DNA of 64,000 bases from contig CAXXNO010000012.1 in the NCBI GenBank assembly GCA_963663235.2, positions 160,001 through 224,000 of the forward strand, in the 5' to 3' direction. Source of the stretch: Dehalococcoidia bacterium (GTDB lineage Bacteria > Chloroflexota > Dehalococcoidia > Bin125). The notes under the pieces were generated by a model. It ran no database searches. It was not told the DNA's origin and was given only the letters and a program-made list of their open reading frames with translations. Shown one piece after another: positions 1 to 64,000 of this stretch; within the stretch, counting starts at the first letter, position 1, and each line of letters starts with the position of its first letter. Both the position numbers and the translations under genes were made by a program.

Positions 1-960
1 ATGAATACCGACGCCCAGCAACTCGAGGACAGCCGCGCCGCCGAGCGCATCCGCATTGGCGACAAGTTAACGCGCGGCTTGGGGGTGGGAGGAAATCCCG
101 AGCAAGGACTGAAAGCGGCGGACGAAAGCCGGGCCGAGATCCTGGAAGCGCTCCAGGGCATGGATATGGTCTTTGTCACCGCCGGGATGGGAGGCGGCAC
201 CGGCACCGGCGCGGCGCCGGTGGTGGCAGAGCTGGCGCAGGAGGCCGGCGCCCTGACCATCGCGGTGGTCACGAAACCGTTCGCCTTTGAAGGCGCCAAG
301 CGACGCGAGGCCGCCGAGGCAGGCGTCCAGCGGCTGGAGGAGCACAGCGACACGGTCATCGTGATTCCGAACGACCGCCTGCTCACGATCGGCGGCGCCA
401 ATACCACGGTGACCGAAGCCTTCCGGACAGCGGACGACATCCTGCGCCACGGGATCGCCGGGATCTCCGACGTGATCACGGTGCCCGGCGAGATCAACCT
501 GGACTTCAGCGACGTCAAGAAGATCATGGGCGAAGGCGGCCAAGCGCTGATGGCGAACGGCCGCGGCCAGGGGGAGAACCGGGCGGTGGAGGCGGCGAAG
601 AAGGCCATCACGAGCCCTCTCCTGGAGACGGACATCACCGGCGCCCGGAAGGTCCTCTATAACGTCAGCTCCTCGGGTGACCTGGGCCTAAACGAACTGA
701 ACATGGCGGCCAAGGTGATCCAAGAGATGGTGGATCCCGATGCCGAGATCATCTTCGGCACGGCGATTGACCCCAGCCTGGGGGGCGAGGTGCAGATCAC
801 GCTGATTGCCACTGGGTTCCCGCCCACGATCCGAAGCCTGGAGGAACAGGACCACAATCGCTGGAGCGCGGAGATGCTCACCGAGATCGGGCTGGACGTG
901 GAGGATGTGGAATTGCCTGCCTTCCTGCGCAAGCAACGGGCGTTTGCGCAGCAGCAGTAA
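1..960 (+). CDS. ftsZ: Cell division protein FtsZ (5'-truncated by window edge)
   Basis: NTDAQ, tubulin signature [16 protein letters not shown]-terminal ELPAFLRK peptide. Confidence 0.97.
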
Positions 961-1039
961 CCCGCGGCAGGAGAACGAGAGGAGGGCCGGACTCAGCGAA
1001 CCGACGGATCGCCCTTCATTGAAGGGCTAGCACGACCAA

Positions 1040-1075
1040 GAGGGGGCGACGAATCGGGAGATGCGTCGCCCCCTC
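1040..1075. terminator. GC-rich hairpin downstream of ftsZ (putative terminator)
   Basis: Perfect 12-bp inverted repeat GAGGGGGCGACG (1040-1051) / CGTCGCCCCCTC (1064-1075); no strong U-tract. Confidence 0.45.
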
Positions 1076-1155
1076 GCTATCTCTCAACCCCCAGGTCTTG
1101 CGGTCGGCGGGCGCTCGACGCCAAGGCGTTGCGGTCCATCCTCTACCATACGGGT

Positions 1156-1731
1156 GTGCAATGCCCGTATTGCCACTCAGACGACAGCCGAGTCATCGAC
1201 TCACGGCCCGCCGACAAGGGAATCCGGCGACGCCGCGAGTGCGAACGCTGCAGCCAGCGGTTCACCACTTACGAGAGCGCCGCCGAGGTTGAACCCATGG
1301 TGGTCAAGCGCGACGGCCGTCGGGAGCCCTTTCAGCGCGAGAAGCTGCGAGCGGGCCTGATCCGGGCCTGCGCGAAGCTGGCCGTGCCGCAAGACGCTGT
1401 GGACGCCATCGCCGCGGGCATTGAACGGCGGCTGCGGATCAGCGCCGCGGCGGAGGTGGAGAGCCACCAACTGGGCGAGTGGATCTTGGAGCAACTCCTG
1501 CAGCGTGACCCCGTCGCGGCCTTTCGGTTCGCCAGCGTGTTCCGGAGGCCGAGCGACCTGGCGGCCTTGCGCCGGGAGCTGGCGACGGTAGAGCGGGCGG
1601 CGGCTGAGGGACACGCGGCGGCGGACTGGGGCCAGCCGGGCCTGCCCGGCATGGGAGGGTCGCCCCCGCAAGTGACGGTCGATGAGCAGGGCGGCCGCGG
1701 GCAACCGCCGTCAGGCGGAGCGGCGCCGTGA
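1156..1731 (+). CDS. nrdR: Transcriptional repressor NrdR
   Basis: (V)QCPYC..SRVIDSR..IRRRRECERC..RFTTYE zinc ribbon plus ATP-cone (VVKRDGRREPF); GTG start at 1156. Confidence 0.95.
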   Translation: MQCPYCHSDDSRVIDSRPADKGIRRRRECERCSQRFTTYESAAEVEPMVVKRDGRREPFQREKLRAGLIRACAKLAVPQDAVDAIAAGIERRLRISAAAEVESHQLGEWILEQLLQRDPVAAFRFASVFRRPSDLAALRRELATVERAAAEGHAAADWGQPGLPGMGGSPPQVTVDEQGGRGQPPSGGAAP

Positions 1732-3476
1732 CCGCGTCGTCCCCGCCGGCGTTGAGCGACAACGCGCGGTTGGTGTTGGAGAGCCGGTATCTCCAGCGTG
1801 ACGACCAGGGACGACTCATCGAGACGCCCGCGCAGCTGTTCCGTCGGGTGGCGGACAACGTAGCCGGGGCCGAACGGGCTTACGGACGCGACGCCGCCGC
1901 CTTCGCCGACCAGGCGTACGCCCTCATGACGCGGCTGGAGTTCCTGCCCAACTCCCCCACTCTGATGAACGCCGGTCTCGGGATTCAACAGCTGGCCGCC
2001 TGCTTTGTCCTGCCCGTGGAGGACTCGCTGCCCAGCATCTTCGACGCCCTGAAATACACGGCGCTCATCCACCAGAGCGGCGGCGGCACGGGGTTCGCCT
2101 TTTCCCGGCTGCGCCCCGCCAACGACATCGTGCACTCCACGCACGGAGTGGCCAGCGGCCCGATCTCCTTCATGGAGGTCTTTGACGCCGCCACCGACGC
2201 GATCAAACAGGGGGGAACGCGGCGTGGGGCGAATATGGCGATCCTCAGCGTCGATCACCCCGACATCGAGGCGTTCGTGCGGGCCAAGGCCGACCGGCAG
2301 AGCCTGACGAACTTCAACCTCTCCGTGGCCGTGACCGATGCCTTCATGGAGGCCGTGGAAGCGGATGGGGAGATTCAGCTGGTGAACCCGCGGAGCGGCG
2401 CGGCGGCGGGAGTGCGCAAGGCGCGGGCGCTGTTCGCGTTGATCGTGGAGCAGGCGTGGGAGCACGGCGACCCCGGCCTGGTCTTCCTCGACCGCATCAA
2501 CGCCGCCAACCCGACGCCCCAGTTGGGCCCGATCGAATCCACCAACCCGTGCGGCGAGCAGCCGTTGCTCCCCTACGAGTCATGCACCCTGGGCTCGCTG
2601 AATGTGGCCAAGTTCGTGCGGGACGGGGACCTGGATTGGGAGCGGTTGGGCGGCGCGGTGGAGACGGCCGTGCGCTTCCTGGACAACGTCATCGACCAAA
2701 ACCACTATCCGGCGCCGCAGATCGAGCGGGCCACCAAGAGCACGCGGAAAATCGGGTTGGGCGTGATGGGGTTCGCCGATCTCCTGTGTCACCTGCGCGT
2801 CGCCTACGACAGCGACGAAGGGCTGGCTTGGGCGGCCCGGTTGATGGGCTTCATCCAAGAGCGGGCTCAGGGCGCCTCGCAGGAGCTGGGCGCGGAGCGG
2901 GGGGTCTTTCCGGCGTGGGAAGGATCGATCTTCGGTCCCGAGGGGCCGCGCTACCGCAACGCGACGCGCACCACGATTGCCCCGACGGGCACGATCAGCA
3001 TCATTGCCGACTGCTCCAGCGGGATTGAGCCGGTCTTCGCTTTCGCCTTGGTGCGGCGGCATTACCTGGACCGCGAGCATCGAGACCGGCTGGTGGAGCT
3101 GCCGGAGATGCACGAAGGGCTCCGCGCCGTTGCGGCGGCAGAGGGCTGGTGGAGCGACGATCTCCTGCGACACCTCCAGCAGCACGGATCGTTGCGCGCG
3201 TGGGGGGGCGCACCGGAGTGGGCGCGGCGGGTGTACGTCGCGGCGCACGAGATCAGCGCGGAGTGGCACGTGCGGATGCAAGCCGTCTTCCAGGACCACA
3301 TCGACAATGCGGTGGCCAAGACGATCAACCTCCCCGCCGACGCCAGCCCGGCGGACGCGGCCGACGCCTATCGCCTCGCCTGGCGGGAGAACTGCAAGGG
3401 GATCACCATTTACCGCCACACGGCGCGCGACAAGCAGGTCCTTTCCTTGGCGGCGCCGGAGGCCGACTGGCGGTAA
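1728..3476 (+). CDS. nrdJ: Class II (adenosylcobalamin) ribonucleotide reductase, short form lacking C-terminal domain
   Basis: FLPNSPTLMNAG, ACF, GGTRRGANM, TNPCGEQPL, ESCTLGSLN, TIAPTGTIS; overlaps nrdR stop. Confidence 0.92.
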   Translation: MTASSPPALSDNARLVLESRYLQRDDQGRLIETPAQLFRRVADNVAGAERAYGRDAAAFADQAYALMTRLEFLPNSPTLMNAGLGIQQLAACFVLPVEDSLPSIFDALKYTALIHQSGGGTGFAFSRLRPANDIVHSTHGVASGPISFMEVFDAATDAIKQGGTRRGANMAILSVDHPDIEAFVRAKADRQSLTNFNLSVAVTDAFMEAVEADGEIQLVNPRSGAAAGVRKARALFALIVEQAWEHGDPGLVFLDRINAANPTPQLGPIESTNPCGEQPLLPYESCTLGSLNVAKFVRDGDLDWERLGGAVETAVRFLDNVIDQNHYPAPQIERATKSTRKIGLGVMGFADLLCHLRVAYDSDEGLAWAARLMGFIQERAQGASQELGAERGVFPAWEGSIFGPEGPRYRNATRTTIAPTGTISIIADCSSGIEPVFAFALVRRHYLDREHRDRLVELPEMHEGLRAVAAAEGWWSDDLLRHLQQHGSLRAWGGAPEWARRVYVAAHEISAEWHVRMQAVFQDHIDNAVAKTINLPADASPADAADAYRLAWRENCKGITIYRHTARDKQVLSLAAPEADWR

Positions 3477-3852
3477 CGCGGCACTGTTGACCGGACGTCC
3501 GCGACCGAAATGCAGTGTTCGCGACGAAAAACGCCGCATTCGCGTCGTGAATGCAACGAAAAGAATTATGTGCACCGTTCGGCTGCGTCGAGCCTCCGTC
3601 TCCGGCGCACTCACTTTGTTTCTGCGACACACGCATCAATTCGCGCCGTCACATCTGGAAAGAGCGTGCGCGAACGCCACGACATCATGTTGTGTCGACC
3701 AAATCGTACGGGATGCGATCGCGGATCATGTTGCAGACGCAGGAAAAAACTTCCCACTAACTCTTGTGTAGTCCGAACAATCGCGCTGTAATTGATGCAA
3801 TAGAAGAGCATCCGCGATCAATTCGGATGCACCGCAAAGGGGAGGAACGCTT

Positions 3853-4476
3853 ATGCCAGCAGTCAAAAAGCGTGCGGCCAAGCGACCGGCCGCGAAAAAG
3901 CGAGCGACAGCGCGTAAGACCACGGCGCGCAAGGCGGTGAAACGGCGCACGGCCCGCAAGACCACCGCCCGCAAGGCGACCAAACGGCGCACGGCCCGCA
4001 AGGCCGCTAAGAAGCGCGCCCCGGCCCGCAAGGCGACCAAGCGGCGCACGGCCCGCAAGGCCGCTAAGAAGCGCGCCCCGGCCCGCAAGGCGACCAAACG
4101 GCGCACAGCCCGCAAGGCCGCTAAGAAGCGCGCCCCGGCCCGCAAGGCCGCCAAAAAGCGCGCTCCGGCCCGCAAGGCCGCCAAAAAGCGCGCTCCGGCT
4201 CGCAAGGCCGCCAAAAAGCGCGCTCCGGCCCGCAAGGCCGCCAAAAAGCGCGCTCCGGCCCGCAAGGCCGCCAAAAAGCGCGCTCCGGCCCGCAAGGCGG
4301 TAGCACGGAAGTCGGCCGCGAGGAAAGTCGCGCCGCCGCGGCCCGCCGCACCACGAGCGCCGATGCCGGCACCCCGCATGCCGTCACCGCTCGCGCCACG
4401 GCCACAGACGGGTATGCCGACGAGGATGCCGCCAACGACTCCGTCGCCGACCCAGCCGCCGCGGAGCATCTTCTAA
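3853..4476 (+). CDS. Histone H1-like Lys/Arg/Ala-rich DNA-binding protein with Pro/Met-rich tail
   Basis: RBS GGAGG upstream; repeated KKRAPARKAA / KRRTARKA units; no acidic residues. Confidence 0.85.
   Translation: MPAVKKRAAKRPAAKKRATARKTTARKAVKRRTARKTTARKATKRRTARKAAKKRAPARKATKRRTARKAAKKRAPARKATKRRTARKAAKKRAPARKAAKKRAPARKAAKKRAPARKAAKKRAPARKAAKKRAPARKAAKKRAPARKAVARKSAARKVAPPRPAAPRAPMPAPRMPSPLAPRPQTGMPTRMPPTTPSPTQPPRSIF
4138..4287 (+). repeat. Five near-identical 30-nt tandem repeats within histone-like gene (degenerate copies extend ~3870-4330)
   Basis: Unit GCCCGCAAGGCCGCCAAAAAGCGCGCTCCG at 4138, 4168, 4198 (one variant base), 4228, 4258. Confidence 0.92.
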
Positions 4477-4626
4477 GCGCGCGCGACTGCCAGCCGTTCA
4501 ACCGGCTTGGGAGAGATTCCGAGGGCGGCCCTTGCGAAAGGGTCGCCCTCGCTCGTTGCGGGCCGTGGCCTCAGCGCAGGCTCCGCCCGCGGGCAACGCA
4601 CGCGACGGGCCAGTATCCTCGCCGAT

Positions 4627-5310
4627 GTGGCTGCCAACCCGAAACCCGAAGGCTCCTGGCCCCATGTGGCCGGCAACCTGGACGCGGTGCGAGCGGCGCT
4701 CCGCGAGGCGGCGGAGCGGGCCGGCCGGGACCCGGCCGACGTGCAGTTGGTCGCGGTCAGCAAGGGGATGCCCGCCGCCGCGGTGCGGGCGGCGATCGCC
4801 GCGGGGCAGATGACGTTCGGCGAGAACCGCGTGCAGGAGGCGCTGCCGAAGATGGCGGAGCTGGCGGACGCGGGGGCCAGATGGCACTTGGTCGGCCACT
4901 TGCAGCGCAACAAAGCGAAAGCGGCGACAGCCTTTGATATCATGGAGAGTGTGGATTCGACACGGATTGCGGTCGCGCTTGATTCGCACCTCGCTAGTCC
5001 CCGGACAGTTTACTTGGAAGTGAACGTGGCCGGCGAGGCGAGCAAATCGGGCTTCCGCCCGGCCGAGCTAGCCGCCGCCCTTGAGGCGATCCGAGCCCTG
5101 GCCCACTTACACGTCGAGGGGCTCATGACAATCGCCCCGCTTGTGGCCGAGGCGGAGGAGGTGCGACCGGTGTTTCGCGAGCTGCGCCGCCTGCGCGACG
5201 CGCACGGGCTACAAGGGCTCTCCATGGGAATGACCAACGACTTCCCGGTCGCCATCGCCGAAGGGGCAACGATCGTGCGGGTCGGGCGAGCAATCTTCGG
5301 CGATCGCTGA
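4627..5310 (+). CDS. yggS: PLP homeostasis protein YggS/PipY
   Basis: [46 protein letters not shown]; start chosen at GTG 4627. Confidence 0.93.
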
Positions 5311-5326
5311 GCGGGGCGGGAGAGCG

Positions 5327-6139
5327 ATGGGCAAGGAGTACGGCATCATCGGGGGCGGCGTGATGGGGACAGCGATCAGCCGAGCGCTGATCGCCACCGG
5401 GGTCGCCCAAGCCGAGAACGTCACGGTCTGCGACACCGACCCGGGCCGTCGCGCCGCGCTGCGGGAGGAACTTGGCGTGGCGGTGACGGAACGCCACGCG
5501 GACGCCTCCGAGGGCGCACCGATGGTGATCTTGGCCGTGAAGCCACAGGATTTTCGCGTCGCGAGCAACGCGCTGCAGGGGCTGATCCTGCCGGAGCAAG
5601 TCGTGCTCTCGATCATGGCGGGGATCTCGATTCGCACGCTGCGGGACCAGTTGGGGCATCGTGCCGTGGTACGGGTGATGCCCAACACGCCGGCGCAGAT
5701 CGGGCAAGGGATGTCCGTCTGGACCGCAACGGAGGAAGTCGGCGCCGATCAACGGAGCGCCGTGCGCCAGATCCTGCAGACGCTGGGCGACGAGATCTAC
5801 GTCCCAGATGAGAAGCACATCGACATGGCGACCGCCGTCAGCGGCTCCGGCCCTGGCTTCATCTACTTGATGCTCGAGGCGATGATCGACGGGGCGGTGC
5901 AGATCGGGATGCGGCGTGAACTGGCCGCCGAGATGGTCTACCAGACCGCTCTGGGGTCAGCGGCCTTCGCCAAGCAGTCCCGGCTGCACACGGCGGTGCT
6001 GCGGGAGCAGGTCACGTCCCCAGGCGGTACCACCGCGGAGGGCCTGCTGGCCATGGAGCGGCACGGCGTGCGCGCGGGGATTATCGAGGCGGTGATCGCC
6101 GCCTACGACAAGACGCGAGAGTTAGGACAGCAGGCGTGA
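5327..6139 (+). CDS. proC: Pyrroline-5-carboxylate reductase
   Basis: [35 protein letters not shown]. Confidence 0.95.
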
Positions 6140-6402
6140 GTGGACTGGGGATTCTCGCCCAGATCCTGGAGATCTACTGGTTCGTCCTCTTAGCGCGGGT
6201 GATCATCTCCTGGATCCCCCTCTTCACCCAGCGTCCACTGGACTACTCCCACCCCTTGCTCAAGTTCCTCATCGACGTGACCGAACCGCTCCTGGCGCCG
6301 ATCCGGCGGTTCGCGATGGTGGGCATGATCGACCTCTCACCGCTCGTCGCGCTGATCACCCTCAGGATCGTTATCGGCATCTTGAGGGACTCAGTGATCT
6401 AG
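6136..6402 (+). CDS. yggT: YggT family membrane protein
   Basis: RVIISW..VTEPLLAPIRR..IDLSPLV; yggS-proC-yggT synteny. Confidence 0.9.
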   Translation: MSGLGILAQILEIYWFVLLARVIISWIPLFTQRPLDYSHPLLKFLIDVTEPLLAPIRRFAMVGMIDLSPLVALITLRIVIGILRDSVI

Positions 6403-6674
6403 GGGCGGCCTCCGAGGCGCCCTCGAATCCCGTCGGCGTCCAAGCCGCTCACCGCCACGGTCTTGTCGCGGCTGCGCTCACCGCGCGCCAGGGTGAGCGC
6501 CGTGAGGGGCACGCGCAACTCGCGCGCCAGGAGACGCAAGAGAGCGCGGTTGGCCTGTCCCTGGACGGCAGGCGCCGCGACTTTGACGCGGAGGACCTCA
6601 CCGTCCCAGCCGAGGACGGCGTCGCGGCCGCCACGCGGGGTGAGCCGGATCCGGACTACGGTGGAGGCAGCCAC
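6399..6674 (-). CDS. DUF167/YggU family protein
   Basis: IRLTPRG..LRVKVAAPAVQGQAN..GERSRDK. Confidence 0.85.
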   Translation of the reverse strand: MAASTVVRIRLTPRGGRDAVLGWDGEVLRVKVAAPAVQGQANRALLRLLARELRVPLTALTLARGERSRDKTVAVSGLDADGIRGRLGGRP

Positions 6675-6750
6675 GGCGGCATCGTACGGCCCGAGTGGAG
6701 GAGCGCGCGTGGGGTTGCATGCAGGCCCGGCGTATGCGATGGTGCCTGTC

Positions 6751-6762
6751 GAACGGGTGTTC
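6751..6762 (+). promoter_or_regulatory. LexA (SOS) box, Gram-positive/Chloroflexi type
   Basis: GAAC-GGGT-GTTC about 70 nt upstream of recA start. Confidence 0.8.
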
Positions 6763-6832
6763 TAGTTAGTTGCGACGTAAAGTTATGTCGCATACCGGGT
6801 GGCGGCGCCGCTCGGGCTGAGGGGAGACCCCC

Positions 6833-7915
<1,083 letters not shown>

Positions 7916-7925
7916 GCGCCGAGTC

Positions 7926-8543
7926 ATGACGCACCGCATTACCGCCGTCCGCCGGCGCGGGCGGCGCGTCATCGTCAGTTTCGACCAGGCTGCGCCCCTG
8001 GACTGTGATCGGGATTTTCCCGGCGTGCGGGAGGCGGTGGTGGGTGATGCTCTGGACCTGCCGCTGATCGAGCGATTGCGGCACCAGGCCGTCCGGCACG
8101 ACGCGCACAGCGTCGCCCTCCGTCTCCTGGGCCAGCGAGCGCGCAGCGAGCTGGATCTGTTGAGCCGGCTACGAAAGCGGGGCATCGCCAACGCGATCGC
8201 CAAGGAGACCGTGGCGGGTCTCCGAGACAGCGGCTTGATAGACGATGGCGCCTTTGCGCAGCAGTGGACCGAAGAGCGGGTGCGGCTGCGACCGCGGTCG
8301 GCGCGGTTGATCGAGGCCGAACTGCGAGCCAAAGGGGTTCCGCCGTCGACCGCGAGCGCGGCGACGGCGGCGGTGCGCGACGACGATCTGGCGCTGCGTG
8401 TGGCGGAAGAGCAAGCGCGTCGCTCCCCAGGTGACTGGCCGGCGTTCCAGCGTCAGTGCGGGGGCGCGCTGTTGCGTCGCGGTTTTTCCCAGGCCGTGGC
8501 CGAGCGAGCGCTGCGCCAAGCGTGGGAAGCGCGCCAGCCGTAG
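7926..8543 (+). CDS. recX: Regulatory protein RecX
   Basis: LLGQRARSELDL, GLIDDGAFA, ELRAKGV, LLRRGF; directly after recA. Confidence 0.88.
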   Translation: MTHRITAVRRRGRRVIVSFDQAAPLDCDRDFPGVREAVVGDALDLPLIERLRHQAVRHDAHSVALRLLGQRARSELDLLSRLRKRGIANAIAKETVAGLRDSGLIDDGAFAQQWTEERVRLRPRSARLIEAELRAKGVPPSTASAATAAVRDDDLALRVAEEQARRSPGDWPAFQRQCGGALLRRGFSQAVAERALRQAWEARQP

Positions 8544-8668
8544 AGCAACGGCCCGCTTCCTTGCCGGTGTCGCGGGCAAAACCTACTATCGAAGAGTGGA
8601 CCTGAGCAGATCGGGGCCGCACGATAGCAGTTCACCCACCCACATGAAATGTGAGGACAGCACACGCC

Positions 8669-10156
8669 ATGCTTGGAGCCCTCAAGCGGCTCCTGAGGAT
8701 TGGACCCGGTGGACCAGACCCGCGAGAGCAGGCGCGCTTTGAGGCTGAACGGATTGCCGAGCGTGCCGAACAAGACGCCAAAGCCAAGTTGCTGGCAGCG
8801 CAAGAAGAGACGCTGCAGCAGCGCCGCGAATCCGAGGCCGAGATCCGGGAACGCCGGATTGAGCTCGAGCGGCACGAGGATCGCCTCGTTCGACGAGACG
8901 AGAGCCTGGATCGCAAGACCGCGGATTTGGACTCGCGTGACCAACAACTTCGCGACCGGGACCGATCCCTGCAGGAGCGCACAACCGAACTCGACACCCT
9001 CTTCGACGACCAGCGCACGCGGCTGGAGGAGTTGAGTCAGCTCAGCACAGAAGAAGCGCGCGAAACCCTCCTGGCGCAAGTAGCGGACGAAGTCCGCGAC
9101 GACGCCGCGCGCCGCATGCGCGAAACCGAAGCGCTGGTTAAAGAAGAGGGCGAAGTCAGAGTCCGGCGGATCTTGGCCGGCGCTATGCAGCGCGTGGCCT
9201 CCGACGTCACCACCGAGTCGACAGTCTCTGTGGTGCAGATCCCGAGCGACGAGATGAAAGGCCGCATCATCGGCCGGGAGGGGCGCAACATCCGTGCCCT
9301 GGAAGCGGCGACCGGCTGCGACCTGATCATCGACGACACTCCGGACGCCGTGACGCTCTCGGCCTTCGACCCGGTGCGGCGGGAGATCGGGCGGCTGGCG
9401 CTCTCACGGCTGGTGCAAGACGGGCGGATCCACCCGACCCGGGTCGAGGAGATGGTGGAGCGAGCGCGCAAAGAGATTGAGACGACGATCAAAGAGGCCG
9501 GGGAAGCGGCGGCCATCGAAGCCAGTTGTCCGGGCATCTCCCGCGATGTGCTCAACACCTTCGGACGGCTGCGCTACCGGACCTCCTACGGGCAGAACCA
9601 GTTGCGGCATGCCGTGGAGACATCGCACATCGCCGCGATGCTGGCGCACGAGATCGGCGCCGATGCGGACGTCAGCCGTCGCGGCGCGCTGCTGCACGAC
9701 CTGGGCAAGGCCGTGGATCACGAGGTGGAAGGCACGCACGCGCTCATCGGGGCGGACATCGCCAGGCGTTTTAAGGTCCCGGAGGCCGTGGCGCACTGCA
9801 TCGAGGCGCACCATGAGGAAGTAGAGCCGCGGAGCGTCGAGGCGGTCATCGTCCAGATCGCCGACGCCATCTCCGGCGGGCGCCCGGGAGCGCGACGCGA
9901 CTCCTTTGAGCACTACGTCAAACGCCTGGAAGCGTTGGAATCGATCGCCAACTCCTTCGACGGCGTGGAGCGCTGTTTCGCCGTGCAGGCGGGACGGGAA
10001 GTGCGCGTGGTGGTGCGTCCGGACGAGGTCGACGACCTGGGCGCGATGCGGCTGGCGCGAGATATCAGCAAAAAGGTCGAAGAGAACCTCCAATATCCAG
10101 GTCAGATCCGGGTCACGGTGCTGCGGGAGACACGGGCCTCGGAGTACGCCCGCTAG
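8669..10156 (+). CDS. rny: Ribonuclease Y
   Basis: Coiled coil, KH (KGRIIGREGRNIR), HD domain (LLHDLGK), AVQAGRE. Confidence 0.95.
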   Translation: MLGALKRLLRIGPGGPDPREQARFEAERIAERAEQDAKAKLLAAQEETLQQRRESEAEIRERRIELERHEDRLVRRDESLDRKTADLDSRDQQLRDRDRSLQERTTELDTLFDDQRTRLEELSQLSTEEARETLLAQVADEVRDDAARRMRETEALVKEEGEVRVRRILAGAMQRVASDVTTESTVSVVQIPSDEMKGRIIGREGRNIRALEAATGCDLIIDDTPDAVTLSAFDPVRREIGRLALSRLVQDGRIHPTRVEEMVERARKEIETTIKEAGEAAAIEASCPGISRDVLNTFGRLRYRTSYGQNQLRHAVETSHIAAMLAHEIGADADVSRRGALLHDLGKAVDHEVEGTHALIGADIARRFKVPEAVAHCIEAHHEEVEPRSVEAVIVQIADAISGGRPGARRDSFEHYVKRLEALESIANSFDGVERCFAVQAGREVRVVVRPDEVDDLGAMRLARDISKKVEENLQYPGQIRVTVLRETRASEYAR

Positions 10157-10159
10157 GGC

Positions 10160-10945
10160 ATGCGCGTCCTACTGATCGGGGATGTCGTTGGGAAGCTCGG
10201 GCGCCGGGCCGTCGCGGCGCTGCTGCCCGCGCTACGCCAGGAGTTGCGGCTCGATTTCGTCGTGGCGAACGGGGAAAATCTGGCCCATGGCCGGGGCACC
10301 ACGGAAGCGACCGTCCGGGAGATGCTCCAAGCGGGGGTCGACGTGGTCACCGGCGGCAACCACACCTGGGCTTACCCGGAATTCCTGCCGGTCCTGGACA
10401 GCGACCTGCCGGTGCTGCGCCCCGCCAACTACCCAGCCGACGTCGGAGGCCGTGGAGTCTGGCAGAGTGAGCGCTTGGCCGTCCTCAACCTGATCGGGCG
10501 GACGTTTATGGCGCCCCTGGACGACCCCTTTCGCGTGGTGGACACGATGCTAGCGGAGCTGCCAGCGGGCCTGCCCGTGGTGGTGGACTTTCACGCCGAA
10601 GCCACATCGGAGAAGCAAGCCTTCGGCTGGCACCTGGACGGCCGAGTGGCGGCCGTGGTGGGCACTCACACCCACGTCCCCTCCGCGGATGCCCGCCTCC
10701 TGCCGCAGGGGACCGCCTTCGTGACGGACCTGGGCCTGTGCGGAGCGCGCGACTCGGTCATCGGGACAGACGTAAGCGCCGTCCTGAAGCGATTCCGGAC
10801 CGGGCTCCCCACCCGGCTGCCGCCTGCCGAGAAAGGGCCCGCGGTCCTCTGCTCGGCGCTTGTGGAGATCGACCCGAGCAGCGGGCTGGCCCGCTCGATC
10901 GAGCGGGTCGACCGTCGCTGGGACCCCGAGCACGAGGAGGGCTAG
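10160..10945 (+). CDS. ymdB: YmdB-like metallophosphoesterase (TIGR00282-type)
   Basis: IGDVVG, ANGEN, GNH, DFHAEATSEK, GTHTHV; rny-ymdB synteny. Confidence 0.92.
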   Translation: MRVLLIGDVVGKLGRRAVAALLPALRQELRLDFVVANGENLAHGRGTTEATVREMLQAGVDVVTGGNHTWAYPEFLPVLDSDLPVLRPANYPADVGGRGVWQSERLAVLNLIGRTFMAPLDDPFRVVDTMLAELPAGLPVVVDFHAEATSEKQAFGWHLDGRVAAVVGTHTHVPSADARLLPQGTAFVTDLGLCGARDSVIGTDVSAVLKRFRTGLPTRLPPAEKGPAVLCSALVEIDPSSGLARSIERVDRRWDPEHEEG

Positions 10946-11815
10946 GTGGCGCGGGCCGACTTCCACACGCACACCACCCACTCCGACGGCATCCTGAGCC
11001 CGACGGCGCTCGTCGAGAAGGCAGCCGCCAACGGCGTCACGATCCTCTCCGTTACCGACCATGACTCCACCGACGGGATCACCGAAGCCCAGCAGGCCGG
11101 CTCTCGGCTCGGAGTGCACATCGTGCCGGGCGTGGAGTTGAGCGCCGACGCCCCCGACGGCAGCGACATCCACATGCTGGGCTACTTTCAGCGCGTCGAC
11201 GACCCGCCGCTCCAGGCGCAGTTGCGCTTGTACCGCGAGGGGCGACAGCGTCGCGGCCGGGTCCTGTTGGAGAAGTTGCAGGAGCTGGAGATGCCCCTCG
11301 ACTGGGCGCGGGTGCTCACGATTGCCGGTGAGGCAGCCGTAGGGCGCCCGCACGTCGCGCTGGCGATGGTGGAGCGCGGGTATGTCGAATCGGTGCGGGA
11401 AGCGTTCGACCGCTACCTGCACGATGGCGGCCCCGTGGCGGCCCCACGCGAGAAACTCCCGCCGGAAGGGGCGATTCAGCTGATTGGGGCGGCCGGCGGC
11501 GTCGCCGTCCTCGCGCACCCCTGCTTCTTGCCAGACCCCGAATCGACGCTGGCACTGCTCGTGTCCGCCGGCATCCAGGGGATCGAGGTGTACTACAAGG
11601 GCATCGCGCCGGAGGAGATCGCCCGCTTCGCCGAGATGGCCGCCCGCCACGGGTTGATCGCCAGCGGGGGCTCCGACTATCACGGGCTGCACGACGACGA
11701 GCGGGAGCCGGGCGACATCTCCTTCGCCGACGCAGACGTCGATCGGCTTGTAGCGGCGCTGGAGTCGCACTGGGCGGCCGCTGAGCCGCCGGCGCCGGGA
11801 AGGCGGCAGGCATGA
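10946..11815 (+). CDS. PHP domain phosphoesterase (TrpH/YciV-like)
   Basis: [32 protein letters not shown]. Confidence 0.9.
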
Positions 11816-12264
11816 CCGAATACGACAGCGCAGCGATCGAAGCGATCATCCCCCACCGGTACCCGTTCCTGCTGGTCGACCGCGTGCTGGAGCTCGAGGA
11901 GGGGAAGCGGGCGGTGGGGATCAAGAACGTGACGGTGAATGACTGGTTCTTTCAGGGGCACTTTCCCGGGAACCCGATCATGCCGGGCGTGCTGATCGTC
12001 GAGGCGCTGGCGCAAGTGGGGGCGGTGGCGGTGCTCAGCCTGCCGGAAAATCGAGGCAAGCTGGGGCTGTTCGCCGGCATCGACAAGGTGCGCTTTCGCC
12101 GGCAGGTGGTCCCAGGCGATCAGTTGCGGCTGGAAGTGACGCTGGAGCGGCTCAGAGGGCCCCTGGGGCGAGCGCGGGCGGTAGCGTCGGTCGCGGGAGC
12201 CGTGGCCGCGGAGGGGCTGCTGACGTTCGTTCTCGCGGACGCACCCATCGAAGGCTCAGGCTAG
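11812..12264 (+). CDS. fabZ: 3-hydroxyacyl-ACP dehydratase FabZ
   Basis: [34 protein letters not shown]. Confidence 0.96.
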
Positions 12265-12271
12265 ACGCGGG

Positions 12272-12655
12272 TCACAGTCGCAGCGCCGCCCAGAAGATCA
12301 AGACGAGGGCCAGGCTGGCCGCGGTCGTCGTGGCGATCCAGCGGAGGTCATGGCGGACGTAGCGGAAATCCCGTGGAGCGAAACCCCGCCGTAACGGACG
12401 CTCCTCGCGCGGTCGTGGACCACCACGGGGGCCCCCGACCTTTTGTGGGCGCGCGACACCGCGGAGCGCGGGAGTCGGCGCGGCCGCAGGCCCACCGAAG
12501 ATGGAGCTGCTGAGCGGAGCGTCGGCCGCGCCGGGCATGGCGGTCGGCGCTTCCCGCTCACGGGGAGCGGTGCCTTTTTTGCGCGCACGCCGGCCGGGAA
12601 GCGTGCCGCTTTTGCTCCCCGATTGACCTCGGACGCCGCCTTTTCGTTTGGCCAC
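12272..12655 (-). CDS. Hypothetical basic protein with C-terminal TM helix
   Basis: GTG start with AAGGGAAG upstream; Arg/Lys-rich N-terminus, YVRHDLRWI followed by hydrophobic helix. Confidence 0.6.
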   Translation of the reverse strand: MAKRKGGVRGQSGSKSGTLPGRRARKKGTAPREREAPTAMPGAADAPLSSSIFGGPAAAPTPALRGVARPQKVGGPRGGPRPREERPLRRGFAPRDFRYVRHDLRWIATTTAASLALVLIFWAALRL

Positions 12656-12752
12656 TGTCCCGCTTCCCTTTAGGGAGTATACGCAGCGGGGAAAGCGCGA
12701 GCCACAGCGCTTGCTTGCCGCTGATCGCGGCGCTCCGTACACTCGAATACAC

Positions 12753-12829
12753 GGCCCCGTGGTGTAGCGGCCAAACACGCCACCCTGTCAAGGTGGAGAT
12801 CGGCGGTTCGAATCCGCTCGGGGTCGCCA
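12753..12829 (+). tRNA. tRNA-Asp (GTC)
   Basis: Cloverleaf: acceptor GGCCCCG/CGGGGTC, anticodon arm CCACC-CT GTC AA-GGTGG, T-loop TTCGAAT, encoded CCA; TACACT -10 upstream. Confidence 0.96.
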
Positions 12830-12906
12830 TAACGCACTGACGCCTCACTGGCACGAGCGGGGGGCGATGCGCTTGAAGCGTTCTACAAATCGGGGGCAGG
12901 TCGCGC

Positions 12907-13962
12907 ATGGCAGCAGTTGGACCTGAAACGGGCGCAGGATCTTACCGCGAACTCAAGCGGATCGTCACCGAAGCGGGGTTGCTGGAACGGCAACCTCGCT
13001 TTTACGCGTACAAGATCAGCACAGCCATGATGCTCATCGGAGGGGCGATCGCGTTGGTGGTGGTGATCGGGGAATCGTGGTGGCAGTTGGGCGGGGCCGC
13101 CGTGCTGGCGCTGACCACGATGCAAGCCGCGCTGTTTGGCCACGACGGGGCACACCGCCAGATCTTCCGTTCACTCCGCAAGAACGACATGGTGCCCCTT
13201 TTGCTCACCAGCCCGGTGATGGGGTTCAATCTGAGTTGGTGGATGGACGAGCACAACCTGCACCACGGGCTGCCGAACCACCAAACGCGCGACCCCAACA
13301 TCGACATGCCGTTCTGGGCGTTCACGGATCAACAGTACCAGCGGCGATATGGCGTCTTCCGCTGGATGGTGAAGTACCAAGCGATGTTTGTCATCCCGAT
13401 TAACGCGGTGGGCGCCTTCTCCAAAGTCGTGGAGAGCGGCCGCTTCATCAAGAACCGCAAGTTACGCTATCGGCGAGTCGAGCCGTTGGTCTATTTGCTG
13501 TATTGGGCGTGGCTCCTGTCATTGGCCTTCATTGTGATGAGTCCGTATCAGGCGGTTGCGTTCCTGGCGGTGTACTACGCCGTCCTGGGATTGTCGTTGG
13601 GCGCGCTGATCGCGCCGAACCACAAGGGGATGGTGATGGTCGGGGACGACCATGGCCTCGACTTCCTGCGCTGGCAGGTGTTGACGAGCCGCAACGTGCG
13701 CGGCGGCCGGCTCACGGATTTCTTCTACGGCGGGCTCAACTACCAGATTGAGCATCACCTGTTTCCGACGATGCCGCGCAACCGCCTGTCCGAGGCCGTC
13801 AAGATCGTGCAGCCGTACTGCGAAAAGCACGGCATCTCGTATCACACGACGGGGATGGCCGAGGGCTTCTGGGAGATCCTGCGCGAGATGCACCGGCTGA
13901 GTGCTCCGGCGCGGGCAGGGACCGGCGGCGGCGGTGATGTCGATCGGATGCGCGCAGCCTAG
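12907..13962 (+). CDS. Membrane-bound fatty acid (acyl-CoA) desaturase
   Basis: Histidine boxes HDGAH, HNLHH, QIEHHLFP. Confidence 0.92.
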   Translation: MAAVGPETGAGSYRELKRIVTEAGLLERQPRFYAYKISTAMMLIGGAIALVVVIGESWWQLGGAAVLALTTMQAALFGHDGAHRQIFRSLRKNDMVPLLLTSPVMGFNLSWWMDEHNLHHGLPNHQTRDPNIDMPFWAFTDQQYQRRYGVFRWMVKYQAMFVIPINAVGAFSKVVESGRFIKNRKLRYRRVEPLVYLLYWAWLLSLAFIVMSPYQAVAFLAVYYAVLGLSLGALIAPNHKGMVMVGDDHGLDFLRWQVLTSRNVRGGRLTDFFYGGLNYQIEHHLFPTMPRNRLSEAVKIVQPYCEKHGISYHTTGMAEGFWEILREMHRLSAPARAGTGGGGDVDRMRAA

Positions 13963-14621
13963 TCCGCCGACGCGACGTAGCGCTTCGAAAGAGGCGCGCG
14001 GTATCGACTACGCGGATCCGCGTTAGGTTCTGTCAGATCTCAGAGCACCGGGACGACTTCGATCTCGCCAGCGTCCCCGAGCGCCAGAGCGGCGGCGGCG
14101 GCGAACGATGCCCGCGCGGGATAGTGGTCCGACAGGCAAGGGGCGCTCTGGCCGATTCTCAGGCCGTAGGCGGGGAATTCGGCGGGTGCGCCCGTCTCGC
14201 GGCCACCTCGACGGAACGGTACCAGCACATGGGGCCCCTCATCACTCGGATGGCATTCGGTGATCTAGTATCCTTTCGAGACAGCAGCGCTTCCTACAAG
14301 CGATCCAGTTCGCCCGATGTGCGGCAGGCCGTGAGCGATGGCCGAGGGCACAAGCCCCCTTGCGATCCAGGATCTCTACTGGCAGCCGGATGTGCCACCG
14401 AACGACCTGCCCTCGGACGTGGTGGAACGAATCGAGAAACGCCTCGGCTCTGCTAGGTCTAGGCACGGATAGGGTTTTGGGCCGGTACACCGTTCGAAGC
14501 CACCTAAGTCGAGTCCTAGGCGAGACCAGTAGTCCCGCCGGTCTGCGAGTCCTGGGTCTAGCTAACGCGTTGGAGGATGCGAACCGACTCCTATCCGAGC
14601 TGAAAGCGTAGGGACAGTTCC

Positions 14622-15407
14622 ATGAATGAACGCGATGATGGATCGCTGGCACCTGAGGACGTAGTACAGCGCTTGCAAGACTCTGAGGAGGCTTTGCGAC
14701 GACTACGGGAGCGTCTCCAGAACATCACCGATGTCGCCGAGCGAGCGGCTCAAGCGTCGCGCGCGCTCGATCAGGTTGCCTCGTCGGTGCGCGAGTACTC
14801 GGCGCCTGTGCAGGAGGCCGATCGAGAGATCTCAGACACTCAGCGGCTCGCGCAGGAGGCACTAAGCGGTGCCGTTGAATACGTCGACGGAACTCGATTG
14901 CGAAGGATTGAGTCTCTGCTCACCGCTGGTAAGCGAGAGCAAGGAGAGCAGACGAAGCAGCTGAGCGACGAGATCTCAACCGCGAGATCTGCGATCGCAG
15001 CGCTTCAAGCGCAACAAAATGAGCACGCTACAGAGGTGGCGAAGGGATTCAGTGAGATCTCAGCCGCGAAGTCTGCGATCGCAGCGCTTCAAGCGCAACA
15101 AAATGAGCACGCTACAGAGATGGCGAAGGGATTCAGTGAGATCTCAGTCGCGAGATCTGCGATCGCAGCGCTTCAAGCGCAACAAAATGAGCACGCTACA
15201 GAGATGGCGAAGGGATTCAGTGAGATCTCAGTCGCGAGATCTGCGATCGCAGCGCTTCAAGCGCATCAAGATGAACACGCTACAAAGATGGCGGAGGGAT
15301 TCAGTTGGATCGCCAATGCCCAGCAGGAACTCATGGCGAAGCTTGCAGATCAAGGCGAAACTCTTAGCGCCCTTGCGAACCGCCGTCGGAGGTTTCTGAT
15401 CTTCTGA
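14622..15407 (+). CDS. Hypothetical coiled-coil protein with four 28-aa tandem repeats
   Basis: Open 261-aa frame, heptad-like composition, ends RRRRFLIF; codon usage less GC3-biased than flanking genes. Confidence 0.7.
   Translation: MNERDDGSLAPEDVVQRLQDSEEALRRLRERLQNITDVAERAAQASRALDQVASSVREYSAPVQEADREISDTQRLAQEALSGAVEYVDGTRLRRIESLLTAGKREQGEQTKQLSDEISTARSAIAALQAQQNEHATEVAKGFSEISAAKSAIAALQAQQNEHATEMAKGFSEISVARSAIAALQAQQNEHATEMAKGFSEISVARSAIAALQAHQDEHATKMAEGFSWIANAQQELMAKLADQGETLSALANRRRRFLIF
14970..15305 (+). repeat. Four 84-nt tandem repeats
   Basis: GAGATCTCA recurs at 14970, 15054, 15138, 15222; encodes EISxARSAIAALQAQQNEHATEMAKGFS. Confidence 0.93.
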
Positions 15408-15600
15408 AGCAGATCCGACCGTGCGGTGCGCGAACTCAGTGGTGCACTCCTCCGCGGCATACGTGTAGAAGGGGAGCCCGAGGTCCACGCGCTCATAGGG
15501 GCCCTGGATCATCCAGGCACCCCCCGACCGCCACGCCTGGACCAGATCCCCGCCGGCATGGGCGCAGTGGATGACGTAGGGCGGGCAGAAGCACTCGCGA

Positions 15601-16725
15601 CTAGCTCACGGCAAAACGCGCGGGATCGAACGGGGCGAGGTCGACGCAGTCGGTGCGGCCCTCGACGATGAGATCCGCCATCGCCTTGCCGGACGCGGTC
15701 GAGAGAAGAATGCCTTTGCGCCCGTGTCCGGTGGCGACATACGCCCCGTCCACACCCGGCACGGCTCCCATGATCGGCAGATCGTCGGGGGACAGCGGCC
15801 GCAAGCAGGCCGTTTGCTCGATCACTTCGGCGGCCTCCAGGATCGAGGAAAACCGTGCGCCGATCGCCAGAATGCGGTCGCGCGCTTCGAGAGTGGGGGC
15901 CGGGTCGAAACCGACGCGTTCCATCGTCGTCCCCAGATAGACCAGGCCCGACCGCTTGGGGAGCACGTAGTCATCGTGCTGGTCCGTGAAGCCGATCAGC
16001 GGCAACGGCTTCGCGGGGCGCAGGCGCACGATCTGTCCTTTGAGCGGTTCGACGGGAAGGGGACAGCCAAGCCAGGAGCCCGCGTCGGCGGACCAAGGCC
16101 CCATCGCCACGATGACACTGTCGGTCGCGATGAGGCGGTCGCCGATCCTCACGCCTGTCGCCCGGCCAGCATCGACTTCGATACGCGAGACGCGCCCGTT
16201 GCGTACCCTCGCGCCCATGCGCTCGGCCGCGGTGATGAGCGCGAGCGTGTACTTGTAGGCGTCCAGCTGGGCGGACGGCTCCCCCTCCAGCGCGCCCAGC
16301 AGCGGTCTATCGAGCCAGGGGCAGCGCTCCCGCACTTCCCGCGGAGAGAGCCAGCGTCCCGGCAGGCCAGCGGCACGCATCACGTCCGCTTCCCGACGCA
16401 GCCCCACCGCCTCCCCTTCGGTTTCGGCCAGCGAGAGGCGCGGCGAAGGAGCGTATTCGTACTCCACACCAGACTCCCCCGGCAGCGTCTCCGCCAACGT
16501 GGCGTGCATATCGAAGCTGGTACGGATGAGCTCCGCCATCGATCCGCGCGACTGCTGGAGGTTCGGCGGCGAGAGCAGGCCGGCCGCCGCCCCGCTCGCC
16601 CCCGACGCCACGCCGTCCGCTTCGACGATGACGGCGGCAACGCCGCGCTTGCCAAGGTAGTAGGCGATGGCCGCGCCGATGACGCCGCCACCGCAAATCA
16701 CGACATCCGCCCCGTTGCTGGTCAT
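15601..16725 (-). CDS. FAD-dependent oxidoreductase, glycine oxidase ThiO/DAO family
   Basis: VVICGGGVIG, ASGAAAG, PLKGQ, LRPLSPD, ATGHGRKGILLS. Confidence 0.88.
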   Translation of the reverse strand: MTSNGADVVICGGGVIGAAIAYYLGKRGVAAVIVEADGVASGASGAAAGLLSPPNLQQSRGSMAELIRTSFDMHATLAETLPGESGVEYEYAPSPRLSLAETEGEAVGLRREADVMRAAGLPGRWLSPREVRERCPWLDRPLLGALEGEPSAQLDAYKYTLALITAAERMGARVRNGRVSRIEVDAGRATGVRIGDRLIATDSVIVAMGPWSADAGSWLGCPLPVEPLKGQIVRLRPAKPLPLIGFTDQHDDYVLPKRSGLVYLGTTMERVGFDPAPTLEARDRILAIGARFSSILEAAEVIEQTACLRPLSPDDLPIMGAVPGVDGAYVATGHGRKGILLSTASGKAMADLIVEGRTDCVDLAPFDPARFAVS

Positions 16726-17509
16726 CGCTTTGGTCGTCCACAGTGCCTCAGCGTGTACGGTGTCACGATTCTATCAGCGCGGCTGAAATCCGCAGATCGC
16801 GCGCCTCGAGTCCGGCTGTGGGACGCCAAGGACCCCAGCCGACCCGGTTCAGAGGCGCAACCCCCAACCGGCATGCCCCGCCCAGCGGTCACCGGGCGCG
16901 CGGATGGGACGGTCGTGCGCCACAGGCCGCGCGCCCCCCAGGTCTCGGCCTTCCAGCACCATGACGGGGCCCGGAGGCGCCCCTCAGCGGCCCCTGGTGG
17001 GGACGGAGCGGGCTGTGGGCTGCAAGTCGGTGTCGCGAGTCGTGCGAAGAGGGAGCCACTCAAGTGGGGGAGGCAAGCCGCGAGGGCGTTCCATCGCCCG
17101 GCGGCCGGGGCGGACTAGGAGGGCGCGTGCTGCGTCGGCTGTGACGGGCAGAGCGGTCGGTCCAGCCACTCAGATGTCCTCGGGTCCCGGTACGGGTGGT
17201 CATCGAGTGGCTGGGCGCACTGCTTGCACAGCCCGGTGACGCCGCGTGGCCCTCTCTTCAGGTCGTGAACGAACTCGTCTCCAGCGCTCACTGGTTGCGC
17301 CTCCTCCGGCCCTCTCACTAAACAGGCCGCGGAACGCTCGCGTTGTGACGCCGGCGGTGGCGCTGCGTGCGACGCTCCACGCCGCCCGCCGACGGCCGGA
17401 CGGATGGCGCCGCATCCTGCGGGGTGAAGGCGAGGCGCGGGACGATCACCCGGCGCTTGGCGACCTCCCTCGGGCCGCCTAGCATCAAGGCCATCGGAGC
17501 GGGGAGCGC

Positions 17510-18547
17510 ATGCTGATCGACATCCATCATCACTACATCCCTCAGCGCTTCATCGACCTGGTGCGGCGCGAAGGCGAGCGCTATCAAGCCGTGCTCTACC
17601 GCGACGATGCGACGGGGCTCGAGGGGCTGGTCCCGGGAGCCGCGGTCCCGCCCGCAAAGGACGATCCGGCCCGGTCGATCTTCACGATGGAGCGGGGCAT
17701 CTACGACCTCTCCGTCCGGCTGGAAGAGATGGCAGAGATGGGCCTGGACATGGCCGCGCTCTCCATCTCACCGCTGCTCTACTACTACTTCGCCGAACCG
17801 GCCCTGGGGATCGAGGTATCGCGCCTGTTCAACGACGCGATCCATGAAGTGGCCACGGCCCACCCCGACCGCTTCATTCCCATGGGGACGGTGCCCATGC
17901 AGGACGTCGAGGCCGCGATCGCCGAGCTGGAGCGGACGGTGAAGGCCTACGGCTTCACCGCCGTGGAGATCGGGGGCAGCGTCAACGGCCGGCACTACGA
18001 CGAACCGGAGTTCGACGCGTTCTTCGCGCGGGCGGCGGAGCTGGACCTGCTGGTCTTCATCCACCCAGGCGTCTCACCGGCGCCAGAGCGGCTGAAGCGG
18101 TACCACACGGGGAACATCATCGGCTTTCCGGTGGAGTCGGGCATCTGCGCGGCGTCGCTGATCTTCGGCGGCACGCTAGCCCGATATCCCAACCTCAAGA
18201 TCTGCTTCGCGCACGGCGGCGGCATCGTGCCCGGCCTGATCGGCCGCTGGGATCACGGCTGGGAGGTGCGGGCGGAGGCGAAGCTCAACATCGACCGGCC
18301 GCCAAGCCGTTACCTGCGGCAGCTGTACTTCGACGACCTGGTGCACAGCGACGCCGTCTTGCGCGCGCTTCTGGATATCGCATCGGCGGAGCACGTAGTG
18401 GTCGGGACGGACTATCCCTACGACATGGGGGAGCGACAGCCCGGCGCCGTGCTGGACCGGCAGGCCCTCACCCCGGAGCAGCGCCGGGCAATTGAGAGTG
18501 AGACGGCGGCCCGGCTCCTGCGGGTGGGGGATCGGGCGCGAGGATGA
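17510..18547 (+). CDS. Amidohydrolase_2 family protein (ACMSD-like decarboxylase/hydratase)
   Basis: IDIHHH, FIHP, AHGGG, GTDYPYDM. Confidence 0.88.
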   Translation: MLIDIHHHYIPQRFIDLVRREGERYQAVLYRDDATGLEGLVPGAAVPPAKDDPARSIFTMERGIYDLSVRLEEMAEMGLDMAALSISPLLYYYFAEPALGIEVSRLFNDAIHEVATAHPDRFIPMGTVPMQDVEAAIAELERTVKAYGFTAVEIGGSVNGRHYDEPEFDAFFARAAELDLLVFIHPGVSPAPERLKRYHTGNIIGFPVESGICAASLIFGGTLARYPNLKICFAHGGGIVPGLIGRWDHGWEVRAEAKLNIDRPPSRYLRQLYFDDLVHSDAVLRALLDIASAEHVVVGTDYPYDMGERQPGAVLDRQALTPEQRRAIESETAARLLRVGDRARG

Positions 18548-18638
18548 GGCCGCCCAGCGGCGGGGGCGCCCACGAAGCGGGGGAGTGCGCGATACTCGGC
18601 AGGGCGTGCCGTCGCGAACACAAGGAAGGACGCCGCTC

Positions 18639-19880
18639 ATGGTCAAGGTGATCCTCCAGCTCTATCCGATGATCCGCTCCGAGAGCGAAGAGGAGCGGAT
18701 CGCGCTGCGACCGATCGGGCGGAACGTCGAGCGGTATCACGAGGCGCTGCAGGGGACGTTCGAACTGGCGCGGGCGGCGGACGCGTTGGGCGTGTGGGGG
18801 ATTGCGTGCATCGAGCATCATTTCCACTCGGAAGGCTACGAGGTGGGGCCGAGTCCCGGCGTACTCAACGCCTATTGGCTCGCGATCACCAAGAACATCC
18901 GCGTGGGGCAGCTGGGCTACGTGATGAGCACGCAGGACCCGATCCGAATCGCCGAGGAGACGGCGATCCTGGACCACATGGCCAAAGGGCGGTTCTTCGT
19001 GGGGTTCGCGCGGGGCTATCAAGACCGCTGGACGAACGTGATCGGCCAGCACCTGGGCGCGCGCGCGACGCACTCGGACGGAAGCGCCGACGACCAAGTC
19101 AACCGCGACATCTACCAGGAGCAGATCGAGATGGTGCTGGATGCCTGGACCAAGGAGAGCATCGAGCACAACACGCCGCTCTGGCAGATCCCCTACCCCT
19201 ACGAGGCAGGGATCGACTGGTGGATGGCGCCGAGCACGCAACGGCTCGGGGCCCCGGGGGAGATCGGCCCGGACGGGCGGGTGCACCGAGTCTCCGTGGT
19301 GCCCGCGCCCTACACCCAGCCCCACCCGCCCGTCTTCGTGCCCAGCTCCGGGAGCCCGGCGTCCGTCGAGTACTGCGGGCGCAAGGGGTTCGTCTGCATC
19401 CACGTCGTCGCGGGCGAGCGCGCGCGGGAGCAGGCGCCCCGCTACGTCGCCGCCGCCAAGGAGGCGGGGCGGGACTACGTTCTGGGCCAGCACCAGGGGA
19501 CCCAGCGCTACTTGCAGATCGCCAAGACGCGGGAAGAGGCGCGGCGGGCCCTGGCACAGTACGACAGCGACATCTACAAGAACTTCTGGAACCTGCTGTA
19601 CGAACGGGTCGTGAACAAAGAGGTGACCCTGCCGGCCGATCCCACAGTGGAGCAGATCGTGGACGAGATCGAGCGGGCCGACGCGTTCGTCTCCGGATCG
19701 GTCGAGGAAGTGCGGGACCAACTGGTCGCGGAATGGAAAGAGGTCCCGTACGAGTACATCGTGGTGACCTGGCACTACGCCCAGCAACCGCTGGACAGCA
19801 CCATCCGCAACCTCGAGATCTTCATGAAAGAGATCAAGCCGGCGCTGGACGAGCTGACCCCCTACGAGAACGACACCTAG
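18639..19880 (+). CDS. LLM-class (luciferase-like) flavin-dependent oxidoreductase
   Basis: [36 protein letters not shown]. Confidence 0.88.
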
Positions 19881-19953
19881 GCTTGCAGGTGGAGCGCCAC
19901 CCAGTGAGGCGGTCGCGCTTGCGGCCCCCCACTGCACCGGGCGGAGAGCAGCG

Positions 19954-20430
19954 ATGAGCGAAACCGTTCCGATCTCGATCACAGTCAACGGCACATCCCG
20001 AGAGGCGGAGGTGGACGCGCGCCTTCTGCTCGTGCACTTCTTGCGCGAGGACCTGGGGCTCACCGGGACGCACATCGGGTGCGACACCAGCCAGTGCGGC
20101 GCCTGCACCGTGCTGATCGACGGCCGAAGCGCGAAATCCTGCACCGTGTTCGCGGTGCAAGCGGAGGGCTCCGAGATCACGACGATCGAAGGCATCGGCG
20201 ACGACGAGGCGCTCCATCCCGTCCAGGAGGGCTTCTGGGCGGAGCACGGGCTGCAATGCGGCTTCTGCACGCCGGGGATGATCTTGGCCGCCGTGAACTT
20301 CCTGGAACGCAACCCCACCCCCAGCGAGGCGCAGATCCGTCGCGCGCTGGACGGGAACCTGTGCCGCTGCACGGGCTATCAGCACATCGTCAACGCCATC
20401 CAGTACGCCGCAAAGCGAATGGCCGAGTGA
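19954..20430 (+). CDS. CoxS-like 2x[2Fe-2S] subunit of molybdenum hydroxylase
   Basis: [28 protein letters not shown]. Confidence 0.93.
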
Positions 20431-22793
20431 TGACCATCGCCCCCGACCAGGAGCAGCCGCTCGTCGGCCAGCGTGTGCAGCGCCGTGAGGACGGGGCGCT
20501 GATCCACGGTCGGGGGACGTTCATCGACGACGTGAAACTGCCAGGGATGCTGCACCTGGCGTTCAAACGCAGTGACGTGGCGCACGGGCGGATCGTGCGG
20601 ATCGACAGCAGCGTGGCCGAGTCGATGCCGGGTGTGGAGCTGGTGGTCACCGGCGCCGAGTTGAAAGAGCCGCTGCCACCCGTGCCAATCCTCACTCCGT
20701 TTCCAGCGCCAGCGCACCACGCCGTGACCCCCGACAAGGCGCGGTACGTGGGAGACCCGGTGGCGGCGGTGGTGGCGACGGATCGCTACCTGGCCCGCGA
20801 CGCTCTCGCTGCGATCGTCGTGGAGATCGACGAGCTACCGGCGGTGATCGACCCAGTGGAGGCCATGACGGGCGCTCCCGCGCTGGTACACGAGGAATTC
20901 GAAAACAACGTCGCCCTGCGCATCGTCAGCGGGACCGGTGTCGACACCGAGACCGGCGTGGTGGACGACTCGGCCCTCAGAGCGGCGTTCGAGCAAGCGG
21001 AGGTGGTGATCTCCCAGCGGATGCGGAACCCGCGCCTGGCGCCCACCGCCATCGAGACGCGCGGGGTGGTGGCGCACTACGAGGCGGGCCGGGAGTACCT
21101 GACGGTCTGGGCCACGACGCAACGCCCGCACACCCACCGGCATTACATCGCGCCGGCGGTGGGCCTGGGCGAGCACCAGGTGCGGGTGATCGCGCCCGAC
21201 ATGGGAGGCGGGTTTGGGGCGAAGAAGATCTACGGCGAGGACTTTGTCGCCGCCATCCTTTCGAAGCGGCTGGGGCGGCCGATCAAGTGGATCGAGGATC
21301 GGTCCGAAGCGTTCATGGCGACGACGCACGGGCGCGACATGATCGGGGAGATCGAGATTGCGGCGAAACGGGACGGCACGGTCCTGGGCATCAAGGCCCG
21401 GCTGATCGCGGACATCGGCGCGTACGAGATGCTCCTCACGGCCTTCATTCCCACGCTGACGCACGGCTTACTCAGCGGGGCTTACGCGATCCCGATGATC
21501 CGGTCCGAGTTGATCGAGGTCTTCACCAACAAGACACCCACCGACGCGTACCGGGGCGCAGGGATGCCCGAGGCGATCTTCTTCGTGGAGCGGGCGATGG
21601 AGCTCCTGGCGCGCGAGTTGGAGATGGACTCCGCCGACGTGCGCCGCCGGAACTTCATCCCGCCGGATCAATTTCCCTACGCCACGCAAGGGGGCAGCGT
21701 CTACGACTCCGGTGAGTACGAGCGGCTGCTGGACAAGACGCTGGCCCTGGCCGGATGGGAGCGCCTCCAGGCCGAGCGTGAGGCGGCGCGGGCGCAAGGC
21801 CGGCTCGTGGGCTTGGGGCTGAGCTTCTACATCGAGTTGTGCGGGATCGGGCCGTCGACGATGTTTCCGTCGGGCGGCTGGGAGCACGCGAGCGTCACGG
21901 TTGAGCGCAGCGGCACGATCACCGCGACGACCGGCGCATCCGCCCACGGCCAGGGGCACGAGACCTCCTTCGCACAGATCCTGGCGGACCAGTTCGGCAT
22001 CCCGATGGAAGACATCAGCATCGTCCACGGCGACACGGCGAAGGTGAAACAGGGGGTCGGGACCGTGGGTAGCCGGTCGCTGGCCGTGGGCGGCACGGCG
22101 CTGCGCCTGGCCGGTGACAAGGTGAAGGCCAAGATGGCCACGTTCGCCGCCCACCTGCTGGAGGCGCGGGAGGCGGACATCACCTTCGCGAAGGGAATGA
22201 TCTCCGTCGCGGGCGTACCGGAGAGCGCGATGCCGTTCGCCGACGTGGCCGCCTACGCCTACGTTCCCACCACGCTACCGCGTGACACCGAACCGGGGTT
22301 GAGCGCGGAGGCCTTCTGGGAGCCCGAGGGGCTGACCTTCCCGTACGGCTGCTACATCGTGCAGGCAGAGGTGGACCGGGAGACGGGTGAAGTGGAGTTG
22401 CAGAAGCTGGTGGGTGTGGACGACTGCGGCACCGTGGTGAACCCGCTGATCGTCGACGGCCAAATCCACGGCGGGCTCGCGCAGGGGATCGGACCGGCCC
22501 TGAGCGAAGAGGTCATCTACGGCAGAGACGGGCAGCTGCTGACCGGCTCCCTGATGGACTACGCGATCCCGCGGGCCTCCGACTTGCCCCGCTTCGAGCT
22601 TGACTACACCGTCACGCCGACGCCGCTGAACCCACTCGGCGCCAAAGGAATCGGCGAAGCCGGCACAATCGGAGCGACGCCCGCGGTGGTGAACGCCGTC
22701 GTCGACGCGCTGGCCGAATTCGGCGTCAGACACCTCGACCCGGTGCTACGGCCGGAGAAGCTCTGGCGCATCATCCAGGGAGAGACGTCATGA
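20430..22793 (+). CDS. CoxL-like molybdopterin subunit (XDH family), copy 1
   Basis: GGGFG, AYRGAGMPE, GQGHET, GQIHGGLAQG, KGIGEAG. Confidence 0.92.
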   Translation: MTIAPDQEQPLVGQRVQRREDGALIHGRGTFIDDVKLPGMLHLAFKRSDVAHGRIVRIDSSVAESMPGVELVVTGAELKEPLPPVPILTPFPAPAHHAVTPDKARYVGDPVAAVVATDRYLARDALAAIVVEIDELPAVIDPVEAMTGAPALVHEEFENNVALRIVSGTGVDTETGVVDDSALRAAFEQAEVVISQRMRNPRLAPTAIETRGVVAHYEAGREYLTVWATTQRPHTHRHYIAPAVGLGEHQVRVIAPDMGGGFGAKKIYGEDFVAAILSKRLGRPIKWIEDRSEAFMATTHGRDMIGEIEIAAKRDGTVLGIKARLIADIGAYEMLLTAFIPTLTHGLLSGAYAIPMIRSELIEVFTNKTPTDAYRGAGMPEAIFFVERAMELLARELEMDSADVRRRNFIPPDQFPYATQGGSVYDSGEYERLLDKTLALAGWERLQAEREAARAQGRLVGLGLSFYIELCGIGPSTMFPSGGWEHASVTVERSGTITATTGASAHGQGHETSFAQILADQFGIPMEDISIVHGDTAKVKQGVGTVGSRSLAVGGTALRLAGDKVKAKMATFAAHLLEAREADITFAKGMISVAGVPESAMPFADVAAYAYVPTTLPRDTEPGLSAEAFWEPEGLTFPYGCYIVQAEVDRETGEVELQKLVGVDDCGTVVNPLIVDGQIHGGLAQGIGPALSEEVIYGRDGQLLTGSLMDYAIPRASDLPRFELDYTVTPTPLNPLGAKGIGEAGTIGATPAVVNAVVDALAEFGVRHLDPVLRPEKLWRIIQGETS

Positions 22794-23644
22794 TCCCGGC
22801 TTCCTTCCGCTACCGGCGCGCGACATCGGTTGAGGAGGCGGTTGCCATGCTGCGCGAAGCGGACGGCGAGGGCCGTCTCCTGGCGGGCGGGCACAGCCTG
22901 ATCCCGCTGATGAAGCTGCGCTTTAGCGAGCCGGGGGTCCTCATCGACATCATGCGGATCCCGGGATTGACCGGAGTGCGCGAGGTGGACGGCGGAATCG
23001 AGATCGGCGCGACGACGACGCAGGTGGCCGTGGAGGAATCCGATCTGCTGCGGGAACGCGCGCCCATGCTGGCGGAGGCGGCGGAAGGGATCGGGGACCC
23101 GCAGGTCCGGAATCGCGGCACGCTGGGCGGCAGCCTGGCCCACGCCGATCCGGCCGCCGACATGCCCGCGGTCATGGTGGCCCTCGACGCGGAGTTCGCC
23201 ATCGCCGGGCCTGGCGGTCAACGCTCGGTGCGCGCCGGTGACTTCTTCCAGGACGTGTTCACCGTGGACTTGGCCGAGGACGAGATGCTCACGAGCATCC
23301 GGTTCGCGCCGCTGCGCACGGCGTCCTACGCCAAGCTGCGACAGAAAGCGTCGCACTTCGCCATCGTGGGGGTGGCCGCGGCCTTGAACCTGGAGGATGG
23401 GCTCTGCCGCTCGGCGCGGGTGGCGATCACCGGCCTCTCCACGCACGCGTTCCGCCTGCCGGTGGTCGAGGAGGGGCTTCGCGGCCGCCGGCTGGACGCC
23501 GACACGATCGCCGCCGCGGCTCGCGACGCGGCGGCTGGGGTCGAGCAGATCAACGACGACCTCTTCGCCTCGGAGACTTACCGGGCGGCCATGGCCGAGG
23601 TGTTCGTGCGTCGCGCGGTCACGGCCGCGGCCGGCCGAGTCTAG
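22790..23644 (+). CDS. CoxM-like FAD-binding subunit
   Basis: LAGGHSLIPLMKLR, QVRNRGTLGGSLAHADPAAD. Confidence 0.93.
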   Translation: MIPASFRYRRATSVEEAVAMLREADGEGRLLAGGHSLIPLMKLRFSEPGVLIDIMRIPGLTGVREVDGGIEIGATTTQVAVEESDLLRERAPMLAEAAEGIGDPQVRNRGTLGGSLAHADPAADMPAVMVALDAEFAIAGPGGQRSVRAGDFFQDVFTVDLAEDEMLTSIRFAPLRTASYAKLRQKASHFAIVGVAAALNLEDGLCRSARVAITGLSTHAFRLPVVEEGLRGRRLDADTIAAAARDAAAGVEQINDDLFASETYRAAMAEVFVRRAVTAAAGRV

Positions 23645-23657
23645 GGAGGCGAGGCCG

Positions 23658-26048
23658 ATGGCACGCGAAGCAGGCGAATCCATGACCAGCGCGAAGACAC
23701 CGGGACAGCTTGCCGGACAACGCATCAGGCGTCGCGAGGATCCCCGCTTGATCCAGGGTCTGGGTACGTATGTCGATGACGTCAAGCTTCCGGGCATGTT
23801 GTATCTGGCGTTCAAGCGCAGCGACATGGCTCACGGCACGATCACACGCATCGACGCGAGCGCGGCGGAAGCGATGCCCGGCGTTGAGCTGGTCCTCACC
23901 GGCGCCGACCTCAAATCGATGCTCCCACCGATGACCGTCTACGCTTCCGTCCCGACCCCCGAGCGATACTCGGTGGCGGTGGACAGGGTGCGGCACGTTG
24001 GGGAGGCCGTGGCGGTGGTGGTGGCCCAGAGCCGGTACCAGGCGCGGGACGCGGCCAACGCCATCCTGGTGGAGATAGCCGAGTTGCCGGCCGTCGTCGA
24101 CCCCGAAGAGGCGACGAAGGATCGCCAGGCGCTGATCCACGAAGGGTTCGAGAACAACGTGGCCCTGTCGACGGGCCCGAGCGGGACCGGGGTGGACCCC
24201 GAGGCGCCCCCGGCGGACGACGCCGCAATCGATGAGGCGTTCGCCCGGGCGGAGGTGACCATCTCGCAGCGGATGGTGAATCAGCGCCTGGCGCCGACGC
24301 CGCTGGAAGCGCGCGGCGTGCTTGCCCACTACGAGCCGGGGAAACAGAGCTTGACCGTCTGGGTGACGACGCAGAGCGCGCATATCGTGCGGAGCCTGGT
24401 GGCGCCTGCGCTGGGAATGGGTGAGCACCAGGTTCGCGTCATCGCCCCGGACGTGGGCGGAGGGTTCGGCTGCAAGACGGACATCTACGCTGAGGGCTAC
24501 GTGACCGCCGCCGTGTCCAAGCGGCTGGGCAAGCCGGTCAAGTGGATCGAGGACCGCTCGGAAGCGTTCCTGGCGACGACGCATGGTCGCGACGTGATCG
24601 GCTACATCGACCTCGCGGCCAAGCGCGACGGCACGATCCTGGGGCTGAAGGCGCGGCTCATCGCGGACATCGGCGCCTATCAAGCGCTGTGGACCGCAGA
24701 AATCCCCACGGGCGCCCAAGCAATGCTCAGCAACGTGTACGACATCCCGGCGGTGCGTTCCGAGCTCGTGGAGGTGTTCACCAACAAGACACCGACGGAC
24801 GCCTATCGCGGCGCCGGGCGACCGGAAGGGATCTACTTCGTCGAGCGGGCTATCGACATGCTCGCGCGCGAACTGAACATGGACCCGGCCGCGGTGCGGC
24901 GCAAGAATTTCATCCGGCCGGAGCAGTTCCCCTTCACCACCCAGACGGGCCTCGTGTACGACACCGGCGAGTACGCGCGACTACTGGACAAAGTCTTGGA
25001 GTCCGCCGAGTGGGAGCGGTGCAAGGCGGAACGGGATGCCGCGCAGGCCGAGGGTCGGTTGGTGGGCCTGGGTCTGGCGTATTACGTGGAGATCTGCGGG
25101 CTGGGGCCCTCATCCAGCATGCCGGTCGGCGGTTGGGAGCACGGCGCCGTCACCGTGGAACGGAGCGGCACGATCACCGCCACCACGGGCTCGTCGTCGC
25201 ACGGCCAGGGGCACGAGACCACCTTCTCGCAGCTGATCGCCGACGAATTCGGCGTGCCGATGGAGGGCATCACCATCCTGCACGGCGATACCGCGATCGT
25301 GAAGCAGGGCGTGGGGACGTTCGGCAGCCGCTCCCTGGTAGTGGGCGGGACGGCGCTGAAGCTCGCCGCCGGCAAGGTCAAGGCGAAGATGGCGACGTTC
25401 GCCGCGCAGATGCTGGAGGCGCAACCGCAAGACATGGTCTTCCGCGACGGGATGGTCTCGGTCGCCGGGGTGCCGGAGAGCGGCATCCCCTTCGCCGACG
25501 TCTCCGCCTACGCGTACGTTCCCGTCCCCCTGCCGGCGGGCACCGAGCCGGGTCTGAGCGAGGAAGCCTTCTGGGAGCCGGAGGGGATGACGTATCCCTA
25601 CGGCTGCTACATCGCGCAGGTCGAAGTCGATCGGGAGACGGGCGAGATTACGTTGCAGAATTTCGTGGGCGTCGACGACTGCGGCACGGTCATCAACCCC
25701 CTGATCGTCGATGGTCAGATCCACGGGGGTCTGGCGCAGGGCATCGGGCAAGCGATGCTGGAAGAGGTGGTCTACGACGGAAGCGGTCAGCTGTTGACGG
25801 GGTCGCTGATGGATTATGCGATCCCGCGGGCCACCGACCTCCCGCCGTTCCAGCTGGACCGGACCGTCACGCCCTCGCCGCTCAACCCCTTGGGCGCCAA
25901 AGGGATCGGCGAAGCGGGCACCATCGGATCCGCTCCGGCGATCGTGAACGCGGTCGTCGATGCGCTGAGCCCGTTCGGGGTGTCGCACATCGACATGATG
26001 CTGCGGCCCGAGAAGCTCTGGCAGATCATGCAGGGCGAGCGATCGTAG
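23658..26048 (+). CDS. CoxL-like molybdopterin subunit (form II-type motif), copy 2
   Basis: GGGFGCK, AYRGAGRPE, KGIGEAG; RBS GGGAGG upstream of ATG 23658. Confidence 0.92.
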   Translation: MAREAGESMTSAKTPGQLAGQRIRRREDPRLIQGLGTYVDDVKLPGMLYLAFKRSDMAHGTITRIDASAAEAMPGVELVLTGADLKSMLPPMTVYASVPTPERYSVAVDRVRHVGEAVAVVVAQSRYQARDAANAILVEIAELPAVVDPEEATKDRQALIHEGFENNVALSTGPSGTGVDPEAPPADDAAIDEAFARAEVTISQRMVNQRLAPTPLEARGVLAHYEPGKQSLTVWVTTQSAHIVRSLVAPALGMGEHQVRVIAPDVGGGFGCKTDIYAEGYVTAAVSKRLGKPVKWIEDRSEAFLATTHGRDVIGYIDLAAKRDGTILGLKARLIADIGAYQALWTAEIPTGAQAMLSNVYDIPAVRSELVEVFTNKTPTDAYRGAGRPEGIYFVERAIDMLARELNMDPAAVRRKNFIRPEQFPFTTQTGLVYDTGEYARLLDKVLESAEWERCKAERDAAQAEGRLVGLGLAYYVEICGLGPSSSMPVGGWEHGAVTVERSGTITATTGSSSHGQGHETTFSQLIADEFGVPMEGITILHGDTAIVKQGVGTFGSRSLVVGGTALKLAAGKVKAKMATFAAQMLEAQPQDMVFRDGMVSVAGVPESGIPFADVSAYAYVPVPLPAGTEPGLSEEAFWEPEGMTYPYGCYIAQVEVDRETGEITLQNFVGVDDCGTVINPLIVDGQIHGGLAQGIGQAMLEEVVYDGSGQLLTGSLMDYAIPRATDLPPFQLDRTVTPSPLNPLGAKGIGEAGTIGSAPAIVNAVVDALSPFGVSHIDMMLRPEKLWQIMQGERS

Positions 26049-26077
26049 AGCCTAGGGCGCGTCCTCCGCCCCGCCGA

Positions 26078-27076
26078 CTATTGGGTAGGGAGGCGCGCGC
26101 CGAGCATGCGCGCCAGTGTCGCGCCTAGGATTCGCTCTCGAACGGCGGCAGGCAGTGAGTGGATGACCGGCATCGCTACCGCGCCGCCGGGATCGCCGAT
26201 CTCAAACGGATCGTCGGAGCCGAACACCACATTCTCCGGGCCGGCGGCCTGAATCAGGAATCGTAGGCTTTCCGGCGCCGCCACGACGGTGTCGAAGAGC
26301 AGTTGGTCGTAGTACTCACTTGGCGCCCTGGTGATATGAGCGTGACAGTCCGGGTTGTACTCGTGCTCGGACGCGGCGTACGCGAGGTCCAGACGGCCCT
26401 TGAGGAAGACAAGGCTCCCACCGCCGTGCGCCACTACCAGACGTAGGTTCGGATGCCGCTCCAGCGTCCCCCCGAAGATCAGCCGGCTCACAGCGAGTGT
26501 CGTCTCGTTCGGCCAGGCGAGAATCGTGGTGAGGGTGTAGTCGCGGAAGCGGGGCAGATCCTCGGCGCTGTTGGGATGCATGAAGAGCACCAGCCCCATT
26601 CGTTCGATGGCCGCGAAGACGGGATCGAGCGAGGGGTGATCGAGCGGGCGGTCGCCGGCATACGTCCCGATGGCAACCCCGACCAAACCGTACTCGTCGA
26701 TGGCGCGTTCGAGCTCGGAAGCCGCGCGTTCCGGCTCGCCGAGGCCGAGCGCCGCCAACCCGGCGAAGCGGCCGCCCGAACCGGCGACGCAGTCCGCCGT
26801 GCTCCGGTTGATGTGCCGGGCGAGCTCCGCATCAGCCGCGCCGCCGGGCCAGGAGAGGAAGTTCGCGATCGGGCTCACGAGTTCCAGATCGACGCCGCGG
26901 CCGGCCATGCGCGCCAGCCGCTCATCGTGCGCGTAGACGCCGGGATCGAGTGAGGCGCCAAAGCCGCCGACGACGAAGCCGCCACCGGCGCGCGCTTCCA
27001 AGCTGAAGCGATCGTCCTGGGCAAGCCGAGCCAGGAGCCGCTCGCTGGTGACGTGTCCGTGGACATCGATGATCAT
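26078..27076 (-). CDS. Amidohydrolase_2 family protein
   Basis: MIIDVHGH, FMHP, AHGGG, FGSDDPF. Confidence 0.87.
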   Translation of the reverse strand: MIIDVHGHVTSERLLARLAQDDRFSLEARAGGGFVVGGFGASLDPGVYAHDERLARMAGRGVDLELVSPIANFLSWPGGAADAELARHINRSTADCVAGSGGRFAGLAALGLGEPERAASELERAIDEYGLVGVAIGTYAGDRPLDHPSLDPVFAAIERMGLVLFMHPNSAEDLPRFRDYTLTTILAWPNETTLAVSRLIFGGTLERHPNLRLVVAHGGGSLVFLKGRLDLAYAASEHEYNPDCHAHITRAPSEYYDQLLFDTVVAAPESLRFLIQAAGPENVVFGSDDPFEIGDPGGAVAMPVIHSLPAAVRERILGATLARMLGARLPTQ

Positions 27077-27262
27077 CCGGCGCTCCCTCCGTGGGGCGGC
27101 ATCCGGAGCACCGCCCGGGCGACGCCGACCGCGCCCTGGATGTAAAAGAGGACCGATGTGCGGGGCACGAGCTGCCTCCTCATCTGCGCTCCATGTCGAC
27201 ATCGGAGCGAACGGTAGTCTAGCGGGGGATCACACCCCGCCAGATGAGGCCGATAGGAGGTC

Positions 27263-28114
27263 GTGCCTGTGAGAAGGGGTTACGTCGACTGGGCCGGTGG
27301 TCAGATCCACTACCGTACCAACGACGACGGCCGCTCCGGCGAAGGCGGCGCCCGCACGCCGTTGGTCTTGCTTCACCAGACCGCCAGCTCATCGGCGATG
27401 TACGAACGGCTCATGGGTGCGCTGGCGGGGCGAGTCCGCGCCTTTGCGCTGGACACGCCCGGATTCGGCCTCTCCGACCTGCCGCGAGAGTCGCCCAGCG
27501 TCAGCGACTATGCGCGCGCATTTCTGGAGGCGCTGGAACGGCTCGGGCTGCCGGAGTTTCACGCGTTCGGTCATCACACGGGAGCGTCGATCGCCTGTGA
27601 GATGGCGGCCGCCGCGCCTGAGCGCACGGAAACGATCATGCTGTGCGCGCCCCCATACGCTGAGGCGGAGGAGCGGGCCCAGTGGCGGCGGAAGGTGAGC
27701 GGCGCACCCGACGATCGCGCGCCGTTTCGACAGGTTGGGGTCCGGCCGCTCACCATCGAGCCGGACGGCAGCCACCTCCCGGCGGTCTGGCAGCGGGTTC
27801 GAGACATGGGCCCGGACGCGCCGCCGGCTCTGCTCCACCGGGAAGCGATCGACCGCCTGCGCGCGGGCGAGCGCTACCACGAAGCCGTGCTCGCAATGTT
27901 CAGCCAGGACACGCCGGCGCTCCTGGCCCAGGTGCGATGCCCCATCCTGTTGCTCTGCGGCGACCGCGACCCCTTCCTGCCCTACTTCACGCGAGCCTGC
28001 AACGCACGTCCCGACGCCCGCCAGGTGCTCTTGCAAGGCGGATCGCTACTCATGGACGAGAGTCCGGAGGCGGTCGCGGCCGAGATCCGATCGTTTCTGC
28101 AAGGGATTGCATGA
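27263..28114 (+). CDS. Alpha/beta-hydrolase-fold protein (non-canonical catalytic motifs)
   Basis: LLHQ, DTPGFGLSD, GHHTGA nucleophile elbow. Confidence 0.83.
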   Translation: MPVRRGYVDWAGGQIHYRTNDDGRSGEGGARTPLVLLHQTASSSAMYERLMGALAGRVRAFALDTPGFGLSDLPRESPSVSDYARAFLEALERLGLPEFHAFGHHTGASIACEMAAAAPERTETIMLCAPPYAEAEERAQWRRKVSGAPDDRAPFRQVGVRPLTIEPDGSHLPAVWQRVRDMGPDAPPALLHREAIDRLRAGERYHEAVLAMFSQDTPALLAQVRCPILLLCGDRDPFLPYFTRACNARPDARQVLLQGGSLLMDESPEAVAAEIRSFLQGIA

Positions 28115-28282
28115 CGGGCGCTTGGAGATGCCCGAGGCCGGCTGGGACCGTGCGCTGCGGCTCTACGGAGACGTCGTCCGCCACGCGGGCGTGCGCTTGC
28201 GCTTCTGTACGTTGGAAGAGATCGCACACGACTTCTCGCGGCGGAGCCCGCGGTCGAGCCGGCCGTCACACGGCCGCCGACG

Positions 28283-29599
28283 CTAGAGGAGCGCTTCCAG
28301 ATCCTGGGCCCAGGCGAGCAGCGCCTCGTCCGTTCCGGCGCGCCCCGCGATCTGCAGCCCCAAGGGGAGACCAGCGGCGGCGGTACCGGCCGGCAAGGTG
28401 ACGGTCGGGAGCCCGGCGTGCGTCCAGGGGAGGTTCATGGCCGGGTCGCCCGTGGCGCCGAGGCCTTCCGGCGCCGGCCCGGTCGTCGATGGGGAGACCC
28501 ACAGGTCGATATCGTGCTGCGACATGAGCTCTTCGAGTTCGGCGCGGACGCGAGCGATGCTGGTGCGGGCGGTCTCCAGCTCCTCTGTCGTAATTGCGCG
28601 GCCCGCCTCCACAAGCATCGCAGCGCGCGGCCGGTACAGTGCCGCGTAGTTGCGGAACCAGGCGTCGTGCACCCGGGCGAACTCGGCCGTGTATACGACT
28701 CTGTGGCGCTCCGCGATCGTCTCAATATCTTGCAACGCCGACACGCGCCGCACCGTGCACCCCTGCGACTCCAGCCGCGCGAGTCGCTCAGTGAACATCT
28801 CGTGGGCCTCGGTTCTGGCTTGCTCCAGATAGGGGCCTTCCGGCACTCCGAGGGTTGGCAGCCGACGCTCAGCCGTCGCGGGCGGCGGACGCCAGTCATT
28901 GCACAGTACTGAGGCCGCCAGCACGGCGCCGGCCGCATCCTGCGTAAAGAAGCCCACGTGGTCGACGGACTGGGAGATGTACAGGACGCCTTCGGTGGGG
29001 ATGCGGTCATACGTGGGCTTGAACCCCACGACGCCGCAGAAGGAGGCGGGCCGGATGACGGAGCCGACGGTCTGAGTGCCGAGTGCCAGCGCTGCATAGC
29101 CCGCTGCGACCGCGGCGGCGGATCCGCTGCTCGAGCCGCCGGGGGTGTGTCGGGGGTTTCGCGGGTTGGCCGTGGCGCCGGGATCGAAGTAAGCGAACTC
29201 CGTGCTGACCGTCTTGCCCAAGATCAGCGCGCCGGCGTCGCGGAGGCGGCGAACGCAGGTGGCCTCCGGCATCTCGAAGATCTCGGGCGGGAGCGCGGAC
29301 CCCCCTCGGGTAGCGAAGCCATCGACGGCGAAGATGTCTTTCACCGCCGCGATCACGCCGAAGAGGGGCGGCCGATCGGCGGGATCCGGGTACCGTTCGA
29401 GGAGCGCCGTCGCCTCGCGGATCAAGCGGTCGCGCCGCCCGGGCTCGGGGAGCACCGCCCGGACCGCCAGCCCCGTGGCTTCGAGACGGTCGCAGACCTC
29501 ATGGACGTGCTTCTCGACGTCGAGCGAGCCGGAGCCGAGGGCGTCGGCGGTCCGGCGCAGGGGCAGCGAGGCAATCAGGAGCGGCGACTCGGTTGTCAT
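28283..29599 (-). CDS. Amidase signature family protein
   Basis: AVKD, GKTVSTEF, TPGGSSSGSAAAV, GTQTVGSVIRPA. Confidence 0.9.
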   Translation of the reverse strand: MTTESPLLIASLPLRRTADALGSGSLDVEKHVHEVCDRLEATGLAVRAVLPEPGRRDRLIREATALLERYPDPADRPPLFGVIAAVKDIFAVDGFATRGGSALPPEIFEMPEATCVRRLRDAGALILGKTVSTEFAYFDPGATANPRNPRHTPGGSSSGSAAAVAAGYAALALGTQTVGSVIRPASFCGVVGFKPTYDRIPTEGVLYISQSVDHVGFFTQDAAGAVLAASVLCNDWRPPPATAERRLPTLGVPEGPYLEQARTEAHEMFTERLARLESQGCTVRRVSALQDIETIAERHRVVYTAEFARVHDAWFRNYAALYRPRAAMLVEAGRAITTEELETARTSIARVRAELEELMSQHDIDLWVSPSTTGPAPEGLGATGDPAMNLPWTHAGLPTVTLPAGTAAAGLPLGLQIAGRAGTDEALLAWAQDLEALL

Positions 29600-29726
29600 G
29601 GCGTGGGCGATAGTAGCGCAGAACGTCCCCAGGAAGGGAACCCGAGCAGCGAGGCATGCAGGGCTCGTCGCAGTGGTCTAGGGTCTGGCGGGCCGGCGTT
29701 GGCCGGACCGTGGAAGGAGCGGAGCC

Positions 29727-30536
29727 ATGGGTGCGCGATTGGACGGCCGGGTCGCGATTATCACGGGAGCCGCGAGCGGCATCGGCCGGGCGACGGCGGT
29801 GCGCTTCGCCGAAGAGGGCGCCGACATCGTTGTGGCCGATGTGCTGGCCGGTGAGGGGAACGAGACCGCCAAGGCCATCGAAGCGCTCGGGCGCCGCACC
29901 CTCGTCGTTCCGACGGACGTGGCCAAGGAAGCCGACTGCGAGGCGCTGGCTGAGGCCGCGATCCGGGAGTTCGGCCGCATCGACATCCTCTTCGCCGCCG
30001 CCGGCATCTTGCACGGCGGCTACGTGAGCGGCCGCGACCCGGACTCCGACAACCCATTCGTGAACCCGGTCGGCGCGTATGTCGTCAACGATCAACTGGA
30101 GAACTGGGAGAAGGTTCTGGCCGTCAACCTGACGGGTGTGATGCTGACGGACCGGGCCGTGGCCCGACGCATGATCAGCGCGGACCGCGGGGGATCGATC
30201 ATAAACGTCGCCTCCGTGTCGGCGAAGAAGCCCGACGCGGCGCTCGCCGCGTACTGCGCGTCCAAGGCCGGAGTCTGGATGCTGACGAAAGTGCTGGCCC
30301 TAGAGCTCGCACCCCACCAGATCCGGGTGAATGCCGTGGCGCCGGGGACGACAGAGACGCCCATGACCGCGCCGCTCCACGCGACGGAGCGACGCAAAAC
30401 GGTGGAGCAGATCACCCCGCTGGGACGACTGGGCCGACCGGTGGACGTTGCCAATACCGCCCTGTTTCTCGCCTCCGACGAATCCGAGTACTACACGGGG
30501 CAGATGCTCCAGCCCGACGGGGGCTGGTACATGTAA
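29727..30536 (+). CDS. SDR family oxidoreductase
   Basis: TGAASGIG, YCASK, VNAVAPG. Confidence 0.92.
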   Translation: MGARLDGRVAIITGAASGIGRATAVRFAEEGADIVVADVLAGEGNETAKAIEALGRRTLVVPTDVAKEADCEALAEAAIREFGRIDILFAAAGILHGGYVSGRDPDSDNPFVNPVGAYVVNDQLENWEKVLAVNLTGVMLTDRAVARRMISADRGGSIINVASVSAKKPDAALAAYCASKAGVWMLTKVLALELAPHQIRVNAVAPGTTETPMTAPLHATERRKTVEQITPLGRLGRPVDVANTALFLASDESEYYTGQMLQPDGGWYM

Positions 30537-30784
30537 TCGCCGGGCGCCCTGTTCGGCCCGGCCGCCTAGGCCACCGGCGGCCCAGCCTGCCGCCGGCTCG
30601 GAGACAGATCGGTGGTGGGAGCGATCAGGACGGTTATGTAACGATGGGGCGCGGGATCAGTACAGCGCCGTGGTGCAGGAGAACGACCCTCGCGCGCTAC
30701 AGTACGCAGTGAACGACGTCGCCACGACCAGGCTTCGCATGGCGAGGCCAGGACAGGCGCGGGCGGCGGAGGGAAAGGCTTGTG

Positions 30785-32029
30785 ATGGACGGAAACGGCA
30801 ACGGCAGTAGCGGCCCCCTGGCGGGCATCAAAGTGATCGAATGCAGCACGTGGGCCTTCGGGCCTCTCGCAGGCGCAATGCTGGGGGACCTGGGCGCCGA
30901 CGTGATCAAGGTAGAGAACCCCGCCTCCCCGGATCAGGCCCGGACGTTGACCAAGGTGGGCGGCTTCGACACGGCCATGCCGGACGAACTGAGCTCGGTA
31001 TTCGAGATGATGAACCGCAACAAGCGGTCGATCGGTGTCGACCTCAAGTCGGAGCGAGGGCGGGACCTGTTCCGGGAGTTGATCAAAGACGCGGACGTCT
31101 TCCTGGAGAACTTCCGGCCGGGTGTCTTCGACCGGCTGGGCATCGGCTACGAGGACTTGCGCCAGATCAACCCCCGCATCATCTACGCCTCCACGTCAGG
31201 CTACGGCTTCCAGGGCGCTGAGTCGCAGCGCCCCGCGCTGGACCCGGTCGGCCAGGCCCGCTCCGGGTTCATGTGGTCCAGCGGCGGACCGGGCGATCCG
31301 CCCAACTGGAGCGCCACGGGATTCGCCGACATCATGGGCGCCAACGTGCTGGCCTACGGGATCGTCAGCGCCATCGCCGCGCGCGAGCTGCACGGAGTGG
31401 GCCAGAAGGTGGAATGCTCCCACATCATGGCGTCGATGTGGATGCAGTACATGGGGATCGGCGCGAGCATGCTCAAGGGGCTGCGCGACTGGCCCCGCAT
31501 CGACCGCAGCGCCGCGGAGAACCCGCTCATCAACCATTACCGCTGCGCCGACGACGAATGGATCATGCTGGGGATCGTGGACTCGACGCGGGACTGGGAA
31601 GCGTTCTGTGAAGCGATGGAGCTCAGCGATCTCATCGAGGAGCCGCGCTTCGCCACCGCCGACAAGCGGAACGAGAACCGGGCGGCGCTGATCGTCGCGC
31701 TGGACGCGCGCTTCGCGCAGGAGCCGCGGGCTGAGTGGGAGCGACGGCTGGGCGCGAACCCAGATCTGCTGTTTGAGCGGGTGCAGCGCGCCACCGAGCT
31801 GATCGACGACCCCGCCGTTCGGGCCAACGAGATGTTCGTGGATGTAGAGCACCCTCGCTACGGCACGCTGCCCTACCTGAACGCGGTGGTGGAATTCGAG
31901 CGGACGCCGGCGGGCGTCCGCAAGGTTGCGCCGGAGATGGGCCAGCACACGACGGACATCCTCCGCGAGCGCCTGGGTTACAAAGAGGCAGAGATCGCGG
32001 AGCTCGTGAGCACAGGCGTCGTGAGCTAG
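30785..32029 (+). CDS. Family III CoA-transferase (CaiB/BaiF)
   Basis: LGDLGADVIKVE, NRNKRS, ENFRPG, catalytic Asp in FADIMG. Confidence 0.9.
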   Translation: MDGNGNGSSGPLAGIKVIECSTWAFGPLAGAMLGDLGADVIKVENPASPDQARTLTKVGGFDTAMPDELSSVFEMMNRNKRSIGVDLKSERGRDLFRELIKDADVFLENFRPGVFDRLGIGYEDLRQINPRIIYASTSGYGFQGAESQRPALDPVGQARSGFMWSSGGPGDPPNWSATGFADIMGANVLAYGIVSAIAARELHGVGQKVECSHIMASMWMQYMGIGASMLKGLRDWPRIDRSAAENPLINHYRCADDEWIMLGIVDSTRDWEAFCEAMELSDLIEEPRFATADKRNENRAALIVALDARFAQEPRAEWERRLGANPDLLFERVQRATELIDDPAVRANEMFVDVEHPRYGTLPYLNAVVEFERTPAGVRKVAPEMGQHTTDILRERLGYKEAEIAELVSTGVVS

Positions 32030-32138
32030 GACGTCAGCGGTCCGTTGTAAGACGACGCGGGCGATCGAGCGCGCCCGCCTCAGCACTCAGGCTCCTCCAC
32101 GGGGCTCCCTTCGGTGGGCGGGGGTCAAGGAGTTGATC

Positions 32139-33371
32139 ATGACCACGGGCGCGCTGACAGGCATCAAAGTCCTCGACACCGGCCGCTACGTGCTGGGGCC
32201 GCTGGCCGGGGTGATGCTGGGCGACCTGGGAGCGGACGTCGTCAAGATCGAGGAACCGCTGGGCGATCCGTCGCGCGCGATCACGGACGTCAGCGGCGTT
32301 GACGTCAGTCTGCCCGACGGTGGTAGTTCCATGTTCGAGATCATGAACCGGAACAAGCGCTCTCTCGCTCTCGACTTGGGGCGAGAGGAAGGGCGGCAAC
32401 TGCTGCGCGACCTGGCTCGCGTGACCGACATTCTCATCGAGGACCCCGGGCCCGGCGGTCTCGACTTCGCCCAGCTGGGGCTCGACTACAAGGCGCTGTC
32501 GGCGTCGAACCCGCGGCTGATCTACGGGGCGGCCAGCGCCTATGGCAGAAAAGGACCGGATGCGGGCCGGCCGATCCTCGATCCGCTGATCCAGGCGCGC
32601 TCGGGCCTGATGTGGTCCGGCGGCGGTCCCGGCGACCCGCCCAACTGGAGCAGCATGGGAACTGCGGACGTCATGGGCGGGCAAACGTTGGCGTACGGGC
32701 TGGTGGCCGCTATCGCCGCGCGGGAGCGAACCGGCCAGGGCCAGCGGGTGGACGTGTCGGAGCTGATGGCATCGCTGTGGTTGCAGTACTGGGCCATAGA
32801 GGTGTGCGTCCTCAACCACCTGCCAGAATGGGCCCGCTTCGATCGGAAGAGCGTCGGCAACCCCCTCTGGAACTTCTACGAGTGCGCCGACGGTGAATGG
32901 ATCTCCTTGGGGATGATCGACTCGGAACGGGACTGGGAGCCATTCTGTCGGATCATGGAGTTGCCACATCTCATCGACGACCCGCGCTCCCGCACCGTCG
33001 AAGCGCGAATCGAGAACGCGGCCGTCCTGATCGAGGAGTTGGATCGTCGCTTCGCGGCCGAGACGCGCCCCGAGTGGGAGCGACGGATCGGCGCCAACCC
33101 CAACCTCATCTACACGCGGGTCCAGCGGATCGGGGACCTCCCCACCGACCCGGCCGTGCAGGCCAACGAGTACCTGGTGGACGTGGACCATCCGCGCTAC
33201 GGACCGACGAAGATGCTCAACCACCCGGTGACGCTGAAGGCGACACCGGCCGCTATCCGGCGGACGGCGCCGGGTTTGGGAGAGCACAGCGCCGAGATCC
33301 TCCAGGAGTGGCTGGGCCTGGGAGAGGACCGGATCGCCGGGTTGCGCAGCGACGCCGTCATTACGGCCTGA
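32139..33371 (+). CDS. Family III CoA-transferase (tandem paralog)
   Basis: LGDLGADVVKIE, NRNKRS, TADVMG; shares MWSxGGPGDPPNWS with preceding gene. Confidence 0.9.
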   Translation: MTTGALTGIKVLDTGRYVLGPLAGVMLGDLGADVVKIEEPLGDPSRAITDVSGVDVSLPDGGSSMFEIMNRNKRSLALDLGREEGRQLLRDLARVTDILIEDPGPGGLDFAQLGLDYKALSASNPRLIYGAASAYGRKGPDAGRPILDPLIQARSGLMWSGGGPGDPPNWSSMGTADVMGGQTLAYGLVAAIAARERTGQGQRVDVSELMASLWLQYWAIEVCVLNHLPEWARFDRKSVGNPLWNFYECADGEWISLGMIDSERDWEPFCRIMELPHLIDDPRSRTVEARIENAAVLIEELDRRFAAETRPEWERRIGANPNLIYTRVQRIGDLPTDPAVQANEYLVDVDHPRYGPTKMLNHPVTLKATPAAIRRTAPGLGEHSAEILQEWLGLGEDRIAGLRSDAVITA

Positions 33372-33529
33372 GCGACCGTCCCCTTCGTTGACCATCGCAC
33401 GTCCAGCGCCGTCCATCGGCCGCACAAGCCGTCGATCCTTCCCGGGACGTCGTTGCGTGCCACCCGGAGGGATCGAGCCGTTGCGATACACTGAGGCTGG
33501 TCCATCCCGGCACCAATGAAAGCGAATCC

Positions 33530-35050
33530 ATGGCCGACGCCCCCACGATCCTCGACTTGCTCCAGAGCGCCGACGGTGACGCGCCCGCGATCGGAGCGCC
33601 CGGCCGGCGATCGCTGACCTTTGATGGGCTGCGAGCCCACATCGCGCGGGTAGTCGAGACGCTGAACGGCTTCGGGCTGGGCCGGGGCGACCGCGTGGCG
33701 ATCGTGCTGCCCAACGGCCCGGAGATGGCCGCCGCCTTCCTGTCCGTGGCCGCGGGGGCGACGACCGCGCCACTCAACCCCGCCTGCCGCCGCGAGGAGT
33801 TCGAGTTCTACCTCTCCGACCTCGACGCGTCGGGAGTGATCGTGGAGGCGGGGTCCGCGTCGCCGGCTATCGCGGTGGCGCGCGAACGAGGCGTACCCGT
33901 CATCCAGCTCACGCCCCTTACGGATGGGGAAGCCGGGCGCTTCGAGCTCTCGGCGGATCGGCGCGGCGCACCGTCGAGCGGTGGTTACGCGGAGACGGAC
34001 GACGTCGCGCTCATGCTGCACACGTCCGGCACTACGTCACGGCCGAAACTGGTGCCGCTGCGGCATCGCAACCTGTGCGCGTCGGCGCGGCATATCCGCG
34101 AGACGCTTGACCTCCGCGCGGAGGATCGCTGCCTCAACATCATGCCGCTGTTTCACATCCACGGCCTCGTGGCGGCGGTGCTGTCCACCCTCGCGGCCGG
34201 CGGCAGCGTGTCCTGCAGCCCGGGCTTCGACGCGTTCAAGTTCTTCGACTGGATGTCAGCGGCGCAGCCGACCTGGTACACGGCGGTCCCGACGATGCAC
34301 CAAGCGATCTGCGCCCGCGCGGGGCGCCAGGCCGAGGTCATCGCCGCGAACCCCTTGCGCTTTATCCGCTCGTCCTCGGCATCCCTCCCCCCGAGTGCGA
34401 TGGGCGATCTGGAGAAGATGTTTCACGCCCCCGTCATCGAGAGCTACGGCATGACCGAAGCGGCGCACCAAATGACGTCCAACCCTCTGCCGCCAAGGGC
34501 GCGCAAGCCCGGCACAGTCGGCCCGGCGGCGGGACCCGAGGTCGCCATCATGGACGAAGCAGGCCGCCTGCAGCCGCCCGGCGCGACCGGCGAAGTAGTC
34601 ATCCGCGGCGCGAACGTGACGTTGGGCTACGAGCACAGTCCGGAGGCGAACGCGAGCGCCTTCAGCGATGGCTGGTTTCGCACGGGCGATGAAGGAGTGT
34701 TCGACGCGGACGGCTACCTCACCATCACCGGCCGCCTGAAGGAGATCATCAATCGCGGCGGCGAGAAGATCAGCCCGCGCGAAGTGGACGAGGCGCTGCT
34801 CGCGCACCCGGCCGTCGCGCAGGCGGTGGCGTTCGCCGTGCCTCACGACACACTGGGCGAGGACGTAGCGGCGGCGGTGGTCCTCCGGGAGGGGCACGAC
34901 GCCAGCGTGCAAGAGATCCGCTCCGTCGCGGCCGAGCGTGTCGTCGCGTTCAAGGTTCCACGACGGATCGTCATCGTGGACGAGATCCCGAAGGGCGCGA
35001 CCGGCAAGCTGCAACGGATCGGCCTGGCGAAGCAGCTCGGGCTAGCGTAA
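33530..35050 (+). CDS. Acyl-CoA ligase, oxalate--CoA ligase (AAE3/Oxs)-like
   Basis: HTSGTTSRPK, MPLFHIHGL, YTAVPTMHQ, RFIRSSSASL, YGMTEAAHQMTSNPLP, KLQRIGLA. Confidence 0.82.
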   Translation: MADAPTILDLLQSADGDAPAIGAPGRRSLTFDGLRAHIARVVETLNGFGLGRGDRVAIVLPNGPEMAAAFLSVAAGATTAPLNPACRREEFEFYLSDLDASGVIVEAGSASPAIAVARERGVPVIQLTPLTDGEAGRFELSADRRGAPSSGGYAETDDVALMLHTSGTTSRPKLVPLRHRNLCASARHIRETLDLRAEDRCLNIMPLFHIHGLVAAVLSTLAAGGSVSCSPGFDAFKFFDWMSAAQPTWYTAVPTMHQAICARAGRQAEVIAANPLRFIRSSSASLPPSAMGDLEKMFHAPVIESYGMTEAAHQMTSNPLPPRARKPGTVGPAAGPEVAIMDEAGRLQPPGATGEVVIRGANVTLGYEHSPEANASAFSDGWFRTGDEGVFDADGYLTITGRLKEIINRGGEKISPREVDEALLAHPAVAQAVAFAVPHDTLGEDVAAAVVLREGHDASVQEIRSVAAERVVAFKVPRRIVIVDEIPKGATGKLQRIGLAKQLGLA

Positions 35051-36030
35051 TGCGGATCTGCATCTACGGCGCCGGGGCCATCGGCGGATACATCGGCGCG
35101 CTGCTGGCCCGCTCCGGCGTCGATGTCACCCTCATCGCCCGAGGCCCACACTTGGCCGCCATGCGAGAGCGCGGCTTGACTCTGCGCATCGGCGGCGAGG
35201 AGATCATCACGCACCCCCGCTGCACCGATGACCCCGAAGAGGCGGGCCCGCAAGACTATGTCATCGTCACGCTCAAGGCGCACTCGGCGCCGGGCGTCGT
35301 AGAGCGGATGCAGCCGTTGCTGGCGCCGGAGACGGCCGTTGTCACGGCCATGAACGGCCTCCCCTGGTGGTACTTCTACGGGCTCGACGGCCCCTACCGC
35401 GACCGCCAACTGGAATGCTTAGATCCCAGCGGCAAGCAGTGGCGGGGGATTGGACCGGAGCGGGCCATCGGCGCCGTGCTCTGGCAATCGTGCGAACTCG
35501 TGGAGCCGGGCGTGGTGCTGCACGTCGAGGGGAACCGCATGACGATTGGAGAGCCCGACGGCGAACGTTCCGATCGCGCCGTGGCTCTCAGCAAAGCGTT
35601 GACCGCCGCCGGGTTGAAGGCGCCGGTGCACCGCAACATCCGCAACGAGATCTGGCTGAAGCTGTGGGGCAACCTCTCGTTCAACCCGATCAGCGCCTTG
35701 ACGCACGCCACGCTGGAGAGCATCGCCCGCGACCCGGGCACGCGCGCCGCCGTGCGCTCGATGATGGAGGAGAGCCGGGCCGTGGCCGAGAACCTGGGCG
35801 TCGAGTTCGCGATGAGCTTGGAGGAGCGGATCAAGACGGCCGAGAACGTCGGCGCGCACAAGACTTCTATGCTGCAAGACCTAGAACAAGGGCGGCCGAT
35901 GGAGATCGACGCCCTGGTCGGCGTCGTGAGCGAGTTGGGCCGCCTCGTGAGTGTCCCGACCCCCACCATCGACGTCGTCTACGCGCTGATCGTGCAGCGC
36001 GCCCGCGAAGCGGGATGCTACCCCCCGTAG
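35050..36030 (+). CDS. Ketopantoate reductase family protein (oxalyl-CoA reductase PanE2-like)
   Basis: IYGAGAIG, NGLPWWYF, WLKLWGNLSFNPISAL, HKTSMLQD; start overlaps ligase stop. Confidence 0.82.
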   Translation: MRICIYGAGAIGGYIGALLARSGVDVTLIARGPHLAAMRERGLTLRIGGEEIITHPRCTDDPEEAGPQDYVIVTLKAHSAPGVVERMQPLLAPETAVVTAMNGLPWWYFYGLDGPYRDRQLECLDPSGKQWRGIGPERAIGAVLWQSCELVEPGVVLHVEGNRMTIGEPDGERSDRAVALSKALTAAGLKAPVHRNIRNEIWLKLWGNLSFNPISALTHATLESIARDPGTRAAVRSMMEESRAVAENLGVEFAMSLEERIKTAENVGAHKTSMLQDLEQGRPMEIDALVGVVSELGRLVSVPTPTIDVVYALIVQRAREAGCYPP

Positions 36031-36090
36031 GCACCCGGGACCACGATCACGAGTTCGCGGCGTAGCCGATAACCCCAAGGGCGACGGGGC

Positions 36091-36933
36091 TCAGGGCGCG
36101 GCTGCCAAGCCGTCGAGAAAGGCTTGAATCTCGACGGCGAGCGGTTGCGGCTCCTCGTCCACGAGGTATGCGCCGCCCGGCACGGTCACGCACTTCGCGT
36201 CGGGCCGCGCGTCGCACGCGGGCTGCAGGTAGGGATAGAGGATGTCGCGCTCGCCGCAGAGCAGCAGGATGGGACACCGCACACGCGCCAGGGCCGCGGG
36301 GAGGTCATGGTCGAACACGGCCAGGACGGCCTCGTGGTAGAGCTCGCCCGCGGAGAGGTTATCGACGGTGTCGCGATGAATGATGGCGGGCGCGGCCTGG
36401 GGATCGATGTCCTGGAGACGCTTCCAGATCGCCGTCAGATGGCTGCCGTCGGGCTGGATGATCATGGGACCAACGCTCACATTGCGGAAATCCGCACGCT
36501 TCTCCGCAGCGCCGGTGACCTTGCTCTTCCACTGCGCCCGCTCCTCCGCGTTGGCGTAGGGCGGGCCGCAGAGCATGATGCTCTCGACCCGTTCGGGGGC
36601 CACCACGGCCATCTCGCAAGCGATGGAGGCGCCGGTGTGGAAGCCGAAGGCGTGAAAGCGATCAACGCCGAGGTCCTGGAGCGCCTCCAGCAGCGCAGCG
36701 GCGTAGTACCCGACCGTGGGGTCCGGCGGAGGGAAATCGGACTGGCCGAAGCCGGGTGTGTCCGGGGCGACCATCCGATAGTGCCCTTGGAGAATCTCCA
36801 TGAGCGACTGATACATGGCCGAGGAGCCGGCGGTCTGGTGGAGGAGGACCAGCGGCGCACCCGGACCCTTGCCGCCGAGGCGGTAGTGGATCTGGCCGTC
36901 CGCCCAGTCGACGTAGTCCCGCGTGATGGCCAT
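36091..36933 (-). CDS. Alpha/beta-hydrolase-fold protein, paralog of 27263-28114
   Basis: YVDWADGQIHYR, LLHQ, DTPGFGQSD, GFHTGA. Confidence 0.83.
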   Translation of the reverse strand: MAITRDYVDWADGQIHYRLGGKGPGAPLVLLHQTAGSSAMYQSLMEILQGHYRMVAPDTPGFGQSDFPPPDPTVGYYAAALLEALQDLGVDRFHAFGFHTGASIACEMAVVAPERVESIMLCGPPYANAEERAQWKSKVTGAAEKRADFRNVSVGPMIIQPDGSHLTAIWKRLQDIDPQAAPAIIHRDTVDNLSAGELYHEAVLAVFDHDLPAALARVRCPILLLCGERDILYPYLQPACDARPDAKCVTVPGGAYLVDEEPQPLAVEIQAFLDGLAAAP

Positions 36934-37177
36934 CGATCGAGATCCTCGCAGTCGTGCTCACGATCTCTGCGCCGTCTCTCGCTCCCAGGGGTCGACGCCG
37001 ACCCGCGGCAGCCTATCACACGCGCGCGCGCCGACCGAGCCACCCCGTGAGCGGTTGTGGCTCCAGTGGTAGCGCGCTGCATGTTGCGCAGAAAGCCCCT
37101 GATCTACGCTGTGGTGACGACAGGCAACGTCCGACGCGCGCCGGCAGAGGCGCGGGTGGGTGAAGACGTGAGGGGCG

Positions 37178-38386
37178 ATGGAACTCGGCGTTGCCTCCGG
37201 GCTCGGCTCGGCGATCACCGTGGCGATCACCGCCATGTTCATCACGACCGAAGCGCGGCGCATCGACACGCTCTCGTTAGGGTTCCTGCGCGCCATCTGG
37301 GCGGGCGTCTTCTTCGCGGTCATGCTCGTCGCGCTGTCGTCGGTGGACGACCTGCTGGAGATGAGCTTCGACCAGATGTGGCCGCTGGCGGTCTCCGGCT
37401 TCCTGGCGTCGGGGAGCGGGGAGACGATCTACGCGGCAACGTTCTACTTGATGGGGATGGTCCGGGCGCTGCCCATCGTGATGGGGCTGCACATCCTCCT
37501 GGCGTTCGTGGGCTCCGCGATCTTCCTCGGGGAGACGGCGACGGTGGAGGCAGGCGCGGGCGCGGCGCTGGTGGTCGGCGGCGTCTACCTGGTCGCGATC
37601 CACGGGCACCCACGTCGCGAAGCGCCGAGCGCCAGCGCACCATCGCGGAGAGGCCGGAAACGATTTCGTCCCTGGGCGAAGACAGATCCGGTCGTCGAGC
37701 CGAGCGGCCTTGCGATCGAAGCAGCTGCCGCAACCAGTGTCAGCCGGCCATCGCCGGACGTGCGCGGCGGGGGCGGAGAGCTCCAACTGCCGATCCGCAC
37801 CCCCAGCGGGACGTATCCGTCGCCGACAAGCTCCCGAGTGGCAGAAGCAACGATCGTGGCGCCCGTCGCGGTGCCGTTGCTGTTCCTGGGCTCCGCCCGC
37901 CTGGGCTCCCTCTCGAAAACGGCCGTGAGGTCGCCGCTCATGCGTTGGATCCTCGCCCACCGGGTGGCCGTCGGGCTGGCGGTCGCCCTGCTCACCGGCA
38001 TCAATTTCGCGACCGCCAGCGTCATGCTGCGCGACGCCTCAGTCGACATCGATCCGGCGGCCGCGACCTTCGTGCGGACGCCGGGGATGATTGTCGTGCT
38101 CGGAATCGCGGCGCTGGCCTGGCCCAAGTCCAACCTGCGGCGCATGGATTTCAGCCGACGCAGCATGATCTCCGTGGCGATCATCGGACTGATCGGCACC
38201 GGCGGGGGCGCGTTCTTCTTCATCCCGGCGGTTCAGGAACTCGGCGCCGGGAAGGCCGCGGCGCTGGCCTCGTCCGGCCCGATTTTCGGCCTGCCACTGG
38301 CGCTGTTCTTCCTCCGGGAGCGCGTCACGATCTGGGGCGTGCTCGGAACGGCCGCCGCGGTGGCCGGCATCGTCGTGATGTCCTGA
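37178..38386 (+). CDS. DMT/EamA family transporter with long central linker
   Basis: Two 5-TM halves; C-terminal PIFGLPLALFFLRERVT. Confidence 0.8.
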   Translation: MELGVASGLGSAITVAITAMFITTEARRIDTLSLGFLRAIWAGVFFAVMLVALSSVDDLLEMSFDQMWPLAVSGFLASGSGETIYAATFYLMGMVRALPIVMGLHILLAFVGSAIFLGETATVEAGAGAALVVGGVYLVAIHGHPRREAPSASAPSRRGRKRFRPWAKTDPVVEPSGLAIEAAAATSVSRPSPDVRGGGGELQLPIRTPSGTYPSPTSSRVAEATIVAPVAVPLLFLGSARLGSLSKTAVRSPLMRWILAHRVAVGLAVALLTGINFATASVMLRDASVDIDPAAATFVRTPGMIVVLGIAALAWPKSNLRRMDFSRRSMISVAIIGLIGTGGGAFFFIPAVQELGAGKAAALASSGPIFGLPLALFFLRERVTIWGVLGTAAAVAGIVVMS

Positions 38387-38511
38387 CGGGCACAGCCGCG
38401 CGCAAGGATGCGCCGGGCGGCGGCGCTCGCAGTCGCCGAGGCATGACCGCCGACGGGCAGTCGCGTACCATCCTCGATAAGACAGGCCGACGCCCACGGA
38501 AGGGCCGACCC

Positions 38512-39714
38512 ATGCCAGAGCCGATGTCCGAGGACCAGACACACGATGCACCGCTGCCGCTGTCACACATCACGGTCATCGACCTGACGAGGTTTCGCGC
38601 CGGCCCCACCTGCGTGCGGCAACTGGCGGACATGGGCGCGGACGTCATCCAGGTGGCGACCCCACCGGAAGAGAACGACGTGTTCCGCGCGCAAGGATCC
38701 GACTACCAGAACCTGCATCGCAACAAGCGCTCGATCATCCTGGACTTGAAGAGCGAGCAGGGCGCGGACATCTTCACGCGGCTCGTGCAGCGCGCCGACG
38801 TCCTGGTGGAGAACTACCGCCCGGACGTGAAGCGTCGGCTGGGGATCGACTACGAGGCCGTGAGCCGGATCAACCCTCGGCTGATCTACGGCAGCATCTC
38901 CGGATTCGGCGAGGAGGGACCCTACCGCGACCGACCCGGCTACGACCAGATCGCACAAGGGTTGGGCGGTCTCATGTCGATCACCGGCGCGCCGGGGGAC
39001 GGGCCGATGCGCGTAGGGATTCCGGTCGCCGACCTCTCCGCCGGCCTGTTTCTGGCACAGGGCATCCTGGTCGCGCTCCTGGAGCGGGAGCGCTCGGGCC
39101 AGGGGCAGTGGGTCCGCACCTCACTGCTGCAAGCGATGATCCACATGCTCGACTTCCAGGCCACCCGCTGGCTCATCGACGGCGTCGACCCGCCGCAGGC
39201 GGGGAACGATCACCCCACGGCGTTCCCCACGGGCGCGTTTCGCGTGCGCGCCGGGAGCATCAACATCGCCGCGACCACGCAGTCGCAGTGGGAGCGGCTG
39301 TGTGAAGTGATCGCCGCGCCGGAGCTGATCGAGGACGCTCGCTTCGCAGGGCCGCGCGAGCGCTCGAAGAACCGGCGCGACCTGACGGCGGAACTGGAGC
39401 AGCGGATCCAGGCGGTCGAGGCGGAGGAGTTGATCGAGCGGCTGAACCAGGCCGGTGTCCCGGCCGGGCCGATCCTCAGCGTGCGTGAGGTGTTCGAGAA
39501 CGAGCAGGTGCGCGCGCTTCCGACCACCGCGACGGTCGATCACCACCAATTGGGCCGGCTGGAGATCCTCGGGATCCCGTTCGGGTTGTCGCGCACGCCG
39601 GGGGCGGTGCGGGCAGCGGCTCCGGACCCGGGACAGCACACCGATGAAATCCTGGCCGAGCTGGGGTACGCCGAAACCGAGCGATCCGCCCTCCGCGAGG
39701 CCGGCACGGTCTGA
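38512..39714 (+). CDS. Family III CoA-transferase
   Basis: AGPTCVRQLADMGAD, HRNKRS, ENYRP, GYDQIAQG, VADLSAG. Confidence 0.9.
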   Translation: MPEPMSEDQTHDAPLPLSHITVIDLTRFRAGPTCVRQLADMGADVIQVATPPEENDVFRAQGSDYQNLHRNKRSIILDLKSEQGADIFTRLVQRADVLVENYRPDVKRRLGIDYEAVSRINPRLIYGSISGFGEEGPYRDRPGYDQIAQGLGGLMSITGAPGDGPMRVGIPVADLSAGLFLAQGILVALLERERSGQGQWVRTSLLQAMIHMLDFQATRWLIDGVDPPQAGNDHPTAFPTGAFRVRAGSINIAATTQSQWERLCEVIAAPELIEDARFAGPRERSKNRRDLTAELEQRIQAVEAEELIERLNQAGVPAGPILSVREVFENEQVRALPTTATVDHHQLGRLEILGIPFGLSRTPGAVRAAAPDPGQHTDEILAELGYAETERSALREAGTV

Positions 39715-39717
39715 CGC

Positions 39718-40590
39718 TCAGGATTTCTGTGTGGCCAGGAACCCACCCCCGCTGCTCGCCGGCCGGGAGGCCCACTTCCCCGCCTCCACGGCGGTGAGGA
39801 AATCCAGCACCGTCCGGTTGAACAGGTCCGGCTCCTCCAGGTTCATGGCGTGACCGGTCTGGGGAAAGACCACGAGCCCGGCCCGCTCGATCCGGGTCTT
39901 CAAGAAGAGGGAGGGCTCCATGGCGGCGGCGTCCTCATCGCCCACCATGACGAGCGTCGGGACATCGAGAGCGCGGAGCCGCTCATCGAAGGCGTAGATG
40001 GGGGGGCGCCCGCCCTGCACGCCCCGCAGCGTGAGCGCCGACCCGAGGGGTGAATGGCCCGCCAGCAACGTGGCGAACTCCTCCCAGCCGGTGGGGTCCT
40101 TGCGCTGAAGCTGTATCCGAGTCGGGCCGACGGCGTAGGCCTTCATCGCATCCATGCCCTCGGCATCGATGCGATCCGCCAGCCGCGCGCACTCCGTACG
40201 GAAGCGGTCCGGATCGGTGCTGCCGGTCCCAGCGCCGGCGACGATCAACGCCCGAGCCATCTCCGGGTGGTCGAGTCCGAATTGGAGGGTGGTGGAGCCG
40301 CCCATCGAAAGGCCACCGACGAAGGCCTGCTCAATGGCGAGATGACGGAGCAGTTCGTAGAGGTCCGCCGCCGCCTGCTCTTGTGAATAGGCCTCGGGAT
40401 CGTCCGGGACGTCGGAGGGGGGATAGCCCCGGGCGTTATACGTGATGACGCGGTACCGACGCGAAAAGAAGCGGACCTGTGACTCCCAGCTCTCGCGGCT
40501 GCCGCCGAACTCATGACACAAGACCAAGGGGAAGCCGTCGCCGGCCTCCGCGTACTCAATGCTCACGCCGTTCAGCGTCGCTCGTGGCAT
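39718..40590 (-). CDS. Alpha/beta hydrolase
   Basis: HEFGG, GLSMG (GxSxG), VGDED, TGHAMNLE: complete triad. Confidence 0.88.
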   Translation of the reverse strand: MPRATLNGVSIEYAEAGDGFPLVLCHEFGGSRESWESQVRFFSRRYRVITYNARGYPPSDVPDDPEAYSQEQAAADLYELLRHLAIEQAFVGGLSMGGSTTLQFGLDHPEMARALIVAGAGTGSTDPDRFRTECARLADRIDAEGMDAMKAYAVGPTRIQLQRKDPTGWEEFATLLAGHSPLGSALTLRGVQGGRPPIYAFDERLRALDVPTLVMVGDEDAAAMEPSLFLKTRIERAGLVVFPQTGHAMNLEEPDLFNRTVLDFLTAVEAGKWASRPASSGGGFLATQKS

Positions 40591-40671
40591 GACACGCCTC
40601 ACTCTCCGCGCTGTTCGAGCAGTATACGGATCGGCGGCGGCGGACGAACGCCTGGGCCGCAGTTCCCGCGC

Positions 40672-41688
40672 TCAGGCGATCAGGGCGACACCGCCTACCG
40701 CGACCACCGTCCCCACGACCATCCAGACCGTCAGACGCTCTCTGAGGAAGATGGCGGCCAGCGGCAGCCCGAACACCGGCGAGGTGGCGAAGATGGTGGA
40801 GGCGGGGCCCGCGCCGATGCGCTGCAGCGCGAAGACGAAGAGGATGCCCGCCATGCCGATGGAGATCATCCCGGAGATGCCCACCAGGATCACGCTGCGC
40901 CGCGAGAGAGCGCGGCGATGCAGGGTCGTGTTGCGCGGAACCGAGGCGATGACGAGCAGGATGACGGCGACTACCGGCACGCGCACTCCGTGCACCGCCG
41001 CGGGCTCGAACCCTTCGGAGACGCCGCGCAGCCAGACGCTCTCGCCGGCCCAGGCCAAGGCGACGCCCGTGGCCAGCAGCAGCCCCAGCGCCAGGCGCGG
41101 GACCTCCAGGCCGACCAGCGGAATCCGCACCCGCGCGAGCCGGGGCGCAGGGAGGGCGGCTTCAGCGTCCAGCGTGGCCCCGGCGATGGGCGGACGCTTC
41201 GCCCGGCCGAGCCGAAGGAGGCGCGGCAGGCCACCCGCCGGACCGTCGGAGCCGGGCTGCGCCCGGCCGTACAGCACCACCACGCTTATGCCCGCGATCA
41301 CCAGCACCGACCCCAAGGCGACCTGCCAGCCGATGGATTCGCCAAGGAAGATGACGGAGAGGAAGTAGGCGAAGAAGCTCAACAAGCCCATGACCGTGGG
41401 AAAGGCGCGGGTCACGCCCAGCAGCGCGACGGCGCCAATAAAGAGCGGCTCGCCGAGGATCATCGCCAGGGCGGCCGTGCCGATGAACTGGAGGATGTGC
41501 CCGGCCTCCATGCGCCCGATTTCGCTGTAGGAGCCGAGCACGAACAGCGCCGCGATCAGGAACAGCGCCCCAGCGGCGGTCCGCATGGCGGCCATGGAGA
41601 TCGGATCGATCCGGCTGGTCTGGGAAGCAACAAGGGTGGTGGAGACGGCGAAATTGAAGGCGGTCCCAAGGGCCGCCAGCACCGCCAC
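40672..41688 (-). CDS. DMT/EamA family transporter
   Basis: Two EamA halves, SPVFGLPLAAIFLRERLT; 5' end uncertain. Confidence 0.8.
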   Translation of the reverse strand: MAVLAALGTAFNFAVSTTLVASQTSRIDPISMAAMRTAAGALFLIAALFVLGSYSEIGRMEAGHILQFIGTAALAMILGEPLFIGAVALLGVTRAFPTVMGLLSFFAYFLSVIFLGESIGWQVALGSVLVIAGISVVVLYGRAQPGSDGPAGGLPRLLRLGRAKRPPIAGATLDAEAALPAPRLARVRIPLVGLEVPRLALGLLLATGVALAWAGESVWLRGVSEGFEPAAVHGVRVPVVAVILLVIASVPRNTTLHRRALSRRSVILVGISGMISIGMAGILFVFALQRIGAGPASTIFATSPVFGLPLAAIFLRERLTVWMVVGTVVAVGGVALIA

Positions 41689-41872
41689 GCTTACGATCCG
41701 CGGACGAGAAGAGAGTCTGCAATCGCCAGCATGGGCTTATCCTAGAGGGCCGGTGGAACTCGAGGGGGTGGCGACAAGGGGCCGATCCTAATTGACGCCG
41801 ATGCGATACTGAGGCGCCACCGGCATAGGACGAGAACGGCCCGAGCGGTCGTCGGCGAACTGGAGGAGAACT

Positions 41873-42682
41873 GTGACCAAACGCATCAAAGTCGTCGCCT
41901 GCACGGGCGAGGAGAACACGGCAAAGTACCAGATCCCTCAGGAGATCATCAGTCCGGGCTTCGAGGTGGACTTCGAGACCACGCGCTTCCCGGTTTGGCC
42001 GGACAACTATGTTGACTACCACCTGGTGCAGCTGACGATTCTGGAGGCCGGCATGCGGGCGGAGAGGGAGGGCTTCGACGCCGTCTTCGTCTGCGACAGC
42101 ACGGACCTGGGCCTGGCCGAGCTGCGCAGCGCGCTCACGATCCCGGTGGTGGGCGGTGGGAGCGCCACGCTGTACGTCGCCGCGTCATTGGGACGGAAGT
42201 TCTCGATCGTGACCGTCTGGCCGCGTGACGTCCGCTTCTGGTACGAGGACATGCTGCGCGAGAACGACCTGAGCCACAAGGTGGCTTCCATCCGGCACAT
42301 CACACTCTTCGACGAGTTGCAGACGCTGGGCTCGGAAGACAGTTGGCTGAAGCAGATGTGGAACCGCCAGGAGGAGTTCCTCGATCGAGTGGAGGAGCAG
42401 TGCCGGCTGGCGATCGAGGAGGACGGCGCGGACACCATCATGTTCGGTTGCACGTGCATGGCGGCGATCCGCGACGTGATCGCCGAGCGGCTACCGGTTC
42501 CCGTGCTGAGCCCCGTGCACACCGGCTACCAGTTCACCGAGATGCAGGTCAACCTGAATATCCCGCACAGCAAGAAAGCGTACGGCCAGACTGGGCCGGT
42601 GAGCCGCGACATGATCGTGCCGATGATGGAGGCCGCCGCATCGCGGCAGACGATCATGGAGTTCGCGCCATCCAGGAGTTAG
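41873..42682 (+). CDS. Asp/Glu/hydantoin racemase family protein
   Basis: GFDAVFVCDSTD, LRSALTIPVVG, GADTIMFGCTCM. Confidence 0.82.
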   Translation: MTKRIKVVACTGEENTAKYQIPQEIISPGFEVDFETTRFPVWPDNYVDYHLVQLTILEAGMRAEREGFDAVFVCDSTDLGLAELRSALTIPVVGGGSATLYVAASLGRKFSIVTVWPRDVRFWYEDMLRENDLSHKVASIRHITLFDELQTLGSEDSWLKQMWNRQEEFLDRVEEQCRLAIEEDGADTIMFGCTCMAAIRDVIAERLPVPVLSPVHTGYQFTEMQVNLNIPHSKKAYGQTGPVSRDMIVPMMEAAASRQTIMEFAPSRS

Positions 42683-42811
42683 GACGCCGCCGGCTCGGGC
42701 CCGCCGCACAGGGTTGACAGGACTCAAGCCGGCGTCACCATGTGTAGCAACGCAGTCGATCGCCCGTCGAGCGACGCAAATCATCGACACCAACAAGGTA
42801 GGGAGAGAGTG

Positions 42812-43375
42812 ATGGCCTTACGTCGAGTGCCGCGCGAGGAGATGACCGAGCAAGAGAGGAAATGGCTCGACGACAGCAAGGCGTTGGGGCTAGACACGCG
42901 CTGGATCGAGTTCATCGCCAACGCGCCCCACGTGAGCCGGTTCCTCTGGGAGGACTTCTACCAGAAGCTCTTCTACAACGGCATCGTGCCGGTGCACATC
43001 AAGGAGTTGACGCAGCTCAAGCTATCCCATCTCCACGGCTGCGCGTTCTGAAACAAGGTGAATACCGTCTCGGCGAGACGGAACGGCGTCACCGACGAGC
43101 AGATCGAGGCCCTCGACACCTTTGAAACGGGGCCGTTCAGCGAACAAGAGAAGGTCGCCCTGCGGTTCGCGGGCAAGATGGCGCTCACGGAGCCGCACGG
43201 GGAGGTGGACGACAACCTGATGGCGCAGATGCAAGAGCACTTCAGCGACGCGCAGATCGCTGAGCTGGCAGTGGTCCTGTGCGTCGACGTGGGGTGGGCG
43301 AAGATGCTCTTCACCCTGGACTGGGCGGAGAAGGAGACCTCCTGCTACTACCGGCATCCGGCAGAGGCGGAGTAG
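42812..43375 (+). CDS. AhpD/carboxymuconolactone-decarboxylase family selenoprotein (CxxU), UGA at 43049-43051
   Basis: KELTQLKLSHLHGCAF-TGA-NKVN..GVTDEQIEAL..FSEQEKVALRFA..HFSDAQIAEL continues in frame; SECIS-like hairpin follows. Confidence 0.85.
43065..43081 (+). promoter_or_regulatory. SECIS-like hairpin (AhpD-like gene)
   Basis: CCGTCTC-GGC-GAGACGG; loop starts 20 nt after UGA; outer GGTGA/TCACC pairing possible. Confidence 0.7.
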
Positions 43376-43497
43376 CGGGCGACCCCCGGCGCGTCCATTC
43401 GCCCGCCGATGGCTGGAGAGACTAGCACTTCGCCGGCCGCGAATCGGCGAGGGGGTCAGGAGTGGTCCGGGAAAGCGGCGGGGGCGCGGAGACGCGC

Positions 43498-43917
43498 CTA
43501 GCGAAGCTCGACGATTTCGATGGCGAAGGTGAGCGCCTGGCCCGCCAGGGGATGGTTGGCATCGAGGGTGATCGTGGCATCGTCGACGGCGGCGACGGTC
43601 ACGTCGCGTCCGCCGATCTCCACTCGGTCCCCGACGCTCAGGCCTTTCGGTCCCTGGTCGATCGGCAGTTTGATGACTCGCCGCTCATCGCGATCGCCGT
43701 ACGCCTGATCGGGATCAAAGCGAACCGTCTTGCTCTCGCCAAGCGCCATGCCCCGCACGGCGGCGTCGAACCCGGCGATGACCTCGCCCGCCCCGACCCG
43801 GAAGGAGAAGGGCTTGCCCCGCTGCCGCGAGGAATCGACGACGCGCCCGTCGTCCAGCGTGACAGTGTAGTGGACGACCACGGTGTCCCCGTCTTGGGCC
43901 GTTGCGTCCAGTGGCAT
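43498..43917 (-). CDS. FKBP-type peptidyl-prolyl isomerase (SlyD/FkpB-like)
   Basis: VVVHYTVTLDDG..DSS, GEVIAGFD, AYG, LDANHPLAGQAL. Confidence 0.9.
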   Translation of the reverse strand: MPLDATAQDGDTVVVHYTVTLDDGRVVDSSRQRGKPFSFRVGAGEVIAGFDAAVRGMALGESKTVRFDPDQAYGDRDERRVIKLPIDQGPKGLSVGDRVEIGGRDVTVAAVDDATITLDANHPLAGQALTFAIEIVELR

Positions 43918-43927
43918 CGGGCGTCGC

Positions 43928-44380
43928 TCAGCGGCGGAGGATCTCGAGGAGCTCGAGGACCGTCCCGTCCGGGTCCTTGAGACAGACGAAGCGTTCGCCC
44001 CCGGCCAGGTTGATGTTCTGCGGCTCGGAGAGGAACTGCACGCCCTTCGCCTTGAGATCCTCATAGACCTGGGGGAGATTCTCCGTCCGCAGGGCGATGC
44101 GGCTGGCGCCCGCGTGATGCAGATGCGGGTAGGCCTTCCCCTCCGTCTTGGGCGTGGTCCACTCGATAAGGTCGATGCGGGTCGCCCAGGGATCATTGCC
44201 GATGCGCAGGAGGCCCGCGCGAGCGACGCCCTCAGACATCCCCAACCCTTTGGCCAGCTCCGGCGTCAGCGCCGTCTCCGGCATATCCAGCACCACCTCA
44301 AAGCCCAGCAGCTTGTAGAACGCCAGGGAGCGCTCGAAGTCCGTGCAGTTGATGTTGATGTGGAACAGCCCTTTGATCAT
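43928..44380 (-). CDS. VOC/glyoxalase family protein
   Basis: HININCTDFERSLAFY, KDPDGTVLEL. Confidence 0.87.
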   Translation of the reverse strand: MIKGLFHININCTDFERSLAFYKLLGFEVVLDMPETALTPELAKGLGMSEGVARAGLLRIGNDPWATRIDLIEWTTPKTEGKAYPHLHHAGASRIALRTENLPQVYEDLKAKGVQFLSEPQNINLAGGERFVCLKDPDGTVLELLEILRR

Positions 44381-44457
44381 CGTTTCCCCCCTGTGCAACG
44401 CCGATAGTGTACTGATACGAGGCCGAAATGGCTTCGCACACGGCCGGGCGGAACAGG

Positions 44458-45588
44458 TCAGGCGCGCATCGACTCGGGATCGATCCCGTGCTCCCGGCAC
44501 CACGCGCCATAAGCGATGGGCGAGATCTCAGACGGCTTGATCTCGCTGCGACCGCCCCAAAAGACATTGGTGTAGCCGACAGGGATGCCGGCTTCCTCCA
44601 GGTGCGCGTCGATGGCGGCCTTGTGCGCCAGCACCAAGTCCTTCTCCATGCCGTGCGCCACGCCCATGACGTTGACGTCGCGGAACTCCGGCCCGCCCTC
44701 GCGCCAGTAGGCGTGGGTCATGATGTGATGGCGGCCGACCTCCCGCCCGGCGTCGATCTCCCGGCCCGGTGGCACACGCCAGTGGAAGAGCGCATTGTAG
44801 CGGGTGACACGCTGGTCCCCGGCGACCGCCTTGGCATGCTCCAGGAACGTGGAGAAGCGCCCGATGATCTTGCGCCGATCGAGGGCCTCCGCCACCGCGC
44901 AGAACTCCTCCATGCTCATCCCCGCCTCGACGGCGCGGCGGCGCCACAGGTCCGGTTCGATCTCCTCCGGGCGAAATTCGCGCTTGAGCGTCTCCAGCGC
45001 CTGCCACTCGCGGTCGCTGAGCGTGGCGATCACCGTATCGAGAACCTCGGCGGGCTCCTCGCTGCGGCTTCCGGGCGCGAGCCCGCGCCGGCGCGTATGG
45101 CCCACACCCAAGGCGAACAGCCGTTTCGCCGGCATGGTCCGGTAGCCCTGGGCGCCAATCTCGGCCGCCAGGTAGTCGGCGTGCTTCCGCATCGAGAAGC
45201 CCTGGGGCACCTTGAGCGTGGTCCAGAGGCGGTAGGCCGATCCAGGCGTCTCCGCGTCGGTCGTGCGAATCACCACATGCCCGGAGAAGGGGTCCTGCTG
45301 GAACAGGTAGTCGAACGCGGCGGGGAGGCGGTCGGGCGGCACCTGCCAGGCGATCAGGGCCCCGTGCGCCAGGTTGGTCGATAGCAAGGTCTGGCGCACC
45401 CGACGGATGGTGCCGGCCTGCAACATCGCGCGGATGCGCTCGATCACGACCGGCAGCTCGACGCCCGAGCGGTGGGCGATCTCCGCCAGGGGATCGCGCT
45501 GGAAGCCTTGGAGGCGGTCTTCCGAAACCGAGAGGATGGCCACGTTGACGGGGTCATCAATGGTGACGGGGACCGTGGACAGCGGCAT
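44458..45588 (-). CDS. Siroheme decarboxylase-like (fused AhbA/AhbB, NirDL-type Lrp/AsnC-fold) protein
   Basis: Two HTH+AsnC-like halves; GHVVIR and THAYWR resemble the HxxxR motifs; NALFHWRVP. Confidence 0.65.
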   Translation of the reverse strand: MPLSTVPVTIDDPVNVAILSVSEDRLQGFQRDPLAEIAHRSGVELPVVIERIRAMLQAGTIRRVRQTLLSTNLAHGALIAWQVPPDRLPAAFDYLFQQDPFSGHVVIRTTDAETPGSAYRLWTTLKVPQGFSMRKHADYLAAEIGAQGYRTMPAKRLFALGVGHTRRRGLAPGSRSEEPAEVLDTVIATLSDREWQALETLKREFRPEEIEPDLWRRRAVEAGMSMEEFCAVAEALDRRKIIGRFSTFLEHAKAVAGDQRVTRYNALFHWRVPPGREIDAGREVGRHHIMTHAYWREGGPEFRDVNVMGVAHGMEKDLVLAHKAAIDAHLEEAGIPVGYTNVFWGGRSEIKPSEISPIAYGAWCREHGIDPESMRA

Positions 45589-45647
45589 GGACCGATGATG
45601 GCCGCCCGCGCTGCCGGACGCAAGCAAACCCGGCCGGGCCTCGCCGA

Positions 45648-46370
45648 TCACCCGCTCGACGACGGGCCGAACAGCAGCTGGACCCCATCGAGGTCCAGCA
45701 GACGGATGCGCCGGCGGCCCAGTTCCACCAGCCCCGCCTTGGCCATTTGATTGAGGGCCCGGCTGACGGACTCCCGCGTGGCGCCCACCATCTCCGCCAG
45801 ATCCTGCTGGGACAGATCGCGGACCGTCTGCGTCCGGGGATCACATTCCCGCAGCAGCACGGAAGCCAGCCGCGCCTCCAGCCGCTGATACGCCAGCGTC
45901 TCCAAGCGCACCTCGGCATCGCGGAGGCGGGCGGCCAAGTGCTCGATCACGCGGTCGGCGATGTCGGGGTGGTGGCGGAGCAGGCGCGATACATCGGCCC
46001 GGCTCATGGCGCAGACGAGGCTGTCTTAGGTCGCCTCAGCGAAACTGCCGGACATCCCCTGCCCTAAGACGGATATTTCCCCGAAAAAGGAGCCCGGCTT
46101 GACATCGCCGACGGTGAGTTTCTTGCCCTCCGTGTTGAGCCGGTAAAGCTGCACGTGCCCTTTCTTGAGAAGGAAGAGCACCTCATCTCCTCCTTGCGGC
46201 TCGTAGAGCACGCGGCCGGCGGGGCACGTGGTGAGGTTGGTCATCGCGTCGACCTCGGCCAGGGTGTCGTCGCCGAGATCACGGAACAATTCGTTCGCGG
46301 CAAGCAACGCCCGCTTCTCGGCCGCGGCCAGCTCCGGCCGTCCGCGCGCGCGGGAGAGCAGAGCCTTCAT
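45648..46370 (-). pseudogene. Crp/Fnr family regulator interrupted by in-frame TAA (46026-46028)
   Basis: cNMP-binding domain (FFGEIS..SFAEAT*DSLVC) continuous with HTH (LSQQDLAEMVGATRESVSRAL). Confidence 0.8.
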
Positions 46371-46642
46371 GTGGCCGACTGTTCCAGACGAGCCACGAGG
46401 GTGTCCAGCAGCGCCCGGCTGATCTGGGTCCGGGAGGGGGTGCCGAACTGGATCAGGCGGCCCTCCAGCAGGAAGGCCGGCACCGCGATGACGGTGTCGG
46501 GCGTCGGCTGTCCGGGCTCTAGGCGGTGGATCGTCACCCGGACCATGGGGAACCACTCTTGGACTTCGGCGGCGACGGCTTCCGCGGCATCGCAGCTGGG
46601 GCACTGATCGTCGAGATTGACGTCAAAGCTCAGGGTAGCCAT
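46367..46642 (-). CDS. Small thioredoxin/glutaredoxin-like protein
   Basis: CPSC, VIAVPAFLLEG, FGTP; stop overlaps Crp start (ATGA). Confidence 0.72.
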   Translation of the reverse strand: MATLSFDVNLDDQCPSCDAAEAVAAEVQEWFPMVRVTIHRLEPGQPTPDTVIAVPAFLLEGRLIQFGTPSRTQISRALLDTLVARLEQSAT

Positions 46643-46675
46643 GGCTCCAGCTTCGTGGACCTGCCCCGGTTCGTC

Positions 46676-46691
46676 GGTGACCGTGCTCACA
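46676..46691. promoter_or_regulatory. CRP-like box 1
   Basis: GGTGA-CCGTGC-TCACA. Confidence 0.6.
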
Positions 46692-46752
46692 AAACAGGAA
46701 ACCGGGCCAGGTCCTATACTTCCCGCTGGGCTCGGCGGAATTTTTCCCCGAA

Positions 46753-46768
46753 AGTGATCGAGGTCACG
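46753..46768. promoter_or_regulatory. CRP-like box 2
   Basis: AGTGA-TCGAGG-TCACG. Confidence 0.55.
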
Positions 46769-46852
46769 GTGGCGGCAGCGGGCCACCCGTAGCCTCCCAC
46801 TAAGAGTCGCGTTCAAGCAGTCACAAAGCGATCGACGGAATGGGGAAATGGC

Positions 46853-47293
46853 ATGGGAAAGCACACGGCCCAGATCGACATCCAAGCCCCGGCGGACAAG
46901 GTGTGGGGAGTCATCACCAACGGGGAACGGCTGTCTGACTGGCTCAGCCCAGTCAGCAACGTGGAAGGGATTGAGCCGGCCGGCCCGCTGGCGGCCGGGA
47001 GCAAGCTGGAGGTCACCATCGGCAAGATCGGAGGAGCCAAGCTCAACATCAAAGAGGCGCAGCGCGGCCGGACGCTCCGCTGGAACGCGGGGCCGGCCAT
47101 GGCGCACATGATGCGCATGCCGATGAAGATCGAGCTGGACCTGCAGCCGCGGGGCGAGACCACCACGGCGACGATCACCTTCAAGACCAACCCGATGATC
47201 GCGCCCCTCATGAAGATGATGACCGGCCTCAACTTCAAGGAAGAGGCGCCGAATACGGTGCAGAAGCTGAAGGCCGCGGTGGAAAGCGCCTAG
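46853..47293 (+). CDS. SRPBCC/polyketide cyclase family protein
   Basis: IDIQAPADKVWGVITN..LSDW..KLKAAVES. Confidence 0.82.
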   Translation: MGKHTAQIDIQAPADKVWGVITNGERLSDWLSPVSNVEGIEPAGPLAAGSKLEVTIGKIGGAKLNIKEAQRGRTLRWNAGPAMAHMMRMPMKIELDLQPRGETTTATITFKTNPMIAPLMKMMTGLNFKEEAPNTVQKLKAAVESA

Positions 47294-47305
47294 CGGGAGC
47301 CTCCC

Positions 47306-47760
47306 ATGCCAGTGCGGAAGCTGATGCGGGATCCCGTCGCGGATCTCGAGCGTGTGGCCGACGAGGCGCTCGGCCCGCCGGTCGTTGAGCGGATCGAGAA
47401 AGAGTTGGGCGACGCCCGCTGTTGCCGCTGATCGCCTTAGGGATGGTCGGCGCCGGCGTGGTGCTCATCGTCGTTCTGACGATCATCGCCGGGACCCTTT
47501 CCGACAACTTCGGCGCCGGCGGGGACTCAGAGCTCGCCGCGAGGACGTTCAAGCCCTGGTTCCGCATCACCTTGCTCACCGGCGCTGGGATCATCCTGGC
47601 GGGCATCCTCACCATGCTGCTCGCCATCATCGTGCGGATCTGGTGGGTGACGTTTACCAACATCAACTACCTGCCGGTGATCGTGGACGCGCGCCGTCAG
47701 GCCGCGGGCCGGCCGGCCCGGTTCACGACCGACAACGCGACGCGGAACGGAGAGAACTGA
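47306..47760 (+). pseudogene. Small membrane protein, apparently frameshifted near 47395-47403
   Basis: ATG 47306 (GGGAG upstream) gives MPVRKLMRDP..ERIEK, which joins by a 1-nt shift to RVGRRPLLPLIALGMVG.. two-TM frame ending at 47760. Confidence 0.55.
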
Positions 47761-48443
47761 TGGCCGTACGCACCGCGATCAAGCCGTCCGAGGCGTTGAC
47801 GCAACGGGTCAACGCGAGGGTGGCGGCGTTGCCGCCCGTGCACATGACCGCCATGCAGACCATGGCCACCTTCCTGTGGCGGCCGCTGGCGCTGATGGGC
47901 ATCCTGATGCTCGCCTCCGGGGCGATCATCGCCGGGGTCAGCTCGTTCCGGGTGGACGAGTTCTTCGGGCTCGCGCAGCCGGACCTCGGCGCGGAGGCGA
48001 CGTTCACCAGCATCCAGACGTGGCTGCCCGGCTACCAGTTCATGGGCATGGGCTTCCTGTTTGCGGCCATCACCATGGTGGTGGCGTCGCTCCTGGGCCG
48101 GCTGCGGATCCTTGGCGGCACGGTGCAAACCTCGCTGGGAGCGCAGGTCAGGTTCCCGCCCTTCCCGATGACGGCACGGATCTTTCCGCTGCTGATGCTC
48201 CTCGGCTTGATGGTCTTCATGGCCCAGCTGGGCGTCAGCGCCTGGCTGGCCACGGAGGCGAAGAGCGGTGACCTGCTGACGGTGGCCACCCACGCGGACT
48301 GGCTGCAGGGCATGCGGATCGCCGGGGTGGGGATCATGCTCGCCGGCATCGCGCTGGCCCTCTTCACCATCACCGGCCTGATGCGCTTCATGGCGCGGCG
48401 CGTGAGCGAGGTGGCAATCCAGGCGATCGAGGCGGACTCGTAG
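47760..48443 (+). CDS. Hypothetical 4-TM membrane protein with internal duplication
   Basis: ATG overlaps upstream TGA; repeated W-L..G-GxxxAxI helix pairs. Confidence 0.75.
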   Translation: MAVRTAIKPSEALTQRVNARVAALPPVHMTAMQTMATFLWRPLALMGILMLASGAIIAGVSSFRVDEFFGLAQPDLGAEATFTSIQTWLPGYQFMGMGFLFAAITMVVASLLGRLRILGGTVQTSLGAQVRFPPFPMTARIFPLLMLLGLMVFMAQLGVSAWLATEAKSGDLLTVATHADWLQGMRIAGVGIMLAGIALALFTITGLMRFMARRVSEVAIQAIEADS

Positions 48444-48503
48444 GACGGGATGCCTGGTTCCCTGGCAGCGGTGGCGTCGACCTCGACGCCGTCAGCGATG
48501 CGC

Positions 48504-48809
48504 TCAGGTAGGTCCGTGCACGTGGGCGCGCATGGGCTCCACGTCGACGGCGAACCACTTGAAGAAGAGGAAACGATTCAGGCGCAGGTCAACGCCCTTG
48601 GCCCATTGCACGAGCCGGAACGACAGGAGGATCTGGAGGCCATCCTGCTGGACCACCTGATAGCGGGAGGTGTTCTTGCCCTTGAGGTAGGTGTCGACCG
48701 ACACCTCCGGCTTGCCGCCTCAGCCGATGGGTGGGATGAAGTCGATGGCCATCGTCCCACCTCGGCGTTGCACCTCGTCGATCACGTCCGTGGTCAAGGT
48801 GATCTGCAT
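48504..48809 (-). CDS. HesB-like CC/Se-motif selenoprotein, UGA at 48722-48720
   Basis: RBS GGAGG; MQITLTTDVIDEVQRRGGTMAIDFIPPIG-TGA-GGKPEVSVDT..YQVVQQDGLQILLS..RFLFFKWFAVD in frame; SECIS-like hairpin. Confidence 0.78.
48689..48706 (-). promoter_or_regulatory. SECIS-like hairpin (CC/Se gene)
   Basis: Minus strand AGGTGTC-GGTC-GACACCT; loop starts 20 nt after UGA. Confidence 0.7.
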
Positions 48810-48973
48810 GAGTGCCTCCGCGCGCCCGCAGCGGCCGCCGTCTTGCCATACGCCCGCGGCGTGCCGGCGGATGTGGGCTGGGCTCCGGCCTAGATTATCA
48901 TCGGGATGGTTCAGTTTCGACGTGCGCGCTGAAGCGCGCACAGGCTCAGTGGAGGACGCGGAAGGGAGGACCT

Positions 48974-50182
48974 ATGGAACGAATACGAATGTACGGCGCC
49001 CCTTGGTGCCCGGACTGCCGCCGCGCCAAGGCGTTCTTGAGCGAGCATCGCGTGCCCTACGACTGGCTCGACGTCGATCACGACGCCGAGGCGCTGCGCT
49101 ACATCCAAGAGCTGCAGAACGGCGGCCGCAGCATCCCCATGCTGTTGTTCGAGGACGGCAGTTCTCTGGTGGAGCCGACCAACGAAGATCTTGCGCGCAA
49201 GTTGCATCTCAAGCTGGAAGCGGAGCGATCGTTCTACGACCTCGCCATCATCGGCGGCGGCCCCGCAGGGCTCGCCGCAGCCATCTACGCCGCCCGCGAG
49301 GGCATCGGCGCGATCGTCATCGATCGGAGTGCCCTGGGGGGCCAAGCAGGCGTGACCGATCGGATCGACAACTATCCGGGTTTCCCGGAGGGCATTGGCG
49401 GGGCCGAGCTGGCGGAGCGCTTCGTGCAGCAGGCTCGGCGCTACGGCGTCGAGTTGGTCTCAGCCGTCGGCGTGGATGAGGTCAGCACGGAGGAGCAGGA
49501 CGTGCTGCTGCGCCTCAGCAGCGGCCAGACGATCTGCACGCACGCGGCGATCGTGGCGACCGGATCAGTGTATCGGCGGCTGGGAGTGCCCGGCGAAGAG
49601 GATCTCATCGGCGCCGGGGTTCACTTCTGCGCAACCTGCGACGGGCCTTTCTACAAAGGGGCGGAGGAGTTGCTCGTGATCGGTGGGGGAAACTCCGGGA
49701 TGGAGGAAGGCTTGTTCCTCTCGCAGTTTGCGGAGCGGATCCGCGTGGTCGAGTCTTCGCCGGAACTCAAGGCGTCACAGCTGCTCCAAGACAAGGTCCG
49801 CGCCCACCCGAAGTTCAGCGTGCACACCAATACCCAGGTGATCGAGATCCGCGGCGAAAGGAAAGTGGAGGAGGTCGTGGCGCGGGATCGCGAGAGCGGC
49901 CAGGAGTTTCACTGGACTCCCAGCGCCGTGTTCGTCTTCATCGGCCTGACGCCCAACACAGACTTCGTGAAGGGCACGCTGGACCTGGACCAGTGGGGCT
50001 TCATCACCACGGACGACACCTTGCAGACGTCGATGCGAGGCGTCTTCGCGGCGGGCGACGTGCGGGCGGGCGCCACCAAGCAGCTCGGTTCCGCCGTCGG
50101 CGAAGGCATCACCGCGCTCCTGATGGTGCGCCAGTATCTCCAGCAGCGGACGCACCTCAGCGCCACGCCGGTCAACGCGTAA
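48974..50182 (+). CDS. Glutaredoxin/NrdH-like domain fused to thioredoxin-disulfide reductase
   Basis: N-terminal WCPDC..SIP; IIGGGPAG, NYPGF, CATCDG, GGGNSG, FAAGDV. Confidence 0.9.
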   Translation: MERIRMYGAPWCPDCRRAKAFLSEHRVPYDWLDVDHDAEALRYIQELQNGGRSIPMLLFEDGSSLVEPTNEDLARKLHLKLEAERSFYDLAIIGGGPAGLAAAIYAAREGIGAIVIDRSALGGQAGVTDRIDNYPGFPEGIGGAELAERFVQQARRYGVELVSAVGVDEVSTEEQDVLLRLSSGQTICTHAAIVATGSVYRRLGVPGEEDLIGAGVHFCATCDGPFYKGAEELLVIGGGNSGMEEGLFLSQFAERIRVVESSPELKASQLLQDKVRAHPKFSVHTNTQVIEIRGERKVEEVVARDRESGQEFHWTPSAVFVFIGLTPNTDFVKGTLDLDQWGFITTDDTLQTSMRGVFAAGDVRAGATKQLGSAVGEGITALLMVRQYLQQRTHLSATPVNA

Positions 50183-50204
50183 GCAGCACGGCGCCCCGGA
50201 CACC

Positions 50205-51071
50205 ATGCGTCTGACCCTCGGCGAGCACGAGATTGATTGCACCGACCGCACGGCGATCATGGCGATCCTGAACGTCGAGACAGATTCCCCCATCGCGGAG
50301 AGTGTCGTGGCGGTGGAGGAGGCCGTGACCCGCGGGCGGGCCTTGCGCGACGCCGGGGCAGAGATCATCGACGTAGGCGCGCACTCGACCCGCAGCGACG
50401 CGACGCCGATCTCACCACAGGAGGAGATCGAGCGTCTCTGCCCGGTGATCGAGAGGCTGCGGGCGGAAGGGATGATCGTTTCGGTCGACACCTGGACCCC
50501 GGCGGTGGCGCTGGCGGCGGCCCAGGCCGGCGTGCACATCCTCAACGACGTCAGCGGGGCGAGCGATCCGGCGATGGTCGCGGTCGCGGCGGAGCATCGG
50601 CTGCCGCTGATCATCATGCACATGCGTGGCCGGCCGACGCAGCATCGCCAAGCGGACCAGCGCTACGCGGACGTGGCCGCCGAGGTGCGCGGGTTCCTCA
50701 CCCAGCGCGCCGCGCAGTTGAGCGAGGCAGGCGTCGAGCAGGTGTGGCTGGACCCGGGCTTCCAGTTCGGCAAATCAGCGGCGGACAACGTACGCCTGCT
50801 GCTGGATTTGCCCAATCTCCTGGCGTTGGGTCGCCCGGTGGTGGTATCGGCGTCACGGAAGGGTTTTCTGTCGGAGCTGCTCGGGCACGGCGACCGGCAA
50901 GATGCGCCCGGCCTGCTGCCGGCCACGATCGCCGTGAACACGCTGGCGGCCTACTGGGGCGCCCACATTGTGCGCGTGCACGACGTGGCGGAGATGGCGG
51001 CCGCTCTGCGCATCGTGAACGGAGTCCGCGCCCAACGCCGCCTGGATGACGGCGCGCCGCCGTCCAACTGA
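50205..51071 (+). CDS. folP: Dihydropteroate synthase
   Basis: IMAILN..DS, IDVGAHSTR, SVDT, DPGFQFGK, SRKGF, IVRVHDV. Confidence 0.9.
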   Translation: MRLTLGEHEIDCTDRTAIMAILNVETDSPIAESVVAVEEAVTRGRALRDAGAEIIDVGAHSTRSDATPISPQEEIERLCPVIERLRAEGMIVSVDTWTPAVALAAAQAGVHILNDVSGASDPAMVAVAAEHRLPLIIMHMRGRPTQHRQADQRYADVAAEVRGFLTQRAAQLSEAGVEQVWLDPGFQFGKSAADNVRLLLDLPNLLALGRPVVVSASRKGFLSELLGHGDRQDAPGLLPATIAVNTLAAYWGAHIVRVHDVAEMAAALRIVNGVRAQRRLDDGAPPSN

Positions 51072-51098
51072 TACAATCGATCAGCGGAGCGAAGAGCC

Positions 51099-51305
51099 AT
51101 GCCCACGTACCAGTTTCGTTGCAAGGACGGCCACGAGTTCGAGCGTCTCATGTCGTTCGCCGAATTCGACCGCAGCAAGCGGGTGCGCTGCCCGGAGTGC
51201 AAGAAGGGCGCGACGCGCGCGCCGGGGGGCTTCCTGTCCTTTAACAGCAGCCAGACGCCGCTCAAGGCGGGCCGACCGCAACAGACCCGCTACCACCCCT
51301 GGTAG
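51099..51305 (+). CDS. FmdB family zinc-ribbon protein
   Basis: MPTYQFRCKDGHEFE..CPEC. Confidence 0.82.
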   Translation: MPTYQFRCKDGHEFERLMSFAEFDRSKRVRCPECKKGATRAPGGFLSFNSSQTPLKAGRPQQTRYHPW

Positions 51306-51317
51306 GCGCCCGGCCAC

Positions 51318-52163
51318 ATGACCACGGAAGCCGTGGCGGACATCACCGACGGGACCTTCGCCAGCGAGGTGCTAGAGCGCTCGCGCGAGGTGCCGGTCGT
51401 CGTCGATTTTTGGGCCCCTTGGTGCGGCCCCTGCCGCCACCTGAGCCCCACGCTGGAGCAACTGGCCCAGGAGTACGCCGGTAAGGTCCGCCTAGTAAAG
51501 GTCAACATCGACGAGAATCCCGCCGTCGCCGGGCGGCTCGGCGTCCAGAGCATCCCCGCCGTCATGGCGTTCCGCGATGGAGAGATCGTCGACCAGTTCG
51601 TCGGGGCGCTGCCGGAGCCCGACGTCCGGCGTTTCTTCGAATCGACGCTGCCGTCCCCAGCCGACCTGCTGGTGGCCGAGGCGGCGCAATCGCTCGCTGG
51701 GGGCGACGTCGCCGCAGCCGAGCGGGCCTATCAGTCAGCGCTGGCGGGAGACCCCCGCCACGCGGACGCCGCGCTGGGACTCGCGGCGCTCGTCCTGGAC
51801 CGAGGTGACCTCCCGCAGGCAGGCGCCCTGGCCGAGCCATGGGCCGGCGACGCGCACGGCAAGCGGATCCTGGGATTGATCAGTCTACGGCTGGCGGCCG
51901 AGGGTGCGACACGCGCCGAGATCGAAGAGCGCCTGCGAGCGGATGAGCGCGACGCGGCGGCGCACTATGTCCTCGGCGCCCTGCTCGCCGTCGAGGGCGA
52001 ATGGGACGCCGCGCTGGAGCACCTGCTGGAAACCGTCCGGCTGGACCGCGCCTTCGCCGACGACGGCGGCCGTCTGCGGATGCTGGACGCCTTCAACGTC
52101 CTCGGCGACGACGATCCGCTCACGCAGAACTACCGTCGCAGGCTGAGCGCGGTTCTCTTCTAA
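51318..52163 (+). CDS. Thioredoxin-TPR protein (CnoX/YbbN family)
   Basis: DFWAPWCGPC, VQSIP, TPR repeats, YRRRLSAVLF. Confidence 0.9.
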   Translation: MTTEAVADITDGTFASEVLERSREVPVVVDFWAPWCGPCRHLSPTLEQLAQEYAGKVRLVKVNIDENPAVAGRLGVQSIPAVMAFRDGEIVDQFVGALPEPDVRRFFESTLPSPADLLVAEAAQSLAGGDVAAAERAYQSALAGDPRHADAALGLAALVLDRGDLPQAGALAEPWAGDAHGKRILGLISLRLAAEGATRAEIEERLRADERDAAAHYVLGALLAVEGEWDAALEHLLETVRLDRAFADDGGRLRMLDAFNVLGDDDPLTQNYRRRLSAVLF

Positions 52164-52193
52164 CGCGTCGCGAGAGCGAAAACGAGACGGCCT

Positions 52194-52580
52194 TCAGGCC
52201 TCGGGCTCGGGGTCCATCCCACTCTCCGCTTCGGCTTGATCCGCATCTCCAGGCCGAACGCGCTTGGACCACGCCCACCAGCCCAGCGCCACCGTGGGCA
52301 CCAAGAAGATCAGCGGGAGGAAGATGGACGTGGCGAGCGTCTCGTCGCTCACGTGGAAGGGGTCGTCCGCACCGGCCTCCGCTTCCTGGCGGGGGGTGAC
52401 CGGGGGCCGACCGGCCACCGGATCATCCGTGGCCAACGCGACGGGCCGTTCACCCAGCGTGCTGTCGTCGAAGGCGGCCCCAGCCGTCGCCGAGCCGGCA
52501 GCCAGAGCGAGCGCCACCAGGCCGATCAACAGAGCGGCACGACTCGCGGACGGGGAGAGGCGGAACGCGACGCGGCTCAC
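52194..52580 (-). CDS. Hypothetical exported/membrane-anchored protein
   Basis: AGGAGA RBS + GTG; signal-like N-terminus and C-terminal TM helix. Confidence 0.55.
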   Translation of the reverse strand: MSRVAFRLSPSASRAALLIGLVALALAAGSATAGAAFDDSTLGERPVALATDDPVAGRPPVTPRQEAEAGADDPFHVSDETLATSIFLPLIFLVPTVALGWWAWSKRVRPGDADQAEAESGMDPEPEA

Positions 52581-52646
52581 GACATCTCCTCCTTGGCCGA
52601 CCGCAGTCAGTTTGGCCCGGTCCGGCGCGGCGGTCAACCGGCGCCA

Positions 52647-53543
52647 TCAGGTGAAGATGGGCAGGATCTCCTCAATCGCGCGGGCCTGCTTGCCGGTCGC
52701 CGCGTAGACGGAGAGGGTCAGCGGCTTGACGCCGGCAGCGTGCCAGGCCTCCACCTTCTCCCGCACCTGGGAGGCGGTGCCGAAGAGGGCCACGTCCTCA
52801 GCCATACGCTCTGAGACCGCCTCGTCCATGGCTTGCTTGTTCCCCTCAGCCTGCGCGGCGCGCGCCCGCTCTACCTCCTCGGCGTAGCCCGCCTCGATGA
52901 AGTAGTTCTGGTAGTTGGGCGTGGACATGTAGAGACGCAAGGCGCGCCGGATCGCGGCCAGGGCGGCGGCGCGATCGTCGGAGACGGAGCAGGGCGCCAG
53001 ATTCCCCACGATGAACGTGTCGCGCCGCTCGGCGGGAATCTCCTTGAGCGACTCGGGCATGTGTGACAGAGCGGCGTTGGCCCACAGGGCGCCGTCGGCG
53101 ATCTCGCCGGCGAGGCGGGTCATCTTCTTCCGCAGCGTCGCCAGGATCACCGGCGGGAGCGGCTGATCCTGCGCGGCCGCGCGCAGTTGCTCAACATAGC
53201 GGCGCATGTCGGTGACCGGTTTTCCCGCGCTAATCCCGAGCGGCCGCAGCGTCGGCTCATGCGCCACGCCCAGCCCGAGACGAAACCGCCCGTCGCTGAG
53301 CTCGTGGATCAAGTTCGCGCTGGCCGCCATGACCGAGGGATGGCGGGTGTAGATCACCGCGATGCCCGTGCCAATCTCGATCCGCTGGGTAGACATGGCG
53401 AGGGCCAGTGACAGCGAGACCCCGTCGGCATACGACGGGCAGTAGATATTCGGAAACCCGCGGCGGTCCAGCTCCTGCGCCGTCTCGATGATCGCACGGC
53501 GGCGGCCCGGCAGCGCCACCAGAGCAAACCCGGGCATCTCCAT
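52647..53543 (-). CDS. LLM-class (possibly F420-dependent) oxidoreductase
   Basis: IGTGIAVIYTRHP, LSDGRFRLGLG, LAGEIADG. Confidence 0.85.
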   Translation of the reverse strand: MEMPGFALVALPGRRRAIIETAQELDRRGFPNIYCPSYADGVSLSLALAMSTQRIEIGTGIAVIYTRHPSVMAASANLIHELSDGRFRLGLGVAHEPTLRPLGISAGKPVTDMRRYVEQLRAAAQDQPLPPVILATLRKKMTRLAGEIADGALWANAALSHMPESLKEIPAERRDTFIVGNLAPCSVSDDRAAALAAIRRALRLYMSTPNYQNYFIEAGYAEEVERARAAQAEGNKQAMDEAVSERMAEDVALFGTASQVREKVEAWHAAGVKPLTLSVYAATGKQARAIEEILPIFT

Positions 53544-53648
53544 GCAGTCAGCCCTCCCCTCTCAGAGACGATGTCCAGCGGAGGGTAGCAGTCACGGCGC
53601 GCTCAGCGTGAACCGCAGCGCGCCTCGCCGGGGTTTATACTTTGCGGC

Positions 53649-55211
53649 ATGAAGCCACCTGCCGTCTTCACCCTGCGCGACGACCGAGGGGCAACGTACG
53701 CCTTCCCCGCCTCGCGGCCCACGCTTCTGGCGTTCGTGAAGGAAGACTGCGAGACCTGCAATCTGGCATTGCCGCTGCTCGAAGCGATCCACCGCGCGGC
53801 GGGCGACCGGATCAACGTCTGGGGCGTGGCGCAAGGGACCGATGACATCAGCATCCTGCGCGAGCGGCACGGGCTCACCATGCCACTCTTGGACGACGAC
53901 ACGCTGGACCTCTCCTACGACGCCGACATCGACACGGTGCCCTCACTGTTCCTGTACGACAGCAGCGGCGCTTGCGTGCGCGAGCTCACCGCCTTCTGGA
54001 AGGACGAATGGCAGACCCTGATCGACGAGGCCGTCGCCCTCGCCGGGAACGGACAGGCCCCGGCGATCGAGTGGCCGGCCCTGCCGGCGAACCAGCCCGG
54101 GTGCGGGGCGCGCAACGTGCTGCCCGGCATCGCCGAGAAGCTGGCGGCGCGCCGCAGCGGCGATCTGCTGTCGCGGCGCATCGACGTCGCCGAGGGCGAC
54201 GACCTGCACGAGTTCATGTTCGACCAGGGGTTCACCGACGGCCTGCCCGTGGTCCCGCCCACGCCGGAGCGCGTCTGGCGCATGCTGCAAGGCACGAAAC
54301 GGGACCCACGCGATGTCGTCGCGGTGATTCCGCCCAACATGGCCCCGGGGACGGTGGAGAAAATCGCGGTCAACGCCGTGATGGCAGGCGCCGAGCCAGC
54401 GTATCTGCCCGCCATCCTGACCGCGATCGAGGCCGCCTGCACCGACGAGTTCAACATGCACGGCGTGCTGGCCACCACCTGGCTGGCCGGCCCCATCGTC
54501 ATCGTCAACGGGCCGGCGCGCCACAAGCTGGGCATGAACATGCAGGGCAACGCCCTGGGCCAGGGCAACCGCGCCAACGCCGCCATCGGGCGGGCGTTGC
54601 AACTGGTCGTACGCAACGTCGGCGGCGGCCGGCCCGGTGAAGTGGACCGCGCCACCCTGGGGGGGCCGCACAAGTACACGTGCTGCTTCGCCGAATGGGA
54701 GGAGCGGTCGCCCTGGGAGCCGTTGCACGTGGAGCGAGGGTTCGCCGCGGAAGACTCGACGATCACCCTGTTCGCCGGTTCCGGGCCGCAACCGATCGCG
54801 GATCAACTCTCGCGCGACGGCCGCTCGCTGGTGCGAAGCCTAGCGCTGGGCCTGGAGTCGCTCTGGCACCCAAAGATGCACAACTTCGGCGAAACGTTCC
54901 TGGTGATCTCGCCGGAGCACGCGGACACACTGGCCGGCAGTGGCTGGAGCAAAGACGACATCCGCAAAGGCATCCAAGAAGCCACCGCGCGGCCCTGGCG
55001 GGAGCTTGTGGGTGACGCGGCGTGCGCCGAGGGCACGCGCCCGCCCAAAGACCCCGCCGACTTGGACAAGCTCGTGCCCAAGTTCCGCAGCGAGCGCGAG
55101 ATCAACATCGTGGTCGCCGGTGGGGAAGCGGGCATGTTCTCGCACGTGCTGGGAAACTGGGTAAGCGGGCCGATGGGTTCGATCAGCATCACCCGCAAGA
55201 TCGCGGAGTAA
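53649..55211 (+). CDS. Redoxin (CxxC) domain fused to large domain of unknown function; partner of UGSC protein
   Basis: FVKEDCETC..TVP; PGCG linker; TDGLPVVPPTPERV, TVEKIAVNAVMAG, NRANAAIGRALQL, WEPLHVERGF. Confidence 0.8.
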   Translation: MKPPAVFTLRDDRGATYAFPASRPTLLAFVKEDCETCNLALPLLEAIHRAAGDRINVWGVAQGTDDISILRERHGLTMPLLDDDTLDLSYDADIDTVPSLFLYDSSGACVRELTAFWKDEWQTLIDEAVALAGNGQAPAIEWPALPANQPGCGARNVLPGIAEKLAARRSGDLLSRRIDVAEGDDLHEFMFDQGFTDGLPVVPPTPERVWRMLQGTKRDPRDVVAVIPPNMAPGTVEKIAVNAVMAGAEPAYLPAILTAIEAACTDEFNMHGVLATTWLAGPIVIVNGPARHKLGMNMQGNALGQGNRANAAIGRALQLVVRNVGGGRPGEVDRATLGGPHKYTCCFAEWEERSPWEPLHVERGFAAEDSTITLFAGSGPQPIADQLSRDGRSLVRSLALGLESLWHPKMHNFGETFLVISPEHADTLAGSGWSKDDIRKGIQEATARPWRELVGDAACAEGTRPPKDPADLDKLVPKFRSEREINIVVAGGEAGMFSHVLGNWVSGPMGSISITRKIAE

Positions 55212-55233
55212 ATCGCGGAGTAAGGAGAGCGCT

Positions 55234-55761
55234 ATGGTCCAGATCCTCGACCCCACGGATGAACGGAAGCCGGTCCAGCGACGGCTGGCGCCGCGGCCCG
55301 AAGCGCTGGAGGGCACAGTGGGCCTGCTGGATATCTCGAAGCCGCGGGGCGACGTGCTGATCGATCGCATCGAAGAGCTGTTACACGACAAGGCTCCGTC
55401 GCTCACCATCAAGCGCTACCGCAAGCCGACTTTCTCCAAGCCCGCGCCGGCGGCGCTGTTGGAAGAGATCAAGGAGGGCTGCGACTTCGTCATCGAAGCG
55501 TTGGCCGATTGAGGGTCGTGCACCACGTGCAGTGTGCACGACACGACCTGGCTAGAGACCCACGGGACGCCGGCGCTGTTCATCGCTTCGTCGGCGTTCA
55601 CGGAAGCGGCGCAGAAACAAGCGACAGCGCTGGGCCTGCCGCAGGTGCGACGCGCAATCGTACCGCACCCGATCCAGGGCCAGAGAGACGAAGAGATGCG
55701 CGCGCGGGCCGACGCCGTGGCGGATGAGCTCATCGAGGCGCTGCTGCGGCCGCCGGACTAG
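55234..55761 (+). CDS. UGSC-type selenoprotein (UxxCxxC), UGA at 55510-55512
   Basis: RBS AAGGAG; ..CDFVIEALAD-TGA-GSCTTCSVHD..LETHGTP..IVPHPI in frame to TAG 55761. Confidence 0.87.
55515..55542 (+). promoter_or_regulatory. SECIS-like hairpin (UGSC gene)
   Basis: GTCGTGCA-C-CAC-GTGCA-GTG-TGCACGAC; 11 bp with one bulge, loop begins with G. Confidence 0.65.
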
Positions 55762-55805
55762 ACGGCGACGCGTCTTCCAGGCAGCCGGCAGACGAGGACC
55801 GCCCT

Positions 55806-56429
55806 GTGGCAGAGCCCACGCCCTCCGATGAGCGGCGCGCCTTGCGCGCCCACCTGCAGGCGCCGCCGTCGTTCGCGATCGAAGGGGACCGCGGGACGGT
55901 CACGGTGGTGAGCGCCTGGGGCCTCTTCTCCGCCAAGCGGCTGGACGAGGGCAGCGCCATGCTGCTGGGCGAAGTGCGGGCGCTCGCGCCGCCGTCGCGG
56001 CTGCTGGACCTGGGCTGCGGCAACGGCGCTGTGGGCTTGGCGCTGGCCAAGAACTGGCCCGCCAGCACGGTCGTGCTGGCGGACAAGGATATCCTCGCGG
56101 TCGAGACGACCCAAGCCAACGTCGAGCGGAACCGGCTGGCGAACGCCCAAGCCCTGCTCTCCACCGGCTTTCGGGAGTTGCCGCCGGAGCCGTTTGACCT
56201 CATCGTCTCCAATCTGCCCGCGCAAGCGGGCAACGAGGCGATCGACGAACTCCTCCTCGACGCCTACGAGCATCTGGCTCCCAGCGGGGCGCTGGTGGTG
56301 GTGACGGTGCGGGGACTCAAGCGCTACATCAAACGACGATTGCTCGCGATCTTCGGCGATTATCACAAAGCCAAAGAGAGGCCGCGGCACGTGGTGAGCG
56401 AAGCGGCCCGCGAGCGGGAGAGCGCCTAA
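55806..56429 (+). CDS. Class I SAM methyltransferase (MTS/RsmC-like)
   Basis: GLFSAKRLDEGS, LDLGCGNG, IVSNLP. Confidence 0.85.
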   Translation: MAEPTPSDERRALRAHLQAPPSFAIEGDRGTVTVVSAWGLFSAKRLDEGSAMLLGEVRALAPPSRLLDLGCGNGAVGLALAKNWPASTVVLADKDILAVETTQANVERNRLANAQALLSTGFRELPPEPFDLIVSNLPAQAGNEAIDELLLDAYEHLAPSGALVVVTVRGLKRYIKRRLLAIFGDYHKAKERPRHVVSEAARERESA

Positions 56430-56471
56430 TGCGCGGGTCGCTGCACCGCGGCCGGCGGCGATGAGTCCATC

Positions 56472-57182
56472 ATGCCGATTCACCTGCGCGCCACGCCCGA
56501 CGACCTCGCTCCCACTGCTCTCCTGGTCGGCGACCCAGGGCGGGCTGAGCGCATCGCCGGAGGCCTGAGCGACGCCCGCTGCTACAACCGCAACCGCGGG
56601 CTGCTGGGCTACACCGGGGAGCACGCGGGCCTCCGCCTCTCCGTTCAGACCACGGGCATGGGCGGGCCTTCCGCGGCGATCGTTACCGAAGAGCTGGCCG
56701 AGCTGGGCGTCCGCACCGTGATCCGCCTGGGCACCTGCGGCGCGGTCGCCGAAGCGGTGGCGGTGCTGGATCTGGCCGTCGCGACGGCGTCCGTGCCGCT
56801 GGACGGCGCCACACGCCAGTACCTCCAGGGCGAGCCATTCGCGCCGGCCGCGGATTTTGCCGTGACGCACGCGCTCGTCGCCGCGGGCGAGGCCACGTCG
56901 CGCCCGGTTCATGTCGGGCTCTTCATGAGCAGCGATGCGTTCTACCGAGAGGAGACGGACTGGACCCGCTGGCGCGACCGAGGTGTGCTGGCCGTGGAGA
57001 TGGAGGCTGCCACGATCTTCACAGTCGCGCTGCATCGGGGGATGCGCGCCGGGGCGATCTGCCTGGTGGTGGACGAAGTGCGCGACCGATCCACCTGGGC
57101 CAGCGACGACGCGATCCAGGCGGCGACAGAGGATCTCATCGCCGTCGGGCTGCGGGCCGCGGTCGCGCTGAGCCGCTCCTAG
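56472..57182 (+). CDS. deoD: Purine nucleoside phosphorylase (DeoD type)
   Basis: GDPGRA, GMGGPS, RLGTCG, SDAFY, AVEME. Confidence 0.85.
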   Translation: MPIHLRATPDDLAPTALLVGDPGRAERIAGGLSDARCYNRNRGLLGYTGEHAGLRLSVQTTGMGGPSAAIVTEELAELGVRTVIRLGTCGAVAEAVAVLDLAVATASVPLDGATRQYLQGEPFAPAADFAVTHALVAAGEATSRPVHVGLFMSSDAFYREETDWTRWRDRGVLAVEMEAATIFTVALHRGMRAGAICLVVDEVRDRSTWASDDAIQAATEDLIAVGLRAAVALSRS

Positions 57183-57889
57183 GGGGGACCGCCCGACACG
57201 CTCAGCGAGTCGGCGCCCTCGCCCCTACCCGGCGGCCCCGCGGTCGAGCGCAAGTAGCGCACGGTCTCCAGCGCTTCGCCTCCCGGCAGCGCCCTGGCGC
57301 GCGTCAAATCCTCAGGCGTATCGATGTCCAGAGCCCAACGCGCCGTCTCCACGACCGCCACAACCGCACCGGCCGCGCGCGCCGCCGCTTGGTGACGCGC
57401 CGCGGAGCCCGGCCCGTAGGCGGGCGCCATCACGCCCGGCGGCCGCAGCAACAGGCCGTTGGTGCCGCCGTCGCGCGACGGCGCGATGACGACGCTCGGC
57501 GCGCGCGCGAGCGCATCCGTGAGAGCGATGATGTCGGCGGCGCTGATCAAGGGCAGATCACCCGGAACGACCAGCAGCGCGTCGGCGTCCGCGCGGGCCT
57601 CCTGAGCAAGGCGCACGGCCGCGTTGAGGTCGCCGATGCCGGGTGGCTCCTGGAGAAACGCGGCGCCCAGCCGGGAGGCCTCGCGCGCCGCCGCCGCATC
57701 GCGGCTGAGCACCGTCACCCCACTGATACCGGGCGCCGCCCGCAGCGCCCGCACCACGTCATGCAGCATGGCGCGGACCAAGCGGATGCGCTGCTCCGGT
57801 TGAAGAACGGCGGCCAGCCGTGACTTGCCCGCCGGCAGGCCACGGACGGGGACGACCGCCTCAATCGTCGGCCCATCTGTCGGTGTCAC
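57179..57889 (-). CDS. cofC: 2-phospho-L-lactate/PEP guanylyltransferase (F420 biosynthesis)
   Basis: VVPV..GKSRL, GDLP, DGGTN, LDIDTPEDL. Confidence 0.9.
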   Translation of the reverse strand: MTPTDGPTIEAVVPVRGLPAGKSRLAAVLQPEQRIRLVRAMLHDVVRALRAAPGISGVTVLSRDAAAAREASRLGAAFLQEPPGIGDLNAAVRLAQEARADADALLVVPGDLPLISAADIIALTDALARAPSVVIAPSRDGGTNGLLLRPPGVMAPAYGPGSAARHQAAARAAGAVVAVVETARWALDIDTPEDLTRARALPGGEALETVRYLRSTAGPPGRGEGADSLSVSGGPP

Positions 57890-58866
57890 GCCGCACCCAG
57901 GGCGAGATCGGCGAGCGAATCGAGAGTGACGCGGGCCAGCGCCCGCTTCTCCTGCGGTCCCGCCATGATGGTCTGCGTGACCACGCAGGCAGCCGCGCTC
58001 TCTTCGCGGACCGCATCGGCCAGCGCCGCGTCCTCGTGGTCGAGGACGAAGAGGTCGATGAGGTCACGGTAGAGGCGCGCCACTCCCAACGCGGAGACAT
58101 CGTGGCCGAGGCTGGCCAGGATCGCCGCGGCCGGTCCCTTCAGCGCGCGGCCGCCCACGATCGGGCTGATCGCGGCCTTCGGCGCCTTGCTGGCCAGCAG
58201 GCAATCGCGGACGCCGGGGACCGCCAGGATGGGCTCGATGGAGAGGAACGGGTTGCTCGGCGCGATGATGATGGCCCGAGCCGCCATGATCGCCTCGTGC
58301 ACGCCGGGAGTCGCGACGGCGGCCTCGGCGCCGGCGAAGCGCAGCCCCAAGACACGGTCTTGCGTGCCCCGTCGCACGAAGTACTCCTGGAAGGCCAACT
58401 CTCCGTCCGGCGTCTCCACCATCGTGCGCAGGCGGCCGTCGGTTGCGGGCAGGATCGTGACGCGCAGGCCGAGCGCCCGCGCGATCTCGGCGGTCACCGC
58501 GCTCAGCGATGCGCCCTCACGCAGGCGCTGTGTGCGGTAGAGATGTGTCCCGATATCGCGGTCGCCCAGGCGGAACCAATCGGGTCCGCCGAGGCTGCGG
58601 AGCGCATCGAGCGCGTGGAACGTCTCCCCGCGCAGGCCCCAGCCCGTTTCCGGGTTCACCAGCCCCGCGAGGGTGTACGTGACGGTGTCTAGATCGGGGG
58701 CGATGTGCAGGCCGCCCAGTTCGAAGTCGTCACCGACGTTGACGATGGCGACCACCTCATCGGGCGGCACGACCTGAACCACGCCCTCCAAGAAGCGGGC
58801 CGCACCAACCCCGCCGGCCAGCGCCACGACCGGGGTCCCGCCCTTGCTCGCGGCATCGTCGGTCAC
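57886..58866 (-). CDS. cofD: 2-phospho-L-lactate transferase (F420 biosynthesis)
   Basis: LAGGVGAARF, NVGDD, PDLDT, FQEYFV, PSNPFLSI, KGPA. Confidence 0.93.
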   Translation of the reverse strand: MTDDAASKGGTPVVALAGGVGAARFLEGVVQVVPPDEVVAIVNVGDDFELGGLHIAPDLDTVTYTLAGLVNPETGWGLRGETFHALDALRSLGGPDWFRLGDRDIGTHLYRTQRLREGASLSAVTAEIARALGLRVTILPATDGRLRTMVETPDGELAFQEYFVRRGTQDRVLGLRFAGAEAAVATPGVHEAIMAARAIIIAPSNPFLSIEPILAVPGVRDCLLASKAPKAAISPIVGGRALKGPAAAILASLGHDVSALGVARLYRDLIDLFVLDHEDAALADAVREESAAACVVTQTIMAGPQEKRALARVTLDSLADLALGAA

Positions 58867-58894
58867 GGCGGCGAGCGTAACACGCCCGGCCGCG

Positions 58895-59245
58895 CTAGCC
58901 GCCGCCGAGCGTCAGCCGGAAGAGACCCGCCGTCTCCTCTTCCTCCAGTTGCAGCGAGGCCGCAGCGCCGGGGACGTCGGGAGCGCCGAAGCGGGCCCGC
59001 AGTCGCAGCGGCCCCTCGGCGTCCAGGCGCGCCCGCTCCAGCAGTGCGCCGGACCAGGGCCCGTCCGGCCCCTCCCCTTCGACTTCGGCCTCGTGCAGGT
59101 AGCCGTCACGCCCCACGATCAAGTGCAGCGTGCAGCGCCAGCGCTCGGTGTCGTCGCGCAGCTCGATGGTGAGGTGGCGGCTGCCGTCCAGCTGGCGCTC
59201 ATCGGAGGTGGCTTCGCCGCGCAGGGTCACGGTGCCGTCCGCCAT
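58895..59245 (-). CDS. Hypothetical protein
   Basis: Compact ORF with TACCAT 6 nt upstream of ATG; fills gap co-directional with cofD. Confidence 0.55.
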   Translation of the reverse strand: MADGTVTLRGEATSDERQLDGSRHLTIELRDDTERWRCTLHLIVGRDGYLHEAEVEGEGPDGPWSGALLERARLDAEGPLRLRARFGAPDVPGAAASLQLEEEETAGLFRLTLGGG

Positions 59246-59341
59246 GCCGCGATGGTAGCGCCGCGCTTGACCCGCGGCTCCGCAGCGGCTGAGATGGGGC
59301 GAACGCCCAATCGAGAAGGTCTGTCAAGGGTGCCCCAGCCG

Positions 59342-59959
59342 ATGTCACACGACATGCCGCCAGTCATCGCCTCCTGCTCCAACTGCCGGGGCCCGGGCAG
59401 GCCGGGACCCTTCTGTCCGCACTGCGGCGTGCTCAACAGCCGTCCTGACAGCGGCGTGGTAGCGGCTTCCCGGCGGCGGCGGGGGGGCGGTCTTCTGCTG
59501 GAAGTGTTGTTGGTTCTCCTCACTTTGGGCGTGGGATGGCTCATCTGGCTGGCTAACGTCGCGCCCCGGGCGCAGACACCAGCCAAGTCGATCTTGAACA
59601 TGTACGTCCTCCGCCTCGACGGCACGCCCGCAACCGCCAGGCGGGTCTGGCTGCGTGAGATCGGGGTGAAGGTGCTGCTCTTCGGCGTCGTCAGTTCGCT
59701 GCTCGGTGGGCTGGGCTTTGTGGTGTGGCTGACAAACGCCGTCTGGCTGCTGTGGGACCGAAACCGGCAGACGCTGCACGACAAGATCGCGGAGACGATC
59801 GTGGTGTCGGCGCCGGAGGGCCTGGAATGGCGTGCGCCCGGAACCGGCCCGGGAAACGAGAGACTCGAGCAGCAGTTGCGCGAACTGGACCGCCTCCGCG
59901 ACACGGGCATGATCACCGGCAACGAATATGACAAGCGGCGCCGTCGGCTGCTGGAATGA
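59342..59959 (+). CDS. RDD family membrane protein with N-terminal zinc ribbon and C-terminal SHOCT-like tail
   Basis: CSNC..CPHCG; QTPAK..RQTLHDKIAETIVV; LDRLRDTGMITGNEYDKRRRRLL. Confidence 0.8.
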   Translation: MSHDMPPVIASCSNCRGPGRPGPFCPHCGVLNSRPDSGVVAASRRRRGGGLLLEVLLVLLTLGVGWLIWLANVAPRAQTPAKSILNMYVLRLDGTPATARRVWLREIGVKVLLFGVVSSLLGGLGFVVWLTNAVWLLWDRNRQTLHDKIAETIVVSAPEGLEWRAPGTGPGNERLEQQLRELDRLRDTGMITGNEYDKRRRRLLE

Positions 59960-60019
59960 CCGTGGCGGGAGCCAGCCCGGCCGTGGTAGTCTCCACGCCG
60001 CAGGAAACGGAGGGATTGA

Positions 60020-60607
60020 ATGCCGTACCCCGTGGATCTCGAGGTCGGTTACCCAGATCAGATGTCCCGCCTGCTCTGGCTGGTGAAGGGGTGGCTGGTC
60101 ATCCCCCACTGGATCGTCCTGGTGCTGTTTGGCTTCGTGGTCGCGCTGGCGACCTGGGTGGCGATGTTTGCCATCCTGTTCACCGGCCGCTACCCGAAGT
60201 CGATCTTCGACCTCGTCGCCAGCTACGCCCGCTGGAACGGGCGAGTGATGGCCTATGGGGCACTGCTGCGCGACGAGTATCCGCCGTTCTCCGGGGATGA
60301 GGAGCCGGGCTATCCGGTCCGCCTCACGCTGGAGGAGCCCGAGCACCTCTCGCGCTGGTTGTGGCTGGTGAAGGGGTTTCTCGCCATCCCGCACGGCATC
60401 GCGCTCATGTTCTATGCGATCGCGGTCATGTTCGTCCTGGTCTTCGTTGGCTGGGTCATTCTCTTCACGGGGCGGTTCCCGCGCGGCCTGTTCGACTTCG
60501 TGGTCGGGTACCAGCGCTGGACTCTGCGGGTCAACGCCTATGCGCAGTGGCAGATCACGGACCAGTACCCGCCGTTCTCCGGCAAGCCGTCGCGGGAGAT
60601 TCCGTAG
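60020..60607 (+). CDS. DUF4389 family membrane protein
   Basis: Duplicated LSRWL..IPH..ILFTGRYP..DEYPPF motif. Confidence 0.85.
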   Translation: MPYPVDLEVGYPDQMSRLLWLVKGWLVIPHWIVLVLFGFVVALATWVAMFAILFTGRYPKSIFDLVASYARWNGRVMAYGALLRDEYPPFSGDEEPGYPVRLTLEEPEHLSRWLWLVKGFLAIPHGIALMFYAIAVMFVLVFVGWVILFTGRFPRGLFDFVVGYQRWTLRVNAYAQWQITDQYPPFSGKPSREIP

Positions 60608-60621
60608 GCCCCCAGACACGC

Positions 60622-60650
60622 CGAGCCCCGGGATCCGGTCCCGGGGCTCG
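60622..60650. terminator. Hairpin between convergent genes
   Basis: CGAGCCCCGGGA-TCCGG-TCCCGGGGCTCG perfect 12-bp stem. Confidence 0.55.
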
Positions 60651-60708
60651 AACGTCGCTGCGTGAGGGATGAGGGTCGGCGGCTCTACCTCACGCCTAAT
60701 GCGCTCAA

Positions 60709-63603
60709 CTAACTGCAGCCGCTCGTCGCGCCGCAGTTCAGGCAGGCGAAGCAACTGCCGTTGCGCACCATGACCTGCCCGCAGTCCGGACAGGGGGGCG
60801 CGTCCAAGTCGCTGCGCGGCGGCAGATCCTGTGCTCCGCTGATGCGGGGGTAGGTGCTGAGGAAATCAGGGACCGCCGCTTCGCCGCCGGGCTCCGCTCG
60901 CGGCGCGTCCGAGGGCTTGTCGTGCAGCGGGAGCGGCGCTTGGGCCGCTGCGGCGTCCTTGCGCTCCGCGGACAGATAGCGCAGCCCCATCCAGCGGAAG
61001 ACGTAATCCAGGATCGAATCGGCGTGGCCGATCTGCGAGTTGCGGGTCCAACCGCTGGGCTCAAAGCGGCTGTGGCTGAACTTGCGCACCAGCGTCTCCA
61101 GCGGCACGCCGGACTGCAGCGCCACGCTGGTCAGAGCGCCCACCGTGTCCATCAGTCCGGAGACGGTGGAGCCCTGCTTGGAGATGTGGACGAAGACCTC
61201 GCCCGGATGGCCGTCGTCGTACTGGCCCACGGTGAGGTAGCCCTCGTGCTCGCCGATGCTGAACTTGTGCGTGACGGCGTTGCGATCGTCGGGCAGGCGA
61301 TGCCGGCGATAGGCGGGCGGGCCGGCGGCGCTATCGATCACGGTGGGCTCGTCGGATGAGGAGGTCATCCGGCCGTCCGGGGGAGAGGTGGAGGCGGAGC
61401 CGTCAACCTTGGCTCCATCCTTGCGCTCCACGGTCTCCAGCGGCTGGATGCGCTTGGAGTTGTCGCGGTAGATGGCGATGGCCTTGAGGCCCAGCTTCCA
61501 GGACTGGATGTAGGTCTCCATGATCTCCTCGACGGTGGCCTCTTCGGGCACGTTCACCGTCTTGGAGATGGCGCCGGAGAGGAACGGCTGCACCGCGCCC
61601 ATCATGCGGACGTGGCCCATGGAGGCGATGGTGCGAGCGCCGTTGGCGGGCTTGAAGGCGCAGTCGAAGACGGGGAGGTCGGCGTCGCGCAGGCCGGGAG
61701 CGCCCTCGATGGTGCCGTGCTCGTCGATGAACGCCGCGATCTCTTCGCTGTCGCTGTCGTCGTAGCCCAGCCGGGCGAGCGCGACGGGGACCGTCTTGTT
61801 GACGATCTTGAGGTAGCCCCCGCCGGAGAGGTTCTTGTATTTGACCAGGGCGATGTCCGGCTCGATGCCGGTGGTGTCGCAGTCCATCATGAAGGCGATG
61901 GTGCCCGTGGGCGCCAGCACCGTGACCTGCGCGTTGCGGTACCCGTAGAGCAGCCCCAGGCGCAGCACCTCGTCCCAGGCGTCCTGCGCGGCGGCGCCGA
62001 GGTCGGGGGGGACTGTGTCCAGTCCCTCGATGCGGCCGACGTGCTCTCGGTGCTTCTTGATGACGCGCAGGAACGGCTCGCGGTTGCTCTGGTAGGCCAC
62101 GAAGGGGCCGAGCCGCTCGGCCACGCGCGCGGACTGGGCGTAGGCCTCGCCGGTCATGACGGCCGTCAGCGTGGCGGCCATGGCCCGCCCCTCCACCGAG
62201 TCGTAGGCCAGGCCACGCGCCATCAGCAACGCGCCGAGGTTGGCGTAGCCCAGGCCCAGCGGCCGGAAATTGCTGCTGTTCTCCGCGATCTTCGCGGAGG
62301 GGTAGGACGCGTTATCGACGACGATCTCCTGCGCCGTGATCAGGATCCGGCAGGCGTGCCGGTAGGCGGGGACATCAAACGTATGCGTGTTGAGGTCGTA
62401 GAACTTGAGCAGGTTGAGCGAGGACAGATTGCAGGCCGTGTCGTTGAGGAACATGTACTCGGAGCAGGGGTTGCTGGCGTGGATGCGGTCCGAGTTGGCG
62501 CAGGGGTTCCAGTCGTTGATGGTGGTGTCGAACTGGAGGCCGGGATCGCCGCAGGTATGGGTCGCTTGCGCAACCTCGCGGAGGGCATCGCGGGCGCGGA
62601 TCTCCTGCATACGCTCGCCGGTGGTCACGGCGCGGGTCCAGTACGTGGCGTCGGTCTCCACGGTGCGCATGAATTCGTCGTTCACGCGCACGCTGTGATT
62701 GGCGTTCTGAAACGAGACCGAGGAGTAGGCGGCCCCGTTGAGGGAGCCGTCGTAGCCGCTATCGATGAGCGCCCAGGCTTTCCGCTCCTCCTCGGCCTTG
62801 CAGCGGATGAACTCCATGACGTCGGGGTGGTCGGCGTCCAGGATGACCATCTTGGCCGCGCGGCGGGTCTTGCCGCCGGACTTGATCACGTTGGCGAAGG
62901 CGTCGTAGCCGCGCATGAAGGAGACCGGGCCGGAGGGCACGCCGCCGCCGGTCAGCTTCTCGCGGCGGGAGCGGAGGCTGGAGAGGTTCGTGCCGGTGCC
63001 GCTGCCCCATTTGAAGAGCAGCGCCTCCCGCGTGGCGAGATCCATGATCGACTCCATGGTGTCGTCGACCGAGTTGATGAAGCAGGCCGAGCACTGCGGC
63101 TTCTCCACCACGCCCACGTTGAACCACACGGGGCTGTTGAAGGCGGCGAACTGGTTGACCAGGAGGAAGCGCAGCTCCTGCTCGAAGCATTCGCCCTCCG
63201 CCTCCGAGCGGAAGTAGCCGCCCTCGCGGCCCCAGCGCGCGATGGTGACGGCGACGCGGTCGACGAGCTGGCGCACGGAGGTCTCGCGCTCCGGGCCCCG
63301 GACATCGCCGTAGAAGTACTTGGAGACCACGATGTTGGTGGCGTTCTGCGACCAGAACGCGGGCACCTCCGCGTCCTTCTGCTCGAACAGCACCGCACCG
63401 CCGTCCGAGGTGATGGTGGCGGTGCGATACTCCCAAGAGATGTCGTCGTACGGGTGCCGGTCGGCGCTGGTGAACAAGCGGTCGATGAGGGGAGGCTCAT
63501 CGCTCACGCGGCCGGCCGCTTGCGGCGTGGCACTCTCCACAGCCATCGGAGCCGACGTCTGCTCGGTCAACGTGGCGGGAGCGTTCTCAGGCTGCTCGAT
63601 CAT
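60709..63603 (-). CDS. nrdJ: Class II ribonucleotide reductase, full-length with TSCPD domain and C-terminal zinc ribbon
   Basis: FNSPVWFN, CSACF, GGKTRRAAKM, SNPCSEY, APTGTI, RFEPSG, CPDC..CLNCGATSGCS. Confidence 0.95.
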   Translation of the reverse strand: MIEQPENAPATLTEQTSAPMAVESATPQAAGRVSDEPPLIDRLFTSADRHPYDDISWEYRTATITSDGGAVLFEQKDAEVPAFWSQNATNIVVSKYFYGDVRGPERETSVRQLVDRVAVTIARWGREGGYFRSEAEGECFEQELRFLLVNQFAAFNSPVWFNVGVVEKPQCSACFINSVDDTMESIMDLATREALLFKWGSGTGTNLSSLRSRREKLTGGGVPSGPVSFMRGYDAFANVIKSGGKTRRAAKMVILDADHPDVMEFIRCKAEEERKAWALIDSGYDGSLNGAAYSSVSFQNANHSVRVNDEFMRTVETDATYWTRAVTTGERMQEIRARDALREVAQATHTCGDPGLQFDTTINDWNPCANSDRIHASNPCSEYMFLNDTACNLSSLNLLKFYDLNTHTFDVPAYRHACRILITAQEIVVDNASYPSAKIAENSSNFRPLGLGYANLGALLMARGLAYDSVEGRAMAATLTAVMTGEAYAQSARVAERLGPFVAYQSNREPFLRVIKKHREHVGRIEGLDTVPPDLGAAAQDAWDEVLRLGLLYGYRNAQVTVLAPTGTIAFMMDCDTTGIEPDIALVKYKNLSGGGYLKIVNKTVPVALARLGYDDSDSEEIAAFIDEHGTIEGAPGLRDADLPVFDCAFKPANGARTIASMGHVRMMGAVQPFLSGAISKTVNVPEEATVEEIMETYIQSWKLGLKAIAIYRDNSKRIQPLETVERKDGAKVDGSASTSPPDGRMTSSSDEPTVIDSAAGPPAYRRHRLPDDRNAVTHKFSIGEHEGYLTVGQYDDGHPGEVFVHISKQGSTVSGLMDTVGALTSVALQSGVPLETLVRKFSHSRFEPSGWTRNSQIGHADSILDYVFRWMGLRYLSAERKDAAAAQAPLPLHDKPSDAPRAEPGGEAAVPDFLSTYPRISGAQDLPPRSDLDAPPCPDCGQVMVRNGSCFACLNCGATSGCS

Positions 63604-63782
63604 GGCGCGACTTCGCTTTCCTTATGCCCTGCGCACTCCGCACAAACGCTGAGTAGGCGCATTGCGGCGCCCGACCTAGAACAAATGTGTCATTATGTCG
63701 CTTACGCACAAGGGCTACAACCCTTGAACAATTATGCGGACAGGTACGCACAATGGCATAGCTAGCGTCGTTGTCAACCCCT

Positions 63783-63798
63783 CCGCTACATATTGCGG
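63783..63798. promoter_or_regulatory. NrdR box upstream of nrdJ
   Basis: CCGCTACATATTGCGG matches core of acaCwAtATaTwGtg consensus. Confidence 0.65.
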
Positions 63799-64000
63799 CA
63801 ACTCCTATTGGGAGGATTGGGCGCTGCGCCGGTTTGGTCCCGGTGCGGCAGCGTCTCGACCATCGCGCAGCGGATATGAGTGAGACCGTCCCACCGTGAA
63901 GCAAGCAACGCGATGAACGTTTCCCTCCCACCCCTCGTGCCGACCGGCGCCGGCTCGACATCCCACACCGACCCCGACGCCGCCGCAGAGGACGTCCTGC

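Follow-up and report, generated by a model that had tools for sequence, protein, structure and literature searches.

Between positions 42,812 and 55,761 of the window, that is, of the whole 64,000-nucleotide stretch of Dehalococcoidia DNA analysed here, lie three genes that each appear as two open reading frames under translation table 11. Once TGA is read through, genes 1 and 3 each become a single frame with one odd codon. The region very probably holds three genuine selenoprotein genes that use standard bacterial selenocysteine (Sec) decoding, with the following features:

42812..43375, plus strand: gene 1, predicted AhpD/CMD-like selenoprotein, 187 codons, ATG start, TAG stop
43049..43051, plus strand: gene 1 predicted Sec codon (UGA), context HGCAF-U-NK
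43065..43081, plus strand: gene 1 SECIS hairpin, CCGUCUC-GGC-GAGACGG
48492..48809, minus strand: gene 2, small selenoprotein of predicted IscA/SufA fold, 105 codons, two Sec (U30, U102), ATG start
48720..48722, minus strand: gene 2 first predicted Sec codon, context PPIG-U-GGK
48689..48706, minus strand: gene 2 SECIS 1, AGGUGUC-GGUC-GACACCU
48504..48506, minus strand: gene 2 second predicted Sec codon, context HGPT-U-AHR
48494-48492, minus strand: gene 2 final stop, TGA
48473..48490, minus strand: gene 2 SECIS 2 (3' untranslated region), GGCGUCG-AGGU-CGACGCC
53649..55211, plus strand: uncharacterised 520-residue gene directly upstream of gene 3
55234..55761, plus strand: gene 3, predicted UGSC-family selenoprotein, 175 codons, ATG start, TAG stop
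55510..55512, plus strand: gene 3 predicted Sec codon, context LAD-U-GSC
55513..55549, plus strand: gene 3 SECIS, lower stem and upper hairpin, the latter CGUGCA-GUG-UGCACG at 55526-55540

An earlier note on this DNA had singled out three in-frame TGAs (43049, plus strand; 48722, minus strand; 55510, plus strand), and all three are present in the contexts it claimed, each with the described hairpin on its 3' side. Each of these UGAs very probably encodes Sec and is served by a SECIS hairpin; the genes are of known kinds, and the SECIS elements are of the ordinary bacterial type. New in this analysis is a further Sec codon in gene 2, which that note had overlooked. Its three-gene reading therefore survives as far as the Sec codons and hairpins are concerned, but not in its proposal of a lineage-specific SECIS model, which is discussed below.

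The Sec-decoding trait is complete in this genome. Specifically, the tRNA-Sec (selC) is detected by ARAGORN and matches Rfam RF01852 at 70.9 bits (gathering score 47), and selA (551.8 bits, cut-off 268), selB (359.1 bits, cut-off 242) and selD (357.8 bits, cut-off 125) are all found, selD itself carrying one TGA. The full selABCD set that had been proposed as a check is thereby accounted for, tRNA-Sec and SelB included. TGA is otherwise an ordinary stop that ends 622 of the 1376 confident open reading frames. At least 15 genes for selenoproteins, containing 16 Sec codons between them, came out of a genome scan, in line with the earlier suggestion of a selenoprotein-rich organism.

Gene 1, which has GGGAGAG upstream of its ATG, matches the Pfam CMD domain PF02627 at 49.4 bits (cut-off 23) and carries the motif HGC-A-F-U (CxxU). 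Its orthologues, at 76-78% identity, retain the TGA, and their hairpin reads CCGCUUC-GGC-GAAGCGG, two compensatory pair changes that leave the register unchanged. More broadly, 17 of 20 CMD-like matches contain a TGA, its CxxU position being verified in nine loci: HGCxxU with TGA is kept in seven loci of relatives and two of the genome's own, and one further homologue has Cys at the Sec position (L211).

Gene 3 is preceded by AAGGAG and scores above the cut-offs of both NCBIfam NF041046 (160.6 bits, cut-off 125) and Pfam PF24696 (169.9 bits, cut-off 25). Across 61 related genomes, 130 of 131 UGSC matches contain one in-frame TGA. Thirty loci share the hairpin register while their stems differ by compensatory changes (GGA/UCC, CGGCCA/UGGCCG, CAUGCA/UGCAUG), and the rare Ser codon AGT is retained in 29 of these 30. 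The genome holds three UGSC paralogues, and the other two share the SECIS geometry of gene 3. The 520-residue gene upstream adjoins UGSC in 26 of 29 relatives' loci by tblastn and has an N-terminal stretch with a CxxC (CETC); Pfam and NCBIfam profile searches returned no match for it. Its look-alikes in the Atlas are redoxin-domain hypothetical proteins, an observation that serves as a lead only.

For gene 2, 80 homologous loci were found via the peptide VDTYLKGK, and site 1 is TGA in all 80, a count biased by the fact that SECIS 1 itself encodes the search peptide. Ten database relatives have Cys at this site, in an x-C-G context. SECIS 1 lies inside the codons for E-V-S-V-D-T-Y, and synonymous sites are frozen within it: only 5 of 316 codons for V, V, D and T in the hairpin are variant, compared with 96 of 395 for the invariant Y, L, K, G and K just past it, so that the check on synonymous-site conservation came out as constraint for this element. 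One locus (L200) shows a compensatory change from G-C to A-U, and the EVSVDTYLKGK motif decays in the Cys forms of the gene.

The structural model of the gene 2 protein (AlphaFold2, pLDDT 86.9) indicates the fold of the A-type Fe-S carriers (IscA/SufA/HesB). In VIA-align comparisons with known folds, the model reaches Z 9.7 for SufA, 9.6 for DsrR and 9.2 for two IscA entries, with 85-92 residues aligned, whereas the first unrelated entry below them stands at Z 3.4; Foldseek gives E 1.2e-4 to the SufA/IscA/DsrR-type fold. The protein matches neither Pfam Fe-S_biosyn nor, by sequence, any chain of solved structure. A-type carriers bind their cluster through three Cys, of which one follows strand 2 and two form a C-x-C near the C-terminus. 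In the model, U30 follows the second strand in a glycine-rich loop, presumably in the place of the first cluster-binding Cys of IscA, and its position in the predicted secondary structure suggests that the two are equivalent. The C-terminus carries (U/C)102-x-H104, and the third ligand would thus be a His and not a Cys.

Two candidate family assignments for gene 2 were set aside. Neither the gene 2 protein nor 78 members of its family match the HesB-like selenoprotein model TIGR01911 (motif UxGP) at E up to 0.01. Membership of NF041239, the CC/Se motif family, is rejected as well: the protein's own score is 25.7-25.8 bits against a curated cut-off of 40, and it has no Cys beside Sec (I-G-U-G-G). 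Nevertheless, the relation to NF041239 is real but distant, because 75 of 78 relatives match that model, as gene 2 does, at E up to 0.01 (best E 7.7e-11). The residue before U in the relatives is G, T, S, V, A or N, and the CC motif (G-C-C-G) occurs in three distant matches only (P0114, P0131 and P0136).

The possibility that the TGAs are true stops, and that the genes are broken up, in decay or wrongly assembled with incidental GC-rich structure behind them, deserves very little credence. Gene callers do take these TGAs as stops, about a third of control sites in this genome (33-36%, at 68% G+C) are followed by a hairpin of 5 bp or more, and the folding energies are unremarkable. Against this, the TGA and both its flanks are conserved in frame over dozens of genomes, domain matches span it, Cys takes the place of Sec in homologues, the hairpins are under compensatory and synonymous-site constraint, and the genome holds the full Sec machinery. 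A narrower doubt concerns gene 2, in which only the first UGA might be Sec, the codon at 48506-48504 then being the true end of the gene and its hairpin a terminator or a product of chance. The tail beyond this UGA is only three codons long (A-H-R) before another TGA, the energy of SECIS 2 is no better than that of shuffled sequences (z = -0.5), and a hairpin of 6 bp or more is missing from 5 of the 33 TGA-type loci. Yet in the alignment the second UGA takes the very place of the Cys in a conserved C-x-H terminus (Cys in 46 of the 80 loci, TGA in 32, not callable in two) and is followed in frame by x-H; database relatives end in HGPxCxH. Hairpins of 6 bp or more that have a G at loop position 1 or 2 accompany the TGA and not the Cys codon (28/33 TGA-type versus 8/44 Cys-type ends), and register and G are held through 23 distinct stem sequences. 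No stretch of four or more T comes after any of the 31 hairpins detected, so SECIS 2 is not an intrinsic terminator. Its loop starts 20 nt past the Sec UGA but 8 nt from the final stop, the latter outside the 16-37 nt range of the consensus summarised below. Taken together, a single-Sec gene 2 appears improbable.

The E. coli fdhF element is the prototype of the bacterial SECIS. With the U of UGA counted as position 1, the loops occupy positions 24-26 in gene 1, 24-27 in gene 2 SECIS 1 and 23-25 in gene 3. The four hairpins of the window (gene 1, gene 2 SECIS 1, gene 3 and gene 2 SECIS 2) have UGA-to-loop spacings of 20, 20, 19 and 20 nt, loops GGC, GGUC, GUG and AGGU, and stems of 7, 7, 6 and 7 bp; the 20 nt reported earlier for gene 1 and the first site of gene 2 is thereby confirmed. 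Section 5 of PMC13188914 summarises the bSECISearch model of Zhang and Gladyshev as a spacing of 16-37 nt between UGA and apical loop, a loop of 3-9 nt with G in its first or second position, often then G or U, an upper stem 4-16 bp long and an MFE no higher than -7.5 kcal/mol. Each of the four hairpins falls within these constraints as given there. A strict pattern (perfect stem of at least 6 bp, loop of 3-5 nt, G start at position 22-25) follows 8 of 621 true TGA stops of confident open reading frames and 64 of 4128 random in-frame codons, compared with all three of the sites noted here; the geometry is rare by chance. Folding energy by itself does not set these sites apart: the MFEs over 45 nt are -14.8 (gene 1), -18.2 (gene 2 SECIS 1), -18.6 (gene 3) and -16.8 kcal/mol (SECIS 2), no better than controls (mean -13.4 to -14.4, sd 4.4-5.0), which also reach the -7.5 kcal/mol of that summary, and the z-scores against shuffles for the first three are -2.3, -1.8 and -1.4. 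As a feature, MFE therefore does not discriminate in this genome.

It had further been proposed that a 20-nt spacing with a GG-starting loop constitutes a lineage-specific SECIS type, usable as a search model for selenoproteins. Four Sec codons do have the exact register (gene 1, CMD1; its paralogue CMD2; and both gene 2 sites), and the exact pattern, defined as a GG loop at position 24 on a stem of at least 7 bp, is rare, occurring at 15 of the genome's 59,891 TGA trinucleotides. However, the loop starts of the 16 Sec codons range from 21 to 29, two of them ambiguous, and only four lie at 24; the others are at 21, 23, 25, 26, 28 or 29, some with the G second in the loop. As a search, the pattern recalls 3 of 16 Sec codons, 12 of its 15 matches are out-of-frame false positives, and its sole new true match is the gene 1 paralogue. 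Moreover, the gene 2 register is equal in 78 of 80 loci, and because it is kept across Acidimicrobiia and Nitriliruptorales of the Actinomycetota as well as Chloroflexota, it follows the gene and not the lineage. The geometry also lies within the general consensus (16-37 nt, G in the first two loop positions) as PMC13188914 summarises it. The proposal is accordingly very unlikely to hold, with 4 of 16 Sec codons fitting and registers that track gene families across phyla.

The data are best explained by genuine Sec decoding in all three genes. The hairpin directly 3' of each UGA would act as a bacterial SECIS that recruits SelB with Sec-tRNA(Sec), a function to which the conservation of the hairpins, in a genome with selB, points, and the UGA would then be read as selenocysteine instead of stop. 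Gene 1 may act as an AhpD/CMD-fold thiol-selenol oxidoreductase with a CxxU centre, and gene 3 as a UGSC-family protein with a UxxC centre, paired with its conserved redoxin-like neighbour. In gene 2, U30 would sit at the presumed first-ligand loop and the second Sec in the C-terminal (U/C)-x-H, with SECIS 1 in coding sequence and SECIS 2 in the 3' untranslated region. Across the clusters seen, site 1 is Sec in most and site 2 is Sec or Cys. On balance, we lean towards viewing gene 2 as an under-annotated IscA-fold branch in Chloroflexota and Actinomycetota with Sec at one or both ligand positions, each UGA having its own SECIS, and the two-Sec form as a small selenium-based metal, cluster or selenium-carrier protein. 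As part of this reading, SECIS 1 may be so constrained that both its nucleotides and the peptide E-V-S-V-D-T-Y are fixed across phyla. The literature searched yielded no description of the two-Sec form, although supplements may list it; a review table gives the nearest family one line, with one Sec.

These findings have direct implications for annotation. As the earlier note had anticipated, gene callers fragment such genes: gene 2 is cut, all 17 database relatives from one search are pieces of 64-69 residues, and 100 of 119 profile matches cover only the part after the UGA. For this gene the mis-calling is systematic in public databases. In this genome, stop-to-stop calling splits or truncates the three genes of the window (four Sec codons) and at least 12 others. 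As for method, the folding energy of a hairpin is of no use where G+C is high, and a tight geometric pattern recovers few of the sites. What marks an element as a SECIS is its register combined with signs of conservation, namely compensating base changes, synonymous sites held fixed, and a hairpin that is there when the codon is TGA and missing when it is Cys. Two selenoprotein families now have concrete starting points for further work: the IscA-fold protein with two Sec, and UGSC together with its conserved redoxin-like neighbour.

Compared with known systems, gene 1 resembles the AhpD-like selenoproteins with CxxU ('AhpD-like 1/2' in PMC2398784) in having a CMD domain above the PF02627 cut-off and CxxU at the AhpD redox site. 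It does not reach the cut-offs set for the specific NCBIfam models and thus represents a separate subfamily of the CMD fold; assignment to the YciW-related selenoproteins (NF053654) in particular is ruled out at 64.4 bits against a curated cut-off of 310. Gene 3 corresponds to the 'UGSC-containing protein' of the GOS selenoproteome (PMC2398784), with the U-G-S-C motif and the Sec form of nearly all relatives; no difference from that family was found, and the conserved 520-residue neighbour and the three paralogues are what is added here. Gene 2 shares the predicted fold of the A-type carriers, with Sec or Cys in the glycine-rich loop after strand 2. From its nearest named family, NF041239, for which the review table gives the motif CxxU, it differs in having G-U-G-G where the three distant CC relatives have G-C-C-G, and in its C-terminal (U/C)-x-H with a second Sec. 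Finally, the window hairpins differ in nothing essential from the bacterial SECIS consensus as PMC13188914 summarises it: the identical register of gene 1 and gene 2 (13-nt spacer, 7-bp stem) is a family trait, and SECIS 2 falls entirely within the 3' untranslated region, since only four codons separate its UGA from the stop.

The three genes, which encode an AhpD/CMD-like protein (gene 1), a small IscA/SufA-fold protein (gene 2) and a UGSC-family protein (gene 3), are standard bacterial selenoprotein genes whose SECIS elements are likewise of the standard kind; we infer the insertion of selenocysteine (Sec) itself from sequence, conservation and machinery. Translation table 11 splits each of them at an in-frame TGA:

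42812-43375, + strand: gene 1, with a CMD/AhpD domain (PF02627, 49.4 bits against a cut-off of 23); table 11 ORFs 42740-43051 and 43058-43375 (+)
48809-48492, - strand: gene 2, small selenoprotein with TGA codons at site 1 (48722-48720) and site 2 (48506-48504); table 11 ORFs 48720-48941 and 48504-48704 (-)
55234-55761, + strand: gene 3, UGSC family, over both curated cut-offs; table 11 ORFs 55234-55512 and 55534-55761 (+)

The earlier note had placed three TGAs at redox-type positions, each followed by a hairpin whose loop begins with G. All three are found there, in the contexts HGCAF-U-NK, PPIG-U-GGK and LAD-U-GSC, and the hairpins are as described, with loops starting at 24 (GGC), 24 (GGUC) and 23 (GUG) when the U of UGA is counted as 1. 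Reading through the TGA yields one frame each for genes 1 and 3, with a single odd codon apiece, and each of the three genes has an ATG with a purine-rich Shine-Dalgarno-like stretch before it.

Controls came from 1376 confident long ORFs of the same genome. Among these control sites, 33-36% are followed by an unspecific hairpin of 5 bp or more, and folding-energy z-scores relative to shuffles reach only -2.3, -1.8 and -1.4 for genes 1, 2 and 3, and -0.5 for a fourth hairpin behind site 2 of gene 2, so that folding energy was rejected as a discriminator. A strict pattern, by contrast, which asks for a perfect stem of 6 bp or more and a 3-5 nt loop that opens with G at position 22-25, is present at all three sites, at 8 of 621 true TGA stops and at 64 of 4128 random in-frame codons, while the exact pattern of the earlier note follows only 15 of the 59,891 TGA trinucleotides genome-wide. 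The geometry of the hairpins thus exceeds chance, whereas their stability does not. Two further candidates that a hairpin-plus-coding scan returned in the window, at 13331 (-) and 39212 (-), were discarded as lacking a Pfam domain and having wrong-frame composition.

The genome (2.75 Mb in 14 contigs, 67-70% G+C, completeness given as 91.9%; the window covers bases 160001-224000 of contig 12) carries all four components of Sec decoding. Specifically, tRNA-Sec lies on contig 4 (ARAGORN; Rfam RF01852, 70.9 bits against a gathering score of 47), selB precedes the window on contig 12 by about 27 kb (359.1 bits, cut-off 242), and selA (551.8 bits, cut-off 268) and selD (357.8 bits, cut-off 125) are likewise found, the latter with one in-frame TGA of its own in the motif CGG-U-GSK. 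The confident ORFs end in TGA in 622 cases, in TAG in 594 and in TAA in 160, and TGA is therefore a normal stop in this genome. A 100-nt ARAGORN prediction on contig 5 (159277-159376, locus L262), labelled 'tRNA-???' and given a two-base anticodon, has no match in an Rfam search at E 0.01 and is probably a false positive rather than a real tRNA.

Comparison with relatives argues for the same reading of genes 1 and 3. In gene 1 the TGA completes a CxxU motif, and 17 of 20 matches from 61 related genomes contain one TGA; against specific NCBIfam models the protein scores under their cut-offs. HGCxxU was confirmed, along with a hairpin of identical register and GGC loop, in seven relatives' loci and in two loci of this genome, the second being a gene 1 paralogue on contig 4. 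Between the window (CCGUCUC-GGC-GAGACGG) and the closest orthologues (CCGCUUC-GGC-GAAGCGG) the stem differs by two compensatory pair changes, and one homologue with Cys at the Sec site is without the GGC-loop hairpin. UGSC genes, in turn, occur in all 36 genomes examined from the same family, and 130 of 131 matches across the 61 related genomes contain one TGA. The register of their upper hairpin is kept in 30 loci with compensatory stem variants (CGUGGA/UCCACG, CGGCCA/UGGCCG, CAUGCA/UGCAUG), and 29 of the 30 retain the Ser codon AGT, the source of the loop G and U, even though codons of this type are rare in so GC-rich a genome.

Gene 2 belongs to a family that gene callers cut systematically. 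A sequence search returned 17 relatives, all of 64-69 residues and all starting at VSVDTYLKGK just past the UGA, and a profile search of 1.84 billion representatives returned 119 matches, 100 of which align only from profile position 34 onward. The expectation that standard callers fragment such genes is thereby borne out for this family. An even sample of 300 other genomes across the phylum gave no match to gene 2, a sampling effect, since a pattern scan of one genome per species then gave 88 relatives. The 80 loci retained come from Chloroflexota/Dehalococcoidia, Acidimicrobiia, Nitriliruptorales and one MAG labelled Acidobacteria. Every one of them has TGA at site 1, in a set biased by the scan peptide VDTYLKGK, which is encoded by the first hairpin (SECIS 1) and the bases just after it. 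The unbiased profile search also contains Cys forms, with x-C-G in 10 of 15 fetched proteins and a CC motif in three of the 15. The motif EVSVDTYLKGK is decayed in the Cys forms (P0022-P0029, P0088, P0113) and otherwise invariant (loci L122-L201), which suggests that part of it is conserved for the SECIS RNA and not for the protein. At the nucleotide level the SECIS 1 region, AGGTGTCGGTCGACACCT, shows almost no variation: across 79 sequences the V, V, D and T codons inside the hairpin vary in 5 of 316 cases, compared with 96 of 395 for the codons of the immediately following residues, Y, L, K, G and K, which are no less invariant, so that the synonymous-site conservation proposed as a check is indeed seen. 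One locus has a compensatory G-C to A-U change in SECIS 1, and others have G-U.

The same gene very probably contains a second Sec codon. In the window its frame ends HGPT-TGA-GCG-CAT-CGC-TGA, that is T-U-A-H-R-stop, where many relatives end in HGPxCxH; among the 80 loci, site 2 is Cys in 46, TGA in 32 and uncallable in two. Behind this TGA lies GGCGUCG-AGGU-CGACGCC (SECIS 2), once more with a 13-nt spacer, a 7-bp stem and a loop start at 24. TGA-type ends are followed in 28 of 33 cases by a hairpin of 6 bp or more that has G among its first two loop bases, Cys-type ends in only 8 of 44, and no T run was found after the end hairpins. Among the 28 hairpins there are 23 distinct stems, and when arms are combined across loci, only 17 of 506 pairings are fully complementary; since the hairpins were picked as perfect stems, they document sequence diversity under a kept structure and not an independent pairing statistic. 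Counted to the SECIS 2 loop, the distance is 20 nt from the site 2 UGA but just 8 nt from the UGA of the final stop, which would explain why the former is recoded and the latter is not.

The AlphaFold2 model of gene 2 (78-sequence alignment; pLDDT 86.9, pTM 0.76) aligns with SufA, DsrR and IscA at Z 9.2-9.7 over 85-92 residues, compared with 3.4 for the next unrelated row, and Foldseek gives E 1.2e-4. The family profile has no match among the sequences of solved structures at E 1, nor does the protein match the HesB-like selenoprotein model TIGR01911. Among family models it matches only NF041239 (CC/Se motif), at 25.7 bits and thus under the cut-off of 40; 75 of the 78 members of the gene 2 family match NF041239 at E 0.01 or below, the best at 7.7e-11. 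The adjacent Cys of NF041239 is missing from the gene 2 protein. As such, gene 2 is a distant, under-annotated relative of this catalogued family.

The selenoprotein genes are not scattered evenly. Among the 15 identified in the genome, six pairs lie within 13 kb where 0.96 are expected (P ~0.001, 20,000 random placements), and all six come from two clusters of three, the window and one on contig 5. The contig 5 cluster and neighbours of the window genes are:

Contig 5, ~45281-50939, outside the window: three genes within 5.4 kb, namely an AhpC/TSA-type Prx (FWUPYC), a Rdx/SelW-like gene (CATU) and, immediately after it, UGSC2 (SSD-U-GSC)
48812-50182, + strand: fusion of a glutaredoxin/mycoredoxin-like domain and a thioredoxin-reductase-like flavoprotein, divergent from gene 2
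51318-52163, + strand: thioredoxin-TPR fusion, between genes 2 and 3
53649-55211, + strand: uncharacterised ORF of 520 residues immediately ahead of gene 3, with CxxC (CETC) in its N-terminal stretch

The two fusions between genes 2 and 3 make this a redox-themed neighbourhood. Conserved neighbours of gene 2 were sought and rejected, the glutaredoxin fusion being present at one of the 80 loci and five further neighbours at none; when flanking ORFs were clustered, the only family exceeding 10 loci was an artefactual cluster overlapping gene 2 itself. The 520-residue ORF adjoins UGSC in 26 of 29 relatives' loci and may encode a redox partner of UGSC; it has no family match in Pfam or NCBIfam. 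Its look-alikes in the Atlas are redoxin-domain hypothetical proteins. Also close to the selenoprotein genes in the window are a luciferase-like monooxygenase gene (52647-53543, -) and CofC and CofD of coenzyme F420 biosynthesis (57179-58866, -).

Genome-wide, every TGA was scored for coding potential on both sides, and the 119 resulting read-through candidates (79 + 40) were passed to Pfam, yielding nine new selenoprotein genes and one unexplained TGA. Domains across the TGA are a CMD paralogue, Rdx/SelW-like, ferredoxin-thioredoxin-reductase-like (CHU), OsmC-like, two AhpC/TSA-type proteins, a methyltransferase, a rhodanese and a glutaredoxin. In the remaining candidates no domain spans the TGA: those with matches are neighbouring genes in one frame, and many have none. 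Together with SelD, two UGSC paralogues and the three window genes, the nine make 15 genes with 16 Sec codons, a lower bound because SelD, UGSC2 and UGSC3 escaped the coding thresholds and were found otherwise. The ferredoxin-thioredoxin-reductase beta-like gene (contig 1, TGA 26680, +; L022) has C-H-U instead of CHC, and its hairpin, with a bulged U and a GGUC loop, is one that we take to resemble the E. coli fdhF SECIS. The unexplained TGA (contig 12, 335390, +, outside the window; L254) lies in frame in a DUF1801-family gene (ESIK-TGA-GYPTY), at a position where the family presumably has Trp; no clear SECIS-like hairpin follows it, and pseudogenisation, an assembly error or some other cause may lie behind it.

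The observations of the earlier note therefore hold, as does its reading of the genes as selenoproteins cut by gene callers, while its proposal of a lineage-specific model with a GG loop 20 nt after the UGA does not. Across the 16 Sec codons, loops start at 24 (four), 23 (the three UGSC genes), 25 (two), 26, 28, 29 and 21 (two), with two ambiguous. Scanned over all TGAs of the genome, the narrow pattern recovers 3 of the 16 sites, its 12 extra matches all being out of frame, and a looser one recovers 14 at the price of 12,633 matches. We conclude that the shared register goes with the gene family and not with the lineage, and that it is unfit as a stand-alone search model. The family-bound geometry of the SECIS, and the very probable second Sec codon that gene 2 carries together with a SECIS for it, are useful additions. 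UGSC and AhpD-like proteins have long been known as abundant selenoprotein families (PMC2398784). The selenoproteome, with at least 15 genes and at least 16 Sec codons, is sizeable, yet well short of the 46-49 selenoproteins that PMC13326102 gives for some Dehalococcoidia MAGs, and all unambiguous sites of the genome fit the general SECIS consensus as set out in PMC13188914.

Follow-up and report, generated by a model that had tools for sequence, protein, structure and literature searches.

At positions 53649-55761 of the analysed window, a 64,000-nucleotide stretch of contig CAXXNO010000012.1 from a Dehalococcoidia bacterium, two neighbouring genes raise the question of whether the in-frame TGA of the second gene is read as selenocysteine (Sec), and what kind of enzyme their products might form together. 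The original prediction regarded the second gene as a member of the UGSC selenoprotein family that resembles the glycine reductase selenoprotein B (GrdB) and works with the upstream protein, which would provide its own thioredoxin-fold electron input. UGSC, which is abundant, was described as a (seleno)protein family by Zhang and Gladyshev (PLoS Genet 2008, PMC2398784), has been an orphan without a function since about 2005-2008, and has no function assigned in the accessible text of a 2026 review (PMC13188914).

The UGSC gene and its in-frame UGA

The open reading frames 55234-55512 and 55534-55761 lie in one frame, the sole interruption being the TGA at 55510-55512, as had been noticed originally. 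Read through, the gene (55234-55761, forward strand) encodes a 175-aa product, ...EALAD-U93-GSCTTCSVHDTTWLETHGTPALFI...RRAIVPHPI, in which the UGA (55510-55512, forward strand) corresponds to U93 of the motif AD-U93-GSC-TTC, and U93 and C96 make up a U-x-x-C pair. A Shine-Dalgarno-like AAGGAG (55224-55229, forward strand) can be read from the sequence 5-10 nt ahead of the ATG at 55234. The product scored 169.9 bits on PF24696 (cut-off 25), with residues 3-171 aligned to profile positions 1-171 of 172, and 160.6 bits on NF041046 (cut-off 125), in agreement with the predicted placement in a selenoprotein family of no assigned function; the protein itself shows no difference from the rest of this family. 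Judged by these matches and the conservation described below, 55234-55761 is a full-length member of the UGSC family and, as far as the sequence shows, the gene of a genuine selenocysteine protein.

All 72 full-length homologs have TGA as this codon and share an identical segment ADUGSCTTCS, and the protein sequence downstream of the TGA is conserved among UGSC homologs. In a set of 53 diverse members U or C was retained at position 93 in every case and C96 in 52, while C99 is present in the own clade of the protein only; paralogs and fusions carry the motif variants UGSC, UATC, USTC and UGAC. Contigs from three runs (three studies) span 55510-55512 with no difference there, neither TGC nor TGT being found. 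Since the TGA is present in all 72 homologs and in three independent assemblies, it is not an assembly error. The genome encodes the Sec machinery, namely selA (551.8 bits), selB (359.1 bits), selD (357.8 bits), which itself contains one TGA, and tRNA-Sec (70.9 bits, gathering score 47). One RNA run (X20) yielded only a single 273-nt contig on 55571-55761 and short pieces of the conserved core, which is no proof of transcription.

A stem-loop just after the UGA, also part of the original prediction, was recovered as a SECIS-like hairpin at 55513-55549 (forward strand). Its lower stem (55513-55520 with 55542-55549) is peculiar to this window, whereas the apical stem-loop has comparative support; the latter occupies 55526-55540 (CGUGCA-GUG-UGCACG, 55526-55531 paired with 55535-55540) and starts 13 nt past the UGA. 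The folding energy was not significant (z = -1.35), 18 of 200 shuffles folding equally well. The apical stem CGUGCA-GUN-UGCACG was kept in 42 of 42 distinct sequences, with one pair being G-C in 36 and G-U in six and no double compensatory changes among the 42. Synonymous sites within the hairpin appear frozen, as the third base of Thr98 is G and Ser100 is AGT in all 42, in contrast to codons 94, 95 and 97, which differ in their third base. The hairpin is thus held to be real solely for its comparative conservation and not for its energy. A reading of the TGA as a real stop or a mistake, with the two halves as separate or dead reading frames, agrees with a hairpin energy that by itself lies within chance, but has a negligible probability given that the Pfam and NCBIfam models cover both halves, that the invariant TGA is followed by conserved protein and frozen synonymous sites, and that the genome has complete Sec machinery and three independent assemblies carry the TGA. 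As far as sequence can tell, a stop or a sequence error at 55510-55512 is refuted.

The partner protein and its association with UGSC

The upstream frame (53649-55211, forward strand, 520 aa) ends 22 nt before the UGSC ATG, as originally described, and may be divided into three parts. Residues 1-135 (53649-54053) have a TlpA/ResA-like thioredoxin fold with C34-E-T-C37 as a CxxC at the active-site position, confirming the predicted redoxin domain, and fold searches with the whole partner model matched only residues 1-135 to 1-160, i.e. this domain. The fold and the CxxC position are those of the TlpA/ResA/StoA-type thiol-disulfide oxidoreductases; in contrast to these, inspection by eye gave no obvious sign of a signal peptide or membrane anchor in the partner and no hydrophobic stretch in its N-terminus (MKPPAVFTLRDD), the domain is fused to a cytoplasmic-looking enzyme domain, and the redoxin is dispensable for the pairing with UGSC. 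PilB, a Trx-MsrA-MsrB protein, is an enzyme fused to its own thioredoxin module, and by analogy the partner may follow the same logic of a reductase joined to a recycling thioredoxin-fold domain, although the catalytic domains differ. The connecting segment (residues about 136-185, 54054-54203, forward strand) contains P150-G151-C152-G153, of which G151 and G153 are invariant and P150 and C152 are present in at least 90% of 46 sequences. This motif occurs also in P0137 and is missing from unfused paralogs; the PGCG linker noted originally is therefore real as a motif, but restricted to the thioredoxin-fused subfamily.

The remaining, approximately 345-aa domain (residues about 186-520 plus the stop codon, 54204-55211, forward strand) belongs to an unnamed family, in line with its original description as a domain of unknown function: neither it nor its paralogs gave a match above noise in Pfam or NCBIfam, and a sequence relative of the domain in the PDB was not found. 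The family comprises 7236 representative clusters (E <= 0.001) and is marked by the motifs DGLPxxPPTxERV, NAVMAG(C), ATT, NGP, LGxGNRANAxIGRA, (C)xxAE, SPW, PEH and VAGG. Residues A246, G247, G288, R315, E349 and G491 were invariant in 145 of 145 diverse members; position 248 is Cys in 138 of them and Ala in the partner of this window, and C346 is found in 129.

That UGSC works with the upstream protein is supported, first of all, by gene order. UGSC lies directly downstream of the partner on the same strand in 78 of the 80 related loci, which come from Chloroflexota, Binatia, Alpha- and Gammaproteobacteria, with a median gap of 31 nt (78 loci) and at most 137 nt in 76 of these. Of the two exceptions, one locus (L060) stops at a contig end, and the other (L063) has the partner but lacks a UGSC match up to E <= 10 in a range of 6 kb. 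The genome under study encodes three UGSC paralogs, each beside a large-domain paralog in either order, and two of these three pairs have no thioredoxin domain, so the essential partner is the large domain and not the redoxin. Among 151 sampled genomes of the phylum, UGSC was found in 13 and the large domain in 16, including all 13 with UGSC, and 15 of 18 UGSC matches were within 300 nt of the large domain or fused to it (12 and 15 of 150 genomes and 13 of 16 matches if the unpublished genome G038 is left out). The others are a UGSC 5.2 kb from the large domain (G101) and two UGSC fragments on contigs where the large domain was not present (G016:C19 and G084:C111). Neither UGSC nor the large domain was found in 200 other sampled Pseudomonadota.

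Fusions point in the same direction. In six loci UGSC and the large domain share a single frame with the Sec TGA as its sole internal stop, Cys-form N-terminal fusions are represented by P0163 and P0172, and the order is reversed in P0130 and P0152. A 'UGSC/Unknown_1' fusion, in which Unknown_1 may be the large domain, is mentioned in PMC2398784 (Figure S1A); apart from this mention, neither the partner domain nor a link to GrdB was found described in the accessible parts of the literature. Docking was performed with the two domains of a relative, the natural Cys fusion P0172, rather than with the two proteins of the window, and gave an ipSAE of 0.42 against 0.11 for the best control, graded as 'weak support'. 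The mark used let 51 of 78 solved complexes through, along with 2 of 108 mismatches, while at ipSAE <= 0.60 only 5 of 78 solved complexes passed, plus all 4 mismatches that passed; the runs agreed in at least 94% of contacts, with a partner pLDDT of at least 84.

Other genes around the pair are less constant. A divergent LLM oxidoreductase, originally thought to supply or use the substrate, was linked to the pair in none of the 80 loci and was rejected as a functional neighbour, and genes for pterin-binding, Trx-TPR and methyltransferase proteins are shared by no more than five or six closely related Dehalococcoidia loci.

Kinship of UGSC with GrdB and PrdB

The UGSC model (pLDDT 92.7) shows a flavodoxin-like three-layer alpha/beta fold, in which the Sec sits where strand 85-91 ends and helix 94-109 begins. 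According to this model the fold is flavodoxin-like and not a thioredoxin fold, whereas a thioredoxin-like fold was the guess of 2008 (available text of PMC2398784). The UGSC profile had no match among PDB sequences at E <= 10, and the fold-match lists contained no GrdB or PrdB chain; no solved GrdB or PrdB structure was found for comparison, nor was there a match to structure terms in the accessible part of PMC11229817.

The likeness to GrdB is borne out at the level of profiles. An hhalign comparison of 53 UGSC with 29 PF07355-type sequences gave a probability of 93.9% (P 1.5e-7, 157 columns); Sec falls on Sec, and both the E..G(I/V)P and the HP motif line up. As controls, the reversed template scored 13.3, 20 column shuffles at most 19.9 and 20 block shuffles at most 31.3, and the probability stayed at or below 4.5% for 11 unrelated families. 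Masking the U and C columns still left a score of 40.1. The Pfam model PF07355 (GRDB) did not match the UGSC protein P0001 at E <= 0.1 and gave 51.6 bits for P0123, the PrdB-like protein of this genome. A comparison of the low-diversity UGSC alignment A1 with P0123 as a single sequence (0.7%) was superseded by the diverse profiles. On the basis of this profile alignment, UGSC and the Sec-bearing domain of GrdB and PrdB are remote homologs. In the PF07355 proteins GrdB/F/H and PrdB, too, Sec-x-x-Cys is situated at a strand end and helix start of an alpha/beta domain, and by analogy GrdB/PrdB with GrdE/PrdA (PF09338) and the UGSC pair would both be two-subunit systems tied to thiol reductants. 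UGSC differs in its size of about 175 aa, in being unmatched by PF07355, in its partner family and in that GrdA and GrdCD were not seen; its carriers are, by record titles, mostly aquatic Proteobacteria and Chloroflexota and not Stickland fermenters.

The kinship does not extend to the partner. The large domain had an hhalign probability of 0.1% with a GrdE/PrdA-like (PF09338-type) profile and 0.3% with a PrdB-like one, and PF09338 matched none of 12 large-domain members at E <= 10. Since the partner is unrelated to GrdE/PrdA, the selenoprotein B analogy covers one subunit only, and because it is not a pyruvoyl proprotein of that type, GrdB-type C-N cleavage, one of the bond types put forward originally, is not implied. 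A strict GrdB/PrdB-type system, performing reductive C-N cleavage of a pyruvoyl-bound amine or amino acid outside Stickland fermenters, is accordingly very improbable: besides the lack of GrdE/PrdA similarity, no self-cleavage motif was identified and no grdA, grdC or grdD-like genes were among the recurring neighbours of partner-UGSC loci, even though the Sec-on-Sec homology to PF07355-type proteins would suit it and true pairs of GrdB and GrdE-like genes exist elsewhere in the same phylum. Of the first interpretation as a whole, the pairing, the redox module and the GrdB likeness stand; the LLM link does not, and GrdB-type C-N cleavage does not follow.

A putative thioredoxin-driven selenoenzyme

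As the near-constant partner carries here its own thioredoxin module, it is fairly probable that a single cytoplasmic selenoenzyme driven by thioredoxin is encoded here in two halves, one per gene. UGSC would be made with Sec at U93 by means of the UGA, the SECIS hairpin and selA/B/C/D; it is related, in minimal form, to the Sec domain of GrdB/PrdB and travels with, or is fused to, the 345-aa domain. The latter domain might bind and activate the substrate, probably a small, polar or anionic one, with the invariant R315, E349 and N310 and the Cys 248 and 346 of most members as candidate residues. The U93 selenolate would then attack the substrate, C96 might resolve the adduct to form an intramolecular selenenylsulfide, and the fused TlpA-like CxxC (C34/C37) could reduce it, being recharged in turn by thioredoxin reductase and NADPH. 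The proposed electron input is plausible in view of the thioredoxin-fold CxxC, and in one relative, P0257, the large domain is fused to a Pyr_redox_2 flavoprotein, thioredoxin-reductase-like and with a CAVC motif. By analogy, the system may be described as a selenoprotein-B-type reductase with a different substrate-handling subunit. If Cys 248 takes part in a relay, the copy in this window, with Ala248, would work differently. The Cys-form fusion P0163 has C-G-A-S with the resolving Cys missing, an observation that counts against the step assigned to C96.

The pair might instead be an antioxidant or repair reductase acting on a hydroperoxide, sulfoxide, disulfide or persulfide, with Sec as the peroxidatic or nucleophilic residue as in Sec-peroxiredoxins and MsrB. 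In favour are the TlpA/redoxin type of the fused domain, scores of some relatives on PF00578/PF08534, and record titles that label the carriers as aquatic or marine bacteria; these are presumably aerobes. UGSC is also grouped with UxxC redox proteins in the available text of PMC2398784. Against this, the modelled fold is not that of a thioredoxin or peroxiredoxin, the only detectable relatives of UGSC are GrdB/PrdB-type proteins, peroxide reduction can do without a highly conserved, obligate 345-aa domain whose Arg, Glu and Asn are invariant, and several paralogous pairs in one genome suggest different substrates, which makes such a function unlikely.

In Alphaproteobacteria the pair sits in a selA-selB-selC-partner-UGSC-(ndh-selD) cluster. 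Among proteobacterial loci with at least 2 kb of flank, selB was found upstream of the pair in 42 of 60; an Ndh-SelD fusion follows it in 13 of 57 proteobacterial loci, and all eight alphaproteobacterial loci tested have tRNA-Sec in the interval from selB to the partner. In two genomes (G151 and G152) selD is 1.3 kb from UGSC. This embedding would fit equally well a role in selenium metabolism, in which the pair reduces or carries a selenium species (selenite-derived, selenotrisulfide or selenide) to feed SelD, or recycles or detoxifies selenium. A lone selenoprotein client beside its decoding genes would, however, look identical, and an in-frame stop is missing from both the molybdopterin-enzyme matches and SelD, the only gene types checked, in G151-G153. 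The link to sel genes was seen in 0 of 8 Chloroflexota/Binatia loci, is absent from gammaproteobacterial loci and from this window, where selB is 84 kb from the pair, and the three pairs of this genome are more readily explained by diversified substrates than by a housekeeping role in carrying selenium. A selenium-metabolism role is, on balance, quite unlikely.

For the thioredoxin-driven selenoenzyme, the wider proposal is that UGSC and its partner represent an undescribed class, in which a minimal, free-standing form of the catalytic GrdB/PrdB selenol domain is combined with a substrate-handling domain of undescribed fold and family. Such an enzyme would turn over some metabolite across widespread aquatic bacteria, and in Alphaproteobacteria it would be the client on whose account the compact selA-selB-selC-...-selD island is kept and passed on; this is put forward tentatively, as a possibility somewhat short of probable. 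The placement within selA-selB-selC clusters suggests what leads some bacteria to retain so costly a Sec machinery at all. Owing to the obligate partner, the Trx and TrxR fusions and the GrdB/PrdB kinship, the UGSC orphan becomes a testable two-subunit enzyme. Records labelled Sulfitobacter and Phenylobacterium are among the carriers, Hyphomonas neptunium is named as another (PMC1976440), and the three may serve as candidate hosts.

The UGSC gene, its Sec codon and its hairpin

The UGSC gene occupies positions 55234-55512 of the forward strand up to an in-frame TGA and continues in the same frame to 55761, giving a 175-aa product with the motif AD-U93-GSC-TTC when the TGA is read as Sec. It follows the 520-aa partner ORF (53649-55211, forward strand) after a 22-nt gap containing AAGGAG, an arrangement already described in the original prediction. 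With both of its halves the product matches the full length of the Pfam UGSC model (PF24696; 169.9 bits against a cut-off of 25), and it likewise matches NCBIfam NF041046 (160.6 bits, cut-off 125). The family is described as abundant and of unknown function in the available parts of the literature (PMC2398784, PMC13188914, PMC1976440, PMC5029168, PMC9312934). The same genome encodes Sec machinery: selA, selB, selD and a tRNA-Sec. The Sec codon is TGA in 72/72 full-length homologs, and no difference is listed there in the contigs that span it, which come from three runs of three studies. Judged from these sequence data, the UGSC of the window is a real selenoprotein from a known orphan family. 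The selD gene of this genome (G000:C4:103776-104699) itself carries one in-frame TGA and thus encodes a Sec-type selenophosphate synthetase.

The folding energy of the hairpin after the UGA is ordinary (z = -1.35, equalled in 18 of 200 shuffles). Its apical stem-loop, CGUGCA-GUN-UGCACG (55526-55540), is kept in all 42 distinct homologous sequences; the single variable pair is G-C in 36 and G-U in 6, and no double compensatory changes occur among them. The four-fold site of Thr98 is G and Ser100 is AGT in 42/42; codons 94, 95 and 97, by contrast, vary at their third base in the same set. The core of about 65 nt at 55482-55548 (ALAD-U-GSCTTCSVHD and the hairpin) draws metagenome contigs from a wide range of further organisms (identity at least 90%), with a summed depth of 1820-4211 in DNA runs and 624 in one RNA run versus about 4-9 in the flanks, and several assemblies break near 55545. 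That the nucleotide sequence is kept so well between taxa is consistent with constraint from the protein and the SECIS together.

The partner protein and its pairing with UGSC

The upstream protein was expected to bring its own thioredoxin-fold module, and this holds: residues 1-135 have a TlpA/ResA/StoA-like thioredoxin fold, in which C34 and C37 are invariant among 46 relatives, followed by a conserved PGC152G segment. For the other ~345 aa no sequence match was found in Pfam, NCBIfam or the PDB, although this large domain defines a family of 7236 representative clusters at E <= 0.001 (2262 at E <= 1e-30). Among 145 diverse members A246, G247, G288, R315, E349 and G491 are invariant, and Cys occurs at position 248 in 138 and at position 346 in 129. 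Residue 248 of the window's partner (54390-54392) is Ala, where most of the family has NAVMAG-C; Ala is also found there in the UGSC-fused forms L140-L145 and L033.

The neighbourhood survey, covering the best 80 of 526 confirmed loci from species-representative genomes, placed UGSC directly downstream of the partner on the same strand in 78, with a median gap of 31 nt; one exception lies at a contig end and the other is a true miss. The window's genome has three UGSC paralogs with one TGA each, every one adjoining a large-domain paralog (36-38% identity, in either gene order, two without the thioredoxin domain). Of 151 genomes sampled from the phylum, 13 have UGSC and 16 have the domain, among them all 13 with UGSC, and 15/18 UGSC matches are either fused to the domain or no more than 300 nt away from it; these counts take in the unpublished genome G038, without which they become 12 and 15 of 150, and 13/16. 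Neither was detected in 200 other sampled Pseudomonadota.

In six loci UGSC and the large domain share a single frame with the Sec TGA alone inside. P0163 and P0172 are Cys-form N-terminal fusions, and P0130 and P0152 are fused in the reverse order, with the cut at the Sec codon. Among the representatives the large domain is also found duplicated in tandem, and in P0257 it is joined to a flavoprotein that resembles thioredoxin reductase and has a CAVC motif. In the available part of the literature, UGSC is linked to a second domain solely through a 'UGSC/Unknown_1' fusion, shown in a supplementary figure (PMC2398784). Comparative sequence evidence shows the large domain to be an obligate, often fused partner of UGSC, and fusion of the partner to thiol-reductant modules to be recurrent. 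Docking of the P0172 domains as two separate chains gave a score of 0.42, compared with 0.11 for the best control (contact agreement between runs at least 94%, partner pLDDT at least 84), rated weak support; the docking mark is reached by 51/78 solved complexes and 2/108 mismatches, and at 0.60 or under by just 5/78 solved complexes and all 4 passing mismatches.

The window's 2.75-Mb genome has three pairs in all; the other two, L103 (1483-3101, forward strand, gene order reversed) and L104 (1468-3410, minus strand), carry the diverged motifs SSD-U-GSC-TAWS and AGD-U-ATC-SSRS.

Kinship to GrdB/PrdB and a possible reaction

The AlphaFold model of UGSC (pLDDT 92.7, pTM 0.87) is a three-layer alpha/beta sandwich in which Sec lies where strand 85-91 ends and helix 94-109 begins. 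A profile built from 53 diverse UGSC sequences was compared by hhalign with a profile of 29 PF07355 (GRDB)-type proteins from the phylum, giving a probability of 93.9%, P 1.5e-7 and a score of 55.4 over 157 columns. In this alignment Sec and the resolving Cys each fall on their counterparts, and the E..G(I/V)P and HP motifs also coincide. Control scores were 13.3 for the reversed template, at most 19.9 for 20 column shuffles and at most 31.3 for 20 block shuffles; masking the U and C columns left a score of 40.1 in the same register, and eleven unrelated family alignments, Rossmann-type and CxxC proteins among them, gave probabilities of at most 4.5%. An earlier comparison of lower diversity was negative, and the available text of PMC11229817 gave no relevant match to structure terms.

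In our reading, UGSC is a minimal protein distantly related to the Sec-bearing domain of GrdB/PrdB. The GrdB-like character originally proposed is therefore retained as remote kinship of the selenol domain; membership of the family itself was set aside, as the Pfam GRDB model does not match the window's UGSC. The partner has no similarity (0.1%) to GrdE/PrdA-type proproteins. Strict GrdB-type amine cleavage by the pair stays a rival reading, with the profile kinship on its side and the dissimilar partner against it.

We favour a two-subunit reductase, in which the partner would bind the substrate, U93 would attack it and C96 would resolve the adduct to a selenenylsulfide, which the fused CxxC domain would re-reduce with electrons from thioredoxin reductase and NADPH. 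An antioxidant or repair role of the pair is a further rival.

Besides UGSC, the window's genome encodes two PF07355-type (GRDB/PrdB-like) selenoproteins with the motif LVPV-U-PVC, at G000:C8:143304-144224 (minus strand; L100/L105) and G000:C8:96042-96662. The former lies directly 3' of a 421-aa ORF, by eye resembling a glutamate-synthase-type FMN enzyme, and no GrdE/PrdA gene was seen beside it in the 3.4-kb locus.

Gene neighbourhoods

With taxon groups assigned from record titles, selB lies upstream in 42/60 proteobacterial loci with enough flank versus 0/8 in Chloroflexota/Binatia. On the downstream side, 13/57 proteobacterial loci have an Ndh-SelD fusion, and tRNA-Sec stands between selB and the partner in 8/8 alphaproteobacterial loci tested versus 0/6 others. 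Selenium handling by the pair is a rival that this proximity to sel genes would suit, and the Chloroflexota/Binatia loci speak against it. UGSC may instead be the main client of the proteobacterial sel island, since molybdopterin-enzyme matches and SelD have no in-frame stop in three carrier genomes. In the alphaproteobacterial loci (L025-L099, e.g. L097 at 2400-10200) the complete Sec apparatus is packed together with its client into a cluster of about 8 kb, selA-selB-tRNA-Sec-partner-UGSC-(Ndh-SelD fusion), which looks like a transferable unit.

In the window, the pair is preceded by genes for a pterin-binding enzyme, a zinc-ribbon protein and a thioredoxin-TPR protein, and followed by those for a methyltransferase, a nucleoside phosphorylase, CofC and CofD. 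The divergent luciferase-like (LLM) oxidoreductase (52647-53543), originally proposed as a possible supplier or user of the pair's substrate, recurs in 0 of the best 80 of 526 loci, and no link of it or of the F420 genes to the pair was found. The pterin, thioredoxin-TPR and methyltransferase genes recur in just 5-6 closely related loci of the same 80. The segment 51099-52163 encodes the 68-aa zinc-ribbon protein (PF09723), which recurs in 0/80, and then the thioredoxin-TPR protein (PF00085 and TPR_20), whose gene keeps its synteny with the pair in 5 loci from Dehalococcoidia; the latter may act as an additional redox partner, or the synteny may be no more than local. CofC and CofD of F420 biosynthesis adjoin the locus at 57179-58866 (minus strand), and the organism probably uses F420.
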